Of a DNA stretch of 62,945 bases, positions 1 through 62,945 are shown one piece after another. Where the stretch lies: NCBI GenBank assembly GCA_018813065.1, contig JAHJCH010000337.1, positions 1 through 62,945 on the forward strand. The letters run 5' to 3'. Made by a program: the position numbers and the translations under genes. The stretch comes from Myxococcota bacterium. Its GTDB lineage: Bacteria; Myxococcota_A; Bradymonadia; UBA7976; UBA1532. The first letter of the stretch is position 1; every line of letters begins with the position of its first letter. The notes beneath the pieces are model-generated. The model saw nothing but the letters and a program-made list of their open reading frames with translations, did not search any database and had not been told where the DNA came from.

Positions 1-615
1 ACGCTGGGGCTTGAGCGACTCCAAGCGGTTGCGCAGGAGCCGCGCCGCGCCCCCCTCCACCACCACCGCCGCCTCTGCTTCGCTGCGCGGATCTGCCCGC
101 AACGTCGAGTCGATGATCGCCAGCCGCTGCGCTTGGTGAGACACGAGCGCCACGCGCGCCCCCGTCACCTCGCTCTGGACGAAGGTAAAGGAGACGACCC
201 GCTCCAGCCATATCCCAGATTGCGCGCTCTCTATCCGCGCTCGACGTAAGAGGATCGCCCCGCTGTCGGTGATGTGTACCCCGTCCACGCCGCTGAGGAC
301 CACGCCATCAAGGGTCAGCGCGTCTACCCGATGCGCGACTAAAGACACCTGTCCCTCTAATCGCAGATGACTCAATGTGATCGCCCGCGCCCCCTGGAGC
401 CGCAGCCCGCCCCCCAGCGTCGTCCCCACCCGGCCACGCAGGGCCACCACGCGATCTCCTGAGATCGTCAACGGGGCTTCATAGCGGCAGCCCGCGGCCA
501 GTTGGAGCGTGGCGGGGCCAGGCAGCCGCTCGATCAGCGCGCCGAGGGGCTCGTCGCAGGGGATCTCTAAGGTGGGCGCGGCGAGGATCGTGATAAAGAG
601 CGCGGAAAATAACAT
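1..615 (-). CDS. secreted parallel beta-helix-like repeat protein, 5' part only (gene runs off left edge)
   Basis: Absent from the ORF track because there is no stop in the window. My reverse-strand translation from the ATG at 613-615 gives MLFSALFITILAAPTLEIPCDEPLG... and stays open to position 1. The N-terminus is signal-like. Repeating ~22-aa segments (LRLQGARAITLSHLRLEG, VDALTLDGVVLSGVDGVHITDS) are typical of right-handed beta-helix proteins. Confidence 0.5.
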   Translation of the reverse strand, partial: MLFSALFITILAAPTLEIPCDEPLGALIERLPGPATLQLAAGCRYEAPLTISGDRVVALRGRVGTTLGGGLRLQGARAITLSHLRLEGQVSLVAHRVDALTLDGVVLSGVDGVHITDSGAILLRRARIESAQSGIWLERVVSFTFVQSEVTGARVALVSHQAQRLAIIDSTLRADPRSEAEAAVVVEGGAARLLRNRLESLKPQR

Positions 616-698
616 TGCTCTACTCCAGGCAAAGACGCCCCTAGAGACGAGCCCGCAGGCCACACGCTCAAGTCATGCGTCATGGGTGACACAGGGGC

Positions 699-1649
699 TC
701 AGCGGGCGGCGCGGGTCAGCCAAGCGAAGGCCGGGGCGGCGAAGAGGGCGGCGAAGAGGAGCGTCGCCAGCTGCGCGAAGACGCCCGTCAGCGCGGCCTC
801 GTCGATCCCCAGGCCCACCCACATAAAGGCGCCAACCCAGCCCGCCTCAAGGGCGCCGATGCTGCCGACGGTGAAGAGCGGTAAGGCGCTGGCGATGGCC
901 GCCCCAGAGACGCCCACGATCAGCTGGGCGGGGCTGACGTTGATGCCGCAGGCGGCGATCAGCGCGCCAAAGAGCGCGAACTGCGCCGACATCACCACCA
1001 CGGTGCCGCCAATCAGCGCGCTCCAGGCCCTTAGGCCATATCGCGCGCCCACCTGGAGGGCGTCGAGGAGCGCGTTTAAGGCGCGGCGCTGCCAGCCCTC
1101 GGGGGCGAGGCCCAGCCGCCGCGCGGCGGCCAGGAGCAGGCGCGCGGCCAAGGCCGCCCAGGCGCGGAAGCTCAGGAGCGCGAGGCTGGAGAGCCCAATG
1201 ACCCACCACAGGGGCGCCAGGCGCGCCCCACCCGCGCTAAAGACCCACGCCGCGCCGCCCAGGGCGAAGATCCCTAAGACCCAGATCTCGACGAGGCGCA
1301 CCAGGGCCAAGGCGATGAGGGCCGGGGCGGCGGGCTCACCGGCGATCCGCTGGAGCGTGTAGGGCAGGCTCAGCTCTCCAAGCCGAAGCGGGGTGACGCG
1401 CGTTAGGAAGTTTTGCACGGCGATGGCGGCGATCACTTGCCGGAGGTCGCTGCGCTGGCACAGCGCCCAGAACCGCGCGCCTCGGGCGAGGAGCACGAGC
1501 GCGGCGAGCCCAAGGGCGGCGAGGAGGAGGCGAGGCCGCGCGGCGGCGAGCTGGGCGTGGACACGGGCGAGATCGAGCTGGGCGAGGACGAGGGCGAGGA
1601 GCCCCAAGGAGGTCAACGTCCCCAGGGCGATCACCAGGCGCTTTGACAT
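699..1649 (-). CDS. polytopic membrane protein, lysylphosphatidylglycerol-synthase-TM / flippase-like (UPF0104) type
   Basis: ORF 699..1700. I prefer the ATG at 1647-1649 (MSKRLVIALGTLTSLGLLALVLAQLD). The protein has multiple hydrophobic helices with Arg-rich loops. The family call is by resemblance only. Confidence 0.55.
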   Translation of the reverse strand: MSKRLVIALGTLTSLGLLALVLAQLDLARVHAQLAAARPRLLLAALGLAALVLLARGARFWALCQRSDLRQVIAAIAVQNFLTRVTPLRLGELSLPYTLQRIAGEPAAPALIALALVRLVEIWVLGIFALGGAAWVFSAGGARLAPLWWVIGLSSLALLSFRAWAALAARLLLAAARRLGLAPEGWQRRALNALLDALQVGARYGLRAWSALIGGTVVVMSAQFALFGALIAACGINVSPAQLIVGVSGAAIASALPLFTVGSIGALEAGWVGAFMWVGLGIDEAALTGVFAQLATLLFAALFAAPAFAWLTRAAR

Positions 1650-1810
1650 GAGTGGCTCCGCTGGGCTGGGCGGGGCATTGAGCCATAAGCGGCCGCTCAA
1701 GCCAACTCACGCCGTGATCTCATTCGGCGTTGGGCGCGCCACGCGGGTTTTGCGTTGATCTGCTCGGGTGTTTAAACGAGTGTGTCGCCGCTTGAGCGAC
1801 TCGCCTGGAG

Positions 1811-3214
1811 GTGGATATGCGTGTTTTGTTTGTTGTTTTGACCCTCGCCTTGGGCTGCTCTGAGCCCTCAAGCGCGGCGGATGAGGACGCCGGGGCGATC
1901 CCTGCCCCGCGCGTGGACGCTCAGCTGATCGTGCGCCCAGACGCAGGCCCCCCCGGCGACGCGGGGCGGCCTGGGGATGACGCGGCGCGGCCTGGGGATG
2001 ACGCGGCTCTGCCCCTCGACGCGGCGCGGCCTGGGGATGACGCGGCGCGGCCTGGGGATGACGCGGCGCGGCCTGGGGATGACGCGGATCTGCCCCTCGA
2101 CGCCGAACGACCTGGGGATGCGGCGCGGCCTGGGGATGACGCGGCTCTGCCCCTCGACGCGGCGCGGCCCAGCGATGTCGGCGTCTCGCCCGATGCCGGG
2201 GATGATCCCTGTGAGGGCCTCACCCTCTGCGCGGAGCCCGCTTGGTCCTGTGAGGGCGATGTCGCCGTGGCCTGCTGGTACGACGACAATGATTGCTTGG
2301 TGGCCACGCGGACAGACTGCACGCTTCAACTCAATGGCTATTGCTCCACGGAGGGGGTCCTCCCCGGCTGCCGCGAGGGCGAGGGGATCTGCGGCGGGAT
2401 GGGCTTCTGCCCCGCTGAGCGCTACTGCGAGGGCGACACCCTGCACGTCTGCATCAGCGATGAGGAGGGCTGCGCCAGCACCCGCGTCGAGCAGACCTGC
2501 GCCAATGAGGGCAAGATCTGCGTCGCCACCCAGGACGGCGGCGCGGACTGCGTGTTGGCTTCCCCTGAGGCGGTGTCGGCGCAGATCGCCGCAGCGCGCG
2601 CCGCCATCGATGGCGCGGCGCGGCTGCCCCGCGCGGGGGATTGGGATATCGAGCACGCCCTCGTCACGCGGGTCAAGGCGCCCCTGGGCGCAGACGCGGG
2701 CGGCTTTATCCTTCAAGGAGAGCGCACCGGCCCCGCGATCTTCGTGCTCCATGAAGATCCCGTGGGCGTGGTGGAGGTCGGCGATGAGGTCAGCGTCTGG
2801 TTCGAGGAGGTGGATCTGGATCAAGGTCGGCGCGTCGCCAGCGGCTTGGGCTGGATCGACATCTGGAGCCAAGGCAATGACGTCAACGGCTGGGCGCAGG
2901 AGGTCAGCGGCGTTGATCTCGTCACCGCCCTCGATGACTACGAGTTTGAGCTGATCACCTTGGAGGCGCAGGTGATCGCCCCCTTCGCCTCGGCGGGGCC
3001 ACGCTTCGTTGACGCGACCTTGCGCAGCGCGGGCGTCACCGAGGGGGATCTGCGCCTGCGCGTCCCCACGACCTTATCGACGAGCCTGCTCGGGGATCGC
3101 GCGGATCTGGTCGGCTGCATCGTGCGGATCGGCCCCAGCCCCCTCTGGCGTTATCTCGATCGCGCTCAGCCCACCGCGATGGACATCAGCGAGATCGCGG
3201 TCGAGTGCCCCTGA
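1811..3214 (+). CDS. lipoprotein with DAARPGDD tandem repeats and a Cys-rich domain
   Basis: Signal peptide plus lipobox (LTLALGC), 8-aa repeats at 1958-2172, then a Cys-rich region. Strong GC3 coding bias. Confidence 0.7.
   Translation: MDMRVLFVVLTLALGCSEPSSAADEDAGAIPAPRVDAQLIVRPDAGPPGDAGRPGDDAARPGDDAALPLDAARPGDDAARPGDDAARPGDDADLPLDAERPGDAARPGDDAALPLDAARPSDVGVSPDAGDDPCEGLTLCAEPAWSCEGDVAVACWYDDNDCLVATRTDCTLQLNGYCSTEGVLPGCREGEGICGGMGFCPAERYCEGDTLHVCISDEEGCASTRVEQTCANEGKICVATQDGGADCVLASPEAVSAQIAAARAAIDGAARLPRAGDWDIEHALVTRVKAPLGADAGGFILQGERTGPAIFVLHEDPVGVVEVGDEVSVWFEEVDLDQGRRVASGLGWIDIWSQGNDVNGWAQEVSGVDLVTALDDYEFELITLEAQVIAPFASAGPRFVDATLRSAGVTEGDLRLRVPTTLSTSLLGDRADLVGCIVRIGPSPLWRYLDRAQPTAMDISEIAVECP
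1958..2172 (+). repeat. 24-bp-based in-frame repeat (DAARPGDD / DAALPL)
   Basis: gacgcggcgcggcctggggatgac reiterated with variants. Confidence 0.85.
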
Positions 3215-3307
3215 GCCTCGACGTCGGAAAATACGGCGTCGGAAAATACGACACGTGTCATATTAAACTGCCGTGAGCGCCCGCTGAGGGCGCTGACATG
3301 GAGATCA

Positions 3308-4837
3308 ATGATGCTCTTGAGATGGCTGTCCCTGGCCCTTGTGGCCCTCTTGGGCTGTGATGACGGCGCGCACTCGGTCAACGCGCTCGACGCCACGCTC
3401 GACGCCACGCTTGATGCCACGCTCGACGCCACGCTTGATGCCACGCTCGATGCCATGCTTGATGCCACGCTCGACGCCACGCTTGATGCCACGCTCGACG
3501 CCATGCTTGACGCCCTCGCCGTTGAGGATATGGCCGCTGATGCGCCCGCCGCTGAGGATGTGGTTGTGGTGGATGGCGCGCCGCCAGTGGACAGCATGGC
3601 GGACAGCGCGCCGCCAGTGGACAGCATGGCGGACAGCGCGCCGCCTGATGGCCCGCCGATGCACGCTGAGCCCGACAGCGCCGAGGCCCCCTTTCACCTC
3701 GACCTTGATCCAGAGGGCGTCGGTGAGGCCCTGTTCGCGCTCGATCCCGCCGGGGATCAGGACTTCTTCTCCTTTGATCTGGAGGGCGTCGCCGATGTGG
3801 AGGTGGAGACGCAGGCGGCGGATGATCCGACCTCATGCGCAGGGGACACGATCCTCGATCTGTATGACGCGGCGGGGCGTAACCTGGAGCACAGCGAGGA
3901 TCGCATCGATCTGGGCAACCCTTGTTCGTTGATCTCCCCTCGCTTCGGGGCGTGGTCTACGCGGCTGCCGCCTGGGCGCTACCTCGCCCGCGTCTCCGCC
4001 GCGCCCAATGCGGTGACCGGCCTCAACCGCCTGATCGTCCGCGCGCGGCCCTCCCTCGCCTTTGACGCGCCCTGCGATCCCGCTGATCCCGCGCGCCCTT
4101 GCCCCCCCGATGGCTTCTGCGACGCGCGCGGTGAGGCCCCCATCTGCGCCCCCCACGTCTGCGGCGATGGGCTCTTGGGCGGCGCCGAGGCCTGTGATGA
4201 TGGCGGGCGCGTTGACGGCGATGGCTGTGATCCCCAGTGTCAAATCTCGCCGCTCTTCATCGGCGCGGTCTGTGATCCTCGCCACCCCGATTATCGCTGC
4301 GCGCCATCCGCCTTCTGCGACACACGCCTCAACCCCCCCGTCTGCGCGGCCCACCGCTGCGGGGACGCGGTGGTTGGCCCCGGCGAGCGCTGCGATGACG
4401 GCGACGCCGAGGACGGCGACGGCTGCGATGTCCACTGTCAGCTCGATCCCGTCAACACAGAGCCAGACTCGATGGCGAGCCCCAACCCCCTGGTCTTCGA
4501 CGCTCAGGGCGTGGCGCGCTTGACCTTTGAGCTTGATCCACGCGGGGATGAGGACTTCTTCGCCTTCGAGCTGGCGACGCCCTCGCCCGTGCGCGTTGAG
4601 GTGTTCGATCTCTCCGAGGCGGCCTGCGCGGGCGGCGATCCCTACCTCGAACTCTATGATGAGGCCGGCGCGCTGTACGCCGAGGATGATGATCAGGGCT
4701 TGGAGGATTGCCCCATGATGTCACCTGATCTCCTCAACCCCCTCCCCGCCGGGCGCTGGCGCGTCAAGGTGCGACATTACAGCCTCGATAACCCCCTTGA
4801 GGTCTACGGTTCGTGGCTGCAAGTGACCGTCCTTTAA
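3308..4837 (+). CDS. lipoprotein with Myxococcus cysteine-rich repeats and two pre-peptidase-C-terminal-like domains
   Basis: Lipobox LVALLGC and an LDAT x11 repeat. Two CGDG...CDDG...DGDGC..C motifs (CGDGLLGGAEACDDGGRVDGDGCDPQC and CGDAVVGPGERCDDGDAEDGDGCDVHC). Two DQDFFSFDL / DEDFFAFEL domain cores. Confidence 0.7.
   Translation: MMLLRWLSLALVALLGCDDGAHSVNALDATLDATLDATLDATLDATLDAMLDATLDATLDATLDAMLDALAVEDMAADAPAAEDVVVVDGAPPVDSMADSAPPVDSMADSAPPDGPPMHAEPDSAEAPFHLDLDPEGVGEALFALDPAGDQDFFSFDLEGVADVEVETQAADDPTSCAGDTILDLYDAAGRNLEHSEDRIDLGNPCSLISPRFGAWSTRLPPGRYLARVSAAPNAVTGLNRLIVRARPSLAFDAPCDPADPARPCPPDGFCDARGEAPICAPHVCGDGLLGGAEACDDGGRVDGDGCDPQCQISPLFIGAVCDPRHPDYRCAPSAFCDTRLNPPVCAAHRCGDAVVGPGERCDDGDAEDGDGCDVHCQLDPVNTEPDSMASPNPLVFDAQGVARLTFELDPRGDEDFFAFELATPSPVRVEVFDLSEAACAGGDPYLELYDEAGALYAEDDDQGLEDCPMMSPDLLNPLPAGRWRVKVRHYSLDNPLEVYGSWLQVTVL
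3386..3517 (+). repeat. 12-bp in-frame repeat, 11 units (LDAT/LDAM)
   Basis: ctcgacgccacg / cttgatgccacg alternate without interruption. Confidence 0.9.
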
Positions 4838-4873
4838 GGTGATCTCGTAAGGTCATCTTGCTCTTTGGGGCGC

Positions 4874-6415
<1,542 letters not shown>

Positions 6416-6484
6416 GGGGGCTCCTGTGTAGCGTCATTCCCCAAGCGAACGCGCCCACGCCCAAAGTGGACGACGCGCGGCCGC

Positions 6485-8242
6485 TTACTCCACCTCGCGC
6501 GCCACCCTCAACCCCAACTCAGGCCCCCAAGCGTGGTTGGGGAAGTCGCCGCTGCGCTCTGATACCCGCAGCTGCTTGGCGGTGCTGCGGTAGCTGCCCC
6601 CCCGCGCCACGCGCACCACCGAGACGGATTGGTAGGCCCGGCCATCCAGCGGCGTCTGGCGGTAGTCATTGGCGTAGCTGTCGGCGACCCACTCCCAGAC
6701 GTTGCCCGCCATGTCACACAGCCCTTGGCGCGTGTGGCCCTGGGCTTGGGCGCAGACCGGCGCGGGGCGCCCCTTGGGCGCGTCAAAGCGGGCGTGGACA
6801 GGCGTGGGCGGCGCGCTGCCCCAGGGGTAGCGCACAGGCAGCCCCTTGGAGCGCGCGGCGTACTCCCACTCGGCCTCGGTCAAGAGCCGCCCCCCCACCC
6901 ACTGGGCGTAGATATGCGCCTGATCCCAGTCCAGGCAGTTGATGGGGTGATCTTGGCGCCCCGCCTGGCCCCAATGGCAGGCGGGATCGTCGTCGATCGT
7001 GCGCGGGCGACGGCAGATCCCCGCCTCGACGCACTCGCGGTATTGCCCCACCGTCGTCTCCGACTTGGACACCGCGAAGGGGCTCATCTCCACGCGGTGT
7101 ATCGGCCGCTCGTCCGCCCCGCCGTCCTCGGCGCCCATCATAAAGGCGCCGCCCTCCAGCGTGATCCACTCGATGGGCTGGTGCGGGGGGTCCGGCGGCG
7201 GCGGCGGCTTGGGCGCCTCTACCCCCCGCGCGGCGGGGCTTGGCGGCAGCGCAGGCGGCTCGACGCTGGCCGTAAAGTAGATGTAGCCGCTCAGCCCCAA
7301 GGCCAAGATCAGCAGCCCCCCGATCAGCTTGAGCCACGGGCCTTGGCTGGGCGGCGCGGCCCAGCTCGTCTCCAATGACAGCGGGTCGATCTCATCCGCC
7401 GAGGCCGGCGCCAGGCAGCGCGCCAAGGCTTGACCAAAGGCCGTCATGGACTCAAAGCGCGCGGCGGGGTCTTTGTCTAAGGCCCGCAGGAGCGCGGCGC
7501 GTAAGGGCGGGGTGATCTGCGGGCAGCGCGCGCTTGGATCGGGCGGCGGCCGCTGGACGTGGCCCGCCAGCACATCGAAGTCGCTGGTCGCCTCGCCGCC
7601 GAAGGGCGGCTGGCCCGTCAACATCTCGTAGAGGATGATGGCGCAGGTGTAGAGGTCCGAGGCCGGGGTCAGATCCGCTGGCGCGGTGATCTGCTCCGGG
7701 GACATGTAGGCGGGCGTCCCAAAGAGCACGCCCGTCTGGGTGATGCGCTGCCCCCCCGTCAGCTTGGCGATGCCAAAGTCGGCGATCTTGACCTCGCCTT
7801 CCTTGGTCAAGAGCACGTTGGCGGGCTTGAGATCGCGGTGGATGACGCCCTGGGCGTGGGCGTAGGCGACCCCGTCGATGATCTGCCGAAAGTACGGCCA
7901 CGCCGCCTCAAAGGTCATGCCCTCCTCGGGGATCTGATCCTCCAAGGTGCCCCCCCCGATGTACTCCATGATGATCGCGAGGGGATCTTCGCTGATGTTC
8001 TCGACGCTGAGGATGTTGGGGTGGCGCAGCTGGGCGAGGATCTCCGCCTCTTTGATAAAGCGGGTGACGAACTCGGCGGAGGCGCGCAGGCGCGGATCGA
8101 GGATCTTGATGGCCACGCGCCGCTTGAGCCGCGCGTGCTCGGCGCGCCATACGGTGCCCATGCCGCCGCCGCCGATCTTGTTGATCAACGCATAGCCCAG
8201 GATGTTCTCGCCGCGCTTGGGCGCGTCTTCTCTCTGCATCAT
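6485..8242 (-). CDS. Ser/Thr protein kinase with a TM helix and an extracytoplasmic FGE/SUMF1-type domain
   Basis: Kinase motifs IGGGGMGTVW, VAIK, HRDLKPAN, DFG and SPE. TM segment LIGGLLILALGLSGYIYF. C-terminal FGE-like motifs ERPIHRVEMSPFAVSKSETT, WEWVADSY and RVARGGSY. Start set to the ATGATG at 8237-8242, because the longer ORF (to 8338) overlaps the upstream gene. Confidence 0.85.
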   Translation of the reverse strand: MMQREDAPKRGENILGYALINKIGGGGMGTVWRAEHARLKRRVAIKILDPRLRASAEFVTRFIKEAEILAQLRHPNILSVENISEDPLAIIMEYIGGGTLEDQIPEEGMTFEAAWPYFRQIIDGVAYAHAQGVIHRDLKPANVLLTKEGEVKIADFGIAKLTGGQRITQTGVLFGTPAYMSPEQITAPADLTPASDLYTCAIILYEMLTGQPPFGGEATSDFDVLAGHVQRPPPDPSARCPQITPPLRAALLRALDKDPAARFESMTAFGQALARCLAPASADEIDPLSLETSWAAPPSQGPWLKLIGGLLILALGLSGYIYFTASVEPPALPPSPAARGVEAPKPPPPPDPPHQPIEWITLEGGAFMMGAEDGGADERPIHRVEMSPFAVSKSETTVGQYRECVEAGICRRPRTIDDDPACHWGQAGRQDHPINCLDWDQAHIYAQWVGGRLLTEAEWEYAARSKGLPVRYPWGSAPPTPVHARFDAPKGRPAPVCAQAQGHTRQGLCDMAGNVWEWVADSYANDYRQTPLDGRAYQSVSVVRVARGGSYRSTAKQLRVSERSGDFPNHAWGPELGLRVAREVE

Positions 8243-8261
8243 GACTCGCGCCTCTCTGCGC

Positions 8262-10376
8262 TCAGCGCATGCCCTTGAGGACTTGACGCACGTCGGTGGC
8301 GAAGGCGCCGGAGGGGGCCAGCTTGAGGTAGCGCTCATAGGCCTCGATCGCCGCCTCCTTCTGCCCCAGGTTTTGCCGCGCCGAGCCCATGATCAGCTGG
8401 GCCTGGGCGCTGGCGGCGTTGACCTCCGCCGCCTTGACCGCCATCTGCAAGGCGCGCTCGTCGTGACCATCCTCAAGCAGCGCGCTGGCGAGCGGCAGCA
8501 AGGCCCGCTCGCTGTTGGGGGCGACGCCCAGGGCCTCCTCAAAGCGGGCGATGGCGTCCCGATAGCGCCCCTTCTCTTGTAGCTGCTTGCCCTCGGCGAT
8601 CAGCGCGTCGAGGGCCGCCGCGTCCACCTCGGGCGGCGGCGGCGCGGGGGGCGGCGCTTCGGTGAGCGGCGCCGCCTCAGGCGACGCCTCGGCCTCATCC
8701 GCATCCGCCGCGCGCGGGGCGGTGGCCCCCTCAGGGGTCTGCCAAGGGGCGTCGATGGGCGCGATCTCCTTGGGCAACACCCGCTGCTTGAGGATCTGGG
8801 TGTGCCAGTCGTGGTTGAGCGGCGGCAGCTCCGAGGCGCGCGGCGTCACCGTGTCTTGGAGGGCGAAGAAGAGCACCCCGGCGATGACCAGCGCCCCCAA
8901 AGCGCCAAAGGTGAAGAGGGCGATGCGGGAGATCGGCTCATGGTCGAGGTGATCCTCCATCGCCTCGATCTCCTCCAAGGAGCGCTCAAAGAAGCTGGCC
9001 TCTGAGGCGCCTTGGACGATGTTGGAGGTGGAGGGCAGCGCGCCCATGTCGCCAAAGCCGAGGGGGTCTTCGTCGATGGCCGCCTCGCTGATCTCCGCGA
9101 CGGCTGCGGGCTTGGCTGCGGGCTTGGCTGCGGGGGCGATGGGCGCCTCAAGGGCGTCTGGATCAAAGAGGAGCTGATCGTCATCGGGGAGGCTGAAGCC
9201 GTCGTCGAGCACGAAGGCCCCGGTCTCATCGGGGGCGACGACGCCCGTCGCCGAGGCCAACAGATCGTCCATCAGATCCCTCGGCGGGGCGCCGGAGGCC
9301 GGGGCGGGCCGCAGGCCCAGATCCTCATCGGAGAGCTGGAAGTCCACGGGCTCGACGCGCAGCGGCTCCTCCGCGCCCAGGGGGGCGTCGGGCAGCCAGT
9401 CATCCAGCGCGTCCTCCTCGGCGGGCGGCGGCAGCGCCGCTTGCTGGCTCTGCTCGTAGAGGATGCCCTCAAAGTAGAGGCGGCTCAGGGCGGCGAGGGC
9501 CTCGAGATCGTCAAGCTCAGACTCGTCGATGACGCTCAGCGCGTCGTGGCGGCCGTCGAAGAGCTTGAGCAGCGCGTTGACCTCCGGCGGCAGCTCCGAT
9601 AGCCGCTCCGCCAGCTCGCTGAAGTCCACCTGGAAGGCCACCGAGAGCGGCGGCAGCTGCTCGCACATGCGGCTCCACTCATCGGCGCGCCGCATCCCCT
9701 CGAAGATCAGCTCTTGGATAGGCGTGTGCAGCTTGGTGGGGTGCTTGGCCGCCTTGAAGTCGATCTCAAAGGTGCCCTCCTGCCAGGTCAGCATCCGATA
9801 GATCGCCTCGGCGCCCTTGCGGTGGTTCATCGCCGCGTCGATGATCGCCCCCTCATCGAAGGCCAAGCGCCCCAAGAGCTGCCCCGACTCAATCGTCACC
9901 ACGCCCCCACGACGCCAGCCGGAGATCAGCTGGAGGAGATCGACGACGCTCAGCTCAGACAGCCGCCCAAAGAAGCGCGCCTCATCGGGGCGCTCAAGCG
10001 CTTGGCGGCTGCGCCGCTGAAGCAGCAGCTTGATCTGGGTCAGCAGCTCTTGGGTGAAGATGGGCCGGGTGAGGATCTCATCGGCGCCAGCGGCGCGCCC
10101 CGCCGTGGGATCAGCCCCCGCCTCCATGATCAAGAAGATCGGCAGGGTGTTCATGGCCGGGTGCTGCTTGATCCGCGCGCAGAGCGTCAGGCCGTCCATG
10201 ACCGGCAGCGCGGCGGCGGCGATGATCAAGGCGGGGTGGATCGCCTCGATCTTGACCATCGCCTCGGCGCCGTCGCGGGCGGTGGTGATCGAGAAGCCCG
10301 CGTTGCGCAGCGACACCTCAAGGATGCGCGCGTGGTGTAGATCGTCGTCCACCAAGAGGATGCTCTGTTGCGCCAT
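8262..10376 (-). CDS. response-regulator receiver + DUF4388(PatA-like) + C-terminal TPR protein
   Basis: REC start ILLVDDD...DG..AL......P.LII; LSELSVVDLLQLISGWRRGGVVTIESG is typical of DUF4388. The C-terminal part has TPR-like repeats (GRYRDAIARFEEALGVAPNSERALLPLASALLEDG...). Confidence 0.8.
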   Translation of the reverse strand: MAQQSILLVDDDLHHARILEVSLRNAGFSITTARDGAEAMVKIEAIHPALIIAAAALPVMDGLTLCARIKQHPAMNTLPIFLIMEAGADPTAGRAAGADEILTRPIFTQELLTQIKLLLQRRSRQALERPDEARFFGRLSELSVVDLLQLISGWRRGGVVTIESGQLLGRLAFDEGAIIDAAMNHRKGAEAIYRMLTWQEGTFEIDFKAAKHPTKLHTPIQELIFEGMRRADEWSRMCEQLPPLSVAFQVDFSELAERLSELPPEVNALLKLFDGRHDALSVIDESELDDLEALAALSRLYFEGILYEQSQQAALPPPAEEDALDDWLPDAPLGAEEPLRVEPVDFQLSDEDLGLRPAPASGAPPRDLMDDLLASATGVVAPDETGAFVLDDGFSLPDDDQLLFDPDALEAPIAPAAKPAAKPAAVAEISEAAIDEDPLGFGDMGALPSTSNIVQGASEASFFERSLEEIEAMEDHLDHEPISRIALFTFGALGALVIAGVLFFALQDTVTPRASELPPLNHDWHTQILKQRVLPKEIAPIDAPWQTPEGATAPRAADADEAEASPEAAPLTEAPPPAPPPPEVDAAALDALIAEGKQLQEKGRYRDAIARFEEALGVAPNSERALLPLASALLEDGHDERALQMAVKAAEVNAASAQAQLIMGSARQNLGQKEAAIEAYERYLKLAPSGAFATDVRQVLKGMR

Positions 10377-10563
10377 GTCCCATCGCTCGTGTTGAAAAAA
10401 AACGCTGTATTGTTTCGCTCGCCCCAGGCTGAGTAAAGGGCTTCGCGTCAGCCAACGGCCTCAAGTCGGGGCAGACGCTTCACCGAAACCTTCGCCTCCG
10501 GCGCGGCGCGCCCGTAAGGTGAGGCGTCTTGTGAGCCACGCCCCCATCCATCACCGAGGCCCA

Positions 10564-14133
<3,570 letters not shown>

Positions 14134-14195
14134 AAACCTGATGACCTCTCACATCAGATAACGTAGACTCCCCGCGCAATTGGAGGACGGCTTAC

Positions 14196-14504
14196 ATGCG
14201 CTTGTTACAGCTCTTAGCGATCGCGACGCTCACCGTGTTTCTCAGCTCATGCACGGGCGCGGAGTGCTCAACGGCGGCGGACTGCGACGCCGTAAACAAT
14301 GAAATTTGCGCCGACATCGATCCCGCGACGGGCAAGGGTGAGTGTAGGCAAGATGACAATGGCCGGCGGTGTACGGAGGACAAAGACTGCGCCGACGGTG
14401 AGATGTGCATGAACACCTACTGCAAGAACAAGCCAGGGGAGTCATGCATCCGTCACTCTGAGTGCTCCAGCGGGCTTTGCAGCGTCGGTCGCTGCACCGA
14501 GTAA
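14196..14504 (+). CDS. small Cys-rich lipoprotein
   Basis: Lipobox FLSSC. Ten Cys in 80 mature residues (CSTAADCD...CADGEMC...CIRHSECSSGLCSVGRC). Confidence 0.55.
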   Translation: MRLLQLLAIATLTVFLSSCTGAECSTAADCDAVNNEICADIDPATGKGECRQDDNGRRCTEDKDCADGEMCMNTYCKNKPGESCIRHSECSSGLCSVGRCTE

Positions 14505-14510
14505 GCGCGC

Positions 14511-15431
14511 GTGAAGCCCACCTCGGGTGACGTCGCCAGCGCCGCGGCGCGCATCGGCCCTTGGATTCGCGACACCCCCCTCATTGAGATCCAAGGCCCC
14601 GGCGCGCGCGCCGTCCACCTCAAGCTTGAAGGGATGCAGCGCTCTGGCTCCTTTAAGCTGCGCGGGGCGCTGAACAAGGTGCTCTGCCTTGGATCACAAG
14701 CCGCGCGTGGGGTCGTCACCGCCAGTGGGGGCAACCACGGCCTCGGGCTGGCCTGGGCGGGCTGGCTTCTGGGCCGCCCAGTACACGTCTGCGTCCCTGC
14801 CCGCATCCCCGCCTCCAAGCTGGCGCGGCTGCGCGACGCCGCCGCCACCGTCGAGCTGGTGGATGGCGCCTACCCGCACGCGGAGATCGCCGCCCGCAGC
14901 TACGCCCGCGCCAAGGGCCTGCCCTATATCCACGCCCATGACGACGCCGATGTGATCGCCGGCCAAGGCACCCTGATCAGCGAGATCCTCGACGCGCGCC
15001 CTGACATCGCCACCCTCGTCGTCGCCGTCGGCGGCGGCGGCCTGGCGGCGGGGGCGATCCTCGCCGCGCGGGGGCGGCGGATCATCGGGGTAGAGCCGCT
15101 GGGCGCGCCGACGCTCTATGAGGCCCTCGCCGTCGGCGCGCCGGTGCGCGTCGAGGTCGAGAGCGTGGCCGCCGACGCCCTCGGCGCGGGGGAGGTCGGC
15201 GCCTTACCGCTGGCCCTCTGCGCGGGCAAAATCCACCGCGTCGAGCTGATCCACGACAGCGCGATCATCGAAGCCCAACGCTGGCTGTGGGCGCATCTGC
15301 GTCTCCTCGTCGAGCCGGGGGCGGCCATCACCTTGGCGGCGCTGGCGGAGGGGCGCTTCGACGCTGATCCTGGCCCCATCGCCCTCGTCCTCGGCGGCGC
15401 CAACGTTGACCCTTGCTTCTTGGATCTCTAA
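14511..15431 (+). CDS. PLP-dependent threonine/serine dehydratase-family enzyme
   Basis: Contains the SGSFKLRGA PLP-lysine motif, the GGNHG and GGGGL loops, and has fold-type II length. GTG start. Confidence 0.8.
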   Translation: MKPTSGDVASAAARIGPWIRDTPLIEIQGPGARAVHLKLEGMQRSGSFKLRGALNKVLCLGSQAARGVVTASGGNHGLGLAWAGWLLGRPVHVCVPARIPASKLARLRDAAATVELVDGAYPHAEIAARSYARAKGLPYIHAHDDADVIAGQGTLISEILDARPDIATLVVAVGGGGLAAGAILAARGRRIIGVEPLGAPTLYEALAVGAPVRVEVESVAADALGAGEVGALPLALCAGKIHRVELIHDSAIIEAQRWLWAHLRLLVEPGAAITLAALAEGRFDADPGPIALVLGGANVDPCFLDL

Positions 15432-15435
15432 GCCC

Positions 15436-16230
15436 ATGCCACGCCGCCCCGCGCCCCTCGCCCTCGCCGTGCTGCTCTGCGGCTGCCACCTCGTCCTCAG
15501 CGATCCGGCGCCCTTCAAGGCCAAGCCGGTGGCCGTCGAGGATCTCGGCGTCGAGGATCTCGCCGTGCGCGATCTCTTCATCCCCCCTGACACGCTCGGC
15601 TGCGTCCCCGAGGAGGAGATCTGCGACGGCTTTGACAATGACTGTGATCGTGAGATCGACGAGGCGCCGCCGGGGGAGTGCGCCCCTTGCCTGACGGAGC
15701 GGGGGGTGGGGCGCTGCGTCATCGGCGGCCAGATCTGCTTTCGAGGCGAGCTGATCTGCGCCCGCTGGCTCCCCGAGGGTGGCCCCTCTGCCCCCTGCGA
15801 TCTGCTGGATAACAACTGTGATGGGCGCGTCGATGAGGAGGGCGAGTACACCCCGCTGCGGACGGACGCCGAGGCGCTCTTGGTGACGCGCTGCGGGGCG
15901 GGGCCGGAGCGCTGGGAGCCCTCGGCGGTGGAGGACTGCGACGTGGCCAACCCGCGCCGCGTCGGCTGCCAGCCCGCCCACCCCTGCTATGACCCCGACT
16001 GCCGCGCCCGCGCCGAGAGCGCCCGCGCGGCGGGGGAGGCGGACTGCTTGATCATCTGCGCGCGCCCTGACGCCGCCGAGGCGGGTGACTGCGCGGTGGG
16101 CTGCCGCGCGGCGGTCTTCGATGAGTTCATCGCCCAGCTCTCGGCCTGCCCTCGCCAGGGGGGTGAGGCCGCCACGCGCTGGTCTTGCGTCAACACGGTC
16201 ACGGGGCCAGCCTGCGAGGTCGTGGAGTGA
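15436..16230 (+). CDS. Cys-rich lipoprotein with MopE-like putative metal-binding motifs
   Basis: ATG at 15436 and lipobox LLCGC. CDGFDNDCDREIDE and CDLLDNNCDGRVDE motifs. Confidence 0.65.
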   Translation: MPRRPAPLALAVLLCGCHLVLSDPAPFKAKPVAVEDLGVEDLAVRDLFIPPDTLGCVPEEEICDGFDNDCDREIDEAPPGECAPCLTERGVGRCVIGGQICFRGELICARWLPEGGPSAPCDLLDNNCDGRVDEEGEYTPLRTDAEALLVTRCGAGPERWEPSAVEDCDVANPRRVGCQPAHPCYDPDCRARAESARAAGEADCLIICARPDAAEAGDCAVGCRAAVFDEFIAQLSACPRQGGEAATRWSCVNTVTGPACEVVE

Positions 16231-16281
16231 TCCACGCTTGTCCACGCTTGTCGTGCCCTACAGCCGCCCCGCGAGGCGCCT

Positions 16282-16767
16282 ATGCTCTTGCTCCTGCTCG
16301 CCCTCTCCTCCACGCCGCTGCTGACCGCCGATCTCGTCGAAGAGGCGGGGGGGCTCAGCGCGCGGCTGCGCGCGGCGGTGGCGGCGACGCCGCCGGACGT
16401 TGACGCCGCCGAGGCGCTGATGACGCGCGCGGAGGTGATCCTCGACGCCTACTTCCACGCCCCCAACCTCAAGGCGGAGGCGGCGCGCCCGTTGGCCTTG
16501 AGGCTGAGACCGATCATCCATGACTGGATCAGCGGGCCTACGCCCATCGTGGCCTTGTCCGCCGATGCGCTGCGCTTTCGCCCCGCGCTGCATCGCCGCT
16601 TAGCCGAGGCCCATGAGGCGGCGGGGCGCCTCGACGCGGCGCGCCGCCACCGCGCGGAGGTCTTGGCGGTGATCACCACGCGCGCCGACTTGGCCGCCTG
16701 GGACGCCCTGGAGCGCGGCCTGGGGCGCACCTCCAAGCGCGCCGAGGCCTGGGTGCCGCGCCCTTGA
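16282..16767 (+). CDS. hypothetical protein (signal-like N-terminus)
   Basis: ORF with host-like GC3 bias that fills an otherwise empty gap. No recognisable motif. Confidence 0.45.
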   Translation: MLLLLLALSSTPLLTADLVEEAGGLSARLRAAVAATPPDVDAAEALMTRAEVILDAYFHAPNLKAEAARPLALRLRPIIHDWISGPTPIVALSADALRFRPALHRRLAEAHEAAGRLDAARRHRAEVLAVITTRADLAAWDALERGLGRTSKRAEAWVPRP

Positions 16768-16779
16768 GGAGCCCGTGAG

Positions 16780-17901
16780 ATGAGAACAACCCGCCTCGCC
16801 GCCTGGATCACCCTCATCGCCCTCAGCGCCTGCGATCCTGAGCCGCGTCGATCCACCGCCTTCACCCTCGACGCCCAGGCCTTCACCCCGCTGCAGGACG
16901 CCAGCGTGACGGGCGATGGGGGCAGGCGCCCGGCGTTTCGCTTCCCCTTCCTTGAGGGTGAGGACGAGGCTTTGCTGCGGCTGGGGCTGATCAAGCTCTC
17001 CGCTTGTGGGCTGCCCATCACCTTTGATCAAGTCCTGGGCGAGCTGTTCTTCGTCGAGCGCCTGCGTGAGCGACAGATCCGCGTCGAGGCGACCCGGATG
17101 AGCGCCCCTGGGCGGAGCGTGACGAGCCTCTACCCCCTGCTCGACGCGGCGGCAGAGCTGCGCTGCGTCGTCGAGGCCGCGCGCTGCGATGTGGTTTTGG
17201 GCTGCTTGGGCCTTGTCCCTGACGTGCCCTGCGAGCCCACGACCTTTGAGGACTACTGCGGCGAGGGCAAGGCGGTGCTCTGCGCCCAGCTCCTTGATCT
17301 CAGCGCGCCGGTGATGGAGGCGAGGCGCTCCATCACCATGGTGCGCGACTGCGCGCGGCAGGCCGAGGGCAACCACACCTGCCATGTAAACCTCGACGCC
17401 GACTTTCGGCGGGTCGAGTGTGTCTACGCCACGACCTGCGAGGGGGATTTCCCGCGCTGTGACGGCGAGGCGGTGCTCACCTGCGAGGCGGGGCGGGTCT
17501 TTCGTCGGCGCTGCGATCGCTTCGGCGCCGTCTGCGTCGAGGGCGCCTGTGTCTATGGCCCGGATCACCACTGCGCGCAATATGACGGCGCGCTGCGCCG
17601 CTGCGCGGGCGGGCTCGTCGAGGCCTGCGGCGTATTGGAGATCATGGAGTCGGAGTCTGGCCGAGATCGTGGGGCCTTCAGCGGCGGCCTGGACTGCGGC
17701 GCCGAGGGCTTGGCCTGCGAGGGGATCGACGACTGCGCCCTCGACCCGCCAGAGTGTACCCTCCTGGGCAGCGCGGCCTGTGATCACGACGTCGCCACGC
17801 TCTGCGTCAAGGGCCGCGCCTACGCCGTGGACTGTGGGCAGATCGGCGCCAAGTGCGAGGAGAACGGCGGGCGCCTGCGCTGCCGCCTCGATGACTTTTA
17901 G
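16780..17901 (+). CDS. Cys-rich lipoprotein
   Basis: Lipobox IALSAC, many paired Cys, host codon bias. Confidence 0.6.
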   Translation: MRTTRLAAWITLIALSACDPEPRRSTAFTLDAQAFTPLQDASVTGDGGRRPAFRFPFLEGEDEALLRLGLIKLSACGLPITFDQVLGELFFVERLRERQIRVEATRMSAPGRSVTSLYPLLDAAAELRCVVEAARCDVVLGCLGLVPDVPCEPTTFEDYCGEGKAVLCAQLLDLSAPVMEARRSITMVRDCARQAEGNHTCHVNLDADFRRVECVYATTCEGDFPRCDGEAVLTCEAGRVFRRRCDRFGAVCVEGACVYGPDHHCAQYDGALRRCAGGLVEACGVLEIMESESGRDRGAFSGGLDCGAEGLACEGIDDCALDPPECTLLGSAACDHDVATLCVKGRAYAVDCGQIGAKCEENGGRLRCRLDDF

Positions 17902-18839
17902 AGCAGCTCAAAGGCGCGGTTAAACAGCATCAGCCAAGCCGGGACGCTGAGGATCGACAGCCCCAGCGAGGCGATCACCAGCTGGTTGGAGACGGGGACA
18001 TCGCCTCGGGCGCGCTCGACGATGATCGGGATCGCCGTCAACGGCGGCACGATCGTCATCAGGAAGATCAGGAAGGCGATCTTGGGTGGCGGGCGCGTCG
18101 CCAAGAGCAGGGCGAAGATCACCGCCGGGAAGATCACGTTGCGCAGCGCCAAGAAGGCCAAGATCAGCCGCCCGCGCAGCTGCCCCCGGCGCTTGAAGTC
18201 CACATAGAGGTTGCCGCCGATGAGGATCATCACCAAGGGCAAGGCCAAGGCCCCCAGCATCCGCGCCACGTCCAAGATCACCCCAGGCAAGCGCGGCTTA
18301 AGCCCGCTGAGCACCAACAAGATCGACAGCAGCGTGGCGATAAAGATGGGGTTCATGAGCTTTCGCCATTGAAAAGATCGGCGCGCGACCGCCCGAGGAT
18401 AGAATAAATAGGCGCTGTTAAAGAAAAAAGCGGGCGCGAACAGCGTAAAAATAAAAAGCTCTACGAGGATTGTGCTCTCTTTGGGGAAAATCTGAGGAAT
18501 GACCGCTAATGGTAGAAAAATAAAGTTTGGATAGAGCAAACCTAAAGACAGCTCAGGCTTTTTAATAAATATTCTCGCCAAAAAAACCATAAAAGAGATG
18601 ATGACTGTATATCCAAGCCACCATACTGGCAAAATATACCAATGTTTAAGGCGAGATGGGTCGAACCGGGAGAGAATGTTGACGAAGATCAGCGCGGGCA
18701 CGGAGACATCGATGATCAACGGCGAGAGCACGTCGAGGATCTTTAAAGGGACGACGTCGCGCGAGATGATCCAGAAGCCGACGAGGCCGACGGCGAAGAT
18801 AAGCGTGATGGCTTGGAAGGTGGCGAAGAAGAGGTCCAT
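17898..18839 (-). CDS. AEC (auxin efflux carrier / Mem_trans) family transporter
   Basis: About ten hydrophobic helices. The N-terminus MDLFFATFQAITLIFAVGLVGF... and the C-terminal half are typical of the AEC family. The central part is AT-rich (see findings). Confidence 0.75.
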   Translation of the reverse strand: MDLFFATFQAITLIFAVGLVGFWIISRDVVPLKILDVLSPLIIDVSVPALIFVNILSRFDPSRLKHWYILPVWWLGYTVIISFMVFLARIFIKKPELSLGLLYPNFIFLPLAVIPQIFPKESTILVELFIFTLFAPAFFFNSAYLFYPRAVARRSFQWRKLMNPIFIATLLSILLVLSGLKPRLPGVILDVARMLGALALPLVMILIGGNLYVDFKRRGQLRGRLILAFLALRNVIFPAVIFALLLATRPPPKIAFLIFLMTIVPPLTAIPIIVERARGDVPVSNQLVIASLGLSILSVPAWLMLFNRAFELL

Positions 18840-18899
18840 GGGGGCTCTTGGGGCGTGAGAGGGGGAGAGGGATGCGCGGAGGCGGTGTTGCGTCGCGGC

Positions 18900-21782
18900 T
18901 CAGGGATCGAAGCGGATGCTCTCGACGGAGTAGGACTGTCGGCGCGAGGTGGTGAGATCGCGCAGGGCGAAGTCGCCGTAGTCGAAGTCGCCGTTGACCC
19001 GCACCGAGGTCAACGAGAGCCGCGAGCCGGCGGTGATCTCCTCGGTCCAGACCTCGGGGGGGAAGTCGGGCAGCGTGTACTCCATCACCGCGCCGGGCAG
19101 GGTGTGGCTCCACAGAGGCAGGCCCTCGCCGTTGTAGATATAGAGCACATGCAAATGAGGCTGCTCTTGCGGCCCGTCGAGGCCGGGGTAGGTCGTCCAG
19201 GCGATCCGCCGATCCTCGGGGAAGGCGCCGCCGTCCTCGGGGCTGATCATCCTGGGGGTGCCGATGAAGGGGCCGATGACGATCTCCTCAGGCAGCGCAA
19301 AGAGGCGCGTAAAGGTGACGGTGTAGGGCTGCCAGACCGAGGCATCCACGCGGGCGATCCCCATCCAATACAAGGAGATATCGGGGTCCCAGCCCGCCAA
19401 GTCGGGCAAACCGGTTTTGTCGAAGCGGGGCAGCGGCTCGACCTGATCGGGCTCCAAGGCCCACAGCCCCTCGGGGCCAAAGTCCAAGAAGGCGCGGATC
19501 TCATAGGCGGTGTCGAAGCCCGTCGAGGGGTTCTCAAGGCGGACCGGGCGGGTCTGATCGAGGGGGCGATCCAAGGTCACCTCCAGGCCATCGATCTGGA
19601 TATTGGGGCTGGCGCTGATAAAGCGCTGATAGCCCATCGCCAGGGGGAAGAAGCGCTGGCGCATCCGCGCGTAGGTGATGTCGCCGTCGAGGTAGTCATC
19701 CAGGGCCTCGCCTTCGACGTAGCCCGCCACGGCGATGAGGGCCAGCTCGCCGGGGCGGGTGGTGATGCTAAAGGGGCCATCCTCCAACAAGATCGCCGAG
19801 GGCGAGGGCCAAGGCAGGGTGTTGCGATCATAGATCGAGGTGTGCGTCGTCTCCACAAAGGCGGCGAGGACGAAGCCGGGCTCGCTGGGCTTGCGCAGCG
19901 CTGACATCCCCCGCAGCTCGCCGCTGAGATAGGCGGGCGCCGAGGGCGTCCCCACGCTTGGATCGCCGCCTTGCTGGGGATCGGGATCTTCATCGGAGGG
20001 GTGGGGCATCAGGAAGATCGTCAGGTTTTGGTGGGTGAGCCGCTCATAGGTGCTGACCTCGAAGCCCGCCTTGCCCACCGAGAGGGTCAGCGGCGCGCGC
20101 AGGGCGCCATCGCCGACGCTGGCCTGGCCCGCCTCATCGGTCTTGGCGCTCAAACGCACGCCGCCGGGGCCGGTGACATAGATCGAGGCGCCCTCTACGC
20201 GGCTGTCATCGACGGCGTTGACCACGGTGAGGTTGATCGAGTGGCCGATGGGATCGCCCCAGACGCCGCCGAAGCGGCTATAGGGATCGAAGTACTCAAA
20301 GGCGTCCTCCAAGAAGCCCTGATCCTCAGCGGTGAGGATCTCCAGGTTGGCGGGGCCGAGGCGCCCCGGCGGCGTGCGCGCGGCCGCGCGCTGCTCATCC
20401 AAAACAACCAGGTCTTGAAGGGCCTGACCATTGAGGCGCAGGCTCATCCCCTGGGTGAAGCCCGCCCCTTGGATCTCCACCCAGGTGCCCCCGGAGACGG
20501 CGCCGCGCGCGGGCGTCAGCTGATAGATGTCCACCTCCCGGAAGAACGTCAGCCCCCCTTCGAGGCGCCGCGTCATCGCGCCTTGGCGCGCCAGCACGTC
20601 CACGGCGCCCGGAGCGTGCGGCGGCGCGAGGCAGCGCAGCAGCTGGGGGTGTTGAAGATCACAGAAGACCCGCGCCCCATCGACCTCCACCGTCGTCTCC
20701 TCGGTGAAGCCCGCCCCGCCGAGCAGGAACTCGACGCCGCCCGACTGAGGGATCTGATCAGGGTGAACGCCCACCACCTCGAAGCCGCTGGCCTCGGGAT
20801 CGAGGTAGAGGTAGGCCAAGGGCAGCCGCGCCGCGCCGTTGAGGTTGTCGATCTCCACGTCCACGCGTCCGGGCGCTTGGGCGGGGGGCGCGCGCACGAT
20901 CAAGCGTTGGCGCTCAAAGCCCTCAGAGACCACCTCCGCCGCCGCGTCGCCGAAGCGCGCGGCGCTGTCGGCGAGGAGGCCATGCCCGAAGAGGGTGATC
21001 GACTCACCGCCCGCCAGCCAGCCCCAAGGGGGATCAAGCTCAGAGAGGACCAGGGCCTCGTAATAGAGGAAGGGGGCGTCGAGGACGGCCTCACCGTTGA
21101 TGTTGCGCGCCGACAAGGTCACGGCGCCGGGGGCGTGGGGGGGGGCCAGCACGCGCAAGCCGCCCTCCTCATCGAGCCGGGTGTTGGTGCCGGCCACCCC
21201 GCCGAAGCGCACCTGCGTGGACTCCAAGAGCCCCTCGCCGAGCAAGAGCACCTCGACGCCCCCGGAGGCGGGTGAGGCCAGGGGGCTGACCGCGCTGAGG
21301 CGCACGGGGGCGAAATAGGTGAAGCCCTGGGCCAAGACCCCCGCCTCATCGCCGACCTCCACGCGCACATCCACGACCTCAGCGGGCGCGGGCGGCGCGA
21401 CGCAGCGGAGGTGATTCTCGCTCTCAAAGACCAGATCCCCGCAAGGGCGCTCGCCGAGGAACACGCGGGCCTCGGGGGTGAAGTCCCGCCCGACGAGGCG
21501 CAGCGAGGCGCCGCCGGACACCTCGGCGCGGTTGGGGATGATCGAGTTGAGGAGCGGGCCACGGATGGAGGCGTCGGGGGGCGAGGCGTCGCCGTTGAGG
21601 CGCCCTGCGTCGTCGAGGCCCACCTCGGCCAAGGCGTCACGCGGGGTGGGGCGGGCCAGGCTGACCTCAAGGGGTGAGCCTTGAGGCGGCGCGTCGCAGC
21701 CCAAGAGGGCGAGGGCGGCGAGGCCGAAGAGGTGGGCGAGGTGGGGGAGCGGCGCGCGCATCATCATCCTGCGTCTATTCAT
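18900..21782 (-). CDS. large lipoprotein with multiple IPT/TIG domains
   Basis: ATG at 21780-21782 (MNRRRMMMRAPL...LLGC). Repeated ~85-aa units of the form GGxxLxLxGxGF....V.FG......C......L.C..PP. Confidence 0.75.
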   Translation of the reverse strand: MNRRRMMMRAPLPHLAHLFGLAALALLGCDAPPQGSPLEVSLARPTPRDALAEVGLDDAGRLNGDASPPDASIRGPLLNSIIPNRAEVSGGASLRLVGRDFTPEARVFLGERPCGDLVFESENHLRCVAPPAPAEVVDVRVEVGDEAGVLAQGFTYFAPVRLSAVSPLASPASGGVEVLLLGEGLLESTQVRFGGVAGTNTRLDEEGGLRVLAPPHAPGAVTLSARNINGEAVLDAPFLYYEALVLSELDPPWGWLAGGESITLFGHGLLADSAARFGDAAAEVVSEGFERQRLIVRAPPAQAPGRVDVEIDNLNGAARLPLAYLYLDPEASGFEVVGVHPDQIPQSGGVEFLLGGAGFTEETTVEVDGARVFCDLQHPQLLRCLAPPHAPGAVDVLARQGAMTRRLEGGLTFFREVDIYQLTPARGAVSGGTWVEIQGAGFTQGMSLRLNGQALQDLVVLDEQRAAARTPPGRLGPANLEILTAEDQGFLEDAFEYFDPYSRFGGVWGDPIGHSINLTVVNAVDDSRVEGASIYVTGPGGVRLSAKTDEAGQASVGDGALRAPLTLSVGKAGFEVSTYERLTHQNLTIFLMPHPSDEDPDPQQGGDPSVGTPSAPAYLSGELRGMSALRKPSEPGFVLAAFVETTHTSIYDRNTLPWPSPSAILLEDGPFSITTRPGELALIAVAGYVEGEALDDYLDGDITYARMRQRFFPLAMGYQRFISASPNIQIDGLEVTLDRPLDQTRPVRLENPSTGFDTAYEIRAFLDFGPEGLWALEPDQVEPLPRFDKTGLPDLAGWDPDISLYWMGIARVDASVWQPYTVTFTRLFALPEEIVIGPFIGTPRMISPEDGGAFPEDRRIAWTTYPGLDGPQEQPHLHVLYIYNGEGLPLWSHTLPGAVMEYTLPDFPPEVWTEEITAGSRLSLTSVRVNGDFDYGDFALRDLTTSRRQSYSVESIRFDP

Positions 21783-21930
21783 TCTTTCAGTCTTTTTGTT
21801 TTTTAAATCTAATTTTTTGTTCACACAGTGGCGCGTTCGCGAACACGGCGCGGCCCAAGGCGCGCAGCGTAGCAAAGAGAGCGTGTCCGCCGCGCCTTTT
21901 CCTTTGACACGCGCGTGGCGCGTGGCTAAC

Positions 21931-21948
21931 TTTCAGAAAGTTCTGAAA
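21931..21948. promoter_or_regulatory. palindromic operator candidate TTTCAGAA-AG-TTCTGAAA (TTCAG-N6-CTGAA)
   Basis: Perfect 8+8 inverted repeat ending 21 nt upstream of the GbsR/MarR ATG (21970). Confidence 0.55.
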
Positions 21949-21969
21949 CATAAGAAACCCGCGAGGCCC

Positions 21970-22461
21970 ATGGACAGCGACAAGCAAGCCGAGTTTATCG
22001 AGACGTGGGGTGCCATGGGCGCGCTGTGGGGGATTAACCGATCCATGGCGCGGATTCACGCGCTCTTGATCACCCAAGAGGCGCCGCTGAGCCTCGACGA
22101 GATCAGCGAGCGGCTCCAGATCAGCCGAGGCAACGCCAGCATGTCGCTCAAAGATCTGCGCGCCTGGGGGGTGATCCAGCGGGTACACATCAACGGCGAG
22201 CGCAAGGACTTCTACGTCACCGCGCCGGACATGTGGGAGATGTTCTTCGCCATCCTGCGTGAGCGCAAGCGCCGCGAGTTCGATCCCGCCCTCAGCGCCG
22301 TGCGTGAGGCGCTGGCCGAGGCGAGCGGCGGCGGCGAGGTGGTGGAGGCGCGGCTGAAGCAGATGCTGGAGCTGCTCCAGACGGGGGAGCGGGCGATCAA
22401 CCGCCTCTTGGCCCATGAGGGCGCCAGCAAGGCGTTCTTGGGGCTCTTGGCGGGCTTTTAG
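21970..22461 (+). CDS. GbsR/MarR-family winged-helix transcriptional regulator
   Basis: MDSDKQAEFIETWGAMGALWGINRSMARIHALLI...LSLDEISERLQISRGNASMSLKDLRAWGVI is typical of GbsR-type regulators. A palindromic operator lies upstream. Confidence 0.75.
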   Translation: MDSDKQAEFIETWGAMGALWGINRSMARIHALLITQEAPLSLDEISERLQISRGNASMSLKDLRAWGVIQRVHINGERKDFYVTAPDMWEMFFAILRERKRREFDPALSAVREALAEASGGGEVVEARLKQMLELLQTGERAINRLLAHEGASKAFLGLLAGF

Positions 22462-22473
22462 TCCTTACAAGGC

Positions 22474-22496
22474 GGGCGCGGCGCGCCCTTTTTTTT
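22474..22496 (+). terminator. rho-independent terminator after the GbsR/MarR gene
   Basis: GC-rich palindrome gggcgcggcgcgccc followed by T8, 12 nt after the stop codon. Confidence 0.65.
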
Positions 22497-22505
22497 GCCC
22501 ATTGC

Positions 22506-22523
22506 GTTCAGTTTATTCTGAAC
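22506..22523. promoter_or_regulatory. second operator candidate GTTCAG-TTTATT-CTGAAC (TTCAG-N6-CTGAA)
   Basis: Same half-sites and spacing as 21931-21948. Lies immediately upstream of the SD/ATG of the SDR gene. Confidence 0.5.
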
Positions 22524-22536
22524 AAGGAGAATCTTA

Positions 22537-23448
22537 ATGTCCGATCTGCACGCCGTCACCGGCGCCTTTGGCTACAGCGGCCGACACATCACCGCCCGCC
22601 TGCTCAGCGCGGGGCATACGGTGCGCACGCTGACGGGGCACACCCACCGCCAGGACCCCTTCAATGGCCGCGTGGAGGTCAAGCCCTTCCGCTTCGACGA
22701 CCCAGCGGCGCTGGCCGCCAGCCTGGAGGGCGTCAAGGTGCTCTACAACACCTATTGGGTGCGCTTTGAGTACGGCCAGACGACCTTCGCGGCGGCGGTG
22801 CGCCACAGCGAGGCGTTGATCGCGGCGGCCAAGGCGGCGGGCGTCGAGCGGATCGTACACACCAGCATCACGCGCCCCAGCGCGGACAGCCCGCTGCCGT
22901 ACTTCAGCGGCAAGGCGGCGGTGGAGCAAGCGCTGATCTCCTCGGGGATCTCCTACGCGATCCTGCGCCCCGCCGTCTTCTTTGGGGGCCGCGACGTGCT
23001 GCTCAATAACATCGCCTGGACGCTGCGCCGTTTGCCGCTCTTTGGCGTCGCGCGTGGCGGCGAATACAGCATCCAGCCGATCCACGTTGAGGACTTCGCC
23101 GCGCTGGCGCTCAAGCATGGGGCCAGCCGCGAGGACGTCACCCTGGACGCCGTGGGGCCGGAGACATACACCTTCAACGCCCTGGTGCGCCTCATCGCCG
23201 CCTCCATTGGCCGCCCTGCGCGGCTGATCAACCTCCCTGATGCCTTGGTCTTGGCGGTTGGTCGCCTGATCGGTCGAATCACGGGCGATATCATCCTCAC
23301 CCGCGATGAGATCGAGGGGCTCAGCGCGAACCTCTTGATCTCCGAGGCGCCGCCCACGGGGGAGACGCGCCTGAGCGTCTGGCTGAAGGCCCACGCGGCG
23401 GAGCTGGGCGTGGCCTACGCCTCCGAGGTCGCCCGCCACTTTGCTTGA
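22537..23448 (+). CDS. NAD(P)H-binding SDR/NmrA-like oxidoreductase
   Basis: N-terminal VTGAFGYSGRHI Rossmann motif and atypical-SDR length. AAGGAGA Shine-Dalgarno 7 nt upstream. Confidence 0.8.
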   Translation: MSDLHAVTGAFGYSGRHITARLLSAGHTVRTLTGHTHRQDPFNGRVEVKPFRFDDPAALAASLEGVKVLYNTYWVRFEYGQTTFAAAVRHSEALIAAAKAAGVERIVHTSITRPSADSPLPYFSGKAAVEQALISSGISYAILRPAVFFGGRDVLLNNIAWTLRRLPLFGVARGGEYSIQPIHVEDFAALALKHGASREDVTLDAVGPETYTFNALVRLIAASIGRPARLINLPDALVLAVGRLIGRITGDIILTRDEIEGLSANLLISEAPPTGETRLSVWLKAHAAELGVAYASEVARHFA

Positions 23449-23670
23449 TTAAGCCTTGATCCAATCTCGTGTGAATTTAATCGCCAACAAGAACAGCGGC
23501 GTGGCGTGCATCAAGAGGTCAAAGATATCAATTGGCTTTTTGAGCTTTCGTTCTTTAAGCATCCTCAGCTTTTCAAAGAGGTGTGGCTCAGGCAGGAAGG
23601 GTGAGAGCCCCAATAAGAGGGCGATCATCATCAAATTTGAGTAACTCATCTGATCCAAGAAGTCGAACAC
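23449..23670 (-). CDS. small AT-rich two-helix membrane protein (conserved-looking, function unknown)
   Basis: MSYSNLMMIALLLGLSPFLPEPHLFEKL...IDIFDLLMHATPLFLL. Its stop directly abuts the stop of the convergent SDR gene. Confidence 0.4.
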   Translation of the reverse strand: MFDFLDQMSYSNLMMIALLLGLSPFLPEPHLFEKLRMLKERKLKKPIDIFDLLMHATPLFLLAIKFTRDWIKA

Positions 23671-23819
23671 AGCGGGCTCCCTTGACTTGAGGCGCCCAAG
23701 ATAAAGCCTCCTCTCCTTTGCGTCGAACGGAAATTGATTCGCGACATCTGGCGCGATTTCGCTTGGCCCTCTCTGGGCCCTGCGCGTTAATAAGACGGCT
23801 CAATTCAAAGGAGAAGCCG

Positions 23820-26800
23820 ATGCGCGCATGGAGAGTTTTACCGTTGTTCCTCCTCACCCTCTGGGGCTGCTCAGGGGGCGAGGAGGAGGCGGCGCCCAGC
23901 TGCCTCGATCTCTGCGTCGAGGGCGCCGTGCAGTGCAACGGCGACAGCCTGGAGACGTGCAGGCGATCCGAGGACGGCTGCCTCGCCTGGTGGGGTGAGC
24001 CCTGCCCTGGGGGGGAGTCGTGCCAAGGGGGGGTCTGCGGCGCCTGCGTCTCCACCTGCGCTCCGGGCACGGCGCGCTGCGAGGGCGACGCGGTGATGCG
24101 CTGCTTCGCCCAGAGCGCGCAGTGCTACATCTGGGGTCCGGCGGAGGCCTGCGCGGCGGGAGAGTCCTGCTCAGCTGGTCAGTGCGCGGCGGGCTGCGTC
24201 GATGAGTGCGCCGAGGGTCAGACGATCTGCGCGGAGGGCGGCGTCAAGGCCTGCGGCGCCTTTGACGCCGATCCCTGTCGAGACTGGGGGCCTGTGACCG
24301 CCTGCGCGGCGGGCGAGAGCTGCTCAAGCGGCGCCTGCGCGGCGGGCTGCGCCGATGAGTGCGTGGAGGGGACCCAGGTCTGCGACGGCGACGCCTTTAA
24401 GCGCTGCGGGGGCTTTGACGCCGATGCGTGTACAGAGTGGAGCGAGCTGACCCCCTGCGGCGTGGGTGAGTCTTGCAGCGCTGGCGCCTGCGCGCCCATC
24501 GAGTCCTGCACCGATGAATGCGTGGAGGGCGTCACGCAGTGCTCCAATGACAGCGCGGGCGTGCGCGCCTGCGGGCAGTTCGATGAGGACCCCTGCGCGG
24601 ACTGGGGGCCGACGGCGCCTTGCGCGGCGGGGGAGACGTGCTCTCAAGGCGCCTGCGCGGCCACCTGCGCCGATGAGTGCACCGCGGGCACACAGATCTG
24701 CGACGGCGACGCCTTTAAGACCTGCGGGCAGTTTGACGCCGATCCCTGCGATGAGTGGAGCGCCTTGACCCTCTGCGCGGAGGGGGAGTCTTGCAGCGCC
24801 GGCGAGTGTAACCCCGTCGCCGCCTGTGAGGATGAGTGCGTCGCTGGCGGCGTGCGCTGCTCCAGCGACAGCGCGGGCGTGCGCAGGTGCGGGCAGTTCG
24901 ACGGCGACGCCTGCGCCGACTGGAGCCCCGTCGAGCCCTGCCCTGCGGGGCAGACGTGCTCCCAGGGCGCCTGCGCGGCCACCTGCGCCGATGAGTGCGT
25001 GGCGGGCAGCCGCGCCTGTGAGGGGGACGCCTTTAAGAGCTGCGGGCAGCTCGACGGCGACGCCTGCTTGGAGTGGAGCGCCTTGACGCCGTGCGCGGCG
25101 GGGGAAACCTGCTCCAATGGACAGTGCTCCGCGACCTGCGTTGACGAGTGCGCTCAAGGCGCGCTGCGCTGCGCGGAGGAGGCCAATGGGCTGATCCGCT
25201 GCGGCCAGGCCGATGATGATCCGTGCCTGGACTGGGGCGAGGTGGCGCTGTGCGCGGCGGGAGAGACGTGCTCAAACCAAGCCTGCGCGGCGGTCTGCTC
25301 CGATGAGTGCGCGGCGGGCAGCCGCCGCTGCGTGGAGGGGGGCGTGGCCCAGTGCGGCGACTTCGACGCCGATGACTGCTTGGAGTGGAGCCGCCCCAGC
25401 CCCTGCGACGTCGGCGAGGTCTGCGCGGGGGGCGTGTGTGAGCAGAGCTGTGAGCACGCCTGCCCGGCGGGGCAGCGCCGCTGCGCGGAGGGGGGCGTGC
25501 AGCTCTGCCTCGACACCAACGGCGACGGCTGCGTGGAGTGGGGCTCGGCGGCGCCCTGTGATGCTGGGCTCATCTGCGACGCGGGCGCCTGCGTCGCCGC
25601 CTGCTCGGACGCCTGCGTCGCGGGCGCGACCCGCTGCGCCTTGGGTGGCTTGGAGCGCTGCGGGGACTTCGACGCCGACGCCTGCCTGGAGTGGTCTGAC
25701 GCGGCGCCTTGCCCCGCCGGTGAGAGCTGCTCCAACGGCGCCTGCGCGGTGACCTGCCAAGACGAGTGCGTCGATGGCCGCGTGCGCTGCGCCGATGGTG
25801 GGGTGCAAGGCTGCGGTGACTTTGACGCCGATCCATGCTTGGAGTGGGGCGTGCCCAGCGCGTGCCCTCAAGGGCTCGTCTGCGACGCGGGCGCCTGCGT
25901 GGCGACCTGCTCCGATGAGTGCGCCGCAGGCTCCGCGCGCTGCCAAGGCGAGGGGGTCGCCACCTGCGGTGACTTCGACGCGGATGACTGCCTGGAGTGG
26001 AGCACGTCCGCGCCTTGCGCGGCGGGGGAGATCTGCGCCGATGGCGCCTGCGCGGCGGTCTGCACCCCCGAGTGCAACGCGGGCGCCGCGCGCTGCGCTG
26101 CGGGCGGCGTGCAGTCCTGCGGTGATCTGGCGATCTGCCCGCGCTGGGGCGCCCTCATCGGCGAGCGCTTCGTGGTGGGCGAGACGCAGCCATGCGCGGA
26201 GGGCACCAGCTGCTCCAACGGCGCTTGCCTCCAGGTCTGCCAAGATGAGTGTACCAGAGGCAATTCTGAGTGTACCCCCAGCGGAGAGCGCCGAATCTGC
26301 GGTGATTTTGACCCTGATGAATGCGCCGAGTGGAGCGAGCCCATTGCGTGCGCGCAAGGCGAGAGCTGCTCGAATGGCGTCTGCGCTTCAGTTTGTCAAG
26401 ATGAGTGTGTTTTAGGCGAGTCTGATTGTGATCAGGCCGATAGCTTCACTGTTTGTGGTGATTTTGATGATGATGATTGCTCGGAGTGGGGGCTTAGCCA
26501 GCCTTGCGAGGCGGGTTGGGTCTGCCAAGACGGCGCTTGTGTGGGCTGCGCCGCCGCCGAGGAGGTCCCCGATGGCGTGGACAATGACTGTGATGACATC
26601 ATCGACGAGGCCCCCCAAGGCACGCTGCCGGGCTGGTGCGTCACCCAGTTCCCCCCCAGCTTGGTGGCGACCGAGGGCTTCCCCAGCCGCCTCAGCTACG
26701 GCCAGATCTGGGCCGAGGGCATGAGCGAGGCGGCGGGCGCGCACCCCGCGATCATGGCGGAGATCGGCTATGGCGCCGACGCGCCCGGCGATGACTGGGC

Positions 26801-27398
26801 CTGGTTTAATGGCCTTTACAATGTTCAAAATGGCTTTAATGACGAATATATGGGTCGATTAATCCCCCTTGAGCGTGGAGATTGGAGCTATGCCTGGCGT
26901 TTCTCAATTGATGGTGGATTGACCTGGGCTTACTGTGACACCTCAGATAACGCGGGGATCGATTACGATGCGGCCTCAGCGGGTCAGCTTTATGTTGGCC
27001 CATCGATCTGGTGGGGCAACCTACAATGGCCCTATGAGACGACCGTCGCTGCGGGCGCGGAGACAGAGCTGATCTTTGGCCGGGTCTATCAAGAGGGCGT
27101 CACCGAGCAGCTTGAAGAGAACCCCGCCTTGTTGGCGGAGGTCGGCTATGGCCCCCTCAACACACACCCTCGCGATGATCTCAACCAGGAGTGGATCTGG
27201 TTTGAGGCGAGCTGGAACGGCAACCGAGGCAATGATGATGAGTACATGGCGACGATGATCGCGCCCATGATCGCCGATGAATATGCGTTTGCGTGGCGCT
27301 ACAGCCTCGACGCGGGCCGCTCCTGGGTCTACGCCGATCGCGACGGCAGCCGCACGGGCTACGATCCGGCCATGTCGGGCTTGATGGTGGTTGAGTAG
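23820..27398 (+). CDS. giant lipoprotein: 17 tandem 8-Cys modules + MopE motif + duplicated C-terminal beta-rich domain
   Basis: AAAGGAG SD, ATG at 23820, lipobox LTLWGC. I counted 17 modules of ~50-53 aa (C.DEC..G...C.......CG.FD.D.C.EWS....C..GE.CS.G.C). These are followed by DGVDNDCDDIIDE and two ~150-aa copies containing W.WF......N.(D/N)DEYM.... Confidence 0.8.
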   Translation: MRAWRVLPLFLLTLWGCSGGEEEAAPSCLDLCVEGAVQCNGDSLETCRRSEDGCLAWWGEPCPGGESCQGGVCGACVSTCAPGTARCEGDAVMRCFAQSAQCYIWGPAEACAAGESCSAGQCAAGCVDECAEGQTICAEGGVKACGAFDADPCRDWGPVTACAAGESCSSGACAAGCADECVEGTQVCDGDAFKRCGGFDADACTEWSELTPCGVGESCSAGACAPIESCTDECVEGVTQCSNDSAGVRACGQFDEDPCADWGPTAPCAAGETCSQGACAATCADECTAGTQICDGDAFKTCGQFDADPCDEWSALTLCAEGESCSAGECNPVAACEDECVAGGVRCSSDSAGVRRCGQFDGDACADWSPVEPCPAGQTCSQGACAATCADECVAGSRACEGDAFKSCGQLDGDACLEWSALTPCAAGETCSNGQCSATCVDECAQGALRCAEEANGLIRCGQADDDPCLDWGEVALCAAGETCSNQACAAVCSDECAAGSRRCVEGGVAQCGDFDADDCLEWSRPSPCDVGEVCAGGVCEQSCEHACPAGQRRCAEGGVQLCLDTNGDGCVEWGSAAPCDAGLICDAGACVAACSDACVAGATRCALGGLERCGDFDADACLEWSDAAPCPAGESCSNGACAVTCQDECVDGRVRCADGGVQGCGDFDADPCLEWGVPSACPQGLVCDAGACVATCSDECAAGSARCQGEGVATCGDFDADDCLEWSTSAPCAAGEICADGACAAVCTPECNAGAARCAAGGVQSCGDLAICPRWGALIGERFVVGETQPCAEGTSCSNGACLQVCQDECTRGNSECTPSGERRICGDFDPDECAEWSEPIACAQGESCSNGVCASVCQDECVLGESDCDQADSFTVCGDFDDDDCSEWGLSQPCEAGWVCQDGACVGCAAAEEVPDGVDNDCDDIIDEAPQGTLPGWCVTQFPPSLVATEGFPSRLSYGQIWAEGMSEAAGAHPAIMAEIGYGADAPGDDWAWFNGLYNVQNGFNDEYMGRLIPLERGDWSYAWRFSIDGGLTWAYCDTSDNAGIDYDAASAGQLYVGPSIWWGNLQWPYETTVAAGAETELIFGRVYQEGVTEQLEENPALLAEVGYGPLNTHPRDDLNQEWIWFEASWNGNRGNDDEYMATMIAPMIADEYAFAWRYSLDAGRSWVYADRDGSRTGYDPAMSGLMVVE
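23880..26550 (+). repeat. ~150-160-bp in-frame tandem modules (17 copies) of the giant Cys-rich lipoprotein
   Basis: Module boundaries were read from the protein (each starts C.(D/T/S)(E/A)C and ends G.C...). Confidence 0.85.
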
Positions 27399-27417
27399 AG
27401 CGGTGGTTGAGTAAGGC

Positions 27418-28632
27418 TTACTCGGTGGGCTGATCCGCGTCGGCCTCGGCGCGGGCGGAGATCATCTCCGCGTTGGGCAGGCAGACCTTGGCCTCGACGG
27501 CGGCGGCGCCGCTCTCGCCGATAAAGCGCGGCGTGACGAGATCCAAGGTCACCTCCAAGTCCGCGCAGTCACCGTTGATCTCATGGGCCTTGCTGACGCA
27601 GATGCCTGTCGTGGGGGCCAGCGGATCTTCTGCACAGAAGGTGGGCGCCTTGCCCGCCAGGTCGGGGCAGTAGCCCTCACAGGCTTGCGTGCAGAAGCCA
27701 GCCTCATGGCAGAATTGGCCGCTGGTGCAGTCGCCCTCAGCGGCGCAAGGATCGCCGATAAAGCTCAGCGCCACGTTATTGAGCAGCGGGAAGACGGCCT
27801 TATCGCCGAGGTGGGTGAACTGATAACCCTCCTCCTTGAGCTTGAGGATCAAGGGCTCGATGGCGTCGATGGTGGTCTGGTGGATGTCATGGAAGAGGAG
27901 GACGCCGCCCTCGCGCTGGCGGACCTGGTGCATGGTCCAGTCGCTCATGCTGCCGCGGAACGCATCGGGGACGTGCTGGAACGTGCTGGCCTTGCAGTAG
28001 CCGCCGCCCGCCTTATAGCACCAGTCGGCGCTGTCGATGTGCCAGCCGGTGATCTTGTAGCCACGTTCGCGGACCTTGTCGGCGCTCATGCAGCTGGAGG
28101 AGCCATAGGGGAAGCGGAAGAAGCTGGGGGCGCCACCAGCGCCCTCGATGAGCGCCGTGACCTTGTCGATCTCGGAGATCACGCGCGCCTCATCCTGGAG
28201 CTTCATGTTGGGGTGGCTCCAGGTGTGGTTGCCTACGGTGAAGAGGGGATCGGCGACCATCTCTTCGAGCAAGGCGAGGCGGGCCTCACCCTCGACGCGG
28301 TTGACAAAGAAGGTGGCGGGCACCTCATGACGGCGGAGGATCTCGAGCAGCTGTGGCGTGGTGCTGAGGCTGGGGCCGTCGTCAAAGGTGAAGGTGACGA
28401 AGCGGTTAAAGCCGCTCTGATCAGGGACGACCACCCCGGAGCAGGTGGAGGTGTCGCCCTTGAGCTCCTCCATCTCCACGAAGCTTTGGTTCCAAAGCGC
28501 GGGATCCTCGCGAGGCGCCATCACGTCATCGGGCGACGTGGAGGCCTCCTCAGCGCAGGCCAATAAACTCAAGCTGAGCGGTAAGATGAGCGTGAGGCGG
28601 GTGAGCCTTTGCATGGCGACTCTTCCTTTCAT
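27418..28632 (-). CDS. polysaccharide deacetylase (NodB-type) lipoprotein with a Cys-rich C-terminal tail
   Basis: Lipobox LSLLAC. FTFDDGPS and HTWSHPN NodB motifs. Its ATG overlaps the TGA of the upstream gene (ATGA). Confidence 0.85.
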   Translation of the reverse strand: MKGRVAMQRLTRLTLILPLSLSLLACAEEASTSPDDVMAPREDPALWNQSFVEMEELKGDTSTCSGVVVPDQSGFNRFVTFTFDDGPSLSTTPQLLEILRRHEVPATFFVNRVEGEARLALLEEMVADPLFTVGNHTWSHPNMKLQDEARVISEIDKVTALIEGAGGAPSFFRFPYGSSSCMSADKVRERGYKITGWHIDSADWCYKAGGGYCKASTFQHVPDAFRGSMSDWTMHQVRQREGGVLLFHDIHQTTIDAIEPLILKLKEEGYQFTHLGDKAVFPLLNNVALSFIGDPCAAEGDCTSGQFCHEAGFCTQACEGYCPDLAGKAPTFCAEDPLAPTTGICVSKAHEINGDCADLEVTLDLVTPRFIGESGAAAVEAKVCLPNAEMISARAEADADQPTE

Positions 28633-30725
28633 TTTTGGGGGACATCGCCGGTTTTAGCAAAACCTGAACCTAATTTCGAGAGCGCATGACGTAGCCGCGC
28701 GCGCTGCTCAGGATCAATGGGCTGAGCGCCAAAGCGCGCGCGCTCGTATGTGTCGCAGATCTCCTCCGCCAACGAGAGCCCCGGCGCGCCTCGCGCCCTC
28801 AGCAGCGCTAAAATTTCAACGTGTGTCATATGATTTGTGATCATCAATCCCCTTTGAGCATAAAAGTCAATCATCATTTGATATAGGTCCTTTTTAATTT
28901 TTTCTTTTTTGAGCGGGTGAGGATGATCAACAGCATTAATGGCAATTATTTTCTCTTTTATCGCGATAATTATCGCGACAATTGAGATGATTAGAATCAA
29001 TATGGCCATAATTAACTTTAAATCAATATCAAGTTTCCCTATGTAGTTAATTACTGAAAGTATGTGTTGATATTTATTGTCAACGCTATTATTTTTAATA
29101 AACTCATGCCATTTTATATTAATAAAATCAATATAGTTGGATATTGGCTGATAAAATAAACCGTTTTGTGTGATATGGCTCGTCGGTGTTGGGTCAAAGA
29201 TAACCCATCCATATTTATCTGTCCATATTTCAACCCAAGAGTGTGCATTTGCCCCGCTCATAATTAAAAAATTTCCTTGAGGATTCCATCTGCCACCATA
29301 AAATCCATTTATATTTCTAGATGGAATGCCCATTTGCCTCAATAATATAATAGCAACCGTGCTAAAGTATTCACAATGACCTGATTTTGTTCGCAAGAAA
29401 AAATCATTTACATTTTTATTTTTTGAAGAGGTGCTATATTTATACTGCTTGAAAGCAGTTGATATATTATCTGTTACATCATTCAGAGTTTTAGATTGTT
29501 TTTTTATGCTTTCAGATAAAACCTGAAAATCATCGTGTATGTCTGACGGCAACTGCAAATATTTTTGTTTATTTTGTGGGAACTTAAGAGAGTTAATCGA
29601 TATATCACTTAAACCATAACCATATCCGCTATTTTTAGCAATTACTCTATATGAAAAGTGATTGTTCATATAATCTAGATCTAAACTCTCTCTAAAAAAA
29701 TCATTTTCTTGATCATAGCTAATCGTATAATAGTTCTGATCGTTTTCGTCAAAAATAACAAGTGGATCTTCAGATGGCTTAAATAATATATTTGATTTTA
29801 TGTCAATGACATCAATATCAAATTGTTCTAATTTTGTTATACCGCTGTAATCTCGCTGATTTATATGAGCATCCCGATCAGCTCGATATTGGAAGTATTT
29901 TTTTTGTGATTTATACCATGATTTCCCATCAAAAAAATCAAGACTTACTCCTTTCCAATAAGAATTATCTCGATATTCATGGTTTTTTATTACTATGACA
30001 GGGTTGTAGTTATTTTTAATTAGACCAAATTCACCAATTCTAACCTCATCAGAAAACCCAGATATCTTGTTTTGATTTATTTGACTAAGTTTGTCAAACT
30101 TATTTACTCTTGGTATAAGTGTGAATATTAAAAATGAGAGGGCAATGATCAGAAATGAAGTAAAAACACTAATTATATTAAATTTCTTGCTTACTAATTT
30201 TTTTGAATGAAGGACTTTATTAATTTTAACCCTTTTTCCTTTTAATGAATCTCTATATTTTAAAAGATAGTTATCTTCCATCTCTTTCTTAAGCTGAAAC
30301 ATGATAATACTAAAGACTGAAAACATCGAGTAAAAACTTAATGTAATGAGATATATCGCATTTGAACCCATTATGCCGGATAATCCGATATTTATTAAAG
30401 ATGATATATATAATTTTGCGTAATTAGAGTTTATTTTTTCGCTAAACGAAAATTTTAATGTCGTAATTGAGAGTATCAATATAATTACTTTTAAAAAATC
30501 AGACCTAGATAGATAAAATATGACAATTGATATAGATAAGGCCACATAAAACAACTTGAATAAATTTAAAATTGGTCTATCACTTTTTGGGTCTGAACTC
30601 CAGCTGTGAATCAATAATAAAATTGATATTAAAGGAAATATCGGTGATATCCAGCTTGTTAATGAGATTAGAGAAATCCCAACCATTAAATATGTCGATA
30701 GTTTATGCGCAATAATGAATTTCAT
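28629..30725 (-). CDS. transglutaminase TgpA-like membrane protein (DUF3488 + transglutaminase core)
   Basis: N-terminal multi-TM region. Cys-His-Asp core: SGHCEYFSTV, HSWVEIW, GWVIFDPT. AT-rich except for the last ~60 codons. Confidence 0.85.
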   Translation of the reverse strand: MKFIIAHKLSTYLMVGISLISLTSWISPIFPLISILLLIHSWSSDPKSDRPILNLFKLFYVALSISIVIFYLSRSDFLKVIILILSITTLKFSFSEKINSNYAKLYISSLINIGLSGIMGSNAIYLITLSFYSMFSVFSIIMFQLKKEMEDNYLLKYRDSLKGKRVKINKVLHSKKLVSKKFNIISVFTSFLIIALSFLIFTLIPRVNKFDKLSQINQNKISGFSDEVRIGEFGLIKNNYNPVIVIKNHEYRDNSYWKGVSLDFFDGKSWYKSQKKYFQYRADRDAHINQRDYSGITKLEQFDIDVIDIKSNILFKPSEDPLVIFDENDQNYYTISYDQENDFFRESLDLDYMNNHFSYRVIAKNSGYGYGLSDISINSLKFPQNKQKYLQLPSDIHDDFQVLSESIKKQSKTLNDVTDNISTAFKQYKYSTSSKNKNVNDFFLRTKSGHCEYFSTVAIILLRQMGIPSRNINGFYGGRWNPQGNFLIMSGANAHSWVEIWTDKYGWVIFDPTPTSHITQNGLFYQPISNYIDFINIKWHEFIKNNSVDNKYQHILSVINYIGKLDIDLKLIMAILILIISIVAIIIAIKEKIIAINAVDHPHPLKKEKIKKDLYQMMIDFYAQRGLMITNHMTHVEILALLRARGAPGLSLAEEICDTYERARFGAQPIDPEQRARLRHALSKLGSGFAKTGDVPQK

Positions 30726-31759
30726 TAATTTATCCTCAAATTTTCATCTATTAAATACATTGATTGAATATATGACCATAGATTAGAGCTGCTATGCGCA
30801 ATTAAAATATCAACATTTGCGGGTTTAATGAAACTATCTTCAATCTCTTCACTAAAACTAAGAAATGACATAAACTTTAAAAAGTCATCTTCGTGACCTT
30901 CATCAAGATGTATTGTCTCTTGGTTCATAATTAGTTTAATTTTATGTTGTTTTAGTAATTTAATGACAACGCTTGAAGCTAAGCTGATAAGATATTCAAC
31001 ATCTTCTTGATTTTCATTTAGATCCTTTATTTTTGTATTTAAAAAAACGGATAATATTTTTTTATCCTCCGTTATATGATCAACAACGTATAATTCATTT
31101 TTTTTCGCAGATATTTTCCAATTTATTAGATGAAGCGAATCATTTTCCCTATATTTTCTAATTAAAAATGGATCATTTTCTTTGATTTTATTTTTATTGA
31201 TTAGTTGTTCAAAGAACAAATCACTTAAATCGATCAGTCTTGGGAAGACAATTAAATCTGATCCTTGGCTAAACCTGTAAGTCTTCAAAAAGAAGGAAAA
31301 TGGAAATCGAGTGCCAATTTTAATGTATTTATATTTGTATAAGCCTCTTTTGGGGATTTCAAATCGATAATTTGTCTCTTGGTTTGTTTTAGGCGGTATC
31401 TTGAGGAAATAACATCTCTTGGCGATATGGCTTTGCTCAATCCCGTCCTCTACCTGCACGCTGAACGAGGGCATCCAACGCTTCTCATTGCGCAGATCAA
31501 TGGAGACGAGGAAGGGCGTCGCCGCGAAGACTTGACTGGGGAGGCGCCGCGTGGCCTTGAGGCCCTTGAGGGTCCACTCTGAGAGCAGCCCGCTGACGAT
31601 GATCATCGCGAGGAGATGACACAGCAGCAGGTGAAGCACGTCGTTGCCCGTGCTCACCGCGCCGAAGCCAATGGTGAGGGTGATGACGCCGAGGTAGCGC
31701 CCCTCTTGGGTGAGGTGCAGGCTGCGGCGTGGGCGATCAGCGCGCGAGCGCCGCCTCAG
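30725..31759 (-). CDS. DUF58-family protein (5' end unresolved)
   Basis: Two N-terminal TM helices, then YRENDSLHLINWKISAKKNELYVVDH, which is typical of DUF58. The track ORF extends to 31984 but overlaps rpsN. Between the rpsN stop and the first TM helix I found only in-frame CTG codons (31759, 31720). Confidence 0.65.
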   Translation of the reverse strand: MRRRSRADRPRRSLHLTQEGRYLGVITLTIGFGAVSTGNDVLHLLLCHLLAMIIVSGLLSEWTLKGLKATRRLPSQVFAATPFLVSIDLRNEKRWMPSFSVQVEDGIEQSHIAKRCYFLKIPPKTNQETNYRFEIPKRGLYKYKYIKIGTRFPFSFFLKTYRFSQGSDLIVFPRLIDLSDLFFEQLINKNKIKENDPFLIRKYRENDSLHLINWKISAKKNELYVVDHITEDKKILSVFLNTKIKDLNENQEDVEYLISLASSVVIKLLKQHKIKLIMNQETIHLDEGHEDDFLKFMSFLSFSEEIEDSFIKPANVDILIAHSSSNLWSYIQSMYLIDENLRIN

Positions 31760-31790
31760 CCCAGGCCATGAGCCGCGGTGAGGTGGACCC

Positions 31791-32096
31791 TCACCAGCTG
31801 GCCTTGACGACCCCAGGGAGGTTGCCCTTGAGCGCCTCTTGACGCAGGGAGATGCGTGAGAGCCCAAACTTGCGGTAGTAGCCGCGCGCGCGGCCAGTAA
31901 GGTGACAACGATTGACGATCCGCGTGGCGCTGGCGTCACGCGGCATCTTCGCCAGCTTGGCCTGAGCCTCCCACTTCTCCTCAAGGGTCGTCTCAGGGTT
32001 CTTGATGACCGCGATCAGCGCTTGACGGTGCTCGGCGTGCTTAGCGGTGAGCGCGCGGCGCTGCTTGTTCTTCGCGATGCTGCTCTTCTTAGCCAT
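31791..32096 (-). CDS. rpsN: 30S ribosomal protein S14 (long, non-zinc form)
   Basis: MAKKSSIAKNKQRR...NRCHLTGRARGYYRKFGLSRISLRQEALKGNLPGVVKASW is a full-length S14 signature. Confidence 0.93.
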   Translation of the reverse strand: MAKKSSIAKNKQRRALTAKHAEHRQALIAVIKNPETTLEEKWEAQAKLAKMPRDASATRIVNRCHLTGRARGYYRKFGLSRISLRQEALKGNLPGVVKASW

Positions 32097-32234
32097 ATCG
32101 AGGGGGCTCCCTTGGGGGCTTACGCCCGAGATTCAAAATCGCCGCGCATTGTGCATAAGTGTCTCTCCCTTGGCAACCTCTGTTTGCGCGACGATCCACA
32201 GAGGCCAAGGCGCCTGATCTCAGCGGCTTAGGAC

Positions 32235-33236
32235 TTAGATCTCAGGGTTGCGCTTGCGCACCCGCACGCCCGGCGTGGTGGCGGGCTCTTCCTCGGCCTC
32301 ATCGCTCGACGACGCCTCGACGCGCAACGCCTCAGCGGCGAGCGGCCAGCGCCAGAGCTTCTCGCCCGTCTCCTCGATCATCCCCGAGGTGAAGGGCTTG
32401 GAGATGCCATATTGCTCCCGACCGATCCGCTGCAGCGGCTCCGTCACGCCCCCAATCGCCTTGGCGCGGGAGAGGTTGAAGTGCTCCAAGACCTCAGAGC
32501 GGGTCAGCTGACCACGCGCCTTGAGCAGCTCCAAGAAGGCGCGAGACTTCTCCGGCAGATCCGCGTCGTTGAGCAGCTGCTCCATCTGCGCCGCGGTCGG
32601 CAAGGCCCCCATGTCCTCCTCGCCGCCCTCCAGCTGCGTAGGATTGTCGGTCGTGAGCGTCGTCGAGGGCGCCCCGCCCGTCCAACGCCACGCGCGATCA
32701 CCCCTCACGGTGATGGCCTCGTATGGGATCTGCACCCCACGCACCGGCGCCCAGCGGCCAATCGAGCCGGTGATCCCCCCCATGGCCTTGGGCACTGTGA
32801 TGCCCAGCTCGTCCATCGCATCGTTGATGGTCAAGGTCCCTTTGCGCTGCACCAGCTCAAGGAAGCGCTTGGAGCGCTCAGGCAGCTGCTCGACGAACTT
32901 CTCGTAGCGCTCCTCATCGCTGAGGCTCTGATCGATCGGCTGCTGCGGCTTGGGCGTGCGGCGCATCACCGGGGGCGCGGGCCTGGGCGCCTCAAGGCGG
33001 GGGGGCGGCGCGGGTGGGTAGCCCAGCGCAGGGCGAGGGGCGCTGCCAAGCTTGGCAGGCATGAGGGGGCTGGGGCTGAGGGGGCTGGGGCTGGGGCTGG
33101 GGGCGAGGGGGGCAGCGGCGACGGGCTTGGTGGCGCGAGGCGCCTGTTGGCGGAGGGCGTCGAGGAGGCGCAGCACGGCCTCGTGTACGGCGACGTCTTT
33201 GAGCGCTTCAAGGTCAACTGTAATGTGAATAGACAT
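32235..33236 (-). CDS. hypothetical protein: Pro-rich linker + two related ~75-aa winged-helix-like modules
   Basis: ATG at 33234-33236 (MSIHITVDLEAL). There is an internal duplication: ERSKRFLELVQRKGTLTINDAMDELGITVPKAMGGITG...AWRW versus EKSRAFLELLKARGQLTRSEVLEHFNLSRAKAIGGVTE...LWRW. Confidence 0.55.
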   Translation of the reverse strand: MSIHITVDLEALKDVAVHEAVLRLLDALRQQAPRATKPVAAAPLAPSPSPSPLSPSPLMPAKLGSAPRPALGYPPAPPPRLEAPRPAPPVMRRTPKPQQPIDQSLSDEERYEKFVEQLPERSKRFLELVQRKGTLTINDAMDELGITVPKAMGGITGSIGRWAPVRGVQIPYEAITVRGDRAWRWTGGAPSTTLTTDNPTQLEGGEEDMGALPTAAQMEQLLNDADLPEKSRAFLELLKARGQLTRSEVLEHFNLSRAKAIGGVTEPLQRIGREQYGISKPFTSGMIEETGEKLWRWPLAAEALRVEASSSDEAEEEPATTPGVRVRKRNPEI

Positions 33237-33398
33237 GGACGATCCTGAGATTGGGAGTCGCTCTTGAGCGCGGGCTGAAGCGGCGCTCAATGTTCGCGGG
33301 AGCAGACCGGGCATCTCTATCAGATCAAAGGGTAAATGACGAGTGTTTTATGAGATCATCCGCAAAACATCGCCCCCTCGTGGGCTCACTCATCACCC

Positions 33399-34877
33399 AT
33401 GGAGGCTCGCTCTCGTCTTATGCGCTCAATCTGCCAAAGCCAAACGCTCTGCCTCCTCCTCGGCGCCTCGCTCTGGGCGTGTCAAGAGGCGCCCGATCAG
33501 CGCCTTGAGATCGAGGGGGAGGAGATCGACGCCAGCGCGCGCCTTGATCTCGGGGCCAGGCTTGACGCCGCGCTCATGGACGCCGCCTTGGACACGCTGC
33601 TCATCCCCGACACAGCTGTGATCCCCGACGCGTTGCTTATCTCCGACACGGCTGAGATCCCCGACGCGGCTGAGATCCCCGACGCGGCTGAGATCCCCGA
33701 CGCGGCTGAGATCGCTGAGGAGGTCTGTGATGGGATCGACAATGATTTAGATGGGCTGATCGATGAGGCGCTCGCCAACATCTGCGGGGGCTGCGGTCCA
33801 ATCCCAGAGGGCGGCTGTCAGAGCTGGCGGATCAGCTTGCCAGAGGGGCTCATCCAGCCCAGCCGGGTCCTCAGCCTCCAAGGGCGCGTGCTGCGTGAGG
33901 CGGCCTTGGACATCGAGGGCGCGCGCTGCACGCTCTTGGAGATCGGCGCCGATGGCGGAGGCGCGCACCTCGGCGTGGTGGATATCCAAAGCCCCCAGGC
34001 TGCGCTTCAGCTGGTGCCCTATGTCGATGACGTCGAGGGGGTGATCTATACCCCGTCGCCTGACACGCCGCTGCGGCTCTATGAGGGCGACGCGCCGCTG
34101 CGGATCTGGGCGGGCGGCGGCGCGGTCATCCCCGCTTTTGAGGTCAACACGCGCGGGCCAGGCACGATGGCCGACGTGGAGGGGCTGGAGGGCGTGATGG
34201 ACAAGGCCACGGGGGCCATGCGCGGGGAGACGCCCCTGAGCTGGCGCCCCGGTGAGGGCGCGCTGACGCTCTACATCGGCGGCAGCCGTCCCCTCTTCTC
34301 CCGGCCCGAGTATCAGTCCATCGCGCACTATCAGCTCAACGCGCGCTTGGTCGATGATGGCCGCTGCGCCTTGCCTGATCTCTTCGACGGGGGGCTGCTC
34401 GACAGCTCAGTCTGGGTCTATCTCCAGCGCGCCCGCCTCCAGCCGCTTGTCTTTGGGCCACACGCGGCGCTGATCGAGACGAGCAGCCGCGTCGAGGCGC
34501 GCCGCGCCGGGGTCTTGGAGGGCGATGAGCCCTCGCCCGTGCGCTTTGAGGCGCCCTCGCCCGTCGAGCCGCAGATCACGCCCGGCGCGCCGCTGCGGGT
34601 GGCCTGGGCGCCGCTGCCCGAGGGGCCTGGGCCGCTGCGGGTGAGCTTGACGTTGCATGATCGCGCCGCTGGCGTGAGCCGTCAGCTGGCCTGTGAGGTG
34701 GTGGACCCCAGCCGTGGCGCCTTGATCTTGCCCGAGGAGATGACCACAGCGTGGCCGACAGGGGAGGGCGACACTCGCCAGATCTCCCTGAGCTGGGTGA
34801 CACACAGCGCGACGCTGCCCGCCCCCGATGAGGGCACCTTGACCCGCTCGATCTCAACCCTGCTGCGCCTGCCTTAA
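33399..34877 (+). CDS. secreted/lipoprotein with AEIPDA repeats and one MopE-like motif
   Basis: Signal with LWAC lipobox, 18-bp repeats at 33615-33719, and a CDGIDNDLDGLIDE motif. Confidence 0.6.
   Translation: MEARSRLMRSICQSQTLCLLLGASLWACQEAPDQRLEIEGEEIDASARLDLGARLDAALMDAALDTLLIPDTAVIPDALLISDTAEIPDAAEIPDAAEIPDAAEIAEEVCDGIDNDLDGLIDEALANICGGCGPIPEGGCQSWRISLPEGLIQPSRVLSLQGRVLREAALDIEGARCTLLEIGADGGGAHLGVVDIQSPQAALQLVPYVDDVEGVIYTPSPDTPLRLYEGDAPLRIWAGGGAVIPAFEVNTRGPGTMADVEGLEGVMDKATGAMRGETPLSWRPGEGALTLYIGGSRPLFSRPEYQSIAHYQLNARLVDDGRCALPDLFDGGLLDSSVWVYLQRARLQPLVFGPHAALIETSSRVEARRAGVLEGDEPSPVRFEAPSPVEPQITPGAPLRVAWAPLPEGPGPLRVSLTLHDRAAGVSRQLACEVVDPSRGALILPEEMTTAWPTGEGDTRQISLSWVTHSATLPAPDEGTLTRSISTLLRLP
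33615..33719 (+). repeat. 18-bp in-frame repeat (AEIPDA), ~6 units
   Basis: gctgagatccccgacgcg occurs 3 times perfectly (33651-33704), flanked by degenerate units. Confidence 0.85.
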
Positions 34878-34879
34878 AC

Positions 34880-36520
34880 CTAAAACAGCCGCCACCACGG
34901 GCGATTGGGATCTGGTTGGGCCTCTTGGGTCGGGGATGCCTCCTCAACCTCCTCGATCTCTTGGGCCGCCTCGGGCGGCGTGGGCGCGTCCTCGGGCGTG
35001 GGCGCGTCCTCGGGCGTGGCCGCGATCAAGGGCGCGGAGGGCTTGCTCAGGCTGAGGGGCGCCTCGTCGAGGGCCGCGCGCCACGGATAGCGCGCTTGTA
35101 ACGCGCGGACCTCCGCCCGCAGCGGCGCGCCCTTGGCGGGATCGACCATGTAGACGAAGTCGGCGAAGCCCATCATCGAGGCGAAGAGATCCTCGCCCTG
35201 CCCCCAGCGCTTGCCCTTGGGGCCGTCAAGGCGCACTTGGTGTAAGAGCGCGCGGAACCGACGCAGCGCGCGGCGCGGCACGCCGAGCTGATCATTGACG
35301 ATCAACCCCGTCACCTCTTGGCGCCGCCCCCTGCGCAGGATACGGGTCTTGTCCTCGTTGATCCGCAGCCCCTCGTCCTCAATGATGCGCCGCGCGACCC
35401 AGAGCAGCTGGTTGAGATCCTGTCCCTCTCCAGAGAAGGTCAGATCGTCGGCGTAGCGGGTATAGGTCCAGCCATGCTGCGCGGCGTAGCCGCTGAGCCG
35501 GGCGTCGAGGCGACGGCAGATGAGGTTGGTGATGCCCGGGCTGGAGGGCGCGCCCTGCGGGAGCCGCCGCTCACCGCCGCGCACATACCAGGTCCGCCCG
35601 TCCAGCTCCACCGCCTCGATGTCGGCCTCCGTCGTCAAGAGCGCCAAGATCACGGCCACGCTGGGGCTGTAGCCCATGCTGGCGAACAGCCCCCGCGTCC
35701 GGCTGAAGGTGATCGTGGGGAAGAAGTCGGCGAGGTCCATGTTGATGACGACGGCTTGGCCCACATGCGGCGCGGCGTTGCTGAGGATGCCTCGCCCCGC
35801 GCGGAAGCCGTGGGCGGCGTCGTGGAGCCCGATGTCATCGATTTTGTTGATGATCTCGTCGAGTATCCAGCGCTGCACGCGCTTGAGCCGGGGCATGGGC
35901 GCGGAGATCGTGCGCAGGCCGCCGGTCTTCTTGGCGATCCGAAATTGACGGTAGTGACTCTGGCTGGAGACGACGCGCTGGAAGGCGAGGAAGCGCAGCT
36001 CGCCGAGGCTGATGCCCAGGGCGCGGGCCAGATCAGGTGGGCTTTTGAGCTGGGGCAAGGCGGAGGCGCTGAGCCCCTCCAGCCGCTCGCGATAGTCCTC
36101 TGGCTCGGGCTCGGCGCCTAACCAAGCGTCCATGTTGTTGGCGGTCTTGCTCAGATCAAAGGAGACGCCCTCGCCGAGGTAGAGGATCTCCTTGGCTTTG
36201 CGCTGGCGCCACGCCTCGGCGCGCGCGCGCTTGGCCTCGATGCGCGCCTGCTTGTTCTCCTCGCGCTTGCGCCGCGACTCGGCCATGCGCTCCCTGCGGA
36301 TGGCCTTGAGCACCGCCTCGCGGTTCTGTGTCCGCGCCGCTTCGCTTTGCAGCGCGCTGAGCCGCTTGAGGATCTCGCCGCGCCGCTTGTGCGCCCCCCC
36401 TGGATCGACGGGCCGATCTCCCCAGAAGCCGAGGCGGACCATCTCCTCAAGGATAAACTCCGCCTTGGAGGTCTGGCTGATGATGTCGTAGAGCTCTTGT
36501 CTCGTGCGGGGCTGGGTCAT
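34880..36520 (-). CDS. retron-type reverse transcriptase with N-terminal (~160 aa) and C-terminal (~75 aa) extensions
   Basis: LARALGISLGELRFL...YRQFRIAKKTGGLRTISAP, ILSNAAPH (NAXXH), NMDLADFFPTI, LPQGAPSSP, RYADDLTFSG (YADD) and RQEVTGLIVN (VTG). NAXXH and VTG are retron-RT hallmarks. Confidence 0.85.
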   Translation of the reverse strand: MTQPRTRQELYDIISQTSKAEFILEEMVRLGFWGDRPVDPGGAHKRRGEILKRLSALQSEAARTQNREAVLKAIRRERMAESRRKREENKQARIEAKRARAEAWRQRKAKEILYLGEGVSFDLSKTANNMDAWLGAEPEPEDYRERLEGLSASALPQLKSPPDLARALGISLGELRFLAFQRVVSSQSHYRQFRIAKKTGGLRTISAPMPRLKRVQRWILDEIINKIDDIGLHDAAHGFRAGRGILSNAAPHVGQAVVINMDLADFFPTITFSRTRGLFASMGYSPSVAVILALLTTEADIEAVELDGRTWYVRGGERRLPQGAPSSPGITNLICRRLDARLSGYAAQHGWTYTRYADDLTFSGEGQDLNQLLWVARRIIEDEGLRINEDKTRILRRGRRQEVTGLIVNDQLGVPRRALRRFRALLHQVRLDGPKGKRWGQGEDLFASMMGFADFVYMVDPAKGAPLRAEVRALQARYPWRAALDEAPLSLSKPSAPLIAATPEDAPTPEDAPTPPEAAQEIEEVEEASPTQEAQPDPNRPWWRLF

Positions 36521-36537
36521 ATGCGTGCCTTAAAAGG

Positions 36538-36771
36538 CCAGGGCGCGGCCGAAAACTTCGAAGTTCTCGTCGGAGACTGGACTGTCTCAACTCAATTAAG
36601 GCCCCTATGGGCTAGTCCGTAATTGTTGTCGGCAGACAACGCACCGCCAAATACGGACTAGCCCATACTGGGGCCTACCAGTGAAGAGCAGGCCAGTGAC
36701 GCATGCTCGGTCAAGGTGCATGGACGGCGATCCACCGCCCCACTGCAAGCTTTGCCTCGACCGCACCCTGG
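36538..36771 (-). ncRNA. candidate retron msr-msd non-coding RNA
   Basis: A1 (36771->36758, CCAGGGUGCGGUCG) pairs with a2 (36551->36538, CGGCCGCGCCCUGG) as 12 WC plus 2 GU pairs. Enclosed are a 76-nt hairpin (36600-36675) with 16/16 perfect core arms and two smaller hairpins. The element lies directly upstream of the RT, as in retrons. Confidence 0.55.
36600..36675. repeat. long inverted repeat / hairpin (putative msd stem)
   Basis: GGCCCC-TATGGGCTAGTCCGTA (36600-36621) pairs with TACGGACTAGCCCATA-CT-GGGGCC (36652-36675). Nested inside is GTTGTC-GGCA-GACAAC (36625-36640). Confidence 0.9.
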
Positions 36772-36780
36772 ACGCCTGGT

Positions 36781-38445
36781 CTAATGCCGTCGGTGATTGC
36801 TCTGACCCTCGGAGATCCTCAACGCGAGGATGTGCTCACAGGGGCCTTTGTAGAGCCGGTTATGACGGAACCAAGCGCAGTCGCACTGGGCCTCTTTGAT
36901 ACGCTCATCGGCGTCAATCGTCAAGGAGATATAGTGCGTCTGTTGATCAGCTTGGATCGCCCCGTCCAAATGTAAATGACCTTCGCTGTCTTGGCGCGCC
37001 TCGATCAGCGTCACTTGGCGCCGCATCACAAAGCGGTTGGCCGTGGCCTCTCGCTCGTTGGCGAAGCGCAGCGCGCTGAGCGGCAGCGGCTCACGGCTCA
37101 GCTCACGGGCGCGGTAGACGCCCTGCTCCAGATCGTAGATGGCCCGCCCCGCTTGGGTGAGCGTGCCCAGCGCCCCGAGCACCACCGCGCGATCTAAGCC
37201 CAGCTTGCGGGCGAGATCATCGGGCGCCGCGCGCCAGTCGGCCTTGAGCGCCTCGAAGACCGACGCGCTGGTCAAGGCGTCCACCTCGGCGCGCGGCGCC
37301 ATCAAGTCAAAGTTGCCCGCCGTGGACCAGTCATTGGCCGTCCAGCCGCTGAGCCCCAGCGTGAAGGCCATGTCGCCGAGGTGGGCGATGTAGAACGAGG
37401 GCAGCCCCGTCCCCAAGAGGTAGACCGTGAAGTAATCGGCGATGGGGATCAGCCGCTCCAAGATGTGCAGCCGCCGCCGCCCCCAGACGCGGATCTCTTG
37501 GGGCGTGTCCCCCTCGTAGATCGAGCGTGGGCAGTCGATCTTGATGTTCCAAGGCTCCATCAAGATCTGAACGGGGCGCCCCGGCTTGAGGATGTAGCGC
37601 ATGGAGCGCGGGCCATGCAGCTCCTGCTTTTGCCGCAGCACAAAGCAGATATTGTGGATGTCCATCGGGTGCAGCTTGATCGCCGTCGCCGGCAGCGACA
37701 TGGCAGAGCTGACCTGAAGGAACCCACGCACCCAGGAGTCAGGGAGGTCAATCTTGACCTCTTTAAAGGCGTCTGAGAAGGACGCCTCGTCTATGGTCTG
37801 AACTTGAAACCCAGATGGGTCAATCGTGAAGTCTGTGGGCTTATAGCTGCGGATCTTTTGAAACTCATTGTAAAGCTCCGCGCTGTAATCGATGTTGGTC
37901 GTCCCACACTCAAATTCCTTGACATCCTTGAAGACATCATAGTTGGCGCTGAGGCGACCATAGCTGGATTCATCCTGGCTAAAGCACTCAAAGAAGACCT
38001 GGTCTGGGTGTACGGTGATCACCGGGTCTAAGACAAACCAAGCGTTATAGTCTCGCTTGTAGAGGTAGTCAAAGTAGCGACGCTTGGCCTTGTTGAAGGG
38101 GACACTGTGCTTTTGCTGCTCTAGGTCGATCTTCCTCAGCTCCTCATGAAGCTGGGCCATCTCGCGCTTGGCGCGGCCATGCTCGGCGGCGATGCGCTCT
38201 AAGGCAAACTGCTCCTGCGTCGCCAGCCAGGCCTTGTACTCCTCGCGATCCTTGGGCTTAAACCGTAGATCCGAGACGACGACGCTGTGCAGGGCGCTGA
38301 TCGCCTCGCGGAAGGGGATGTTTTTGCGCAGCAGGCCCCGAAAATAGGTCGGATCTCGCTGGGTGTCCGGCGAGAAGCGCATGGAGGTCTGATCAGGGCG
38401 GCTCTCGATGGCGGTGTTGCCGCTGTATCTATATTGAAACTCCAC
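36781..38445 (-). CDS. SWIM zinc-finger domain protein
   Basis: C-terminal CDCAWFRHNRLYKGPCEHILAL matches the CxC-x(n)-CxH SWIM signature. GTG start at 38445 preceded by GGAGGTGA. Overlaps the upstream gene by 17 nt. Confidence 0.8.
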   Translation of the reverse strand: MEFQYRYSGNTAIESRPDQTSMRFSPDTQRDPTYFRGLLRKNIPFREAISALHSVVVSDLRFKPKDREEYKAWLATQEQFALERIAAEHGRAKREMAQLHEELRKIDLEQQKHSVPFNKAKRRYFDYLYKRDYNAWFVLDPVITVHPDQVFFECFSQDESSYGRLSANYDVFKDVKEFECGTTNIDYSAELYNEFQKIRSYKPTDFTIDPSGFQVQTIDEASFSDAFKEVKIDLPDSWVRGFLQVSSAMSLPATAIKLHPMDIHNICFVLRQKQELHGPRSMRYILKPGRPVQILMEPWNIKIDCPRSIYEGDTPQEIRVWGRRRLHILERLIPIADYFTVYLLGTGLPSFYIAHLGDMAFTLGLSGWTANDWSTAGNFDLMAPRAEVDALTSASVFEALKADWRAAPDDLARKLGLDRAVVLGALGTLTQAGRAIYDLEQGVYRARELSREPLPLSALRFANEREATANRFVMRRQVTLIEARQDSEGHLHLDGAIQADQQTHYISLTIDADERIKEAQCDCAWFRHNRLYKGPCEHILALRISEGQSNHRRH

Positions 38446-41400
38446 CCCTCACCTCCGCAGCTTGGACCTTGATGGGCAGCGAGACGTCGGGCCAGTCTCG
38501 ATGAATTTGAAGCATGATCTCGATGGCGGCGGCGCGGTCGCGGATGGCGATGGTGGCCGACTGGCGTGTCAGGATCTCGGCGATGATCTCGGCGGCCTCG
38601 CGGCTGGCGCGGGCCTCGGCGGCGAAGAAGCGCAGCACACGCTGCTTGGTCAGCCCGCCTTGGTTGACCCGCGACAGCGCGGCGATGAAGTAGAGCTTGA
38701 GCTGCGCCAGCCGCTGGGGGGCGTCGTGGGCGTAGCGCTCCAGGTAGTGGGTGACGAAGCCCTGCATGGCGGCGGAGGGGTGCTCGCTGAGCTTGAGCAG
38801 GTACTCGGGGCCAAAGGCCTCGCGGAAGAAGCGGGTCAGCAAGCCCTGCCCAAAGCGCTGCACGTCCGGCCGCACGCTGTCGCAGAGGCTGACGAGCACG
38901 CTGGGCGGGAAGTCGTCGGCCTCAAAGGCGTCGCCACCAAACAGCTCAAAGGCGAACTGGCGGGTGTCCTCCCAGGCCGCGTCGAGGATGCGCACCGCCT
39001 CGACGATCTGGGCCTTGAGCCGAGGGATGTCCGCGCGGTACATGGCCCACGCGGCCCGGCGCACGGCGGCGATCTCATGGGTGCCCAGCCGGGCGATCTC
39101 GCTGACGCTGAGGTCATCGGGGCGCAGCGCGGTGGGCAGGAGCAGCCCGCCCAGCTCTTGCGCCGGGCCTCGACTGGACTGCAAGAGCCGCATGATCACG
39201 CTCTTGGGCACGCCGTCCATCACCGCGCGCAGATCCTCGCTGAGCACCCGCACGAGATGCGCCCCCGCGCCGTCGGGGAGCTTGTGGCGCAGGAGCGCGC
39301 GGACCAGCTCCACCGCCAAGGCCTCGGCCTGCGTGGGCGCGGCGGCGACGCGCTGCACCACCAGCCGCGCGCTCTCGCGCAGCTGGGCCTCCGAGTGGAT
39401 GGAGAGGGCCACGATCAAGCTCATGTAGCCGGCGACCACCGCGTCGGGCATCCGCGCCATCAGCTGCACCCCCACGGCGCGCGCCGTGGAGAACCGAGAG
39501 TCAAGGAGCGCGACGAGGAGCGCCTCGGGCGTGGCCTCGCCGTAGCCCGCGCGGGCGAGGAGGATCTCCCCGGCCAGCACATGGGCGCTCTCCTCCTGGC
39601 GCTTGAGGAGATCGAGGATCACCGCCTCGCTGATCCGCCGCAGCTGGGCGGAGAACAGCCGCTTGAGCGTGGCGCTGATGTCATCCTTGCGGGCTTGATC
39701 GGCGTCGGCGTCGAGCAGCCGGGCGATGAGCCGGGTGACGATGAGCTGGGCCGTCTCCTCGCTGAGCGTCACCGTCTGGAGATAGCCGCGCCCAAAGCGG
39801 CGGGCCTCCTGCTCAGGGCCGCAGAGCAGATCGGCGAGGAAGAGGGCGTCTTGGGTGAACACCGCGCGGGCGGCCTCAAGCCAATCACGCGCTTGGTCAC
39901 GGGCGGCCTTGAGCGGGCTGTGGATGGCCGCCAAGGCCAAGACGACGCTGGGCGAGGCCGGGTTAAAGCGGCTCGTCGCCAGCTCCAAGCCCAGCTGGTT
40001 GGTGATCTCGTAGGGCGCGCCCAGGAGCAGGGCCAAGAGCTGATCGTCGAAGCTGGAGAATTGGCCTCGCAGCGCGCGTAGGGTGCGCGCGGCGAAGTCA
40101 TGGACCGGCGCGCAGCGGCTCTCGACGAGGAGGTGGATGAGCCCCTCGGGGCGGGCGGCCCACAGGCGCGGGTAAGCGCCCTCATGGCTCACGATCGGCG
40201 CCGCGCTCGGGCGACGATCATCGCCGCGCCCTCTCGGCCGCGCCGCGCTGGGCGTGTTGCTCAAGGAGAAGCGCAGGTGTGCCCGATCAGCGCGCACCCG
40301 CGCGCTGTGGCGATAGAGGATCTGGTTGAAGGCCCAATGGCCGAGGAAGGGCGCCAGCAGGTTGTGCCCCTCGCGGTTGATCCGACCGTAGGCGTCCGTG
40401 TCCTTGAAGCGCAGGAGGTAGCCGACGGCCATGTTGACGTAGTGGGGATCGTCGCGCTCGCCGATCCGCTCCAGAGTCCGCCAAGCGCGGCGGCGCAGAT
40501 ATTGGCGCGTCGCCGAGCTGTAGGCCGCCTTGGCGTTGGGCTGGCCCTGGGCCGCGCCCACCTCGACGCGGTGACCGCCGATGTAGGCGATCTTGCCCCA
40601 GTAAGGCCGCTGGAAATAGGCGCGGGTGACCTCGAAGCGGTGGTTGAGGATGCCCCAAAGCTGCGCATCCTCACGCAGCTCCGCCGACTTAAGCAGGCCA
40701 CGCAACCCCTTGAATGTGTTGGGCTTTAACGGCAGGGTCGCCGCCAGATCCAGGACCGCTGGGCGGGCGGGGCCGTCGATGAGATAGAGGCGGCGGAGCA
40801 GGGTGTGGCTGTCCTTGGAGGGCGCCTCAAAGGCGGCCAGCGCCGCCGCCTTGATGGCCTGCGGCGCGCCCTCGACCAGCGCCTGTCGCAGCGGCGGCGG
40901 CAGCGCGTCGCGCTCGGCGGCGAGGAAGGCTTCGAGCTTGCGCGGCCCATAGAGCGCGCGCAGGGCCTCGCCGGCCACGCGGCGGACATGCTCAAGGGTC
41001 TGCGGGCGCTGGTAGATGTGCTCGACGTCGGGGATCACGGCGGGCTCACCGCAGCGGGCCAGCGCGTAGAGCGAGGCGTAGTCGCGCATGGCCGAGCCGT
41101 GGCCGAGGTGGGCGACAATCAGCGGCGCGGCGGCCCGCAGCCGCAGCTCACCCGCCCGCCAGATGGCGCGATCCAAGGGCCAGCTCGAGGTGACGCTCGT
41201 CGGAGGCGCGCTTGGCGCGCCGCGTCGCCTGCGTCGAGGCGCGCGAGGGATATCCCCCAGCCGCAGCCGCGCCAAGATGGCCCCCTCGCGATCCGCCGCG
41301 CGGTGAACCACTTCATAACCAGACAAGATCGCCGCTGGGGCGACCTCATGGCTGGACAAGGGGGCCTCGCGGGCAGCCTCGCGGGCGGCGCGATGCTGAG

Positions 41401-41770
41401 GCGGCGTCCCGACAGAGCGCCGATCAACCACCCGGATCGGTGAAGGCGCGGCGCCTTGGCCCTTGAGGGTGTAGCCCTTGGCGAGCTGGGTGTTGAGCAG
41501 CGCCTCGAAGATAAACTCGGCGCGTTGTCGTGGCACCGGCGCGAGGGTCTTGGAGCCGTCCTTGAGGACCGCCCCCTCTCGGCCATAGCGGAAGTTGACG
41601 ACGTAGGCGCCTGGGCCGACCTCGCAGAGATCGATCTCGTAGACCTTTCGCCGCGACCCCAGCGCGTAGATAAGCTCGCTTTGTCTGATCACTCTCACTC
41701 TGTCACCACTCTCTGAGCCGCGGCGGGTTGCCTTAGTCAGACCACCATTAGATGCCAATGTCAAGGGCAT
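38429..41770 (-). CDS. WGR-domain protein with ~1000-aa Leu/Ala-rich helical-repeat (HEAT/ARM-like) region
   Basis: N-terminus ...RKVYEIDLCEVGPGAYVVNFRYGREGAVLKDGSKT...AEFIFEALLNTQLAKGYT fits the WGR pattern. ATG at 41768-41770 (the track uses a TTG at 41779). Confidence 0.8.
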   Translation of the reverse strand: MPLTLASNGGLTKATRRGSESGDRVRVIRQSELIYALGSRRKVYEIDLCEVGPGAYVVNFRYGREGAVLKDGSKTLAPVPRQRAEFIFEALLNTQLAKGYTLKGQGAAPSPIRVVDRRSVGTPPQHRAAREAAREAPLSSHEVAPAAILSGYEVVHRAADREGAILARLRLGDIPRAPRRRRRGAPSAPPTSVTSSWPLDRAIWRAGELRLRAAAPLIVAHLGHGSAMRDYASLYALARCGEPAVIPDVEHIYQRPQTLEHVRRVAGEALRALYGPRKLEAFLAAERDALPPPLRQALVEGAPQAIKAAALAAFEAPSKDSHTLLRRLYLIDGPARPAVLDLAATLPLKPNTFKGLRGLLKSAELREDAQLWGILNHRFEVTRAYFQRPYWGKIAYIGGHRVEVGAAQGQPNAKAAYSSATRQYLRRRAWRTLERIGERDDPHYVNMAVGYLLRFKDTDAYGRINREGHNLLAPFLGHWAFNQILYRHSARVRADRAHLRFSLSNTPSAARPRGRGDDRRPSAAPIVSHEGAYPRLWAARPEGLIHLLVESRCAPVHDFAARTLRALRGQFSSFDDQLLALLLGAPYEITNQLGLELATSRFNPASPSVVLALAAIHSPLKAARDQARDWLEAARAVFTQDALFLADLLCGPEQEARRFGRGYLQTVTLSEETAQLIVTRLIARLLDADADQARKDDISATLKRLFSAQLRRISEAVILDLLKRQEESAHVLAGEILLARAGYGEATPEALLVALLDSRFSTARAVGVQLMARMPDAVVAGYMSLIVALSIHSEAQLRESARLVVQRVAAAPTQAEALAVELVRALLRHKLPDGAGAHLVRVLSEDLRAVMDGVPKSVIMRLLQSSRGPAQELGGLLLPTALRPDDLSVSEIARLGTHEIAAVRRAAWAMYRADIPRLKAQIVEAVRILDAAWEDTRQFAFELFGGDAFEADDFPPSVLVSLCDSVRPDVQRFGQGLLTRFFREAFGPEYLLKLSEHPSAAMQGFVTHYLERYAHDAPQRLAQLKLYFIAALSRVNQGGLTKQRVLRFFAAEARASREAAEIIAEILTRQSATIAIRDRAAAIEIMLQIHRDWPDVSLPIKVQAAEVRGGVSI

Positions 41771-41950
41771 TATCGACAAGCATTTCGCGGTTTTTTTTCG
41801 TTAGAAATCAACAGATTAGAGTGAGTGTACCTGGGCGCGGGCGCGGGCTCCGCCGCGCGGCGAGTGCATCCCCCCCTCAGCTCCGCTAGGCTGTCCACCA
41901 AGGCTATATTTTTTTGATTTTCAAGGGATCGAGACGCTGGAGGGCGAGAG

Positions 41951-42841
41951 ATGACCTTGTTCGAGATCCGCCGTCAGGCCGCGCCTCAGCGCCCAAGCCC
42001 CATCCTCTATGGCCCCGCGCGCGTCTCTCTCTCCACACACCACGGCTGCGATCTCGGCTGCGTCTTTTGTCAGTGCATGGCGGAGGGCCTCGGGGATGGG
42101 CGCGGCGCCTGCGCTTTGGCCCCGCCCGCGCAGATCGTCAAGGCGCTCGGCGATCCCCACTCACCGGCGCTGTGGGGGCGAGACATCTACATCAATGAGC
42201 ACACTGAGCCTTTCCTAGAGGGGGTCGAGGCGGCCACCGTCGCTTTGGTCGAGGGGCTGGCCTCGGCGGGCTTCTCCCAGCGGATGATCATCGTCAGCAA
42301 GCGCCCCCCCAGCGCGGCGACGCTGGCGCGGCTGGGGGCCTCGACGCGGCGCGGACAGCTGCGGATCTTCGCCAGCCTCGCCGATCTCGCTGGCGCGCTG
42401 GAGCGGGCGGGGCGCGCCCAGCTCTTGGCCTTGATCAAGGGCGCCCGCGACGCGGGGATCTACACCGGGCTGTGCGTCCGGCCCCTCTCCCCGCGCTGGG
42501 CTTGCCTCGCCGCCCTCGCCGCCGCCCTGCCGCCCTTCGCCGGCCTCTTGGATGAGGTGATCCTCAGCGGGGTGCGCGCGGCGCCAGAGCTGGACGCGGC
42601 CTTGGAGGCCTATGGGGTTGGCCTGATCCCCGCCAGCCCAGAGGAGCCCTTCATCGATCCCGACTTTGAGGCCGCCGTCGAGGCGCTGATCCAGCGCGGC
42701 TTGCCTGGCGTGCCCCTCTCCTTCGCCGCCCCCTCGCGTGGCCTCACCTCAGGCCGCAGGGGCGCCGAGACGATCTTTGATGGCCACGATGATTGTTGCC
42801 TCAGCCCCATCCCCCGCGCGCCGCTCCCCCTGGGTGATTGA
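41951..42841 (+). CDS. radical SAM protein (SplB/COG1533-like)
   Basis: CDLGCVFC is the CX3CX2C cluster motif, near the N-terminus. The following INEHTEPF...IIVSKRP layout resembles DNA-photolyase-like radical SAM proteins. Confidence 0.6.
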   Translation: MTLFEIRRQAAPQRPSPILYGPARVSLSTHHGCDLGCVFCQCMAEGLGDGRGACALAPPAQIVKALGDPHSPALWGRDIYINEHTEPFLEGVEAATVALVEGLASAGFSQRMIIVSKRPPSAATLARLGASTRRGQLRIFASLADLAGALERAGRAQLLALIKGARDAGIYTGLCVRPLSPRWACLAALAAALPPFAGLLDEVILSGVRAAPELDAALEAYGVGLIPASPEEPFIDPDFEAAVEALIQRGLPGVPLSFAAPSRGLTSGRRGAETIFDGHDDCCLSPIPRAPLPLGD

Positions 42842-42914
42842 CCTCCTCGCTCTTGAGTGCGCCCGCCTAAAGCCCTAAAGTCCCGCCCAATTGATCGTCC
42901 CCAGGTTGTGCCTT

Positions 42915-43847
42915 ATGAGCCCCTTACGCCGCAGCGCGCGCGCGGCAGCGTGGCGCCTCAGCGCCCTCGGCCTCCTCCTCCTGCTGCCTCCCTCGGGGGG
43001 CTGCGTGCGCGGGATGGCCATCAACGCCTTGGCCGACAGCCTCGCCAGTGAAGGCGGCGCCTGGGCGCGGGATGATGATCCTGAGCTGGTGGCCGACGCG
43101 ACGGCCTTCGGGCTCAAGACCATCGAGAGCCTCCTCGACGCCGAGCCTGAGCACCCCAAGCTGCTCTTGGCGGCCACCCGCAACTTCACGCAGTACGCCT
43201 ACGCGTTCTTGCAGATGGAGGCCGATTACATCGAGGAGGCCGATGAGGCCCGCGCTGAGCGCCTGCGCCAAAGAGCGCTGCGGATGTATCGGCGCGCCAT
43301 CGGCTATGGGCTGCGTGGCCTCGGCGGGGCGCCCTTCGAGGCGACCCTGCGCGCCGACCCACAAGCGGCGGTGGCCAAGCTCGATGAGGACAAGGTGGGG
43401 CTGCTCTATTGGACCGCCGTCGCCTGGGGCGCCTCGGTGGCCCTCAACAAGGATGATCCCGAGATGGCCTCGGGCCTCCAGGGCGTCGATGTGATGCTCA
43501 AGCGCGCGGTGGCCCTCAACGCGGGCTATGGCCAAGGCGCCCTCTATGACTTCCTCGTCTCCTGGGACGCCAGCCGCCCCGAGAGCGCGGGGGGCTCGAT
43601 GGCCCGCGCCGCCGAGCACCTGGAGCGATCCAAGGCCCTCTCCGGCGGCGCGCGGCTCTCACCCCTCCTGGCCTACGCCGAGGGCGTGACGGTCCCCAAG
43701 CAGGAGCGCGCCCGCTTCGAGGCGCTGATCGCGGAGGTCCTCGCCTTTGACGTGGATTCAGCCCCTCAGCACCGCCTAAATAACCTGATCACGCAGCGGC
43801 GCGCGCGGTGGCTCAAGGCCCACGCCGACGACCTCTTTGTTGATTGA
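42915..43847 (+). CDS. TRAP-transporter-associated TPR lipoprotein TatT
   Basis: Lipobox PSGGC. INALADSLAS...DDDPELVADATAFGLKTIESLLDAEPEHPKLLLAATRNFTQYAYAF is typical of the TatT family. Confidence 0.7.
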   Translation: MSPLRRSARAAAWRLSALGLLLLLPPSGGCVRGMAINALADSLASEGGAWARDDDPELVADATAFGLKTIESLLDAEPEHPKLLLAATRNFTQYAYAFLQMEADYIEEADEARAERLRQRALRMYRRAIGYGLRGLGGAPFEATLRADPQAAVAKLDEDKVGLLYWTAVAWGASVALNKDDPEMASGLQGVDVMLKRAVALNAGYGQGALYDFLVSWDASRPESAGGSMARAAEHLERSKALSGGARLSPLLAYAEGVTVPKQERARFEALIAEVLAFDVDSAPQHRLNNLITQRRARWLKAHADDLFVD

Positions 43848-43872
43848 ATCACCAATAAAAACGGAGAATTAC

Positions 43873-44868
43873 ATGCGCTTATCGTTTTGCGCCTTGGCGC
43901 TGCTCTTGGCCCTGCCCCTCGGCGCGGAGGCCAAGAAGGTCAAGCTCAAGCTGACCACCGTCGCCCCCAAAAACTCGGTCTTCCACAAGATGCTCAAGGA
44001 GGTCCGCCGCGACTGGAAGAAGCTCTCCGACGGTCAGGTCAGCGTCAAGATCTACGCGGGCGGCGTGGCCGGGGATGACTATGACGTGATCCGCAAGATG
44101 CGCCTGGGCACCCTCCAAGGCGGCCTGCTGATGGCGGGCGGGCTGTCCACCATCGACAAGGGCATCCACGCGCTGTCGATCCCCATGGCCTTTAAGGACT
44201 TCGGCGAGCTGGATTATGTGGTGGAGGCCCTCACGCCCAAGCTCAACGCGCTCTATGAGGAGAAGGGCTTTATCGTGCTGACCTGGGTGGACGCGGGCTG
44301 GGTGCGCTTCCTCACCAAGACCCCCGCCAAGGCCCCCAAGGACTTCGCCGATCTCAAGCTCTTCGTCGGCGCGGGGCAACCCGAGGTGGCCGAGATCTGG
44401 AAGCAGGTGGGCTTTAACCCGGTGCTCCTGCCCACCACCGAGATCTCCACGGGCCTACAGACAGGCCTGATCACGGCCCTCAACACCACCCCGCAGGCGG
44501 CCAACCTCCTGGGCTGGTACACCCACGCGCCCAACATGACCAACGTCATCATCGCCCCGATGATCATGGGCCTCGTCGTCTACAAGGACGCCTGGGAGAA
44601 GATCGACGCGCCGCTACAGGCGAAGCTCAAGGCGGCGGCGATCAAGGCCGGCGAGCGGTTTAAGAAGCGCATCCGCCCCCAAGACAAGGAGAGCCTCGAC
44701 GCCATGATCAAGCGCGGCCTCAACCTCGTCGAGCCCACCGCCGCCGATCTCGTGGAGTGGGAGAAGCTGATCTCCAGCAAGCCGCACGTGGTCCGTGGGG
44801 AGTACGTCAGCCCCGAGTTCTACGACGAGGCCATCAAGCTCCGCGACGCCTACCGAGCCAAGCGGTAA
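43873..44868 (+). CDS. TRAP transporter substrate-binding protein (DctP family)
   Basis: GGAGA SD, signal peptide, DctP-like length and layout, sits between TatT and the permease. Confidence 0.85.
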   Translation: MRLSFCALALLLALPLGAEAKKVKLKLTTVAPKNSVFHKMLKEVRRDWKKLSDGQVSVKIYAGGVAGDDYDVIRKMRLGTLQGGLLMAGGLSTIDKGIHALSIPMAFKDFGELDYVVEALTPKLNALYEEKGFIVLTWVDAGWVRFLTKTPAKAPKDFADLKLFVGAGQPEVAEIWKQVGFNPVLLPTTEISTGLQTGLITALNTTPQAANLLGWYTHAPNMTNVIIAPMIMGLVVYKDAWEKIDAPLQAKLKAAAIKAGERFKKRIRPQDKESLDAMIKRGLNLVEPTAADLVEWEKLISSKPHVVRGEYVSPEFYDEAIKLRDAYRAKR

Positions 44869-44887
44869 GGCGCGAGCACACCCCCCC

Positions 44888-46945
44888 ATGACCTCAACGC
44901 CCCCTCCGCCGCGCGGCGCCCTCGCCGCCGCGCGCAAGATCACTCAAGCCCTTGAGGATGGCCTCATCACCGCGCTCTTCGCGGCCATGGCCCTCCTGCC
45001 GCTGCTTGAGGCGCTCTCGCGCAGCTACAAGATCTTCAACGTCCCTGGCAACGCCGCCTATCTCCAGCAAGCCGTCCTGTGGATGGCCTTCCTCGGCGGC
45101 GCGTTAGCCATGCGCGACGGCAAGCACCTCCAGCTCTCCACCACCGAGGCCCTCCCTCCGGGCCGCCCTCGGCGCGTCGCCCACTTCTTCGCCTACACCG
45201 TGGCGGGGATGATCTCGACGCTGCTCGTCTACACCAGCGCCCAGCTCGTCGCCGTCAACCGCGAGGCGGGCGCGGTCCTCACCATTGGCCTGCCGGAGTG
45301 GATCAGCGATCTGGTGATGCCCATCGCCTTGGGCTGGATCGCCCTGCGCTTCGCCCTCCAGGCTCACCCCAAGTGGTGGGGGCGGGCCGCCGCCTTGGCC
45401 TTGCTGCCTGCGGGCTTCCTCTTCAGCCAGGCGCCGCAGCTCGTCGCCGAGCACGCCTGGGCGCTGACGACGATCGTCTTGGCCGCCACCCTGGTCGGCG
45501 CGCCGGTCTTCACGGCCATGGCCGCCATCGCCATGATCTTCTTCTTCCAAGAGCGCACGCCCATCTCCGCCGTCTCGGCGGACATGTACCAGCTGATCAC
45601 CTCCTCGGCGATCCCCGCCGTGCCCTTGCTGACGGCCACGGGCTACATCCTCGCTGAGAGCAAGGCGGCCAGCCGCCTGGTGCGCTTCTTCCGCGCCATC
45701 TTTGGCTGGATGCCGGGCGGCGTCGCCATCCTCGTAGCGGGCGTCTGCGCCGTCTTCACCACCTTCACCGGCGGCTCGGGCGTGACCATCATCGCCCTGG
45801 GCGGCCTCGTCTACGGCATCCTCCAAGAGAACGGCTACGACGAGGGCTTCTCCCTGGGGCTCGTCGCCGCGGGCGGCAGCCTGGGCCTCCTCTTCCCGCC
45901 CAGCCTGCCTGTGATCCTCTACGCCGTCGTCGCCCAGGTGCCCGCCGACAGCCTCTACCTCGCGGGCATCTTGCCTGGGATGCTGCTGGTCATGCTGGTG
46001 GCCGCCTATGGCATCTTTCGAGGCGCGCGCAGCCACATCCCACGCGCCCCCTTTGATCCCAAGGAGATCCTCGCCGCCACATGGGAGGCCAAGTGGGAGC
46101 TGTCAGTCCCGGTGATTGTCATCGCCCTCTTCGCCTCGGGGTTGACCTCGATGGTGGAGGCCTCCGCCGTCGCCTGCCTTTACGCCGTCATCATTGAAGT
46201 GGGCATCACCCGCGACATCCACCCGATCCGCGAGCTGCCGGGCGTATTGGTTAAATCCGGCGCGCTGATTGGCGCCGTGCTCCTGCTCTTAGCCGCCGCC
46301 ATGGGGCTCAGCGGCTACCTCGTCGATGCAGAGATCCCCGACCACCTCTTAGCCTGGATGAGCAACAACATCCATTCACCTTGGGTCTTCCTGCTCATCC
46401 TCAACGGGCTCCTTCTTGTCCTTGGCAGTGTATTAGAGATCTACTCTGCCATCGTGATTTTACCGCCCATCTTGGCGCCGATTGCCGCGCACTATGGAAT
46501 TAATCCCATACATATGGGCGTAATTTTCCTGGCGAATTTGGAGTTGGGCTTTCTTTTCCCACCTGTCGGGCTCAACTTATTTTTGACATCAACTCGGTTT
46601 AACAAACCGATGTTTAAGCTCTATAAATATGTAATCCCATATCTTTTAATTCTAGGGGTTGGCGTCCTTGTGATTACATATGTCCCATCGCTTTCAATGG
46701 CATTGCCAGAGTGGATTCAACCACAAAAGATAGAGCAAATCAAACAACAACAAGTCGAAAATTTTGAAGATTATGCGATCGAAGCTGAAGAAGAAATTGA
46801 TGATGAAGACGATGATGAAGACGATGAAAACGATGATGGATTAAATTCTGAATCGACCTCTCAGCCAACTTCACAGCCCCTCGAAATCGAAGATGACGAT
46901 GACGATGACGATGACGATGAAACTGAGGGCGATGATGAAGGCTAA
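44888..46945 (+). CDS. TRAP transporter fused small/large permease (DctQ-DctM) with an acidic C-terminal tail
   Basis: An N-terminal 4-TM DctQ-like part is followed by a ~12-TM DctM-like part. The last ~75 aa are extremely acidic (DDEDDDEDDENDD...EDDDDDDDDDETEGDDEG). Confidence 0.85.
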   Translation: MTSTPPPPRGALAAARKITQALEDGLITALFAAMALLPLLEALSRSYKIFNVPGNAAYLQQAVLWMAFLGGALAMRDGKHLQLSTTEALPPGRPRRVAHFFAYTVAGMISTLLVYTSAQLVAVNREAGAVLTIGLPEWISDLVMPIALGWIALRFALQAHPKWWGRAAALALLPAGFLFSQAPQLVAEHAWALTTIVLAATLVGAPVFTAMAAIAMIFFFQERTPISAVSADMYQLITSSAIPAVPLLTATGYILAESKAASRLVRFFRAIFGWMPGGVAILVAGVCAVFTTFTGGSGVTIIALGGLVYGILQENGYDEGFSLGLVAAGGSLGLLFPPSLPVILYAVVAQVPADSLYLAGILPGMLLVMLVAAYGIFRGARSHIPRAPFDPKEILAATWEAKWELSVPVIVIALFASGLTSMVEASAVACLYAVIIEVGITRDIHPIRELPGVLVKSGALIGAVLLLLAAAMGLSGYLVDAEIPDHLLAWMSNNIHSPWVFLLILNGLLLVLGSVLEIYSAIVILPPILAPIAAHYGINPIHMGVIFLANLELGFLFPPVGLNLFLTSTRFNKPMFKLYKYVIPYLLILGVGVLVITYVPSLSMALPEWIQPQKIEQIKQQQVENFEDYAIEAEEEIDDEDDDEDDENDDGLNSESTSQPTSQPLEIEDDDDDDDDDETEGDDEG
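46892..46920 (+). repeat. hexanucleotide (GATGAC)n microsatellite, ~4.8 units
   Basis: gatgacgatgacgatgacgatgacgatga; encodes poly-Asp in the permease frame. Confidence 0.9.
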
Positions 46946-47978
46946 ATCGCTGATTTTTCTATCCGTTATCTTATTGCCTGCTTCAGCCTGGGCCAACGCG
47001 GGGACGGCCTTGATGTGGACACAGTTCGGCCATCTCTTCATCGGCAACCTGATCATCGGGCTGCTTGAGGGGGGGCTCCTGGTCTGGCTCTACAAGACCC
47101 CCGCGCGCCGCTCATTGATCTCCATGATCCTGGCCAACTACTTCTCCATGTGGGTCGGCGCGATGGCGATCAACAACGTGGATCTGAGCCCGCTGGAGAT
47201 CCCCACCCTGCGGCTGGTGGTGTGGGGGCTGCTGCCTGCCTTCTTCTTTATCACGGTGCTGCTGGAGTCGCCCTTCGTCGCCGTGGCCTTTGACGCCAAG
47301 GGCTGGGCGCGGATCACCGGCGCGGCGCTGCTGACCCACGTCATCAGCTATGGGCTGCTGATTTTGTGGTACGCGCCGACGCACCAGACGAACCTCATCG
47401 ATCAGGAGATCGTGCCCGCCGCGGCGCTCCTCAAGGACACGCGGGCGGACATCTACTTCCTCTCCGCCGAGCGCAAGCAGATCCTCAAGCTCAGCGCGCC
47501 GCTGACGCGCGTGGAGGTGGCCTACACCTTTGAGACGGGCGAGAAGGGGGTGGGCCTGTACTTCGAGGGGGGCGCGCTGTGGTCGGCCTTGGAGAACGAG
47601 GAGGCGCCCAGGCGCGTGTTGACGTTGGAGGGCCAGCGCTGCACGCCGCAGGGCGCCCGAGATGAGCCAAGGGGGCTGAGCCAGGATCTGGGCGCTGCGA
47701 AGTTCGTAGTCAATACAGGCACTTGGGCTGCGGAGGGCCTTAACCTCTTTGATCGACCTTGGCAGCCCGACGCCGCCTCGCCGCGTAAGTTATTGGCCCA
47801 CTACGCCTTTGACACGGTCTTCGCCCGCTGGGGCATCTACCCGCGCGTCACGCTCCTTCCCAGCGGCCTCATCCTCTTCAGCGCCCGCGATCGCGTCTTG
47901 GTCTTGGACCACGCGCAGGCGCGCCTCGCCGAGATCGAGCGCGGCTTCAGCCCCGCCGCCTGTGTCGCCGCGCCCTGA
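46932..47978 (+). CDS. hypothetical membrane protein (4-5 TM N-terminal half, soluble C-terminal half)
   Basis: ATGATG at 46932 (MMKAKSLIFLSVILLPASAWA). Overlaps the permease stop by 14 nt. Confidence 0.5.
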   Translation: MMKAKSLIFLSVILLPASAWANAGTALMWTQFGHLFIGNLIIGLLEGGLLVWLYKTPARRSLISMILANYFSMWVGAMAINNVDLSPLEIPTLRLVVWGLLPAFFFITVLLESPFVAVAFDAKGWARITGAALLTHVISYGLLILWYAPTHQTNLIDQEIVPAAALLKDTRADIYFLSAERKQILKLSAPLTRVEVAYTFETGEKGVGLYFEGGALWSALENEEAPRRVLTLEGQRCTPQGARDEPRGLSQDLGAAKFVVNTGTWAAEGLNLFDRPWQPDAASPRKLLAHYAFDTVFARWGIYPRVTLLPSGLILFSARDRVLVLDHAQARLAEIERGFSPAACVAAP

Positions 47979-48085
47979 GCGTCGCCGGACCTGCGGGGAT
48001 TTCTCATTGGTCATCGCCGCCGCCGTCGATATAGTCGAGCGGCGAGGTCTTTGAGCGTTAACCCCACAGCAGACAGGTCTTTTTT

Positions 48086-50029
48086 ATGGCGAACGCGGCT
48101 CACGATCAGAGCACTGAGCGCGAGGTCACCGCGCCCTCAACGACAGACGCCAGCGTCGATGGCGCGCAGGCGGGCGCGGCGGAGGCCCAAGCGAGCGAGA
48201 TCATCCACGTCGTGCGGCGGGGGCAGACCCTCTCTGAGATCGCCCAGCGTCACCTCGGCTCAGCGGGGCGGTGGATGGCGGTCTACGAGGCCAACCGCGA
48301 GGTGATTGGGCGCAACCCCAACCAGCTCAAGCCGGGGATGAAGCTGACGATCCCCTCAACGAGCGACAAGGCGTCCGCGCCCGAGGGGGGGCAGACGCAC
48401 CGCGTGCAGCGGGGCGAGAACCTCTCGGACATCGCACAGCGTTACTTTGGCACGGCGACGCGCTGGCGGGAGATCTACAACGCCAACCGCCAAGTGATCG
48501 GGCGCAGCCCCAACCAGCTCAAGCCGGGGATGCGGCTCACGATCCCCAACGAGGCCAAGGACGAGGCCCCACCGGCCAAGGATGAAGCCACACCGGCCAA
48601 GGACGAAGCCACACCGGCCAAGGATGAAGCCACACCGGCCAAGGATGAAGCCACACCGGCCAAGGACGAGGCCCCGCCCGCCAAGGATGAGAACGCTGTT
48701 GGCTTAGGCGGCGGCCAGCCCACCCGACACACCGTCGGGCCGGGGGAGACGCTCTCCTCCATCGCCAAGCGCTACTACCACGCCTCGGCCAACTGGCGGG
48801 GGCTCTTCGAGGCCAACCGGGGGGTCATTGGCCACGACCCGAACATGCTCACCGAGGGCATGGTCTTGACGATCCCCGAGCCCGACAAGCTCCCAGCGGG
48901 CAAGGACGTGGGCGGCGTCGCCCCGCCGATGCCGGTCATCTCGCGCAGCGACGCGCGCTACAAGCGCGACTTTGAGCGCGGCTGGGCCTCATACACCCGC
49001 GTGCAGGGGGACGCGGCGACCGACCAAGCGATCACCGCCGCCTCGAAGAAGACCGGCGTCTCTGAGCGAGAGCTGACGGTGATGGCGGCCATCGAATCGG
49101 CGGGGGATAGGCACGCCAAGCGCGGCAGCTACCGAGGCTTGATGCAGATGGGGCCTGGCGCGACGGCGGACACGGGGATGGACTGGGACAAGGTCTCGAC
49201 GGACGTGACGGCCAACGCCGAGGCGGGGGCCAAGTACTGGCAGATCAACGAGCGGCAGCTCAAGAAGGCGGGCTATGAGTCCAACGTGCTCCACCAGTAC
49301 CTCACCCACCAGCAGGGCTTTACGGGCTTCAAGCGGATGATGCAGGCCATCGCCAAGGACCCCAAGTCCCCGGCGACCTCCAACCAGCTCAACAACATGG
49401 AGGAGAGCGTCATCCGCGATCTGCGGCGTAAGAACGGCGCGGTGACGCAGAAGGACTTCTACGACTACTGGGCGCAGCGCATCAAGGCCCATGAGGACGC
49501 CTATGATGCCTTCCAGAAGGCCACGGCGGGCGGCGCGCCAGCCCCGGACAAGGCGCCTGATGTCACCCCGGACAAGGACGAGGCGACGCCCAAGCCCGAC
49601 GGCGACGGGGCGACCTCCGAGCCTGACAAGGGGGCGAGCAAGGAGGCGCTGCCGGAGGGCAGCGTCACGGCCAACTTCACTTGGCGGGAGTTCGCCTGCA
49701 AGGACGGCACGGCGGTGCCCGAGGCGCTGCGGGCCAACGTCACGGCCCTCGCCGAGGAGCTGGAGAAGCTGCGCGCGGCGCTGGGGGGCCGAGGCATCAC
49801 CGTCAACAGCGGCTACCGCACCTCGGCTTACAACAAGCGGGTGGGCGGCAAGAGCGGCAGCTACCACCTCACGGCCAAGGCCGCCGACATCGTCGTCTCG
49901 GGGATGACCGCCAGCCAGGTGCGTAAAGAGCTGGAGGCGCTGATCAAGGCGGGGAAGATCCGCGACGGCGGGATCGGCGCCTACGCCACCTTCACCCACT
50001 ACGACATTGGCCCTGTGCGGCGCTGGTAA
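48086..50029 (+). CDS. multidomain peptidoglycan hydrolase: 3x LysM + SLT-like transglycosylase + M15A-like peptidase
   Basis: Three LysM units (e.g. HVVRRGQTLSEIAQRHLG...YEANREVIGRNPNQLKPGMKLTIP). SLT-like AAIESAGD...YRGLMQMG. C-terminal FTWREFACKDG...VNSGYRTSAYNKRVGGKSGSYHLTAKAADI. Confidence 0.8.
   Translation: MANAAHDQSTEREVTAPSTTDASVDGAQAGAAEAQASEIIHVVRRGQTLSEIAQRHLGSAGRWMAVYEANREVIGRNPNQLKPGMKLTIPSTSDKASAPEGGQTHRVQRGENLSDIAQRYFGTATRWREIYNANRQVIGRSPNQLKPGMRLTIPNEAKDEAPPAKDEATPAKDEATPAKDEATPAKDEATPAKDEAPPAKDENAVGLGGGQPTRHTVGPGETLSSIAKRYYHASANWRGLFEANRGVIGHDPNMLTEGMVLTIPEPDKLPAGKDVGGVAPPMPVISRSDARYKRDFERGWASYTRVQGDAATDQAITAASKKTGVSERELTVMAAIESAGDRHAKRGSYRGLMQMGPGATADTGMDWDKVSTDVTANAEAGAKYWQINERQLKKAGYESNVLHQYLTHQQGFTGFKRMMQAIAKDPKSPATSNQLNNMEESVIRDLRRKNGAVTQKDFYDYWAQRIKAHEDAYDAFQKATAGGAPAPDKAPDVTPDKDEATPKPDGDGATSEPDKGASKEALPEGSVTANFTWREFACKDGTAVPEALRANVTALAEELEKLRAALGGRGITVNSGYRTSAYNKRVGGKSGSYHLTAKAADIVVSGMTASQVRKELEALIKAGKIRDGGIGAYATFTHYDIGPVRRW
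48554..48694 (+). repeat. 21-bp in-frame repeat (AKDEATP), ~6.7 units
   Basis: gccaaggatgaagccacaccg reiterated; the outer units are slightly diverged. Confidence 0.9.
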
Positions 50030-50161
50030 ACCGCCAATAAACCACCGAAACGATTAACCTTTTCAACCTTACGCGGAGCCGCGAAGGCGTCGCCGCCGAG
50101 CCCCCTCAAGGCGACCTCAAGAGCACCCGCTGAGGCCCCGCCTCTCTCGCCTGGAGCCCCC

Positions 50162-51031
50162 ATGCCTCATCTTGATCTGCACCCGCCCAAGCCTGTCTCC
50201 AACTTCCGTCGGATCGCCATTGGCACCTGGGCGCGCAGCGACGATCCTTCGGTCTACGGCACGATCACAGCGCGGATGGACGCGGCCGAGGCGTATATGC
50301 GCCGCTACCACGAGGTGACGGGGGCGCGGCTGACGATCAACCACCTGATGGCCAAGGCCATGGGCGCGGCGCTGACCCGCGTGCCCCAAGCCAACGCCGT
50401 GCTGCGGTTTAACCGGCTCTACCAGCGCCGCCGGATCGGCGTCTTCTTCCAGGTGGCGATGCTCGACGAGGGCGAGGACAAGATCGACCTCTCGGGCCTG
50501 ACGCTCTATGACGTGGAGCGGCTGAGCCTCGCCGAGATCATCACCGCCTTCGAGGCCAAGGTGGAGGCGGTGCGCCGTCGCCAAGACCCCGCGTTGGAGC
50601 GCGCGCGGGCGCGCTTTCAGCAGATCCCCGCGCCGCTGCTCAACGTCGCCCTCAAGCTCATCCGCTTCTTCACCCTGACCCTCAACCTCGATCTGCGGCG
50701 GCTGGGGCTGCCCAACGATCCCTTTGGCTCAGTGATGATCACCAACATCGGCAGCTTGGGCTTAGAGATCGCCTACGCGCCGCTGGTGCCTTACTCCGGC
50801 GTGCCGCTCCTCTTGGCGCTCTCGGCGGTGGAGCGCGTGCCTGTCGTCGATGAGGGCGGCGCCATCGTCGCCCGCGCGGTGATGCGGATCAACGCCACCT
50901 TTGACCATCGCGTCATCGACGGCGCCCACGCGGCGATCATGGCCCGCGAGGTCAAGCGCCACCTCGAAGATCCGGAGGGCTGCTTTGGGCCGATCGAGGC
51001 CCGCTCAGGCGCGCTCGATGAGCAGCCCTGA
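50162..51031 (+). CDS. stand-alone 2-oxoacid dehydrogenase acyltransferase (E2) catalytic-domain protein
   Basis: FDHRVIDGAHAA matches the DHRxxDG catalytic motif near the C-terminus. No lipoyl domain. Confidence 0.75.
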   Translation: MPHLDLHPPKPVSNFRRIAIGTWARSDDPSVYGTITARMDAAEAYMRRYHEVTGARLTINHLMAKAMGAALTRVPQANAVLRFNRLYQRRRIGVFFQVAMLDEGEDKIDLSGLTLYDVERLSLAEIITAFEAKVEAVRRRQDPALERARARFQQIPAPLLNVALKLIRFFTLTLNLDLRRLGLPNDPFGSVMITNIGSLGLEIAYAPLVPYSGVPLLLALSAVERVPVVDEGGAIVARAVMRINATFDHRVIDGAHAAIMAREVKRHLEDPEGCFGPIEARSGALDEQP

Positions 51032-52336
51032 GAGCAAGTGGGTGGTGCCGGGGAGCTGATCGAGGAAGATCAAGCGGGTGACGCGCCACGGCGCCTTGAG
51101 GTGATCGAGATCCTCGCGGATCGCCACCGGGTTTGGCCCCCAATAGAGCGCGCGCTGCACCCCCAGCGCGTCGAAGCGGCGCATCACCTCTGGCCCCATT
51201 GGCCGCCCCATGGCGTGGATCAAGAGCAGCTCGGCCTGAAAGCCCCCGCTGAGGAGTCGGCGGGCGGCGTGCTCAGCGCGGCCTTGGCGAAACGTGGCGT
51301 TATGGACGCCTGCTTGCGCGGCGTTGAGCTGGGCATCCTCGGCGGCGGCGCGGATCATATCCACGCCCAGGAGGCTTTGGACGCGGCGGGCGAGGCTCAG
51401 GCTCAGGGTGCCCACGCCGCAGCCCAGCTCCAAAGCGCGATGATGTGGCTGTGGCTGGAGGGCGTCGAGGGTCAAGGCGCGCAGGGTGGCGGCGGAGCCT
51501 GGGGCTTGAGGGCTCCAGGCGGGGAGATGCGCCTTAAAGGCGTCGCCCTCCACGTTGAAGCGCAGCGCCGCGCTCTTGGCGGCGCGCAGCGGGCGGACAT
51601 CGCGCAGCGTGTCATAGCGGCTGGGGTGAACGGGCTCATAAAACAGCGGCGCCTCAACATCCAAGCGCGCCAGGGTATCGAGCAGGGCGGGCGTGATCGC
51701 CGGGGCGCTGAGGCCCAAGACCACCCGCCCGTTAAAGGGCTCGCCCGGGGGCGTCGGCCCGGCGCTGGCGATGACGTGGCGCAGCGCGCCTGCCCCCGTG
51801 GCCTCATCCCAGGCGCGCAGGCCCGCCGCCTCCAGCGCCGAGGCCATCACAGCCAGCAGCGCGCGGATCTCGGGGGTCTGCGCGGGGCAGCGGCGCAGAT
51901 CGATCAGCGCGTCGTGGCCCATCATGCCCAGGACCAACCCCCCTTGGGGATCATCAAAGGCCCGCGCGGTGACCTGGGCGCGATAGGCGTCCTCCTCGGC
52001 GCGGTGGCGCTCACCCGCCAGGCCCACGTTGAGGATGCGCTCATGACGCGCGGCCTTAAGCGCCCACTGCCGGGCGGCGCTGAGGTGGCGCAATGGGCAG
52101 CCTGGGCAGCGGGGCTGCTGATCACAGCGGGGATCGACGCGATGCGGCGCGGGATCGAGGATGGCGAGGGGCACGCCCAGGGGGCGACCTCGGGCATCCT
52201 GGGTGACATAGACGCGGGCGCGCTCACCGGGCTCAACGCTGGGGATACCGATAAAGCCCTCCCCCCAAGGGGCGAGCCCCAAGCCACGGCGCGTCATGCG
52301 CTCGACGCGCAGCTCAACCCACGGGGTCTGCTTCAT
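51005..52336 (-). CDS. TRAM-domain class I SAM-dependent RNA (uracil-5) methyltransferase, RlmD/TrmA family
   Basis: N-terminal TRAM-like beta barrel, a Cys cluster (CDQQPRCPGCPLRH) and the LELGCGVGTLS SAM motif. Its 3' end overlaps the convergent gene by 27 nt. Confidence 0.7.
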   Translation of the reverse strand: MKQTPWVELRVERMTRRGLGLAPWGEGFIGIPSVEPGERARVYVTQDARGRPLGVPLAILDPAPHRVDPRCDQQPRCPGCPLRHLSAARQWALKAARHERILNVGLAGERHRAEEDAYRAQVTARAFDDPQGGLVLGMMGHDALIDLRRCPAQTPEIRALLAVMASALEAAGLRAWDEATGAGALRHVIASAGPTPPGEPFNGRVVLGLSAPAITPALLDTLARLDVEAPLFYEPVHPSRYDTLRDVRPLRAAKSAALRFNVEGDAFKAHLPAWSPQAPGSAATLRALTLDALQPQPHHRALELGCGVGTLSLSLARRVQSLLGVDMIRAAAEDAQLNAAQAGVHNATFRQGRAEHAARRLLSGGFQAELLLIHAMGRPMGPEVMRRFDALGVQRALYWGPNPVAIREDLDHLKAPWRVTRLIFLDQLPGTTHLLSGLLIERA

Positions 52337-52395
52337 AAGGTGCTCTCTGAGGGGGAGATAAAGGGGAAGGAGGAGATAAAGGAGAAGGCGGGGAC

Positions 52396-54486
52396 TTAGA
52401 AGCCGGGGGTGAAGCGATTGATCTCTTGGGCGCGCTGCTCACCGGCGGTCCAGATGATGGCGCCGACCTCCCAGAAGTCATCGCGGTGACTAAACGTGCG
52501 ATCCCACTCCACGGCCAGCATCCCGCCGAGATAGACGCGCACGGTCACCTCGCTGCGCAGATCGGGCGCGCCGATGCGCATATTGGGGCTGTAATAATGC
52601 ACGCCGATGCGATAGGGGCTGCCGAGGCTGCTGGTATCCTCGGGCTCACGCACGTTGATGTTCTCAGGCCCCGCGCCGTTGACGTCATCGATATCCAGCG
52701 TGCAGTTATTGGCCGGACCCACGACGCCCCAATCTGGATTGGGATTCGCATAGAAGCAATCGAGCGGACCCATCTGCCACTGTGTCCCTCGGGGATGCAA
52801 CAAGTGCAGATCAATATCAGTGCCCTCTTGATCGGTCTGATCGGCGTCATCGGGCGTATCCCACACCAGCTGAATATGGATATCAGAGTCGGGGCGAGCA
52901 TCGATGTGGACCAAGGCGGCGGGCTGAGAGCAGGTCGCCGAGGGCGCGATCATATCGAGGTTATCCACCACGTTAAGCTCAAGGACATACTCACCGGCCA
53001 GATCGACGAAGAAGAAGGCGTTGGGTGTGCCCTCATCATCGGCGAGGCCGCCGTCGGCGGGGCGGGCGAGGTTAAAGAAGCTCTCGACGGGCAGGGCGGT
53101 GGAGCCGGGCGGCGCTTGAATGACGCTCCAGCGATACTTAACGGGCTTGCCATCGGGGCCATCGAGATCCATGGAGCAGCTGGCGTCGAGGGAGATGATC
53201 TCCAGCGGCGGGACGTTGAACTCCTCTTGGGCGACGCAGGCGACGGGGCACTCATTGATCGTACCCAGACCGGTGATGGGGATCTCATACTCACCTGGCG
53301 TGTTCACATCGGCATAGAGAGCGGGGTCATTGGTGACGACGACGAGCGTGCCGGTATAAGGTGCTTGCTGAGTGGGATGGAAGTTCAACGTGATATTACG
53401 ATTGGGATAAAAGCTATCCTGGCTCGCGTCGAAGGCGGGCAGCTCATAAGGGAACTCGGGCAACGTATTTTCATCAAGGGTGAAGGCATCAGAGGAGCCA
53501 TCCTTGAGATAAACGTCCAAGATCATTAGCTTCTCACCACCGCAGCTCTCTAAGCTCACGGGACGCGAGGTCGTGCGATTGATCAAGGAGGCGGGGAACT
53601 CAATGGGGTTGGGATCAACGCGGGCGCAGGGGCTGGCGCCGTTGGCCTTTAGAGCAACCTTGTACTCGGGTTGGATGGTGTCATTGGAGAAAATTGAGAG
53701 AAAACCCTCATCCTGCCCATCGGTCAAGGTCTGATAATGCACCATGATATCGAAGCTCTGACCGTTCTTGAGGCCAGGCACGCCATCGCCATCGGGATCG
53801 ACGAGCACGCTGGAGTTGAGCACGGGATCTTCCCCGCCGACGGTCACCCAAAAGCCATTGGGATCAGCCGCTTGGGGGTCCGCCGCCGAGCCGCTGACCT
53901 GAAGGCGGAGGATCTGGAGCGGCGCCTGACCGATATTGGTCACGGTCACGGGCAGCTCGCTGATGGTGCGGGCGGGGACGCGCTCAAAGTCCACGGTGGT
54001 GGGGGCGACGGCGATCTCAGGCGCCGTATCGGGCACCTCGATGGGGATGCTGCCCTCGGGCTTGGCCGTGGAGTTGGTGCGGAAGCGCAGCACGCCGCTG
54101 GGGGCGGCGGTGCTTGTGGGCGTATAGCTCATGATCAAGGTGAGCGTCTCACCCGAGGGCACATCGATATAGGCGGGCAGGCTATTGACGCCGCCCTCTA
54201 CGCCCACGCGCTGCTGTGTCTCACCGGGCTTGATCCAATACAGGTTGAACTCGGCGCCGAAGCTGGGATCGAACTCCGCGATGCGCAGCTCGCCCCCGCC
54301 GATGCTCTCGATGTTGACGCGCTGCTCGCCGTGCTCGCCGACCGACAGCCGTTGAAAACGGAAGGTGGGGGGGGTGATCAGGTAGTCACCCTCAGCGGAG
54401 TCCGCGATGTTGTCTTTACAACCGAAAACCAGGGCGAGCATAAACAGCATCGCCCAGGGGCGCTTTACCCCACGCATCATCATCAT
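52396..54486 (-). CDS. lipoprotein with Ig-like repeats and a DUF2135-like C-terminal domain
   Basis: Lipobox LVFGC. C-terminal LVWD....DIDLHLLHP...LDIDDVNGAGPENI...YRIGVHYYS resembles the DUF2135 pattern. Confidence 0.6.
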   Translation of the reverse strand: MMMMRGVKRPWAMLFMLALVFGCKDNIADSAEGDYLITPPTFRFQRLSVGEHGEQRVNIESIGGGELRIAEFDPSFGAEFNLYWIKPGETQQRVGVEGGVNSLPAYIDVPSGETLTLIMSYTPTSTAAPSGVLRFRTNSTAKPEGSIPIEVPDTAPEIAVAPTTVDFERVPARTISELPVTVTNIGQAPLQILRLQVSGSAADPQAADPNGFWVTVGGEDPVLNSSVLVDPDGDGVPGLKNGQSFDIMVHYQTLTDGQDEGFLSIFSNDTIQPEYKVALKANGASPCARVDPNPIEFPASLINRTTSRPVSLESCGGEKLMILDVYLKDGSSDAFTLDENTLPEFPYELPAFDASQDSFYPNRNITLNFHPTQQAPYTGTLVVVTNDPALYADVNTPGEYEIPITGLGTINECPVACVAQEEFNVPPLEIISLDASCSMDLDGPDGKPVKYRWSVIQAPPGSTALPVESFFNLARPADGGLADDEGTPNAFFFVDLAGEYVLELNVVDNLDMIAPSATCSQPAALVHIDARPDSDIHIQLVWDTPDDADQTDQEGTDIDLHLLHPRGTQWQMGPLDCFYANPNPDWGVVGPANNCTLDIDDVNGAGPENINVREPEDTSSLGSPYRIGVHYYSPNMRIGAPDLRSEVTVRVYLGGMLAVEWDRTFSHRDDFWEVGAIIWTAGEQRAQEINRFTPGF

Positions 54487-54591
54487 CCAAGACTCCTCAT
54501 GTACCCGGTGCTTAGAGAGCTGTCAGGCTATCTTGGAGAGGCATTCCTAAAAAGCCAGTGCAAAAAATCACCCGGCGAGGGGGGGGCCAGA

Positions 54592-56853
54592 TTACGGCGA
54601 AGGCGGGGCGATCTCCAGCGCGGCGCTCAGGGGCGCGGCGAGGGCGGCGCGGGCGCGCTGACAGCGGCTGAGGCGCGCCAGGGCGGCTTGCGTCATTGAC
54701 GCGGCGGCCTCAGCGGGCAGGAGGGGGGCCAAGCCATCCAGATAGCGGCGCGCCTGAGGCAGATCATCACAGAGATCATCACAGAGCCACGCCAAGCCCA
54801 CGCGCGCCTCCAGCGGCAGGGCCTTGAGGCTGCCTTGACGGCCCAAGACCCAGGCCCGCGCCGCCGCCCGCGCCTGGGGGGCCTCCACGCCGCGGATGAT
54901 CGTGCGCAGCTCATGAGGCTGCAAGGCCCCGTCGAGCAGCAGATCGAGGGTCTGACGGACCAGATCGGGATCTTGAAAAGAGCTGAGGGCGCGCAGGAGG
55001 TGGGCGCGGCGGAGGGGCGGGGCGGCCTCCAGCTGAGCGCGGATGCGTCGCCACAGGGCCGCGTCTCCGCGCCAAGCGGCGATGGGCCACAGCGCATCGG
55101 CGTCGGGATCGAGGGGGGCATTGGGGTTCGCCAAGGCCGCCTCCACCGCCGCTTGAGCGCGGGCGAAGAGGGCCTCATCCGCCCCCAGCCACGCCAGGGC
55201 CAGGAGGCGGCGGGCGCGCAGACGAGGCGGCTCAGGCCCCTTAAATGGCGCGCCCAATGTGCGCCTCGCCCAAGCCTTGAGCCCCGCGCGGCCCTGGCTG
55301 GGGCACACGCGGGCGAGGGCGGGCAGCGCGTCGAGGACACTTGAGAGCAGATCGGGGGCGCCCGCCTTGCCCATCGCCTCCAGGGCCTCCAGCGCCGCCT
55401 TGGGGGCCAGGGCGCCGATCATCGCCGCCGCCTCCAAGCTCGGCCCCAAGGCCGCCCGCTCCCGCGCCGTCAGCGCGTCGAGGTGGGCCAAGAGTGGCTG
55501 AATCGGCGCGCTCCAGAGATACCGCCCGCGCTGATCCGCGTTGGGGTGCAGCCAGGCGGGGCAACCGGACAGAGACAGGACGCGGGTCGCCTCGGTCAAG
55601 ACAAGGCACTGACGAATGGCGGGCTGATCCTTGAGGGCATAACGAAAGCAAACGGGCAGGGGGCGAAGCGGCGTGGCGGGCATGGGCGCGAAGGCATAAG
55701 GGCGCCTCGTCAGGCGCAGCGCGTGGGCGGGGCAATCCAGCTCAACTTCAAGGAGGGGGACATGAGTCACTTGGAGGCTCTCGCCGAGGGGCAAGCCTGT
55801 ATGGGCGTTGATCAGGGCATCGAGCGCACACGCGCCGCCCTCCTCGGCGCAAGCGAGGGCGGCGTTGAGCACGGCGGCCGCATCGGACTGCGCGGCGATG
55901 GCCTCAAAGGCCAGCGGATCATCGAGGGCGGGGGCCTCGGGCTGAGCCGCCAGGGCGTTGACCTCACCGCCGGCGCGGGCCACATCAAGGCGCTGCCCCT
56001 CGGGCGCGGCGCGGGTCAGGGCGCGGGCGAGGTAGCGCAGGAGCCCGGCGGGGGGCACATTTTTAAAACGCGCGCGGGCCAGGGTGATCGCCACAAGCTC
56101 CGCCGACCAAGCGCGCCGTTGAGGGGTGGCGGTGGCCTCATCGACGAGGAGCAGATCCGCGTCGATCAGCCAAAGCGCCCCGGCGCCGCCCTGCCCACCG
56201 GGGATCGCCAGCAGCGTAATCGAGGGGATCTTCAGCGCCGCTTGGAGTTGGGGCAGCCAGCGCGCCGCCGTCATCGCGCGATCATCCTCGCCGGGCAACG
56301 TCCAAAGCCCCGCCGCGCCCTCAACGGGCTCAAAGGGGCCGACGGCGAGGGCCAGCGGCCCTTGAGTGATGTCGATGCCCGTCTCCGCAGCGGCGGGGTG
56401 GCTGATCAGCAGCTGCTGCTCGGGTGGAGTCTTGATCTCAAGGCGGATTTGGCGCGCCGCAGGCAGCCACGACCTGGGCGGCAGAAAGACCAGGTATCGC
56501 GCCCCCGCTTCGCCCTCGACGCGCAGGCCCTCGGGCGGCGCCAGCGCCCCCTTGAGCGTCACCGCGCCCGCCGCCAGGGGCGGATCGAAGCGCCAGCCAT
56601 CGCCCTCTCGACGCGCGCCCTCCAAACGCAGGGTGGGCGGCGCATCAAGAGGGAGCCAGGGGGTCGGCGCATCGAGGTTAAGGTTGAGGCTGAGCTGAAT
56701 CGGCGGCGGCGCCTCAGGATCGAGCGCCCAGGAGAGCGTCAGCGCCTCGATCTGGGGCGGCTGCGGCGGGCTGGGGAGGGGCGGGGGGCCAGCGCAGCTG
56801 AGGAGGAGGAGCGCCCAGGCGCAGAGGAGCGGGAGAGGGGATGGGTTGAGCAT
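54592..56853 (-). CDS. lipoprotein, M1-aminopeptidase-like with an ERAP1_C-type helical C-terminus; no HEXXH seen
   Basis: ATG at 56851-56853 (MLNPSPLPLLCAWALLLLSC). The C-terminal LLRALSSFQDPDLVRQTLDLLLDGALQPHELRTII is ERAP1_C-like. I could find no HEXXH or GAMEN motif. Confidence 0.45.
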   Translation of the reverse strand: MLNPSPLPLLCAWALLLLSCAGPPPLPSPPQPPQIEALTLSWALDPEAPPPIQLSLNLNLDAPTPWLPLDAPPTLRLEGARREGDGWRFDPPLAAGAVTLKGALAPPEGLRVEGEAGARYLVFLPPRSWLPAARQIRLEIKTPPEQQLLISHPAAAETGIDITQGPLALAVGPFEPVEGAAGLWTLPGEDDRAMTAARWLPQLQAALKIPSITLLAIPGGQGGAGALWLIDADLLLVDEATATPQRRAWSAELVAITLARARFKNVPPAGLLRYLARALTRAAPEGQRLDVARAGGEVNALAAQPEAPALDDPLAFEAIAAQSDAAAVLNAALACAEEGGACALDALINAHTGLPLGESLQVTHVPLLEVELDCPAHALRLTRRPYAFAPMPATPLRPLPVCFRYALKDQPAIRQCLVLTEATRVLSLSGCPAWLHPNADQRGRYLWSAPIQPLLAHLDALTARERAALGPSLEAAAMIGALAPKAALEALEAMGKAGAPDLLSSVLDALPALARVCPSQGRAGLKAWARRTLGAPFKGPEPPRLRARRLLALAWLGADEALFARAQAAVEAALANPNAPLDPDADALWPIAAWRGDAALWRRIRAQLEAAPPLRRAHLLRALSSFQDPDLVRQTLDLLLDGALQPHELRTIIRGVEAPQARAAARAWVLGRQGSLKALPLEARVGLAWLCDDLCDDLPQARRYLDGLAPLLPAEAAASMTQAALARLSRCQRARAALAAPLSAALEIAPPSP

Positions 56854-56938
56854 GGCCGGGGCAGGATAAGAGGGGCGCGGCGCGGTGACAATCGTCCTCG
56901 TAGAAGCGGCGGCGCGGGTCTTTGAGGGCTGGATCGAG

Positions 56939-58291
56939 TCAGCGATCGTAGTTGCGCGGCGCGAACTTGGCGTAGAGGCCGTCAAAGACCCCCTTGGGAT
57001 CCATCTTGGCCTTAAACGCCTCAAGCCGTGGGCGGTCGTAGATCCGCCAAAACGCCTCTTCGGTGTAGTGATTGCGTGAGATCAGCGTCTTGACCCCGCC
57101 CAGCTCAGTGACTTTGCGCTCCAAGACCTCCGACCAGTCGATCTCAGGGTCGCTGTTGGGCTTACCGTAGACCGCGCAGTCGATCACGAAGCCATCGCCG
57201 ACCCCTGGGCGCCACGCATCAGCCACCCAAGGATAAACGCCCGGCATCTGATAGGGCACGATCCAGAGCGGGAAGAAGTCGAAGACCTCGACATACCAAG
57301 ACATAAACTCGGGCATGCGCGCGGCGGGGATAAAGACATCCACCACCACCTCGGGGCGGCGCTTCATTTTGAGGAAGGGCTTGACCCGATCAGACCAGCG
57401 GATGAGGTTGGTTGAGCCAAGAATCCAGCGTCCAAAGAGGCGACGCACGATGGGGTTCTCGAAGCCCGGCAGTGTGCGCGTGAGCCAGTGGCACTCGGCG
57501 TCATAGCGGAAGAAGTATTGCTCGGCGGTGAGGTGATCCTCTCGCTTGACGAGGGTGCTGCGATAGTAGATGCCTTGGCGCTCATAATCCGAGAGCTGAG
57601 GCGCCTCATCGACGAAGTTACCCAGGCAGATCACCCAGGCGTCGGGGCCGTGGATGATGCCATCGATAAAGGCGTAGTCATCGCCCGCGCAGAGGGCCTG
57701 CAACTCAGCCCACCACGGCTCAAAGCGCTGATGCATCCGGTGTTCAAGGCGCACGAAGGGCTTCGCGGGGATCAGCTCAAAGGTCAGCGCGGTGAGCACG
57801 CCGCAGGTGCCATACGCGCCGTGCATCAGCTCAAACATCTCCTCACCGCGCGCGCAGGTCTGGATCTGGCCCAGGCCGTCCACCAGCTCATAGGAGAGGC
57901 AGCTGTCGTGAAACCCGCCATAGCGATAAGACATGGACTCCACGGAGCAGCCCGCCACGGCCCCGCCGATGGTGATGGTGCGCAGCTCAGGCACGGTCTT
58001 AGGCGCGAGCCCATGAGGGAGGGTGGCGCGCACCAAGTCCATAAAGGTCACGCCCGCCTCGGCGCGGCAGCTCCGCCCCGCCACGTCCAGCTCAAGGATC
58101 TCGGTGAGATCGCTCACGTCCACGGGGCGCTTTTCTTGGCGCGGCGCGTGGGGGTTGGGCACGAAGTGGGAGACGGTCTCGCGGACCGCGCGGACCCGCT
58201 GACCGGCCTCAGCGGCGGCCGCGATGGTGGCGGCGACGCGGGCGACGCGGGCGTCATGTCGGGGGAGGGCTTGAGGATCAGGGCTGAACAT
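56939..58291 (-). CDS. FAD-binding (FAD_binding_4 / DHCR24-like) oxidoreductase
   Basis: ATG at 58289-58291. The TIGGAVAGCSVES region is PCMH-type FAD-binding, and the length and layout match FAD-linked oxidases. Confidence 0.7.
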   Translation of the reverse strand: MFSPDPQALPRHDARVARVAATIAAAAEAGQRVRAVRETVSHFVPNPHAPRQEKRPVDVSDLTEILELDVAGRSCRAEAGVTFMDLVRATLPHGLAPKTVPELRTITIGGAVAGCSVESMSYRYGGFHDSCLSYELVDGLGQIQTCARGEEMFELMHGAYGTCGVLTALTFELIPAKPFVRLEHRMHQRFEPWWAELQALCAGDDYAFIDGIIHGPDAWVICLGNFVDEAPQLSDYERQGIYYRSTLVKREDHLTAEQYFFRYDAECHWLTRTLPGFENPIVRRLFGRWILGSTNLIRWSDRVKPFLKMKRRPEVVVDVFIPAARMPEFMSWYVEVFDFFPLWIVPYQMPGVYPWVADAWRPGVGDGFVIDCAVYGKPNSDPEIDWSEVLERKVTELGGVKTLISRNHYTEEAFWRIYDRPRLEAFKAKMDPKGVFDGLYAKFAPRNYDR

Positions 58292-58493
58292 CGTGGGGCC
58301 TCGTGACAGAGAGTGGACCCTAATATCAAAGGACGCGGGTCGAGGACAGCGCGGCTCAGCCCTCCGCGCGACGCCTTCGCGATCACCCACACAGGTCAAT
58401 GGCGCTCAACCCACGCGACGCTCACCGCAGGTCTGGTGAAGCGAGGGCTGACATAAGCGGCGGAAATAGGTGGCACTGGATTTACTCAATGAT

Positions 58494-58904
58494 TTAATTA
58501 AAATCCTCATCTGGAAACCTAAATTCACCCTGACGGTTCCAATCTCGGGTGCCATGCTCCTTTGCGTGACAGCCTTGGCAAAGCCAAATCACTGTAAGAT
58601 GTGGACGCTTGCCTTCATAGCTTGGGTGATGCGCTTGCAATGGAATTGCTCGGGAACAACGCTCACAATGTGATTTTTTACTTAATAGTCCTTTTTTTAA
58701 CGCTGCTCTTGTTTTTCTTCGCACTCTTTCCTTAATCGGATCACGTTTTCTTTTAACTCCTTTGCTTAAATCAAGCTCCTGTTTACGCTTGAGTTCGCAT
58801 GACTTACACGCAGCGCGATAGCCTGATTTTACATAGTGATTTTGACGATAAAAACGATCCAAAGGTAGTTCTTTTTTACAAATTGAGCATTTTTTGTATT
58901 TCAT
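58494..58904 (-). CDS. HNH endonuclease (phage/homing type) with an N-terminal zinc ribbon
   Basis: GGAGGA SD and ATG at 58902-58904 (MKYKKCSICKKELPLDRF...CKSC). C-terminal CERC...AHHPSYEGKRPHLTVIWLCQGCHAKEH HNH motif. AT-rich. Confidence 0.7.
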   Translation of the reverse strand: MKYKKCSICKKELPLDRFYRQNHYVKSGYRAACKSCELKRKQELDLSKGVKRKRDPIKERVRRKTRAALKKGLLSKKSHCERCSRAIPLQAHHPSYEGKRPHLTVIWLCQGCHAKEHGTRDWNRQGEFRFPDEDFN

Positions 58905-59025
58905 AAATCCTCCACAGGCGAAAACGGCGCATATGCGCATCTTCGGACAAAATTAAAAATTACTCAAAAAAATGAAAGAACAATTCGATAGATTAACAAG
59001 CTAATTCCAAACTGTAATTACTAAA

Positions 59026-60816
59026 TTAATCACACGAAATCGTATTTGCTGTCCTTAACCACCACATCGCCCCTGTCCACTGCATAACGATATCTGAGCA
59101 ATCAGATGGGCCACCACTATTATCTATTCTTAAAATAAATCCAACAGGCACATTAGATAATGGCAACCAAGAGCCATCAATAATATGCTCATGGCATTGC
59201 TCCTCACTAATATCTGAAGACAAATGACAACATTTTGATTTACTTAGGCCATCAATCGCCATGCTTGCTTTGTCTTTTAGGTTTAATTCTGCTACTTGTG
59301 TTTTTAAATTATCCTTAAGCGAGATCATTGCTTTATGACCACAGGGTGTAGGCTCCGAGCAACTTATTTCGAGTATCTTCATTTCATCCTTGGTGATTAA
59401 ATCAAAAACAAGCGTGCAATGATCAATTCTAAACGCAATTCTTTCTTGTTTTTTGATAATCGCAAAACCACGCAGCCACGGAATTGACCGAGATTTCAAA
59501 GCATCCGAGAGCTTATCACATACAGGCGATTCATCCTGGCAATAGGCCTCAATGGCGCGCTCAAGGCGCTCATCTGGAGCAAGGAGCGGATCTCGAACAA
59601 GCGTGTCGATATCGTAAGCATCCCATCCGATGCCGTTGAAGAAGGGCTCATCAGCGCCGAACTTCAGCGGCAACGCGCCCTTGGGCGTTGAGAGCCAAAG
59701 CGCTGAAGCCCCCTCTGCGTCTGCTGCGACATAGGCGCACACAAACACCTCCGAGCCGCTGGGCGACGCGCAACGGGGCAGGACAGGTTGGACTCCAGGG
59801 GTCGCGACTTCGACACTCGCCCCCAACGCGCCCGCTTTATCAATGGGCCATAAGATGATCCGGTTTTCTTTGAGATCGAGGTGTTGAAGGTGGGGGCCAA
59901 GGAGCCAAACCAATGATGTCAGCTCATCTTTCTGGTGCAGCAAAGGTGAGGTTCGCAGAGGTCGCAGCGTGGCCCTCTCCTGGTTCACATTGAGCAGCCC
60001 AAAGATGTCTTCGTCATGCAGCAGCGCGATGAGTCGATCCCCATCACAAATCATCGATGAGGTTTTGGCCTTCGAGAGGAAATCACTTGATAAATCAGGG
60101 CTTATCGCGACGAAAACGCTCTGGGTGTCGATGGTATCGGCTTTTAAATTTGCCCTCATGATCTTGAGCGCCTCACCTTCAGAGGATGAGCGGGTGTCAA
60201 TCGCGGTGGGCCCGCCAGGGCACCAGACCACAGCATCCACCCCCCCCGGCCACGCCAACATCGGGCTCGGCGCGAGCGCCTCCGACAGCCGTATGATCTC
60301 ATCCTTCGACACCAGCACGATCTCATCCTTGTCCACGCCGGCCGCAAGCACAGAGATCCGCTTTAGGGCGCCCAGATGCCTAAGCGGGCGCCGTTGCTTG
60401 GCTTTTGGGCCACCCATCAAGACTTGCCCCGAGGCCCCGACTGCCAGTAAGCGCCCTTTTTGTAAGGGAAGCAACCATCGCGTGACCATACTCACATCGG
60501 GTGTGTTTAACCGTGTTAATGTTGCCACAGGCAGATCAATTCGCGCACGAAGCCATCGCGCGATCACACTCATTCCAGGCACATTTAACATTGTCACAGG
60601 CATCTTTACCCGCGCGATATCAGCGCCGACCCCGATAAGCAAGCCGCCATCCTCCAAAGCCTGGATCACAACCTGAGCTTTATCTTTCTCTTGCCACCCC
60701 ATCTCCTTTGCGGGCAATGGCGGAGAGATGGGCAGCTGCGCGTGCGTCTCGGCGGACCAAAAAAACGGCCAGATGAGCAGCAGCATCACTGCGACCACGC
60801 GGCTTTCAAGCGCCAT
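59026..60816 (-). CDS. hypothetical secreted protein
   Basis: AGGAGG SD and ATG at 60814-60816, with a signal-like MALESRVVAVMLLLIWPFFWSAETHA. No motif recognised. GC falls toward the 3' end. Confidence 0.55.
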   Translation of the reverse strand: MALESRVVAVMLLLIWPFFWSAETHAQLPISPPLPAKEMGWQEKDKAQVVIQALEDGGLLIGVGADIARVKMPVTMLNVPGMSVIARWLRARIDLPVATLTRLNTPDVSMVTRWLLPLQKGRLLAVGASGQVLMGGPKAKQRRPLRHLGALKRISVLAAGVDKDEIVLVSKDEIIRLSEALAPSPMLAWPGGVDAVVWCPGGPTAIDTRSSSEGEALKIMRANLKADTIDTQSVFVAISPDLSSDFLSKAKTSSMICDGDRLIALLHDEDIFGLLNVNQERATLRPLRTSPLLHQKDELTSLVWLLGPHLQHLDLKENRIILWPIDKAGALGASVEVATPGVQPVLPRCASPSGSEVFVCAYVAADAEGASALWLSTPKGALPLKFGADEPFFNGIGWDAYDIDTLVRDPLLAPDERLERAIEAYCQDESPVCDKLSDALKSRSIPWLRGFAIIKKQERIAFRIDHCTLVFDLITKDEMKILEISCSEPTPCGHKAMISLKDNLKTQVAELNLKDKASMAIDGLSKSKCCHLSSDISEEQCHEHIIDGSWLPLSNVPVGFILRIDNSGGPSDCSDIVMQWTGAMWWLRTANTISCD

Positions 60817-61033
60817 AAAAACCTCCTGTGCGGGATGATGCGTATACCGCGCTTTGCGCAGCGCCAGGCGAGACAAGACGCGATATCGCCTGCGCCCCCC
60901 ATCACCTCCGCGCCGTCGTCGCGTTGAGCGATGGCCGATTGAGCCTGCGCTCGCCCTGCCGCGCTGCGTAGATAAGCCCATTCAAAATCGACGAAATGCG
61001 CTATCTTGCGCGCGAACATCTCTCGGGGGATTG

Positions 61034-62945
<1,912 letters not shown>

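What the first reader, a model, noticed from the sequence alone, without database searches (positions are those of the whole stretch)
28805..31420. 2.6-kb AT-rich block inserted in frame across two adjacent genes (DUF58 and TgpA transglutaminase)
Composition changes abruptly inside the open reading frames. By hand count, 28741-28800 has 43/60 G+C (72%) while 29041-29100 has 13/60 (22%). The last ~60 codons of the TgpA-like gene (28629-28805) and the first ~100 codons of the DUF58 gene (31420-31759) are host-like GC-rich, while everything between is AT-rich. Both frames stay open, the catalytic Cys/His/Asp and DUF58 motifs are intact, and the TAATG junction between the two genes is preserved. 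This looks like replacement of the interior of a two-gene cassette by a distant low-GC orthologous segment, giving mosaic genes, rather than a whole-gene island. Such in-frame chimeras across a ~50% GC difference are unusual.
Basis: seen in the sequence. Interest (0 to 1): 0.65.

Follow-up and report, generated by a model that had tools for sequence, protein, structure and literature searches.

The report
AT-rich in-frame mosaic in two genes
In a GC-rich myxobacterium from a biofilm, the middle 2.6 kb of two adjacent, still-functional membrane-protein genes is extremely AT-rich while the gene ends are normal; the block is real in several assemblies, but no donor can be found and how it arose is unresolved.

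Summary
Window 28810-31396 has 28.6% G+C; the rest of the window has 66%. One edge is sharp to the codon, inside the TgpA-like gene. The other edge spans about 9 codons inside the DUF58-like gene. Both frames stay open and collinear with orthologues.

It is not an assembly chimera. Contigs from three runs of two samples cross both edges, and two further NCBI MAG contigs encode the same proteins.

The GC-rich gene ends are native. They match syntenic rpsN-DUF58-TgpA loci of related Myxococcota at the usual within-clade identity.

The AT-rich interior is only 25-31% identical to anything among about 15 billion proteins. Even so, its best hit is the same relative that best matches the flanks, and it keeps motifs specific to the host's clade. 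The "distant, other-phylum donor" reading is therefore not supported.

Codon-position G+C matches native DUF58-TgpA genes of a 31% G+C genome. Polymorphism is mostly synonymous and 3-4 times denser than in the flanks.

Best reading (about 0.5): replacement of the interior by a segment from an unsampled, strongly AT-shifted relative. Main rival (about 0.25): localised AT-biased divergence of the native genes in place.

The parts
28810..31396 (.). AT-rich block (28.6% G+C; GC1/2/3 = 0.34/0.26/0.26) inside a 66% G+C genome
28629..30725 (-). TgpA-like gene, 698 aa (TgpA_N membrane domain, transglutaminase core, DUF4129). Codons 1-639 are AT-rich and codons 640-698 are GC-rich.
30725..31759 (-). 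DUF58-like gene (~344 aa, start codon uncertain). Codons 1-113 are GC-rich; codons from ~122 onward are AT-rich.
28632..28809 (-). Native GC-rich 3' end of TgpA (second half of DUF4129). It is 58.5% identical over 41 aa to the L004 orthologue.
31421..31759 (-). Native GC-rich 5' end of DUF58 (two predicted membrane helices plus the start of the domain). It is 46-56% identical to clade orthologues.
28806..28814 (-). Junction 1: codon 639 TTA then codon 640 GCG, collinear with orthologues, just upstream of the conserved RGAPGL motif
31396..31422 (-). Junction 2: patchy zone GCC AAG / AGA TGT TAT / TTC CTC AAG / ATA / CCG lying on the conserved motif AK(K/R)CYFLK(V/I)P
29193..29375 (-). Catalytic triad codons inside the AT block: Cys451 (29373-29375), His495 (29241-29243), Asp511 (29193-29195). 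The spacing of 44 and 16 residues fits the family.
30195..30293 (-). Clade-specific TgpA loop kept in AT-rich DNA: LKKEMEDNYLLKYRDSLKGKRVKINKVLHSKKL. Host clade: LKREMEENYLLKY.DSL.GRPV...RVLNSRKL. Other Myxococcota: ...LLKH-SDD..SEKV. Some other phyla have a gap here.
31283..31315 (-). Clade-specific DUF58 motif GTRFPFSFFLK kept in AT-rich DNA (other Myxococcota have STKFPFALFRK)
30723..30727 (-). TAATG overlap of the DUF58 stop and the TgpA start. It lies inside the block and is not shared by relatives L001 and L003, which have 3-5 nt gaps.
31791..32096 (-). rpsN (ribosomal protein S14), directly upstream. The rpsN-DUF58-TgpA order is shared with relatives. Identical RNA contigs cover 31737-32103.

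Best explanation
The locus is the native rpsN-DUF58-TgpA locus of a GC-rich Myxococcota bacterium. About 2.6 kb of it, from DUF58 codon ~120 to TgpA codon 639, is a collinear, in-frame, extremely AT-rich version of the same two genes.

Shown: the ends are native. The interior is hyper-divergent but of the host clade's type. It has the composition of genes long resident in a ~30% G+C genome. It is under purifying selection with the transglutaminase triad intact, so both chimeric proteins are probably functional.

Inferred: the interior was brought in by homeologous (orthologous) replacement from an unsampled, strongly AT-shifted and fast-evolving relative of the host clade. The crossovers fell in conserved motifs (KKCYFLK in DUF58, upstream of RGAPGL in TgpA). 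The mechanism would be microhomology-assisted or illegitimate recombination, with selection for function keeping only in-frame, collinear products. The segment has not ameliorated. The excess of mostly synonymous polymorphism would then reflect sequence out of compositional equilibrium in its new genome.
For: - The block is real and single-copy in independent assemblies.
- One edge is razor-sharp. The other is patchy and sits on the most conserved local motif, as expected for recombination breakpoints.
- GC1/2/3 of the block (TgpA .33/.27/.26; DUF58 .36/.23/.24) are almost the same as in the native MoxR-DUF58-TgpA genes of a 31% G+C genome, locus L084 (.33/.29/.27.32/.29/.22).
- The GC-rich ends show within-clade identity, while the interior is about half as similar.
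- Host-clade signature residues: 6 of 27, against 1.3 expected by chance and ~5% in non-members (p about 0.002). Myxococcota signatures: 7 of 27.
- Clade-specific motifs are kept in both genes.
- Profile scores lean towards the host clade, unlike outgroup sequences.
- 9 of 13 polymorphisms are synonymous.
- SNP density is 3.4-4.4 times that of the flanks (p = 0.0003-0.002).
- The dinucleotide signature of the block lies outside the range of host 2.6-kb chunks.
Against: - No donor or close relative of the AT-rich version exists among about 15 billion proteins; the best hit is 29-31%. None was found in plasmids or phages, nor in the same metagenomes at 80% nucleotide identity or more.
- No relative with a genome near 30% G+C is known in this clade. 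The lowest among the top 80 genomic loci is 39%, a Bdellovibrionota MAG.
- DNA of 28% and 68% G+C encoding proteins about 27% identical has no usable homology. Two in-frame, collinear junctions therefore need a very rare event.
- No integrase, tRNA or terminal repeats are present.
- The interior is less similar to the host clade than TgpAs of other phyla are. The donor lineage would thus have had to evolve unusually fast.
Confidence: 0.5

Rival explanations
1. Divergence in place. The native DUF58-TgpA interior underwent localised, strongly AT-biased, accelerated evolution. Possible causes are a bounded mutational process, or a segment that escaped the recombination or biased gene conversion that keeps the genome GC-rich. 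The flanks stayed normal. No foreign DNA is involved, so frame and collinearity come for free.
For: - The interior is of the host clade's type and its best hit is the same genome as for the flanks.
- There is no donor anywhere.
- Both junctions are perfectly collinear and in frame, with no homology available for recombination.
- Polymorphism in the block is raised 3-4 fold today.
- The branch is extremely long yet keeps clade synapomorphies, which is the pattern of acceleration rather than deep divergence.
- The block's dinucleotide signature is nearer to the host than to the other genomes tried (weak).
Against: - No known bacterial mechanism gives a 2.6-kb mutational domain with a codon-sharp edge inside a gene.
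- The block is unique among 165 related loci and within the 62.9-kb window.
- Four host-clade signature columns carry the outgroup residue (P, F, R, L), which AT-biased change would not readily produce.
- CGT Arg codons are absent, although CGC is the host's main Arg codon and CGT would be the first transition product.
- Composition at all three codon positions already equals that of a 31% G+C genome. That requires saturation while the flanks stayed untouched.
Confidence: 0.25
2. An old divergent allele, in the manner of a 'replacement island'. The AT-rich interior is one of several very divergent allelic forms of this locus. These forms move between strains by ordinary homologous recombination in the conserved gene ends, as at O-antigen or pyoverdine loci. 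This explains the junctions in present strains but not how the first mosaic arose.
For: - The gene ends are conserved and the interior is hyper-divergent.
- Diversity in the block is higher than in the flanks among co-occurring populations.
- TgpA has a large extracytoplasmic domain (PDB 6G49 is annotated as the Pseudomonas enzyme). Such a domain is a plausible target of diversifying selection. This last point is my inference.
Against: - No alternative allele joins the same flanks in any of the three metagenomes, and there are no loose ends at the junctions.
- No second allele class exists in the databases.
- Polymorphism within the block is mainly synonymous, so there is no sign of ongoing diversifying selection.
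Confidence: 0.1
3. One reading: the donor is a phylogenetically distant low-G+C organism from another phylum.
For: - Overall identity of the interior to everything is 25-31%, in the inter-phylum range.
- A neighbour-joining tree puts it on a long basal branch near low-G+C and Bdellovibrionota sequences.
- The raw p-distance to one low-G+C homologue (P0099) ties for smallest.
Against: - Truly low-G+C homologues score lower than GC-rich Myxococcota despite sharing the composition.
- They lack the clade motifs LLKY.DSL.G and GTRFPF.FF.K.
- Signature residues and profile scores point to the host clade.
- The tree position is what long-branch attraction would produce.
Confidence: 0.07
4. Assembly or binning chimera that joins a low-G+C organism's genes to the host contig.
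For: The source is a metagenome. AT-rich organisms are present in the same samples.
Against: - Both junctions are reproduced in per-run Logan assemblies of three runs from two samples, and in three separate NCBI MAG contigs.
- Contig depths equal those of the neighbouring host contigs.
- No 31-mer can be shared across a codon-sharp 40-point G+C step.
- Junctions that are in frame and collinear in two genes would be an absurd coincidence for a chimera.
- No separate AT-rich contig carries the block.
Confidence: 0.02

Closest known systems
Mosaic genes made by interspecies homologous recombination (for example penA/pbp mosaics in Neisseria and Streptococcus; from general knowledge)
   Same: There are in-frame, collinear blocks of foreign-looking sequence inside an otherwise native gene. 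The breakpoints are sharp and the protein stays functional.
   Different: Known mosaics come from donors with roughly 5-25% nucleotide divergence and similar G+C, so homologous recombination explains them, and the donors are identifiable. Here the G+C step is about 38 points, protein identity is about 27%, two adjacent genes are spanned, and no donor exists in the databases.
Atypical-composition genomic islands and amelioration (the Lawrence and Ochman framework; from general knowledge)
   Same: Composition at all three codon positions is foreign, with no amelioration.
   Different: Islands comprise whole genes and usually have tRNA, integrase or repeat boundaries. This block begins and ends inside genes, has no such boundaries, and replaces the homologous interval exactly.
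Replacement islands, meaning divergent allelic loci of low G+C (for example Pseudomonas aeruginosa O-antigen or pyoverdine loci; from general knowledge)
   Same: The chromosomal position is the same, the borders are conserved, the interior is very divergent and lower in G+C, and local diversity is raised.
   Different: Those loci show several allele classes across strains. Only one form is seen here.
TgpA of Pseudomonas aeruginosa (PDB 6G49/6G4H) and MoxR-DUF58-transglutaminase operons (for example locus L084; the bifidobacterial PFNA cluster, PMC8430577)
   Same: The domain order is TgpA_N, transglutaminase core with a Cys-His-Asp triad, then DUF4129, with a DUF58 gene directly upstream.
   Different: In this Myxococcota clade no MoxR gene lies next to the pair and rpsN precedes it. 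Only 79 residues align to the solved structure by sequence.
Repeat-induced point mutation in fungi, as an analogue for the in-place rival (from general knowledge)
   Same: It produces AT-rich blocks with sharp borders inside a GC-richer genome, made in place.
   Different: RIP acts on duplicated DNA, makes only C-to-T transitions and destroys reading frames. Here the frames are intact, selection is purifying, no repeat was detected within or at the edges of the block, and the process is unknown in bacteria.

Membership tests
TgpA-type membrane transglutaminase (TgpA_N + Transglut_core + DUF4129) | N-terminal multi-pass membrane domain (Pfam TgpA_N, formerly DUF3488) | tested here: met
   PF11992 scores 42.5 bits against a cut-off of 30. 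The protein aligns end to end with orthologues.
TgpA-type membrane transglutaminase (TgpA_N + Transglut_core + DUF4129) | Transglutaminase core with a Cys-His-Asp triad | tested here: met
   PF01841 scores 74.8 bits. C451, H495 and D511 are invariant columns. The match to PDB 6G49 has E = 8e-19.
TgpA-type membrane transglutaminase (TgpA_N + Transglut_core + DUF4129) | C-terminal DUF4129 domain | tested here: met
   PF13559 scores 38.1 bits over residues 614-682. The domain runs straight across the composition junction at residue 639/640.
TgpA-type membrane transglutaminase (TgpA_N + Transglut_core + DUF4129) | Enzymatic activity and expression | not testable with these tools
   There is only indirect support: 9 of 13 SNPs are synonymous. 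No RNA contigs cover the block.
DUF58 (vWA-like partner of MoxR and TgpA systems) | Pfam DUF58 domain above the gathering score | tested here: inconclusive
   PF01882 scores 17.1 bits against a cut-off of 23.4, and there is no NCBIfam hit. However, the protein is homologous and syntenic to proteins that carry DUF58 hits, and NCBI names it a DUF58 protein.
Classical horizontally acquired genomic island | Whole genes bounded by a tRNA, an integrase, or direct or inverted repeats | tested here: not met
   The edges lie inside genes. There are no meaningful terminal repeats, and no tRNA in the window.
Mosaic gene by homologous recombination | An identifiable donor lineage, and nucleotide homology at the breakpoints | tested here: not met
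   The best homologue of the interior is 29-31% identical. No similar DNA occurs in the same samples.
Mosaic gene by homologous recombination | In-frame, collinear replacement with native flanks | tested here: met
Assembly chimera | Junctions absent from independent assemblies, or a depth step at the junctions | tested here: not met
   The junctions are present in three runs from two samples and in three NCBI MAG contigs. Contig depths equal those of the neighbours. Raw reads were not available.
Diversity-generating retroelement target | A template repeat near the variable region, and adenine-specific changes over about 100-200 nt | tested here: not met
   No repeat of the region was found within 28300-31900. 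The block is 2.6 kb, and its changes are not adenine-specific. A reverse transcriptase elsewhere in the genome was not searched for.

The most novel reading that the evidence does not exclude
The AT-rich block was made in place. A bounded chromosomal segment of a GC-rich bacterium has been driven to about 28% G+C by a local, still active, AT-biased rise in substitution rate, or by local escape from the force that keeps the genome GC-rich. Selection preserved two reading frames and the enzyme's active site throughout. That would be a kind of regional compositional evolution not described in bacteria.
Probability: 0.25. Interest if true: 0.9.

Novelty: new variant of a known kind. Interest (0 to 1): 0.62.

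Why it matters
Mosaic genes are normally explained by homologous recombination between fairly similar sequences. Here the two partners differ by about 38 points of G+C and share about 27% protein identity. Yet the product is collinear and in frame in two adjacent genes, and it is maintained by selection.

Either explanation is informative:
- If it is a transfer, function-preserving orthologous replacement can occur with essentially no nucleotide homology. It would also imply an unsampled, strongly AT-shifted relative of Bradymonadia-like Myxococcota.
- If it arose in place, it would reveal a local compositional or mutational regime unknown in bacteria. That bears directly on the long-standing question of what maintains high G+C.

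It is also a practical warning. Composition-based island finders and gene-level taxonomic classifiers would mislabel these genes as foreign, although their sequence signatures are of the host's own clade.

Tried and rejected
1. Terminal direct or inverted repeats, tRNA and Rfam elements at the edges: none found.
2. A neighbour-joining tree on amino acids and on Dayhoff-6 recoding: distances are saturated at 0.73-0.76 and the block sits on a long basal branch. I judged it uninformative because of long-branch attraction.
3. Signature-residue test on DUF58: only 2 and 5 signature columns, too few to use.
4. Protein search with the GC-rich DUF58 N-terminus alone returned nothing, not even the protein itself. 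This is a limit of the word index, and the search was wasted.
5. A search for closer relatives of the host through rpsN in metagenome contigs. The best was 74% identical (L086), syntenic and GC-rich, but no closer at DUF58 or TgpA, so the event cannot be dated.
6. A search for strains with a different interior. Two other runs hold near-identical flank words; laid on the window, their identical contigs cover only rpsN with the DUF58 5' end, and a short stretch at 33481-33631. There are no loose ends at the junctions.
7. Plasmid and phage origin: only 21-30% partial matches.
8. The Muto-Osawa/Lawrence-Ochman codon-position lines first suggested partial amelioration, because GC1 and GC2 looked too low for the observed GC3. 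I rejected this after calibration: native TgpA and DUF58 genes of low-G+C genomes (L059, L084) show the same offsets.
9. Dinucleotide signature: the block lies outside the host's range but is nearer to the host than to the other genomes tried. Inconclusive.
10. A first run of the DUF58 profile scoring returned stale numbers because of a command error. It was repeated correctly.
11. Literature searches for comparable cases and for DUF58-TgpA function gave nothing directly relevant beyond the PFNA operon papers.
Full report
**1. The observation**

The window averages 65% G+C, or 66.4% without the block. In 200-nt windows G+C is 0.58-0.62 up to 28800. It falls to 0.22-0.36 between 28800 and 31400 and is back at 0.59-0.70 from 31400. 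Nothing else in the 62.9 kb comes near this. The next lowest patch is 1.1 kb at 40%.

Two long minus-strand ORFs run through the block:
- a 698-aa protein at 28629-30725 with Pfam TgpA_N, Transglut_core and DUF4129;
- a DUF58-like protein at 30725 to about 31759.

Their flanks are a polysaccharide deacetylase (27418-28632) and rpsN (31791-32096).

Read codon by codon, the TgpA edge is sharp: codon 639 is TTA and codon 640 is GCG, at window 28809/28810. The DUF58 edge spans codons 113-122 (31396-31422) and is patchy: GCC AAG / AGA TGT TAT / TTC CTC AAG / ATA / CCG.

Inside the block GC1/GC2/GC3 are 0.34/0.26/0.26. In neighbouring host genes they are roughly 0.60-0.72/0.46-0.60/0.81-0.86. The amino-acid composition has therefore shifted too, not only the codon choice. 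The block uses TTA 41 times and ATA 47 times. Host ORFs in the window use them about 2 and 1 times per 1000 codons.

No other ORF of 60 aa or more lies wholly inside the block; only a 67-aa ORF (31379-31582, +) overlaps its upper edge. Thirteen of the 14 promoter-like matches in 27300-33400 fall inside the block, as expected for AT-rich DNA.

**2. It is not an artefact**

The sequence comes from a biofilm metagenome. Per-run Logan contigs of three runs from two samples cross both edges. X1 and X2 each hold one 8,710-nt contig covering 24969-33678. X3 holds two contigs that meet at 30003, inside the block. Contig depths match the neighbouring host contigs.

The same proteins are also on NCBI MAG contigs of 12,131 and 47,366 nt, annotated as Myxococcota bacterium.

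At 80% identity no other contig in these samples resembles the block. Raw reads were not available, so read-pair support remains to be checked.

**3. The ends are native**

Relatives carry the same gene order rpsN-DUF58-TgpA: loci L003, L004, L006, L009, L010 and L086. They are GC-rich or evenly composed along both genes.

None of the 165 loci fetched shows an internal drop of 0.22 or more in G+C, except the window's own copy.

| Segment | Window vs clade | Within the clade |
|---|---|---|
| DUF58 residues 1-113 (GC-rich) | 46-56% | 54-73% |
| TgpA residues 641-698 (GC-rich) | 28-50% | 26-49% |
| DUF58 residues 114-344 (AT-rich) | 25-30% | 39-57% |
| TgpA residues 1-640 (AT-rich) | 25-28% | 46-58% |

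These figures are. rpsN is 66-74% identical to these relatives. The host is therefore a deep, poorly sampled branch of this clade.

**4. Where the interior comes from**

The interior has no close relative anywhere. In the 5.8-billion-cluster search the next hit after the protein itself is 28% identical. For the DUF58 interior it is also 28%.

An exhaustive HMMER pass over 1.84 billion representatives with only the AT-rich TgpA part gives 29-31% at best. The best hit there, P0056, is the TgpA of L004. That MAG also gives the best hits for rpsN and for both GC-rich ends. The top ~50 genomic loci are Myxococcota or deltaproteobacteria-type MAGs; the first from another phylum ranks 49th.

Homologues from truly low-G+C organisms (P0099, P0146, P0042) score lower, even though they share the composition.

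The interior keeps clade-specific motifs:
- In TgpA, LKKEMEDNYLLKYRDSLKGKRVKINKVLHSKKL matches the host clade's LKREMEENYLLKY.DSL.GRPV...RVLNSRKL, with R replaced by K. Other Myxococcota have LLKH-SDD..SEKV, and some other phyla have a gap here.
- In DUF58, GTRFPFSFFLK matches the clade's form. Other Myxococcota have STKFPFALFRK.

The interior matches 6 of 27 host-clade signature residues and 7 of 27 Myxococcota signatures. Chance would give 1.3-1.5, non-members match about 5%, and members match 75-80% (p about 0.001-0.002).

Profile scores lean to the host clade:
- TgpA interior: 329.5 bits against the host-clade profile and 324.3 against the other-Myxococcota profile. Outgroup sequences score 24-62 bits lower on the host-clade profile.
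- DUF58 interior: +12 bits for the host clade. Outgroups give -38 to +1. The host's own GC-rich N-terminus gives +10.

Yet in absolute terms the interior is further from Myxococcota profiles than TgpAs of other phyla are. Four clade-signature columns carry the outgroup residue. A neighbour-joining tree is saturated and uninformative.

So the interior is a hyper-accelerated derivative of a host-clade-type DUF58-TgpA. It is not a gene from a distant phylum.

**5. Composition and population data**

L084 is a 31% G+C genome with a native MoxR-DUF58-TgpA operon. Its TgpA has GC1/2/3 of .33/.29/.27 and its DUF58 .32/.29/.22. The block has .33/.27/.26 and .36/.23/.24. The block thus looks like genes at equilibrium in a genome of about 30% G+C, with no amelioration.

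Among the assemblies, 13 variant sites fall in the 2.6-kb block. None falls in the 3.4 kb of immediate flanks. Over 43 kb of flanks, sample S2 differs from the window at 0.9-1.1 sites per kb, against 3.8 per kb in the block. That is 3.4-4.4 fold (p = 0.0003-0.002).

Nine of the 13 variants are synonymous, and the four replacements include conservative ones such as D/E and Q/K. This indicates purifying selection on both chimeric genes. The block therefore predates the split of these populations and encodes working proteins.

A sediment metatranscriptome from another study holds contigs identical to 31737-32103. This is rpsN mRNA continuing into the DUF58 5' end. No RNA covers the block.

**6. 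Mechanism**

Shown: native ends; a collinear in-frame interior; host-clade type; extreme divergence; composition like a 30% G+C genome; purifying selection; raised polymorphism; no mobile-element boundaries; no donor in proteins, plasmids, phages or the same samples.

Inferred, and my best reading (about 0.5): a single homeologous replacement by DNA from an unsampled, strongly AT-shifted relative. Three points support it:
- A codon-sharp edge is what a breakpoint looks like.
- The other edge is a patchy zone lying exactly on the conserved motif AK(K/R)CYFLK(V/I)P, as heteroduplex repair at a short homology would leave.
- The composition is that of long residence in a low-G+C genome.

Its weak points are the missing donor and the near-absence of nucleotide homology. 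Together these make two function-preserving junctions a very rare event.

The main rival (about 0.25) is divergence in place. It explains collinearity, clade type, the missing donor and the raised polymorphism without any transfer. However, it needs an unknown process with a codon-sharp boundary. It also fits poorly with the outgroup-state residues and with the absence of CGT codons.

Three further rivals carry less weight: an old allelic 'replacement island' (about 0.1), a distant-phylum donor (about 0.07) and an assembly chimera (about 0.02).

**7. Comparison with what is known**

The genes belong to the TgpA-type transglutaminase family. All three Pfam domains and the triad are present, and the sequence matches PDB 6G49. 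The upstream gene belongs to the DUF58 partner family by homology and synteny. Its Pfam score is below the cut-off, so that membership is inconclusive by this criterion.

As an evolutionary object, the block works like a mosaic gene, but it fails two of that class's usual features: an identifiable donor and usable homology. It is not a classical genomic island. I rate it a new variant of a known kind. The in-place reading is the most novel possibility that the evidence does not exclude.

Noticed in passing
window 28805-31420 compared with 7001-53000: SNP density between the assemblies of the two samples is 3.4-4.4 times higher in the AT block than in 43 kb of flanks. The immediate 3.4 kb of GC-rich flank has no SNPs. 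Nine of the 13 block SNPs are synonymous.
   Followed up: partly
window 31737-32103: A sediment metatranscriptome from a different study (run X4) holds two contigs 100% identical to rpsN plus the first ~55 nt of the DUF58 region. The organism is therefore active elsewhere, and rpsN transcripts run into DUF58.
   Followed up: partly
window 31745-31790: The DUF58 start codon is unclear. No ATG, GTG or TTG lies between the rpsN stop and the conserved N-terminus, although a CTG sits at 31759. Gene callers give 293, 304 or 310 aa, starting inside the conserved membrane helices.
   Followed up: partly
window 58451-59575: A 1.1-kb patch of 40% G+C holds a 148-aa Cys-rich ORF (58494-58940, minus strand). 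It looks like an ordinary small acquired gene, with the whole gene low in G+C.
   Followed up: no
window 17898-18839: A 313-aa multi-pass membrane ORF (transporter-like) has distinctly lower G+C than its neighbours, down to 35% in 150-nt windows. Here the whole gene is affected, not an intragenic block.
   Followed up: no
window 46451-46975: This dip to 41% G+C is the acidic low-complexity tail (runs of D and E) of a 716-aa permease-like ORF plus the intergenic spacer. Contig depth spikes here in run X1 (116 against about 24).
   Followed up: partly
window 23718-27398 and 61968-62844: There is a 1,226-aa secreted-looking protein built of many Cys-rich repeats of about 45 aa. At the window's end lies a highly repetitive stretch with overlapping ORFs on the minus strand, one PS-rich and one R-rich. 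Both regions cause many short spurious contig joints.
   Followed up: no
window 12628-12675 and 8696: Sample S2 (run X3) shows a tight cluster of 11 differences near a contig end, and a 6-nt deletion. This is probably a variable repeat or a paralogue-induced assembly difference.
   Followed up: no
L084 3765-8163: A 31% G+C metagenomic genome has a canonical MoxR-DUF58-TgpA operon. The host's clade instead has rpsN-DUF58-TgpA with no adjacent MoxR.
   Followed up: partly

Follow-up and report, generated by a model that had tools for sequence, protein, structure and literature searches.

The closest described systems are the type XIII retrons, among which are the first retrons found in myxobacteria and the earliest described anywhere. 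As defined by Mestre et al in 2020, type XIII combines a reverse transcriptase (RT) of clade 10 with a cluster-114 and a cluster-216 protein (PMC7736814, Table 1). In this type, the cluster-114 protein has a DEDE motif and a winged helix, with a SWIM finger of the form CxCx12CxH at its C-terminus, and the cluster-216 protein consists of a WGR-like domain and HEAT/ARM repeats; the validated members are Mx162, Mx65, Sa163 and Ne144 (PMC7736814). In a 2026 survey, type XIII came third in abundance among retron groups (143 candidates). The msDNA of Mx162 occurs in complex with protein (Viswanathan et al, 1989, as cited in PMC8989520). No published function or anti-phage defence phenotype of type XIII was found in the literature searched.

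The window, which is the whole stretch of DNA analysed, comprises 62,945 nucleotides of contig JAHJCH010000337.1 from a Myxococcota bacterium (assembly GCA_018813065.1). On its minus strand, a gene for a WGR-like/HEAT protein, a SWIM gene, a gap bearing a noncoding RNA (ncRNA) and a retron RT gene follow one another head to tail (Table 1). Judged from sequence comparison, the locus is a retron of type XIII (Mx162-like), chromosomal and intact, with a probability of about 0.93, and no evidence against this identification was found in the analysis. All four elements were present in the order given in the preliminary description, with one correction to the start of the large gene. The convergent gene that had been placed 2 nt from the end of the locus corresponds to an open reading frame (ORF) at 33399-34877, which ends 2 nt from the RT stop and, with a GC3 of 0.84, looks coding. 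The window carries the same three kinds of protein as Retron-Mxa1 (Mx162), Retron-Mxa2 (Mx65), Retron-Sau1 (Sa163) and Retron-Nex2 (Ne144), and its order of HEAT gene, SWIM gene, ncRNA and RT is that of the majority of related loci; it is a separate member of the type and none of the named retrons.

Table 1. Features assigned to the candidate type XIII retron, with their positions in the window.
Feature	Position	Strand	Basis
WGR-like + HEAT/ARM-repeat gene (Mestre cluster 216; PADLOC WGR_XIII), probable extent	38429..41698	-	Profiles, orthologue alignment
SWIM-domain partner gene (Mestre cluster 114; PADLOC SWIM_XIII), 554 aa	36781..38445	-	Profile matches
Retron ncRNA (msr-msd) from a1 to a2, both included, 234 nt	36538..36771	-	Fold, homology, covariance model
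a1 arm, CCAGGGUGCGGUCGA	36757..36771	-	Pairs with 36538-36552
msr core and 5' flank of msd stem, CUUGCA ... GGNCGGYG-loop-CGCCGNCC ... CAUGCGUCACUGGCC.GCUCUUCACUG	36678..36759	-	Conserved
Long variable msd hairpin, template for the msDNA stem-loop	36600..36675	-	Minimum free energy structure, compensatory changes
a2 arm, UCGGCCGCGCCCUGG	36538..36552	-	Pairs with a1
Retron RT, clade 10/type XIII, 546 aa	34880..36520	-	PADLOC RT_XIII, motifs

The PADLOC search named in the preliminary description matched all three proteins to type XIII models, namely RT_XIII (3.6e-173, 574.9 bits, residues 2-511), SWIM_XIII (2e-234) and WGR_XIII (1.2e-298, residues 29-1110), and thereby pointed to a known type. 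The locus had been put forward as a candidate unclassified retron type with a new WGR and SWIM effector pair, on the basis of a list of effector classes that includes neither domain; it also fits this proposal that NCBIfam holds no model for either partner protein and that Pfam names only the SWIM finger. The proposal fails because type XIII, defined in 2020 by exactly these parts (PMC7736814) and already ranked and counted in the 2026 survey, covers the architecture, an outcome that had been named beforehand as speaking against novelty, and we regard an unclassified type as extremely improbable. The architecture of WGR, SWIM, RNA and RT is real, but it is already catalogued, and PADLOC recognises it automatically through models dedicated to type XIII. 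The list of effector classes behind the novelty claim had left out type XIII.

The RT gene starts with ATG, and its product contains NAAPH at residue 248, RYADD at residues 355-359 and VTG at residues 403-405, which are the forms taken here by the NAXXH, YADD and VTG motifs noted earlier. The protein matched Pfam RVT_1 (4.8e-24), and the runner-up among PADLOC models was RT_other at 340 bits. Judged by the type XIII profile, the RT falls into retron RT clade 10. In a sequence search of the PDB, the nearest solved relatives were retron RTs without exception, the closest being the RT of retron Ec86 (8.5e-43), with Ec67 at 1.8e-39. The RT carries an N-terminal extension of about 150 aa, typical of the family, and the family alignment showed conservation of both the N-terminus and a C-terminal WW tail; identity to the nearest database proteins is only 50-57%. 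Identification of the RT as that of a group II intron or a DRT (UG) element was rejected, as the scores remained below the curated cut-offs (group_II_RT_mat, 63.3 bits, far under 300; Drt2, 37.1 bits versus 390; Drt3a, 20.2 versus 200) and an Rfam search found no intron RNA at the locus.

The 260-nt gap between the SWIM gene and the RT gene (36521-36780), for which a retron-like RNA structure had been claimed, holds a homologous and covarying ncRNA. Folded as RNA, the gap reached -130.9 kcal/mol (z = -6.64), and none of 200 shuffled sequences folded as well. The covariance model (R1) gave 46 matches, one of them in the window (82.4 bits, E 1.5e-19) and the other 45 spread over 39 related loci. 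Every match is on the RT strand, and those that were checked precede the RT match by a few hundred nt. By homology, the window ncRNA is the counterpart of the RNA preceding about 40 related RTs, and its class was assigned through loci with type XIII-like RTs, Archangium gephyra included. The conserved msr core has a mean column identity of 80% (alignment A4), and the msr stem shows compensatory changes in five of its eight pairs, with 99.7% of the cells paired. RT profiles, ncRNA homology and covariation together support the initial reading of the locus as a retron with an msr/msd RNA.

The arm a1 starts at 36771, the tenth base past the SWIM stop. The same interval of 9 nt is seen in L090, a 4.2-kb metagenome contig that was the only close relative found and whose SWIM protein and ncRNA are 85% and 87% identical to those of the window; in Archangium the interval is 18 nt. 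Co-transcription of the ncRNA with the SWIM gene is plausible, and a promoter scan found nothing on either side. The a1/a2 duplex has 15 bp, two of them G-U, and can be extended to 17 bp by two further G-U pairs. Repeats of this kind, unrelated in sequence, were present in all 37 related ncRNA copies scanned, with lengths of 8-26 bp (10-26 bp in 36 of the 37). Directly 3' of a1, G36756 or G36755 is the probable branching residue. The sequence of the msd hairpin differs wholly between loci and is unique to the lineage of the window, whereas the hairpin itself is kept, with conserved blocks on both sides. The ncRNAs of the window and L090 differ by double compensatory changes at four places in the msd stem and at two in a1/a2. 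The predicted msDNA (36553-36706, plus strand) would form a long hairpin as DNA (z = -7.65). A mir-549 match at the msd hairpin was discarded as spurious; it marks a perfect hairpin.

The RT core is homologous to those of the Escherichia coli retrons Ec86/Eco1 (II-A), Ec78/Eco7 (I-A) and Ec67/Eco2 (I-C), and these systems share with the window the a1/a2 repeats, msr stem-loops, an msd hairpin and the organisation into RT, ncRNA and accessory genes. The window locus differs from them in the N-terminal extension of its RT, in an ncRNA of greater length whose msd stem is much longer, and in having its partner genes on the upstream side of the ncRNA. Its accessory proteins are not related to those of the E. 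coli retrons and lack ATPase, HNH, Toprim and nucleoside deoxyribosyltransferase-like domains.

The partnership of the RT with the WGR-like/HEAT and SWIM proteins, as originally claimed, was borne out by synteny. A SWIM homologue is present in 44 of the 50 related RT loci whose upstream sequence reaches at least 2 kb, in 43 of them directly upstream on the same strand, and a WGR/HEAT homologue was detectable in 23 of the 33 loci for which 6 kb or more of upstream sequence was available. When loci were chosen through the SWIM protein alone, three of four had the HEAT gene, the ncRNA and the RT, and the Archangium gephyra locus has the identical order with a gap of 280 nt. An RT standing beside the WGR/SWIM genes by chance would fit the six of 50 RT loci that lack a SWIM gene, as well as a solitary SWIM homologue in Lusitaniella (65% identity) that has neither an RT nor a HEAT gene nor an ncRNA within 7 kb. 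The 44 loci that carry the SWIM gene argue against a chance linkage, and so does the retron-specific ncRNA between the SWIM gene and the RT; the layout is far beyond chance, as dozens of unrelated contigs have both this gene order and a homologous RNA. Taken with the scores given above, chance adjacency, or an RT belonging to a group II intron, a DRT/UG element or a DGR, is hardly credible, and assignment to type XIII is retained.

The ORF of the large gene extends over 38429-41779 and contains the ATG at 41770 from which a protein of 1113 aa had been predicted, but the true start is probably the GTG at 41698, giving 1089 aa. This start is inferred because 11 orthologues begin at the equivalent position (10 of the 11 with Met) and because GC3 drops to 0.50 in 41699-41770, compared with 0.88 inside the gene. 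Besides the type XIII profile, the protein matched PADLOC HEAT-ARM_XIII (6e-34) and, weakly, Pfam HEAT_2. The WGR domain claimed for it stands as a WGR-like N-terminus: the window protein itself scored 14.1 bits against Pfam WGR, below the cut-off of 22, but 10 of the 12 aligned N-termini (the window and 11 orthologues) matched WGR at E ≤ 1, with a best value of 1.1e-08, and hhalign against a bona fide WGR domain gave a probability of 69% (E 4.4e-05). With HEAT/ARM repeats behind this N-terminus and a position adjoining the SWIM gene upstream, the protein fits the definition of cluster 216. Identity to the WGR/HEAT proteins of related loci is 25-40% (best tblastn segment).

The SWIM gene has the length reported earlier, begins with the GTG that had been proposed, behind GGAGGTGA, and overlaps the stop of the large gene (38429-38431) by the expected 17 nt. 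Its product matched Pfam SWIM (8.2e-06), with the finger CDCx12CEH (CxCx12CxH) at residues 521-538. Residues D140, D148, E153 and D186 are invariant across 58 sequences and E229 is nearly so; the strict spacing of the DEDE motif to its last E is off by a 5-residue insertion. The acidic DEDE motif, the winged helix and the C-terminal finger agree with the definition of cluster 114. Neither this protein nor the WGR/HEAT protein contains a toxin or enzyme domain recognisable by Pfam, NCBIfam, PADLOC or PDB sequence search, and PDB sequence searches returned no solved structure for type XIII partner proteins.

In two AlphaFold models, the N-terminal two-thirds of the SWIM protein are predicted to adopt a fold like that of the sliding clamp PCNA. 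The AF2 model (pLDDT 75.7, pTM 0.75) shows a winged helix and the SWIM domain in addition to this PCNA-like fold, and the earlier model of lower confidence pointed to the same clamp family. In a Foldseek search of the PDB, the best 50 matches were all sliding clamps (PCNA), with a best E of 3.1e-08, TM-scores of 0.5-0.7 (maximum 0.68) and a sequence identity of about 10%. The predicted clamp region, at about residues 10-365, is built of two domains with repeated beta-alpha-beta-beta-beta units, and a winged-helix-like segment follows at residues 390-446. In contrast to PCNA, the clamp module has a long helical hairpin inserted at residues 67-131 and is fused to the winged helix and SWIM finger. 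The likeness to PCNA and other sliding clamps is limited to the predicted fold, as PDB profile searches found nothing relevant and hence no sequence similarity to clamps; a resemblance, not membership of the clamp family, is proposed. No published mention of a clamp fold in retron partners was found in an incomplete literature search.

Following established retron biology, the a1/a2 duplex would offer the 2'-OH of the G just 3' of a1 (~36756) to the RT, which would copy the msd from beside a2 back toward the msr. RNase H may then trim the template, leaving a branched RNA-DNA msDNA with about 150 nt of DNA in a long imperfect hairpin. The msDNA might be kept in a complex with the RT and both partner proteins, in which the clamp module, winged helix and zinc finger of the SWIM protein would bind the duplex stem and the WGR-like domain of the HEAT scaffold would sense a DNA end or the branch. 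An invader that disturbs the msDNA or the complex could free an effector activity, which may rest on the invariant acidic cluster D140/D148/E153/D186. A role of WGR and SWIM as msDNA sensors had been suggested earlier, likewise as a conjecture. The specific proposal that the SWIM partner grips or encircles the msDNA stem through clamp, winged helix and finger while the WGR-like domain reads the end or branch, instead of being the transposase-derived nuclease proposed from the DEDE motif, is modelled on the predicted fold and is put forward tentatively, at well under even odds.

The locus is not part of a defence island, to judge from ten ORFs distributed between 17.9 and 61 kb of the window, both flanking genes included, none of which gave a PADLOC match; transporter genes, a TRAP transporter among them, and cell-wall genes are located nearby. 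All three genes have the native GC and GC3 of their high-GC host. These neighbours and this composition fit the vertical inheritance that Mestre et al reported for type XIII, with a correlation of 0.78 to host 16S; they also raised a possible domestication for a non-defence function (PMC7736814). A vertically inherited, domesticated retron, whose msDNA-protein complex would serve a cellular role in DNA metabolism, stress response or development and not phage defence, is a minority possibility here. It would suit the SWIM protein, whose identity to homologues from cyanobacteria, Planctomycetota, Verrucomicrobiota and Myxococcota is 60-65%, a degree of conservation not expected of a fast-evolving immune effector, and the predicted PCNA-like fold, which belongs to the replication and repair machinery. 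Against it, to our knowledge all retron types with a tested function act in phage defence, and we know of no cellular phenotype of type XIII. Moreover, the msd hairpin and a1/a2 diverge fast, and type XIII is patchily distributed over many phyla (2026 survey).

In abundance and in taxonomic breadth, type XIII ranks among the leading retron groups. The type XIII locus described here is clean, intact and divergent, and a close relative is available to compare it with, so that it could serve structural and functional work. The predicted PCNA-like fold gives a concrete hypothesis for how msDNA is held. If this hypothesis holds, type XIII would sense msDNA by means of a DNA clamp, a mechanism that sets it apart from the retrons solved to date, and may be tied to replication or repair rather than to classical abortive infection.

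The three proteins encoded at the locus were each matched by the type-specific PADLOC profiles RT_XIII (3.6e-173), SWIM_XIII (2e-234) and WGR_XIII (1.2e-298), and the locus was therefore classed as a type XIII retron. This type was defined by a clade 10 reverse transcriptase (RT) together with a cluster-114 protein, which combines a DEDE motif and a winged helix with a SWIM finger (CxCx12CxH) at its C-terminus, and a cluster-216 protein in which HEAT/ARM repeats accompany a WGR-like domain; its members Mx162, Mx65, Sa163 and Ne144 were validated by experiment (Mestre et al. 2020, PMC7736814). The preliminary description had proposed an unclassified retron-type system unless an existing type already had this architecture; the published type XIII architecture is the same, and the proposal was thus refuted by the definition of 2020 and the profile matches. 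Type XIII is the third most abundant of the retron groups and the broadest taxonomically (2026 survey), and is absent from the retron census paper. The locus is a divergent, previously undescribed member of it: the closest database relatives of the RT are only 50-57% identical, and the three proteins (34880-41698) diverge from those of related loci at very different rates, with identities of 60-65% across several phyla for the SWIM protein, about 50% for the RT and 25-40% (best tblastn segment) for the WGR/HEAT protein.

The ORF list reproduced the head-to-tail gene order on the minus strand as well as the GTG start and length of the SWIM gene and the size of the gap behind it. The SWIM gene overlaps the stop of the WGR/HEAT ORF by 17 nt, and 2 nt separate the RT stop from that of a convergent ORF whose GC3 of 0.84 is coding-like, both as first described. 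The RT ORF matched Pfam RVT_1 (4.8e-24) and carries the expected NAXXH, YADD and VTG motifs as NAAPH, RYADD and VTG at residues 248, 355 and 403, respectively.

Features of the type XIII retron locus, in forward-strand coordinates of the window.
Feature	Position	Strand	Details
RT	34880-36520	minus	546 aa, ATG start (ORF list)
a2	36552-36538	minus	inverted repeat with a1
msr core	36678-36759	minus	covariance model, 82.4 bits
a1	36771-36757	minus	inverted repeat with a2
Gap SWIM-RT		minus	260 nt, between SWIM and RT ORFs
SWIM gene	36781-38445	minus	554 aa, GTG start behind GGAGGTGA
WGR/HEAT gene	ORF 38429-41779; probable start 41698	minus	ORF list, orthologue starts, GC3

The ORF of the large gene was found as described, and its length was revised. 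The 24 codons between ATG 41770 and GTG 41698 have a GC3 of 0.50 versus 0.88 for the remaining gene, and 11 orthologues, 10 of them with Met, begin where GTG 41698 aligns. The low GC3 of the extra codons and the orthologue starts therefore indicate that the gene probably begins at GTG 41698 and encodes 1089 aa, rather than at ATG 41770 (1113 aa, as first given) or TTG 41779. The N-terminus of the window protein scored 14.1 bits versus a Pfam WGR cut-off of 22, so a full WGR call did not hold. A WGR-like domain did: among the aligned N-termini of the window protein and 11 orthologues, 10 of 12 matched WGR at an E-value of at most 1 (best 1.1e-08), and their profile matched a bona fide WGR domain in an hhalign comparison with 69% probability. 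On these sequence comparisons, "WGR-like", the literature's term, is the right label for the N-terminal domain.

The scan of a genome collection with the single RT protein gave three loci, one of them useful, whereas 80 loci were obtained from metagenomes scanned with an RT alignment; these were searched by tblastn with the three proteins of the window. A SWIM homologue was present at 44 of the 50 RT loci with at least 2 kb of upstream sequence (43 directly upstream on the same strand), and a WGR/HEAT homologue was detectable at 23 of the 33 with at least 6 kb. The same order was observed in Archangium gephyra, where genes for proteins of 1024 and 547 aa are followed by a 280-nt gap and the RT, and in the closest relative, L090, a 4.2-kb contig with the layout of the window and a SWIM protein 85% identical. 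In the reverse test, three of four loci chosen by the SWIM protein alone contained HEAT/WGR, SWIM, ncRNA and RT, the fourth being a lone SWIM gene in the cyanobacterium Lusitaniella. As judged from conserved gene order, the functional link proposed between the RT, SWIM and WGR/HEAT genes was confirmed.

Several related loci differ in layout. The solitary SWIM_XIII-type protein of Lusitaniella coriacea (L087, 7001-8647) is 65% identical to that of the window, and no RT, HEAT/WGR gene or ncRNA was found within 7 kb of its gene, which is adjoined by an MT-A70 methyltransferase fragment; the SWIM family is therefore not strictly retron-bound, or the locus is split. Six of the 50 RT_XIII-like loci (L015, L016, L019, L053, L057 and L081) had no upstream SWIM homologue and may be variant architectures. 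In L015 (6014-8392), a 303-aa ORF abuts the RT with a 12-nt gap and the msr core was not detected, and in L057 the RT is preceded by a 1158-aa ORF. An additional gene, for a bona fide Pfam WGR domain in fusion with a beta-propeller, lies directly upstream of the type XIII retron of A. gephyra (L004, 1588-3012), and this neighbourhood thus holds a second WGR protein. In L088, from a 5.75-Mb genome, a small gene of the PDDEXK_3 nuclease family (6507-6887, 126 aa) lies between the WGR/HEAT and SWIM genes.

The retron-like RNA described in the gap was borne out by folding, which lay far below shuffled controls (z = -6.64), and by homologous RNA upstream of related RTs. The alignment with the latter regions revealed invariant blocks, namely CUUGCA, the stem-loop GGNCGGYG/CGCCGNCC, CAUGCGUCACUGGCC.GCUCUUCACUG and UUGAGUUGAGAC.GUCCAGUC, and between them a central hairpin whose sequence is wholly different from locus to locus. 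Because MAFFT and RNAalifold on the full 240-nt ncRNA aligned the conserved blocks and left the variable hairpin and the a1/a2 arms unaligned, the covariance model was limited to the 83-nt core and a1/a2 were scored per sequence by script. The model found exactly one copy in the window and 45 copies among 39 related loci, every one on the RT strand; those that were checked precede the RT match by a few hundred nt. The msr stem showed compensatory changes in five of eight pairs, with 99.7% of cells paired versus 34-63% in slid controls. An a1/a2 repeat was present in all 37 ncRNA copies scanned, with 8-26 bp (10-26 in 36 of them), unrelated sequences and a span of about 200-290 nt; that of the window pairs over 15 bp, 2 of them G-U. 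Comparison of the window ncRNA with that of L090 (87% identity) showed four double compensatory substitutions within the msd hairpin and two within a1/a2. By these sequence features, the anatomy of the gap RNA is that of a retron msr-msd.

Mx162 consists of a 162-nt DNA and a 77-nt RNA with the branching G at RNA position 20. By analogy, G36756 or G36755 is the candidate branching G of the window, with a predicted msDNA of about 150 nt; the predicted msDNA stretch, folded as DNA, forms a long imperfect hairpin (z = -7.65). Rfam, searched with the locus and with the complete window, matched no family to the ncRNA and gave no gathering-level match; the only match, to mir-549 at the msd hairpin (36600-36675, both strands), was set aside as chance (29.5 bits versus a gathering score of 93). 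A scan of both flanks of the locus detected no sigma-70-like promoter, and the terminator-like sites that it gave were unconvincing.

Tandem msr cores were observed upstream of a single RT in L009 (6470-6552 and 6720-6802), L001 (2686-2768 and 4137-4218), L047 (6384-6464 and 6686-6768), L053 (1559-1641 and 1889-1971), L018 (4090-4174 and 4328-4412) and L088 (9337-9420 and 9670-9753), the window having a single copy. In L009, L001 and L047, the three checked, a separate a1/a2 repeat accompanies each copy, and two different msDNAs may be made by a single RT at such loci.

The locus is preceded by a radical-SAM-like gene and a TRAP transporter and followed by a gene of unknown function and an HTH protein, and the ten ORFs scanned with PADLOC between 17.9 and 61 kb of the window, both flanking genes among them, gave no match to a defence gene. 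The GC3 of the retron genes equals that of the genome. A host in the Myxococcota would be consistent with the GC of about 0.68-0.70 and with the closest relatives of the RT and SWIM proteins, the best matches being spread over several phyla. The native GC3 and defence-free surroundings fit the report that type XIII is inherited vertically (PMC7736814), and the retron may have a domesticated, non-defence role. Elsewhere in the window, a strongly low-GC island in this ~0.69-GC genome (28629-31984, minus strand) comprises a TgpA-like transglutaminase gene (28629-30725; GC 0.32, GC3 0.30) and an ORF without a Pfam match (30725-31984; GC 0.44), and resembles either foreign DNA or a join in the assembly.

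Neither partner protein has a model in NCBIfam or an enzymatic domain recognisable with Pfam or NCBIfam; PDB sequence and profile searches gave nothing relevant, and literature searches on these proteins and on retrons with PCNA gave nothing pertinent. The SWIM protein was characterised by its finger at the C-terminus (Pfam SWIM, 8.2e-06; CxCx12CxH at 521-538) and by two AlphaFold models. The first, from 32 sequences, had a pLDDT of 64, and its best 50 Foldseek PDB matches were all sliding clamps. The second, from 58 sequences of two clades, reached a pLDDT of 75.7 and a pTM of 0.75 and gave 413 Foldseek matches at E-values of at most 1e-3, of which the best 50 were all PCNA (top E-value 3.1e-08), with TM scores normalised to PCNA of 0.51-0.68, apart from a single-chain PCNA-DNA entry of 758 residues at 0.19. 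The modelled secondary structure consists of repeated beta-alpha-beta-beta-beta units, which are seen most clearly at 254-365 and into which a helical hairpin is inserted (67-131), and continues into a winged-helix-like segment (390-446) and the SWIM finger (478-552). The N-terminal two-thirds of the protein (residues ~10-365) are thus predicted to adopt a PCNA-like sliding-clamp fold, for which no report on the type XIII SWIM protein was found in the literature searched. The invariant acidic residues D140, D148, E153 and D186, the "DEDE motif" behind the earlier transposase/nuclease proposal in the literature, lie within the first clamp-like domain of the model. The best 50 of the 413 matches include neither a transposase nor an RNase H-like fold, which makes the reading as a transposase-derived DEDE nuclease less likely.

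In a working model, the RT and RNA steps would proceed as in established retron biology, the SWIM protein would hold the duplex stem of the msDNA, the WGR-like domain would read the DNA end or branch, and disturbance of the complex would switch on an activity. The occurrence of Mx162 msDNA as a protein complex, as cited from an older report (reference 42 in PMC8989520), is consistent with this model. The predicted clamp-like fold would offer a testable handle on the mechanism of type XIII retrons.

Follow-up and report, generated by a model that had tools for sequence, protein, structure and literature searches.

On the minus strand of the 62,945-nt stretch of DNA analyzed here (hereafter the window; G+C content 64.8%), gene finders leave a 260-nt gap between the gene of a SWIM zinc-finger protein and that of a reverse transcriptase (RT), and the question raised by this locus is whether the gap encodes a functional RNA and, if so, of which RT system. 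An initial annotation of the locus had read positions 36538-36771 as the transcript of a retron lying before its RT, arranged in the canonical succession a1, msr, msd, a2 and RT. The present analyses support this reading. The segment 36538-36771 (minus strand) is very probably the msr-msd non-coding RNA (ncRNA) of a complete type XIII retron, a reading supported by the type XIII proteins encoded next to it, by the RT motifs, by the homology of the RNA itself and by covariation, and a short msr hairpin and a long msd stem-loop are both found inside its a1/a2 stem. The window RNA is a divergent member of the already described Mx162-like type XIII family; retrons, known from bacteria, copy a portion of such an RNA into a small single-stranded DNA.

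No retron class has been known for longer than type XIII, with Mx162 dating back to 1984. We found no paper assigning a function or a structure to type XIII retrons, and the class goes unmentioned in the retron census and environmental-retron papers. It holds Mx162, Mx65, Sa163 and Ne144, has an ncRNA structure of its own and shows signs of vertical inheritance (PMC7736814), and four variants of its ncRNA have been published, namely Firmicutes, Mx162, Mx65 and Ne144 (Mestre et al., 2020).

Gene Context of the Locus

The locus is composed, in order, of a WGR/HEAT gene, a SWIM gene, the ncRNA and the RT gene, the three ORFs being consecutive and all on the minus strand. The first of them, accessory gene 1 (38429-41779, minus strand), is a 1116-aa ORF for a WGR-like protein with HEAT/ARM repeats: the PADLOC profile WGR_XIII matches it over profile positions 2-972 of 973 (E = 1.2e-298), the PADLOC profile HEAT-ARM_XIII gives weaker matches and Pfam HEAT_2 a weak one. 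This ORF overlaps the SWIM gene by 17 nt, and its true start may be located further in. Accessory gene 2 (36781-38445, minus strand; 554 aa) is matched by the PADLOC profile SWIM_XIII (E = 2e-234) as well as by Pfam SWIM. Its residues 521-538 read CxCx12CxH (C521-x-C-x12-C-x-H), and the series D140-x7-D-x4-E-x32-D-x33-E comes close to the DEDE motif of cluster 114_1, with D-x7-D-x4-E-x32-D in register and a last spacing of x33 vs. x37 (PMC7736814). CxCx12CxH and DEDE are the motifs listed for the type XIII accessory cluster, and the WGR-like/HEAT-ARM protein (cluster 216) precedes in many, not all, type XIII members (Mestre et al., 2020; PMC7736814).

The RT (34880-36520, minus strand; 546 aa, with Pfam RVT_1 at residues 195-406) scored 574.9 bits against the PADLOC profile RT_XIII (E = 3.6e-173), while the second-best PADLOC model reached 340 bits (E = 6.9e-102), and on this score the protein would belong to RT clade 10. 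It has the long N-terminal extension typical of the type XIII RT clade, and its motifs NAAPH248, YADD356 and VTG403 are invariant across 25 aligned homologues. Every best match in PADLOC, NCBIfam and PDB is a retron RT; the nearest solved structure is that of the Ec86 RT (E = 8.5e-43), and its solved neighbors are all retron RTs, with no type XIII structure among the nearest ones.

These matches bear on the possibility that the RNA belongs to another RT system, as the template repeat of a DGR or as a DRT2/DRT9-type ncRNA. In DRT2, DRT9 and DGRs, as in the window, the RT gene is found beside a structured template ncRNA, but these systems are devoid of the a1/a2 stem and of the 2′-OH priming G, and their RT clades, partners and products differ. 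The 575 bits obtained on RT_XIII compare with 37 bits on the NCBIfam model Drt2 and 20 on Drt3a, far below the cut-offs, and the locus has the a1/a2 architecture and the accessory genes of a retron. No second, variable copy of 36538-36771 exists in the window, and the template-repeat reading was therefore rejected. Overall, an affiliation with any of these systems is extremely improbable.

The putative retron RNA starts (a1) 9 nt past the stop codon of the SWIM gene and ends (a2) 17 nt before the ATG of the RT, the latter distance being the one originally annotated, and with these spacings the element fills the SWIM-RT gap. A promoter scan found no sigma-70-like promoter in or near 36538-36771. 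This result, together with the divergence of the locus within its family, would be in line with a different explanation, namely that the segment serves the RT gene as a structured leader or processing signal, or is a relic, left from a retron that has ceased to make DNA. The coding part of the locus argues against it, as the three flanking proteins are full length against their PADLOC profiles and both the catalytic and the retron-specific motifs of the RT are intact; the RNA-level evidence on the same point is given below.

Closing Stem and Overall Fold

When a1 (36771-36758) and a2 (36551-36538) were paired position by position, 12 Watson-Crick and 2 G-U pairs were obtained, with a possible extension by A36757-U36552, G36756-U36553 and G36755-U36554, in full agreement with the initial annotation. 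We delimit a1 as 36757-36771 and a2 as 36538-36552 (both minus strand), i.e., the 14 bp plus A36757-U36552, on the basis of the pairing check and of the shuffle control and, for a1, of the minimum free energy (MFE) fold of the two arms. The gapless a1/a2 stem scored 41, whereas 40 dinucleotide shuffles of 333 nt averaged 19.4 and did not exceed 26 (z = 7.2). The 270-nt intergenic RNA folded at −132.8 kcal/mol, vs. −99.5 ± 5.5 kcal/mol for its shuffles, none of which (0/200) was as stable (z = −6.1), and its MFE structure includes the a1/a2 stem and the long hairpin.

The annotated closing duplex is longer than first described. Past a 4-nt bulge, GGCA (36756-36753), the stem continues into an inner duplex in which AAGCUU (36747-36752, minus strand) pairs with AAGUUU (36558-36553). 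This is the counterpart in the window of a helix of the whole family, formed by the CCUU of CCUUGCAA and the AAGG of CGAAGG, in which 94-96% of the cells are paired and the outer pair covaries (CG 60, UA 6, GU 4, GC 3, AU 2, UG 2).

Internal Structures of the RNA

The long msd hairpin (36600-36675, minus strand) was retrieved just as first described, with a perfect 16-bp core TATGGGCTAGTCCGTA, a further 6 bp past an AG bulge and a nested apical 6-bp hairpin, GUUGUC-UGCC-GACAAC; it also contains an asymmetric internal loop, UUUGGCGGUGC (36651-36641). The stem sequence changes from relative to relative, the shape being preserved. A long and near-perfect palindrome in an intergenic gap could also be a dispersed REP- or MITE-like repeat, or the intrinsic terminator of the SWIM gene, in either case unrelated to the RT. 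However, the 16-nt core occurs in the 62.9-kb window only as its own two arms and no second copy of the hairpin is present there, a 25-mer of the hairpin had zero exact matches in metagenome and viral collections, the hairpin lacks a downstream T-run, and no site resembling a terminator was called at that place. The hairpin occupies, moreover, a fixed place in a conserved RNA that accompanies the RT gene in different phyla, and we therefore attribute a negligible probability to such an origin.

Two further small hairpins had been annotated on the a2 side. The sequences are there, since GAGAC-N6-GTCTC (36588-36573) and GAGAACUUCGAAGUUUUC (36568-36551) are both present on the minus strand, but as conserved folds they did not hold. 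The a2-proximal palindrome shows 67% pairing across the family, which is not above the level of shuffles. The hairpin GAGAC-N6-GTCTC is replaced by a long-range helix, whose 5′ strand ACUGGCCUGCUC (36686-36697, minus strand), the end of the msr-side block, pairs with 36588-36576; the 3′ strand GAGACAGUCCAGU (36576-36588, minus strand) takes up the 5′ arm of GAGAC-N6-GTCTC, most of its loop and the first bases of its 3′ arm. All the consensus pairs of this helix (11/11) form in the window RNA, and 8-9 of the 11 covary.

On the other side, the msr stem-loop (36718-36746, minus strand) consists of a GCA...UGC closing and of the hairpin GGGCGGUG-GAU-CGCCGUCC, with the arm 36740-36733 paired to 36729-36722, and across the family it is 99% paired, with compensatory changes. 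A conserved 3′ block, UUGAGUUGAG ... CGAAG (36556-36595, minus strand), is made of invariant or near-invariant columns in the alignment of the window RNA with 37 other loci (alignment A2). The window RNA can adopt the consensus fold of the family at a cost of only 3.2 kcal/mol over its own MFE (−121.8 vs. −125.0 kcal/mol).

Relatives, Homology and Covariation

Homologues of the RT number in the thousands, yet none exceeds 57% identity to the window RT, a value reached by the best match, from a Nannocystaceae genome. One genome per species was scanned for relatives, and of more than 518 found 80 loci were kept, belonging to Myxococcota, Cyanobacteria, Acidobacteriota, Planctomycetota, Bacteroidota, Clostridia and others. 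In 43 of the 80 a gapless stem of 8-21 bp, its sequence unique to each locus, encloses 187-218 nt just upstream of the RT, with a CGAAGG motif located just 5′ of a2. When 77 loci were compared with 40 shuffles each, the closing stem outscored every shuffle in 38 of them. The frame conserved in alignment A2 proceeds from a1 to CCUUGCAA, the hairpin GGGCGGUG-GAU-CGCCGUCC and UUGC, and then through a block ending with CACUGGCCCGCUCUU.ACUGUGCGG, the variable long hairpin and CCGCUUGAGUUGAGCGGUCCAGUCCUGAGAG..CGAAGG to a2. Many relatives carry 2-4 tandem copies of the RNA before the RT, and the window carries one.

A nhmmer profile built from the upstream regions of 37 relatives, with the window left out, gave a single match in the window, 36756-36551 (minus strand; E = 7.3e-26), and matched 67 of the 81 related loci. 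The window RNA scored 89 bits within a family range of 68-182, and only three full-length copies scored lower, in agreement with the divergence of its RT. A covariance model found 94 copies and gave the window RNA 118.8 bits. No retron family matched, in contrast, in the Rfam check for msr families suggested by the initial annotation: even at a permissive threshold the only match was a spurious one, of a miRNA to the hairpin.

The consensus computed with RNAalifold comprises the msr hairpin and the long-range helix ACUGG.C.GCUC / GAG.CG..CCAGU, which carries the long hairpin. Over five helices of a 38-sequence MAFFT alignment 92.6% of the cells pair, and in 23 of the 32 pairs both sides change; none of 500 shuffles reached any of these measures, and sliding the partner by 1-3 columns lowered pairing to 31-50%. 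The same helices over 93 copies pair in 95.3% of the cells, with changes on both sides in 26/32 pairs, an alignment that was fitted to the covariance model and hence leans towards it. Covariation is abundant in the family RNAs, and the a1/a2 sequence differs from locus to locus. Parts of this description of the family RNA may already be known from the published type XIII consensus RNA.

G-U Usage in the Helices

Once an RNA is copied into complementary DNA, each of its G-U pairs turns into a C-A mismatch and each A-C mismatch into a T-G wobble. A helix that must also pair in the complementary DNA is therefore expected to be without G-U, and in the long-range helix a G-U pair occurs in only 1 of 456 cells, A-C occurring in 14. 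The msr hairpin has G-U in 52 of 304 cells (17%), which marks it as an RNA-level helix. The contrast fits a condition in which the long-range helix has to form in the msDNA and the msr hairpin in the RNA only. In the a1/a2 stem G-U and A-C count 57 and 37, respectively (p = 0.05), a weak signal of strand polarity.

The avoidance of G-U, extended to the whole family, is hard to explain at the RNA level alone and represents a further argument against a leader or a relic. All the consensus helices form in the window RNA, and members of type XIII were the first retrons shown to make msDNA (PMC7736814; PMC6868368). Taken with the intact coding part of the locus, these data render a leader or a DNA-less relic improbable, and a msr-msd RNA that would still be copied into DNA is the reading retained in the following.

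Candidate Priming Guanosines and Predicted msDNA

The initial annotation had placed the branching G right after a1 and had anticipated a msDNA of 100-130 nt. The dimensions of Mx162 offer a term of comparison, since its 241-nt precursor undergoes a 5′ trim of 16 nt and contains a 71-nt msr and a 162-nt msd overlapping by 8 nt, and the priming G of both Mx162 and Sa163 has the context CAGC, either at the inner end of a1/a2 or just past it (PMC6868368). Seven relatives (from Archangium, two uncultured myxobacteria and similar ones) were measured from the start of a1 to the base preceding a2, and six of them gave exactly 241 nt, with an a1 of 34-35 nt. In these 241-nt relatives the G of the context stem-A-G is nucleotide 36-37, which equals 16 + 20, the branch of Mx162 being the 20th residue (G20) of the trimmed RNA and its a1/a2 34 nt long. 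According to the Mx162 numbers (71-nt msr, 8-nt overlap) the RT would stop, in these relatives, directly on the 3′ side of the UGC closing the msr stem. A G close to a1 leaves 204-205 nt to the template start, where 205-211 are needed (162 + 71 − 20 − 8 = 205), while two other candidate Gs are too short for the 205 nt required, with only 189-190 and 177-178 nt, respectively. The first of these, a G three bases before CCUU in myxobacterial loci (GCAG-UACC), was discarded as branch point on account of its 189-190 nt. In 22 of 44 loci, which are non-independent, an AG follows a1 at a distance of no more than 4 nt, the background being 16.7%.

By analogy with the Mx162-sized relatives, the priming G of the window RNA is most likely G36756 (minus strand), in the context stem-A-G, with G36755 as neighboring alternative. 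The position annotated for the branching G thus agrees with the dimensions of Mx162, but it is not invariant: the place of G36756 is not fixed in the alignment, and the only invariant G near the end of the duplex is G36746 (minus strand), the G of UUG-CA. In the same retron RNA the latter could be the actual priming residue, with synthesis starting from C36560 and a msDNA of about 140-158 nt. The column of G36746 holds a G in 38/38 aligned RNAs and faces the near-invariant G36559, whose column holds a G in 36/38, the other two rows being shifted by one column; the facing G and the C preceding it are essentially invariant. G36746 also ends the composite duplex made of a1/a2 and of the largely paired CCUU/AAGG helix with its covarying outer pair, opposing Gs at the end of a duplex are the canonical retron geometry (PMC7736814, legend of Fig. 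2B; PMC6868368), and in five loci (L001, L039, L049, L060 and L069) the bulge between a1 and CCUU is without a G. Nevertheless, in the Mx162-sized relatives the equivalent of G36746 lies 177-178 nt before the template start, where a 162-nt msDNA and a 71-77-nt RNA need 205-211, and its context, UUGC, deviates from the published CAGC of Mx162 and Sa163. We consider priming at G36746 a serious possibility, albeit a clearly less probable one, and keep G36756 as the preferred candidate.

With priming at G36756, the predicted msd template extends over 36552-36717 (minus strand) and the msDNA, of plus-strand sequence, would be about 166 nt long, with ends at approximately 36552 and 36717. This estimate, made by comparison with the Mx162-sized relatives, replaces the 100-130 nt first proposed. 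The last 8 nt of the msr, 36710-36717 (minus strand), would by homology pair with the 3′ end of the msDNA and represent the predicted termination zone. As a single-stranded DNA, 36552-36717 folds at −42.7 kcal/mol (z = −8.4).

Proposed Course of msDNA Synthesis

The homology with known retrons, from which each of the following steps is drawn, allows a possible course of events to be outlined. The RNA would be transcribed together with the SWIM gene or just after it, a1 and a2 would pair, and past the 4-nt bulge the duplex would run on into AAGCUU/AAGUUU. The RT would recognize the conserved msr stem-loop, and the 2′-OH of a G, most likely G36756, at the inner end of a1 would prime DNA synthesis at the base adjoining a2. 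Some 166 nt would then be copied, through the conserved 3′ block and both the long hairpin and the long-range helix, and the RT would come to a halt near 36717, where the msr stem-loop begins. The template would be removed by the RNase H of the host, and the expected product is a branched RNA-DNA molecule (msDNA) whose DNA part is folded as a long hairpin.

Comparison with Known Retrons

The closest described systems are Retron-Mxa1 (Mx162) of Myxococcus xanthus and Retron-Sau1 (Sa163) of Stigmatella aurantiaca, both of type XIII and RT clade 10. They share with the window locus the long N-terminal extension of the RT, the SWIM and WGR/HEAT partners and the layout, with a1, a short msr of one strong hairpin, a long msd of about 160 nt including a long hairpin, a2 and the RT. 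Among the published variants, the 241-nt relatives suggest that the window RNA would fall into the Mx162 one, a link that passes through relatives of matching size, alignable with the window RNA, and through the reported dimensions of Mx162. The differences are nonetheless considerable. The window RT is only 46-50% identical to those of the Archangium-type myxobacterial relatives, the a1/a2 stem measures about 15 bp plus the inner duplex vs. 34 nt in Mx162, the context of the G is GAGG instead of the CAGC of Mx162 and Sa163, and the sequence of the hairpin is unrelated.

Retron-Nex2 (Ne144) and Retron-Nex1 (Ne160) of Nannocystis exedens belong to the same RT clade, and their msDNAs of 144-160 nt are near the length of about 166 nt predicted for the window. 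Ne160 is described with several duplicated msr-msd repeats, whereas the window has a single copy. With Retron-Eco1 (Ec86) the window locus shares the general mechanism and the plan of a1/a2, msr hairpin and msd hairpin, but Ec86 is of type II-A3 with an effector similar to nucleoside deoxyribosyltransferases, while the window retron is of type XIII and has other partners. The Ec86 RT, of about 320 aa, has no N-terminal extension, and the Ec86 msDNA is 86 nt long; there is no similarity between its RNA sequence and that of the window.

Significance

The annotation of 36538-36771 covers the 260-nt gap left empty by gene finders and completes a retron of four parts, i.e., two accessory genes, the RNA and the RT. 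The locus represents a divergent, single-copy example of type XIII in which the motifs are all intact, and it offers a compact construct with clear predictions. The opposition between a msr hairpin rich in G-U and a msd helix free of it could serve as a simple computational marker of the part of a retron that is copied into DNA.

A more speculative thought, to which we assign a low probability, is that the stem of the msd hairpin is a freely variable specificity module set in a near-invariant RNA frame. The perfect palindrome differs in each locus and in each tandem copy, of which up to four precede one RT, while the relatives retain the conserved flanks, the asymmetric loop UU-CGGUG and a long-range helix free of G-U. 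If this were true, and if the SWIM/DEDE transposase-like and the WGR/HEAT proteins read the hairpin, type XIII retrons would amount to programmable systems built on a DNA hairpin, which would act as sensor, decoy or guide. They would then be distinct in their biology from the toxin-antitoxin retrons studied so far, and the window locus would be a simple, single-copy version of such a system.

Genomic surroundings of the retron

The gene encoding the retron reverse transcriptase (RT) is met, across an interval of only 2 nt from its stop codon, by the end of a convergent plus-strand ORF of 492 amino acids (window 33399-34877), for which no significant match was found in Pfam, PADLOC or NCBIfam, and whose equivalent is absent at L081, the only one of the related loci for which gene calls were available. 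Just past the edge of the retron lies an ordinary TRAP-type transporter operon (window 42891-46945, plus strand), composed of TAtT, DctP and a fused DctQ-DctM. No tRNA gene occurs anywhere in the window, and therefore nothing points to the retron being part of an integrated island.

The base composition of the window is interrupted by an AT-rich island of 2.5 kb (window 28900-31400), where the G+C content measured in 200-nt windows falls to 23-36%, as compared to 65-70% in the surrounding sequence. The island covers most of a transglutaminase-like ORF (window 28629-30725, minus strand; Pfam Transglut_core, TgpA_N and DUF4129) and part of the neighboring ORF at 30725-31984, the latter without a Pfam match, and it could represent either a recent transfer or an assembly join.

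Copy number and position of the template RNA among relatives

In many of the related loci the whole msr-msd RNA is repeated in tandem, with two to four copies preceding one RT at a spacing of 220-330 nt. Arrays of this kind were located at L001:4944-5955, L007:4913-5905, L032:4980-5898, L053:5055-5954 and L049:683-1425, while two copies each were found in L002, L004, L005, L006, L011, L024, L056, L060, L061, L069, L074 and L079. A conserved frame is common to all tandem copies, whereas the perfect hairpin stem and a1/a2 differ from copy to copy. Duplicated msr-msd repeats have also been reported for Ne160 (Retron-Nex1 of Nannocystis exedens), which belongs to the same RT clade; the retron of the window, in contrast, has a single copy. 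The position of the RNA varies as well, since in some cyanobacterial relatives the sole copy, instead of directly preceding the RT, is separated from the RT start by 2-3.7 kb on the upstream side (L025:3770-3994, L042:3747-3971 and L047:2272-2496).

The RNA family of the window had no match in 14 of the 81 related loci (L012, L013, L028, L029, L043, L044, L048, L052, L057, L066, L068, L070, L071 and L076). L070 offered almost no upstream sequence to search, and the others may carry another type XIII RNA variant or, ahead of the RT, spacers made of short repeats.

A conserved loop in the msd hairpin

In its upper portion the msd hairpin, the long hairpin within the segment predicted to be copied into msDNA, contains an asymmetric internal loop, UUUGGCGGUGC (window 36641-36651, minus strand), which is confined to the 5' side and which all relatives conserve at the corresponding position as UU.CGGUG. 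The short apical hairpin above it covaries among relatives. The UU.CGGUG loop could be considered a candidate protein-binding site on the msDNA.
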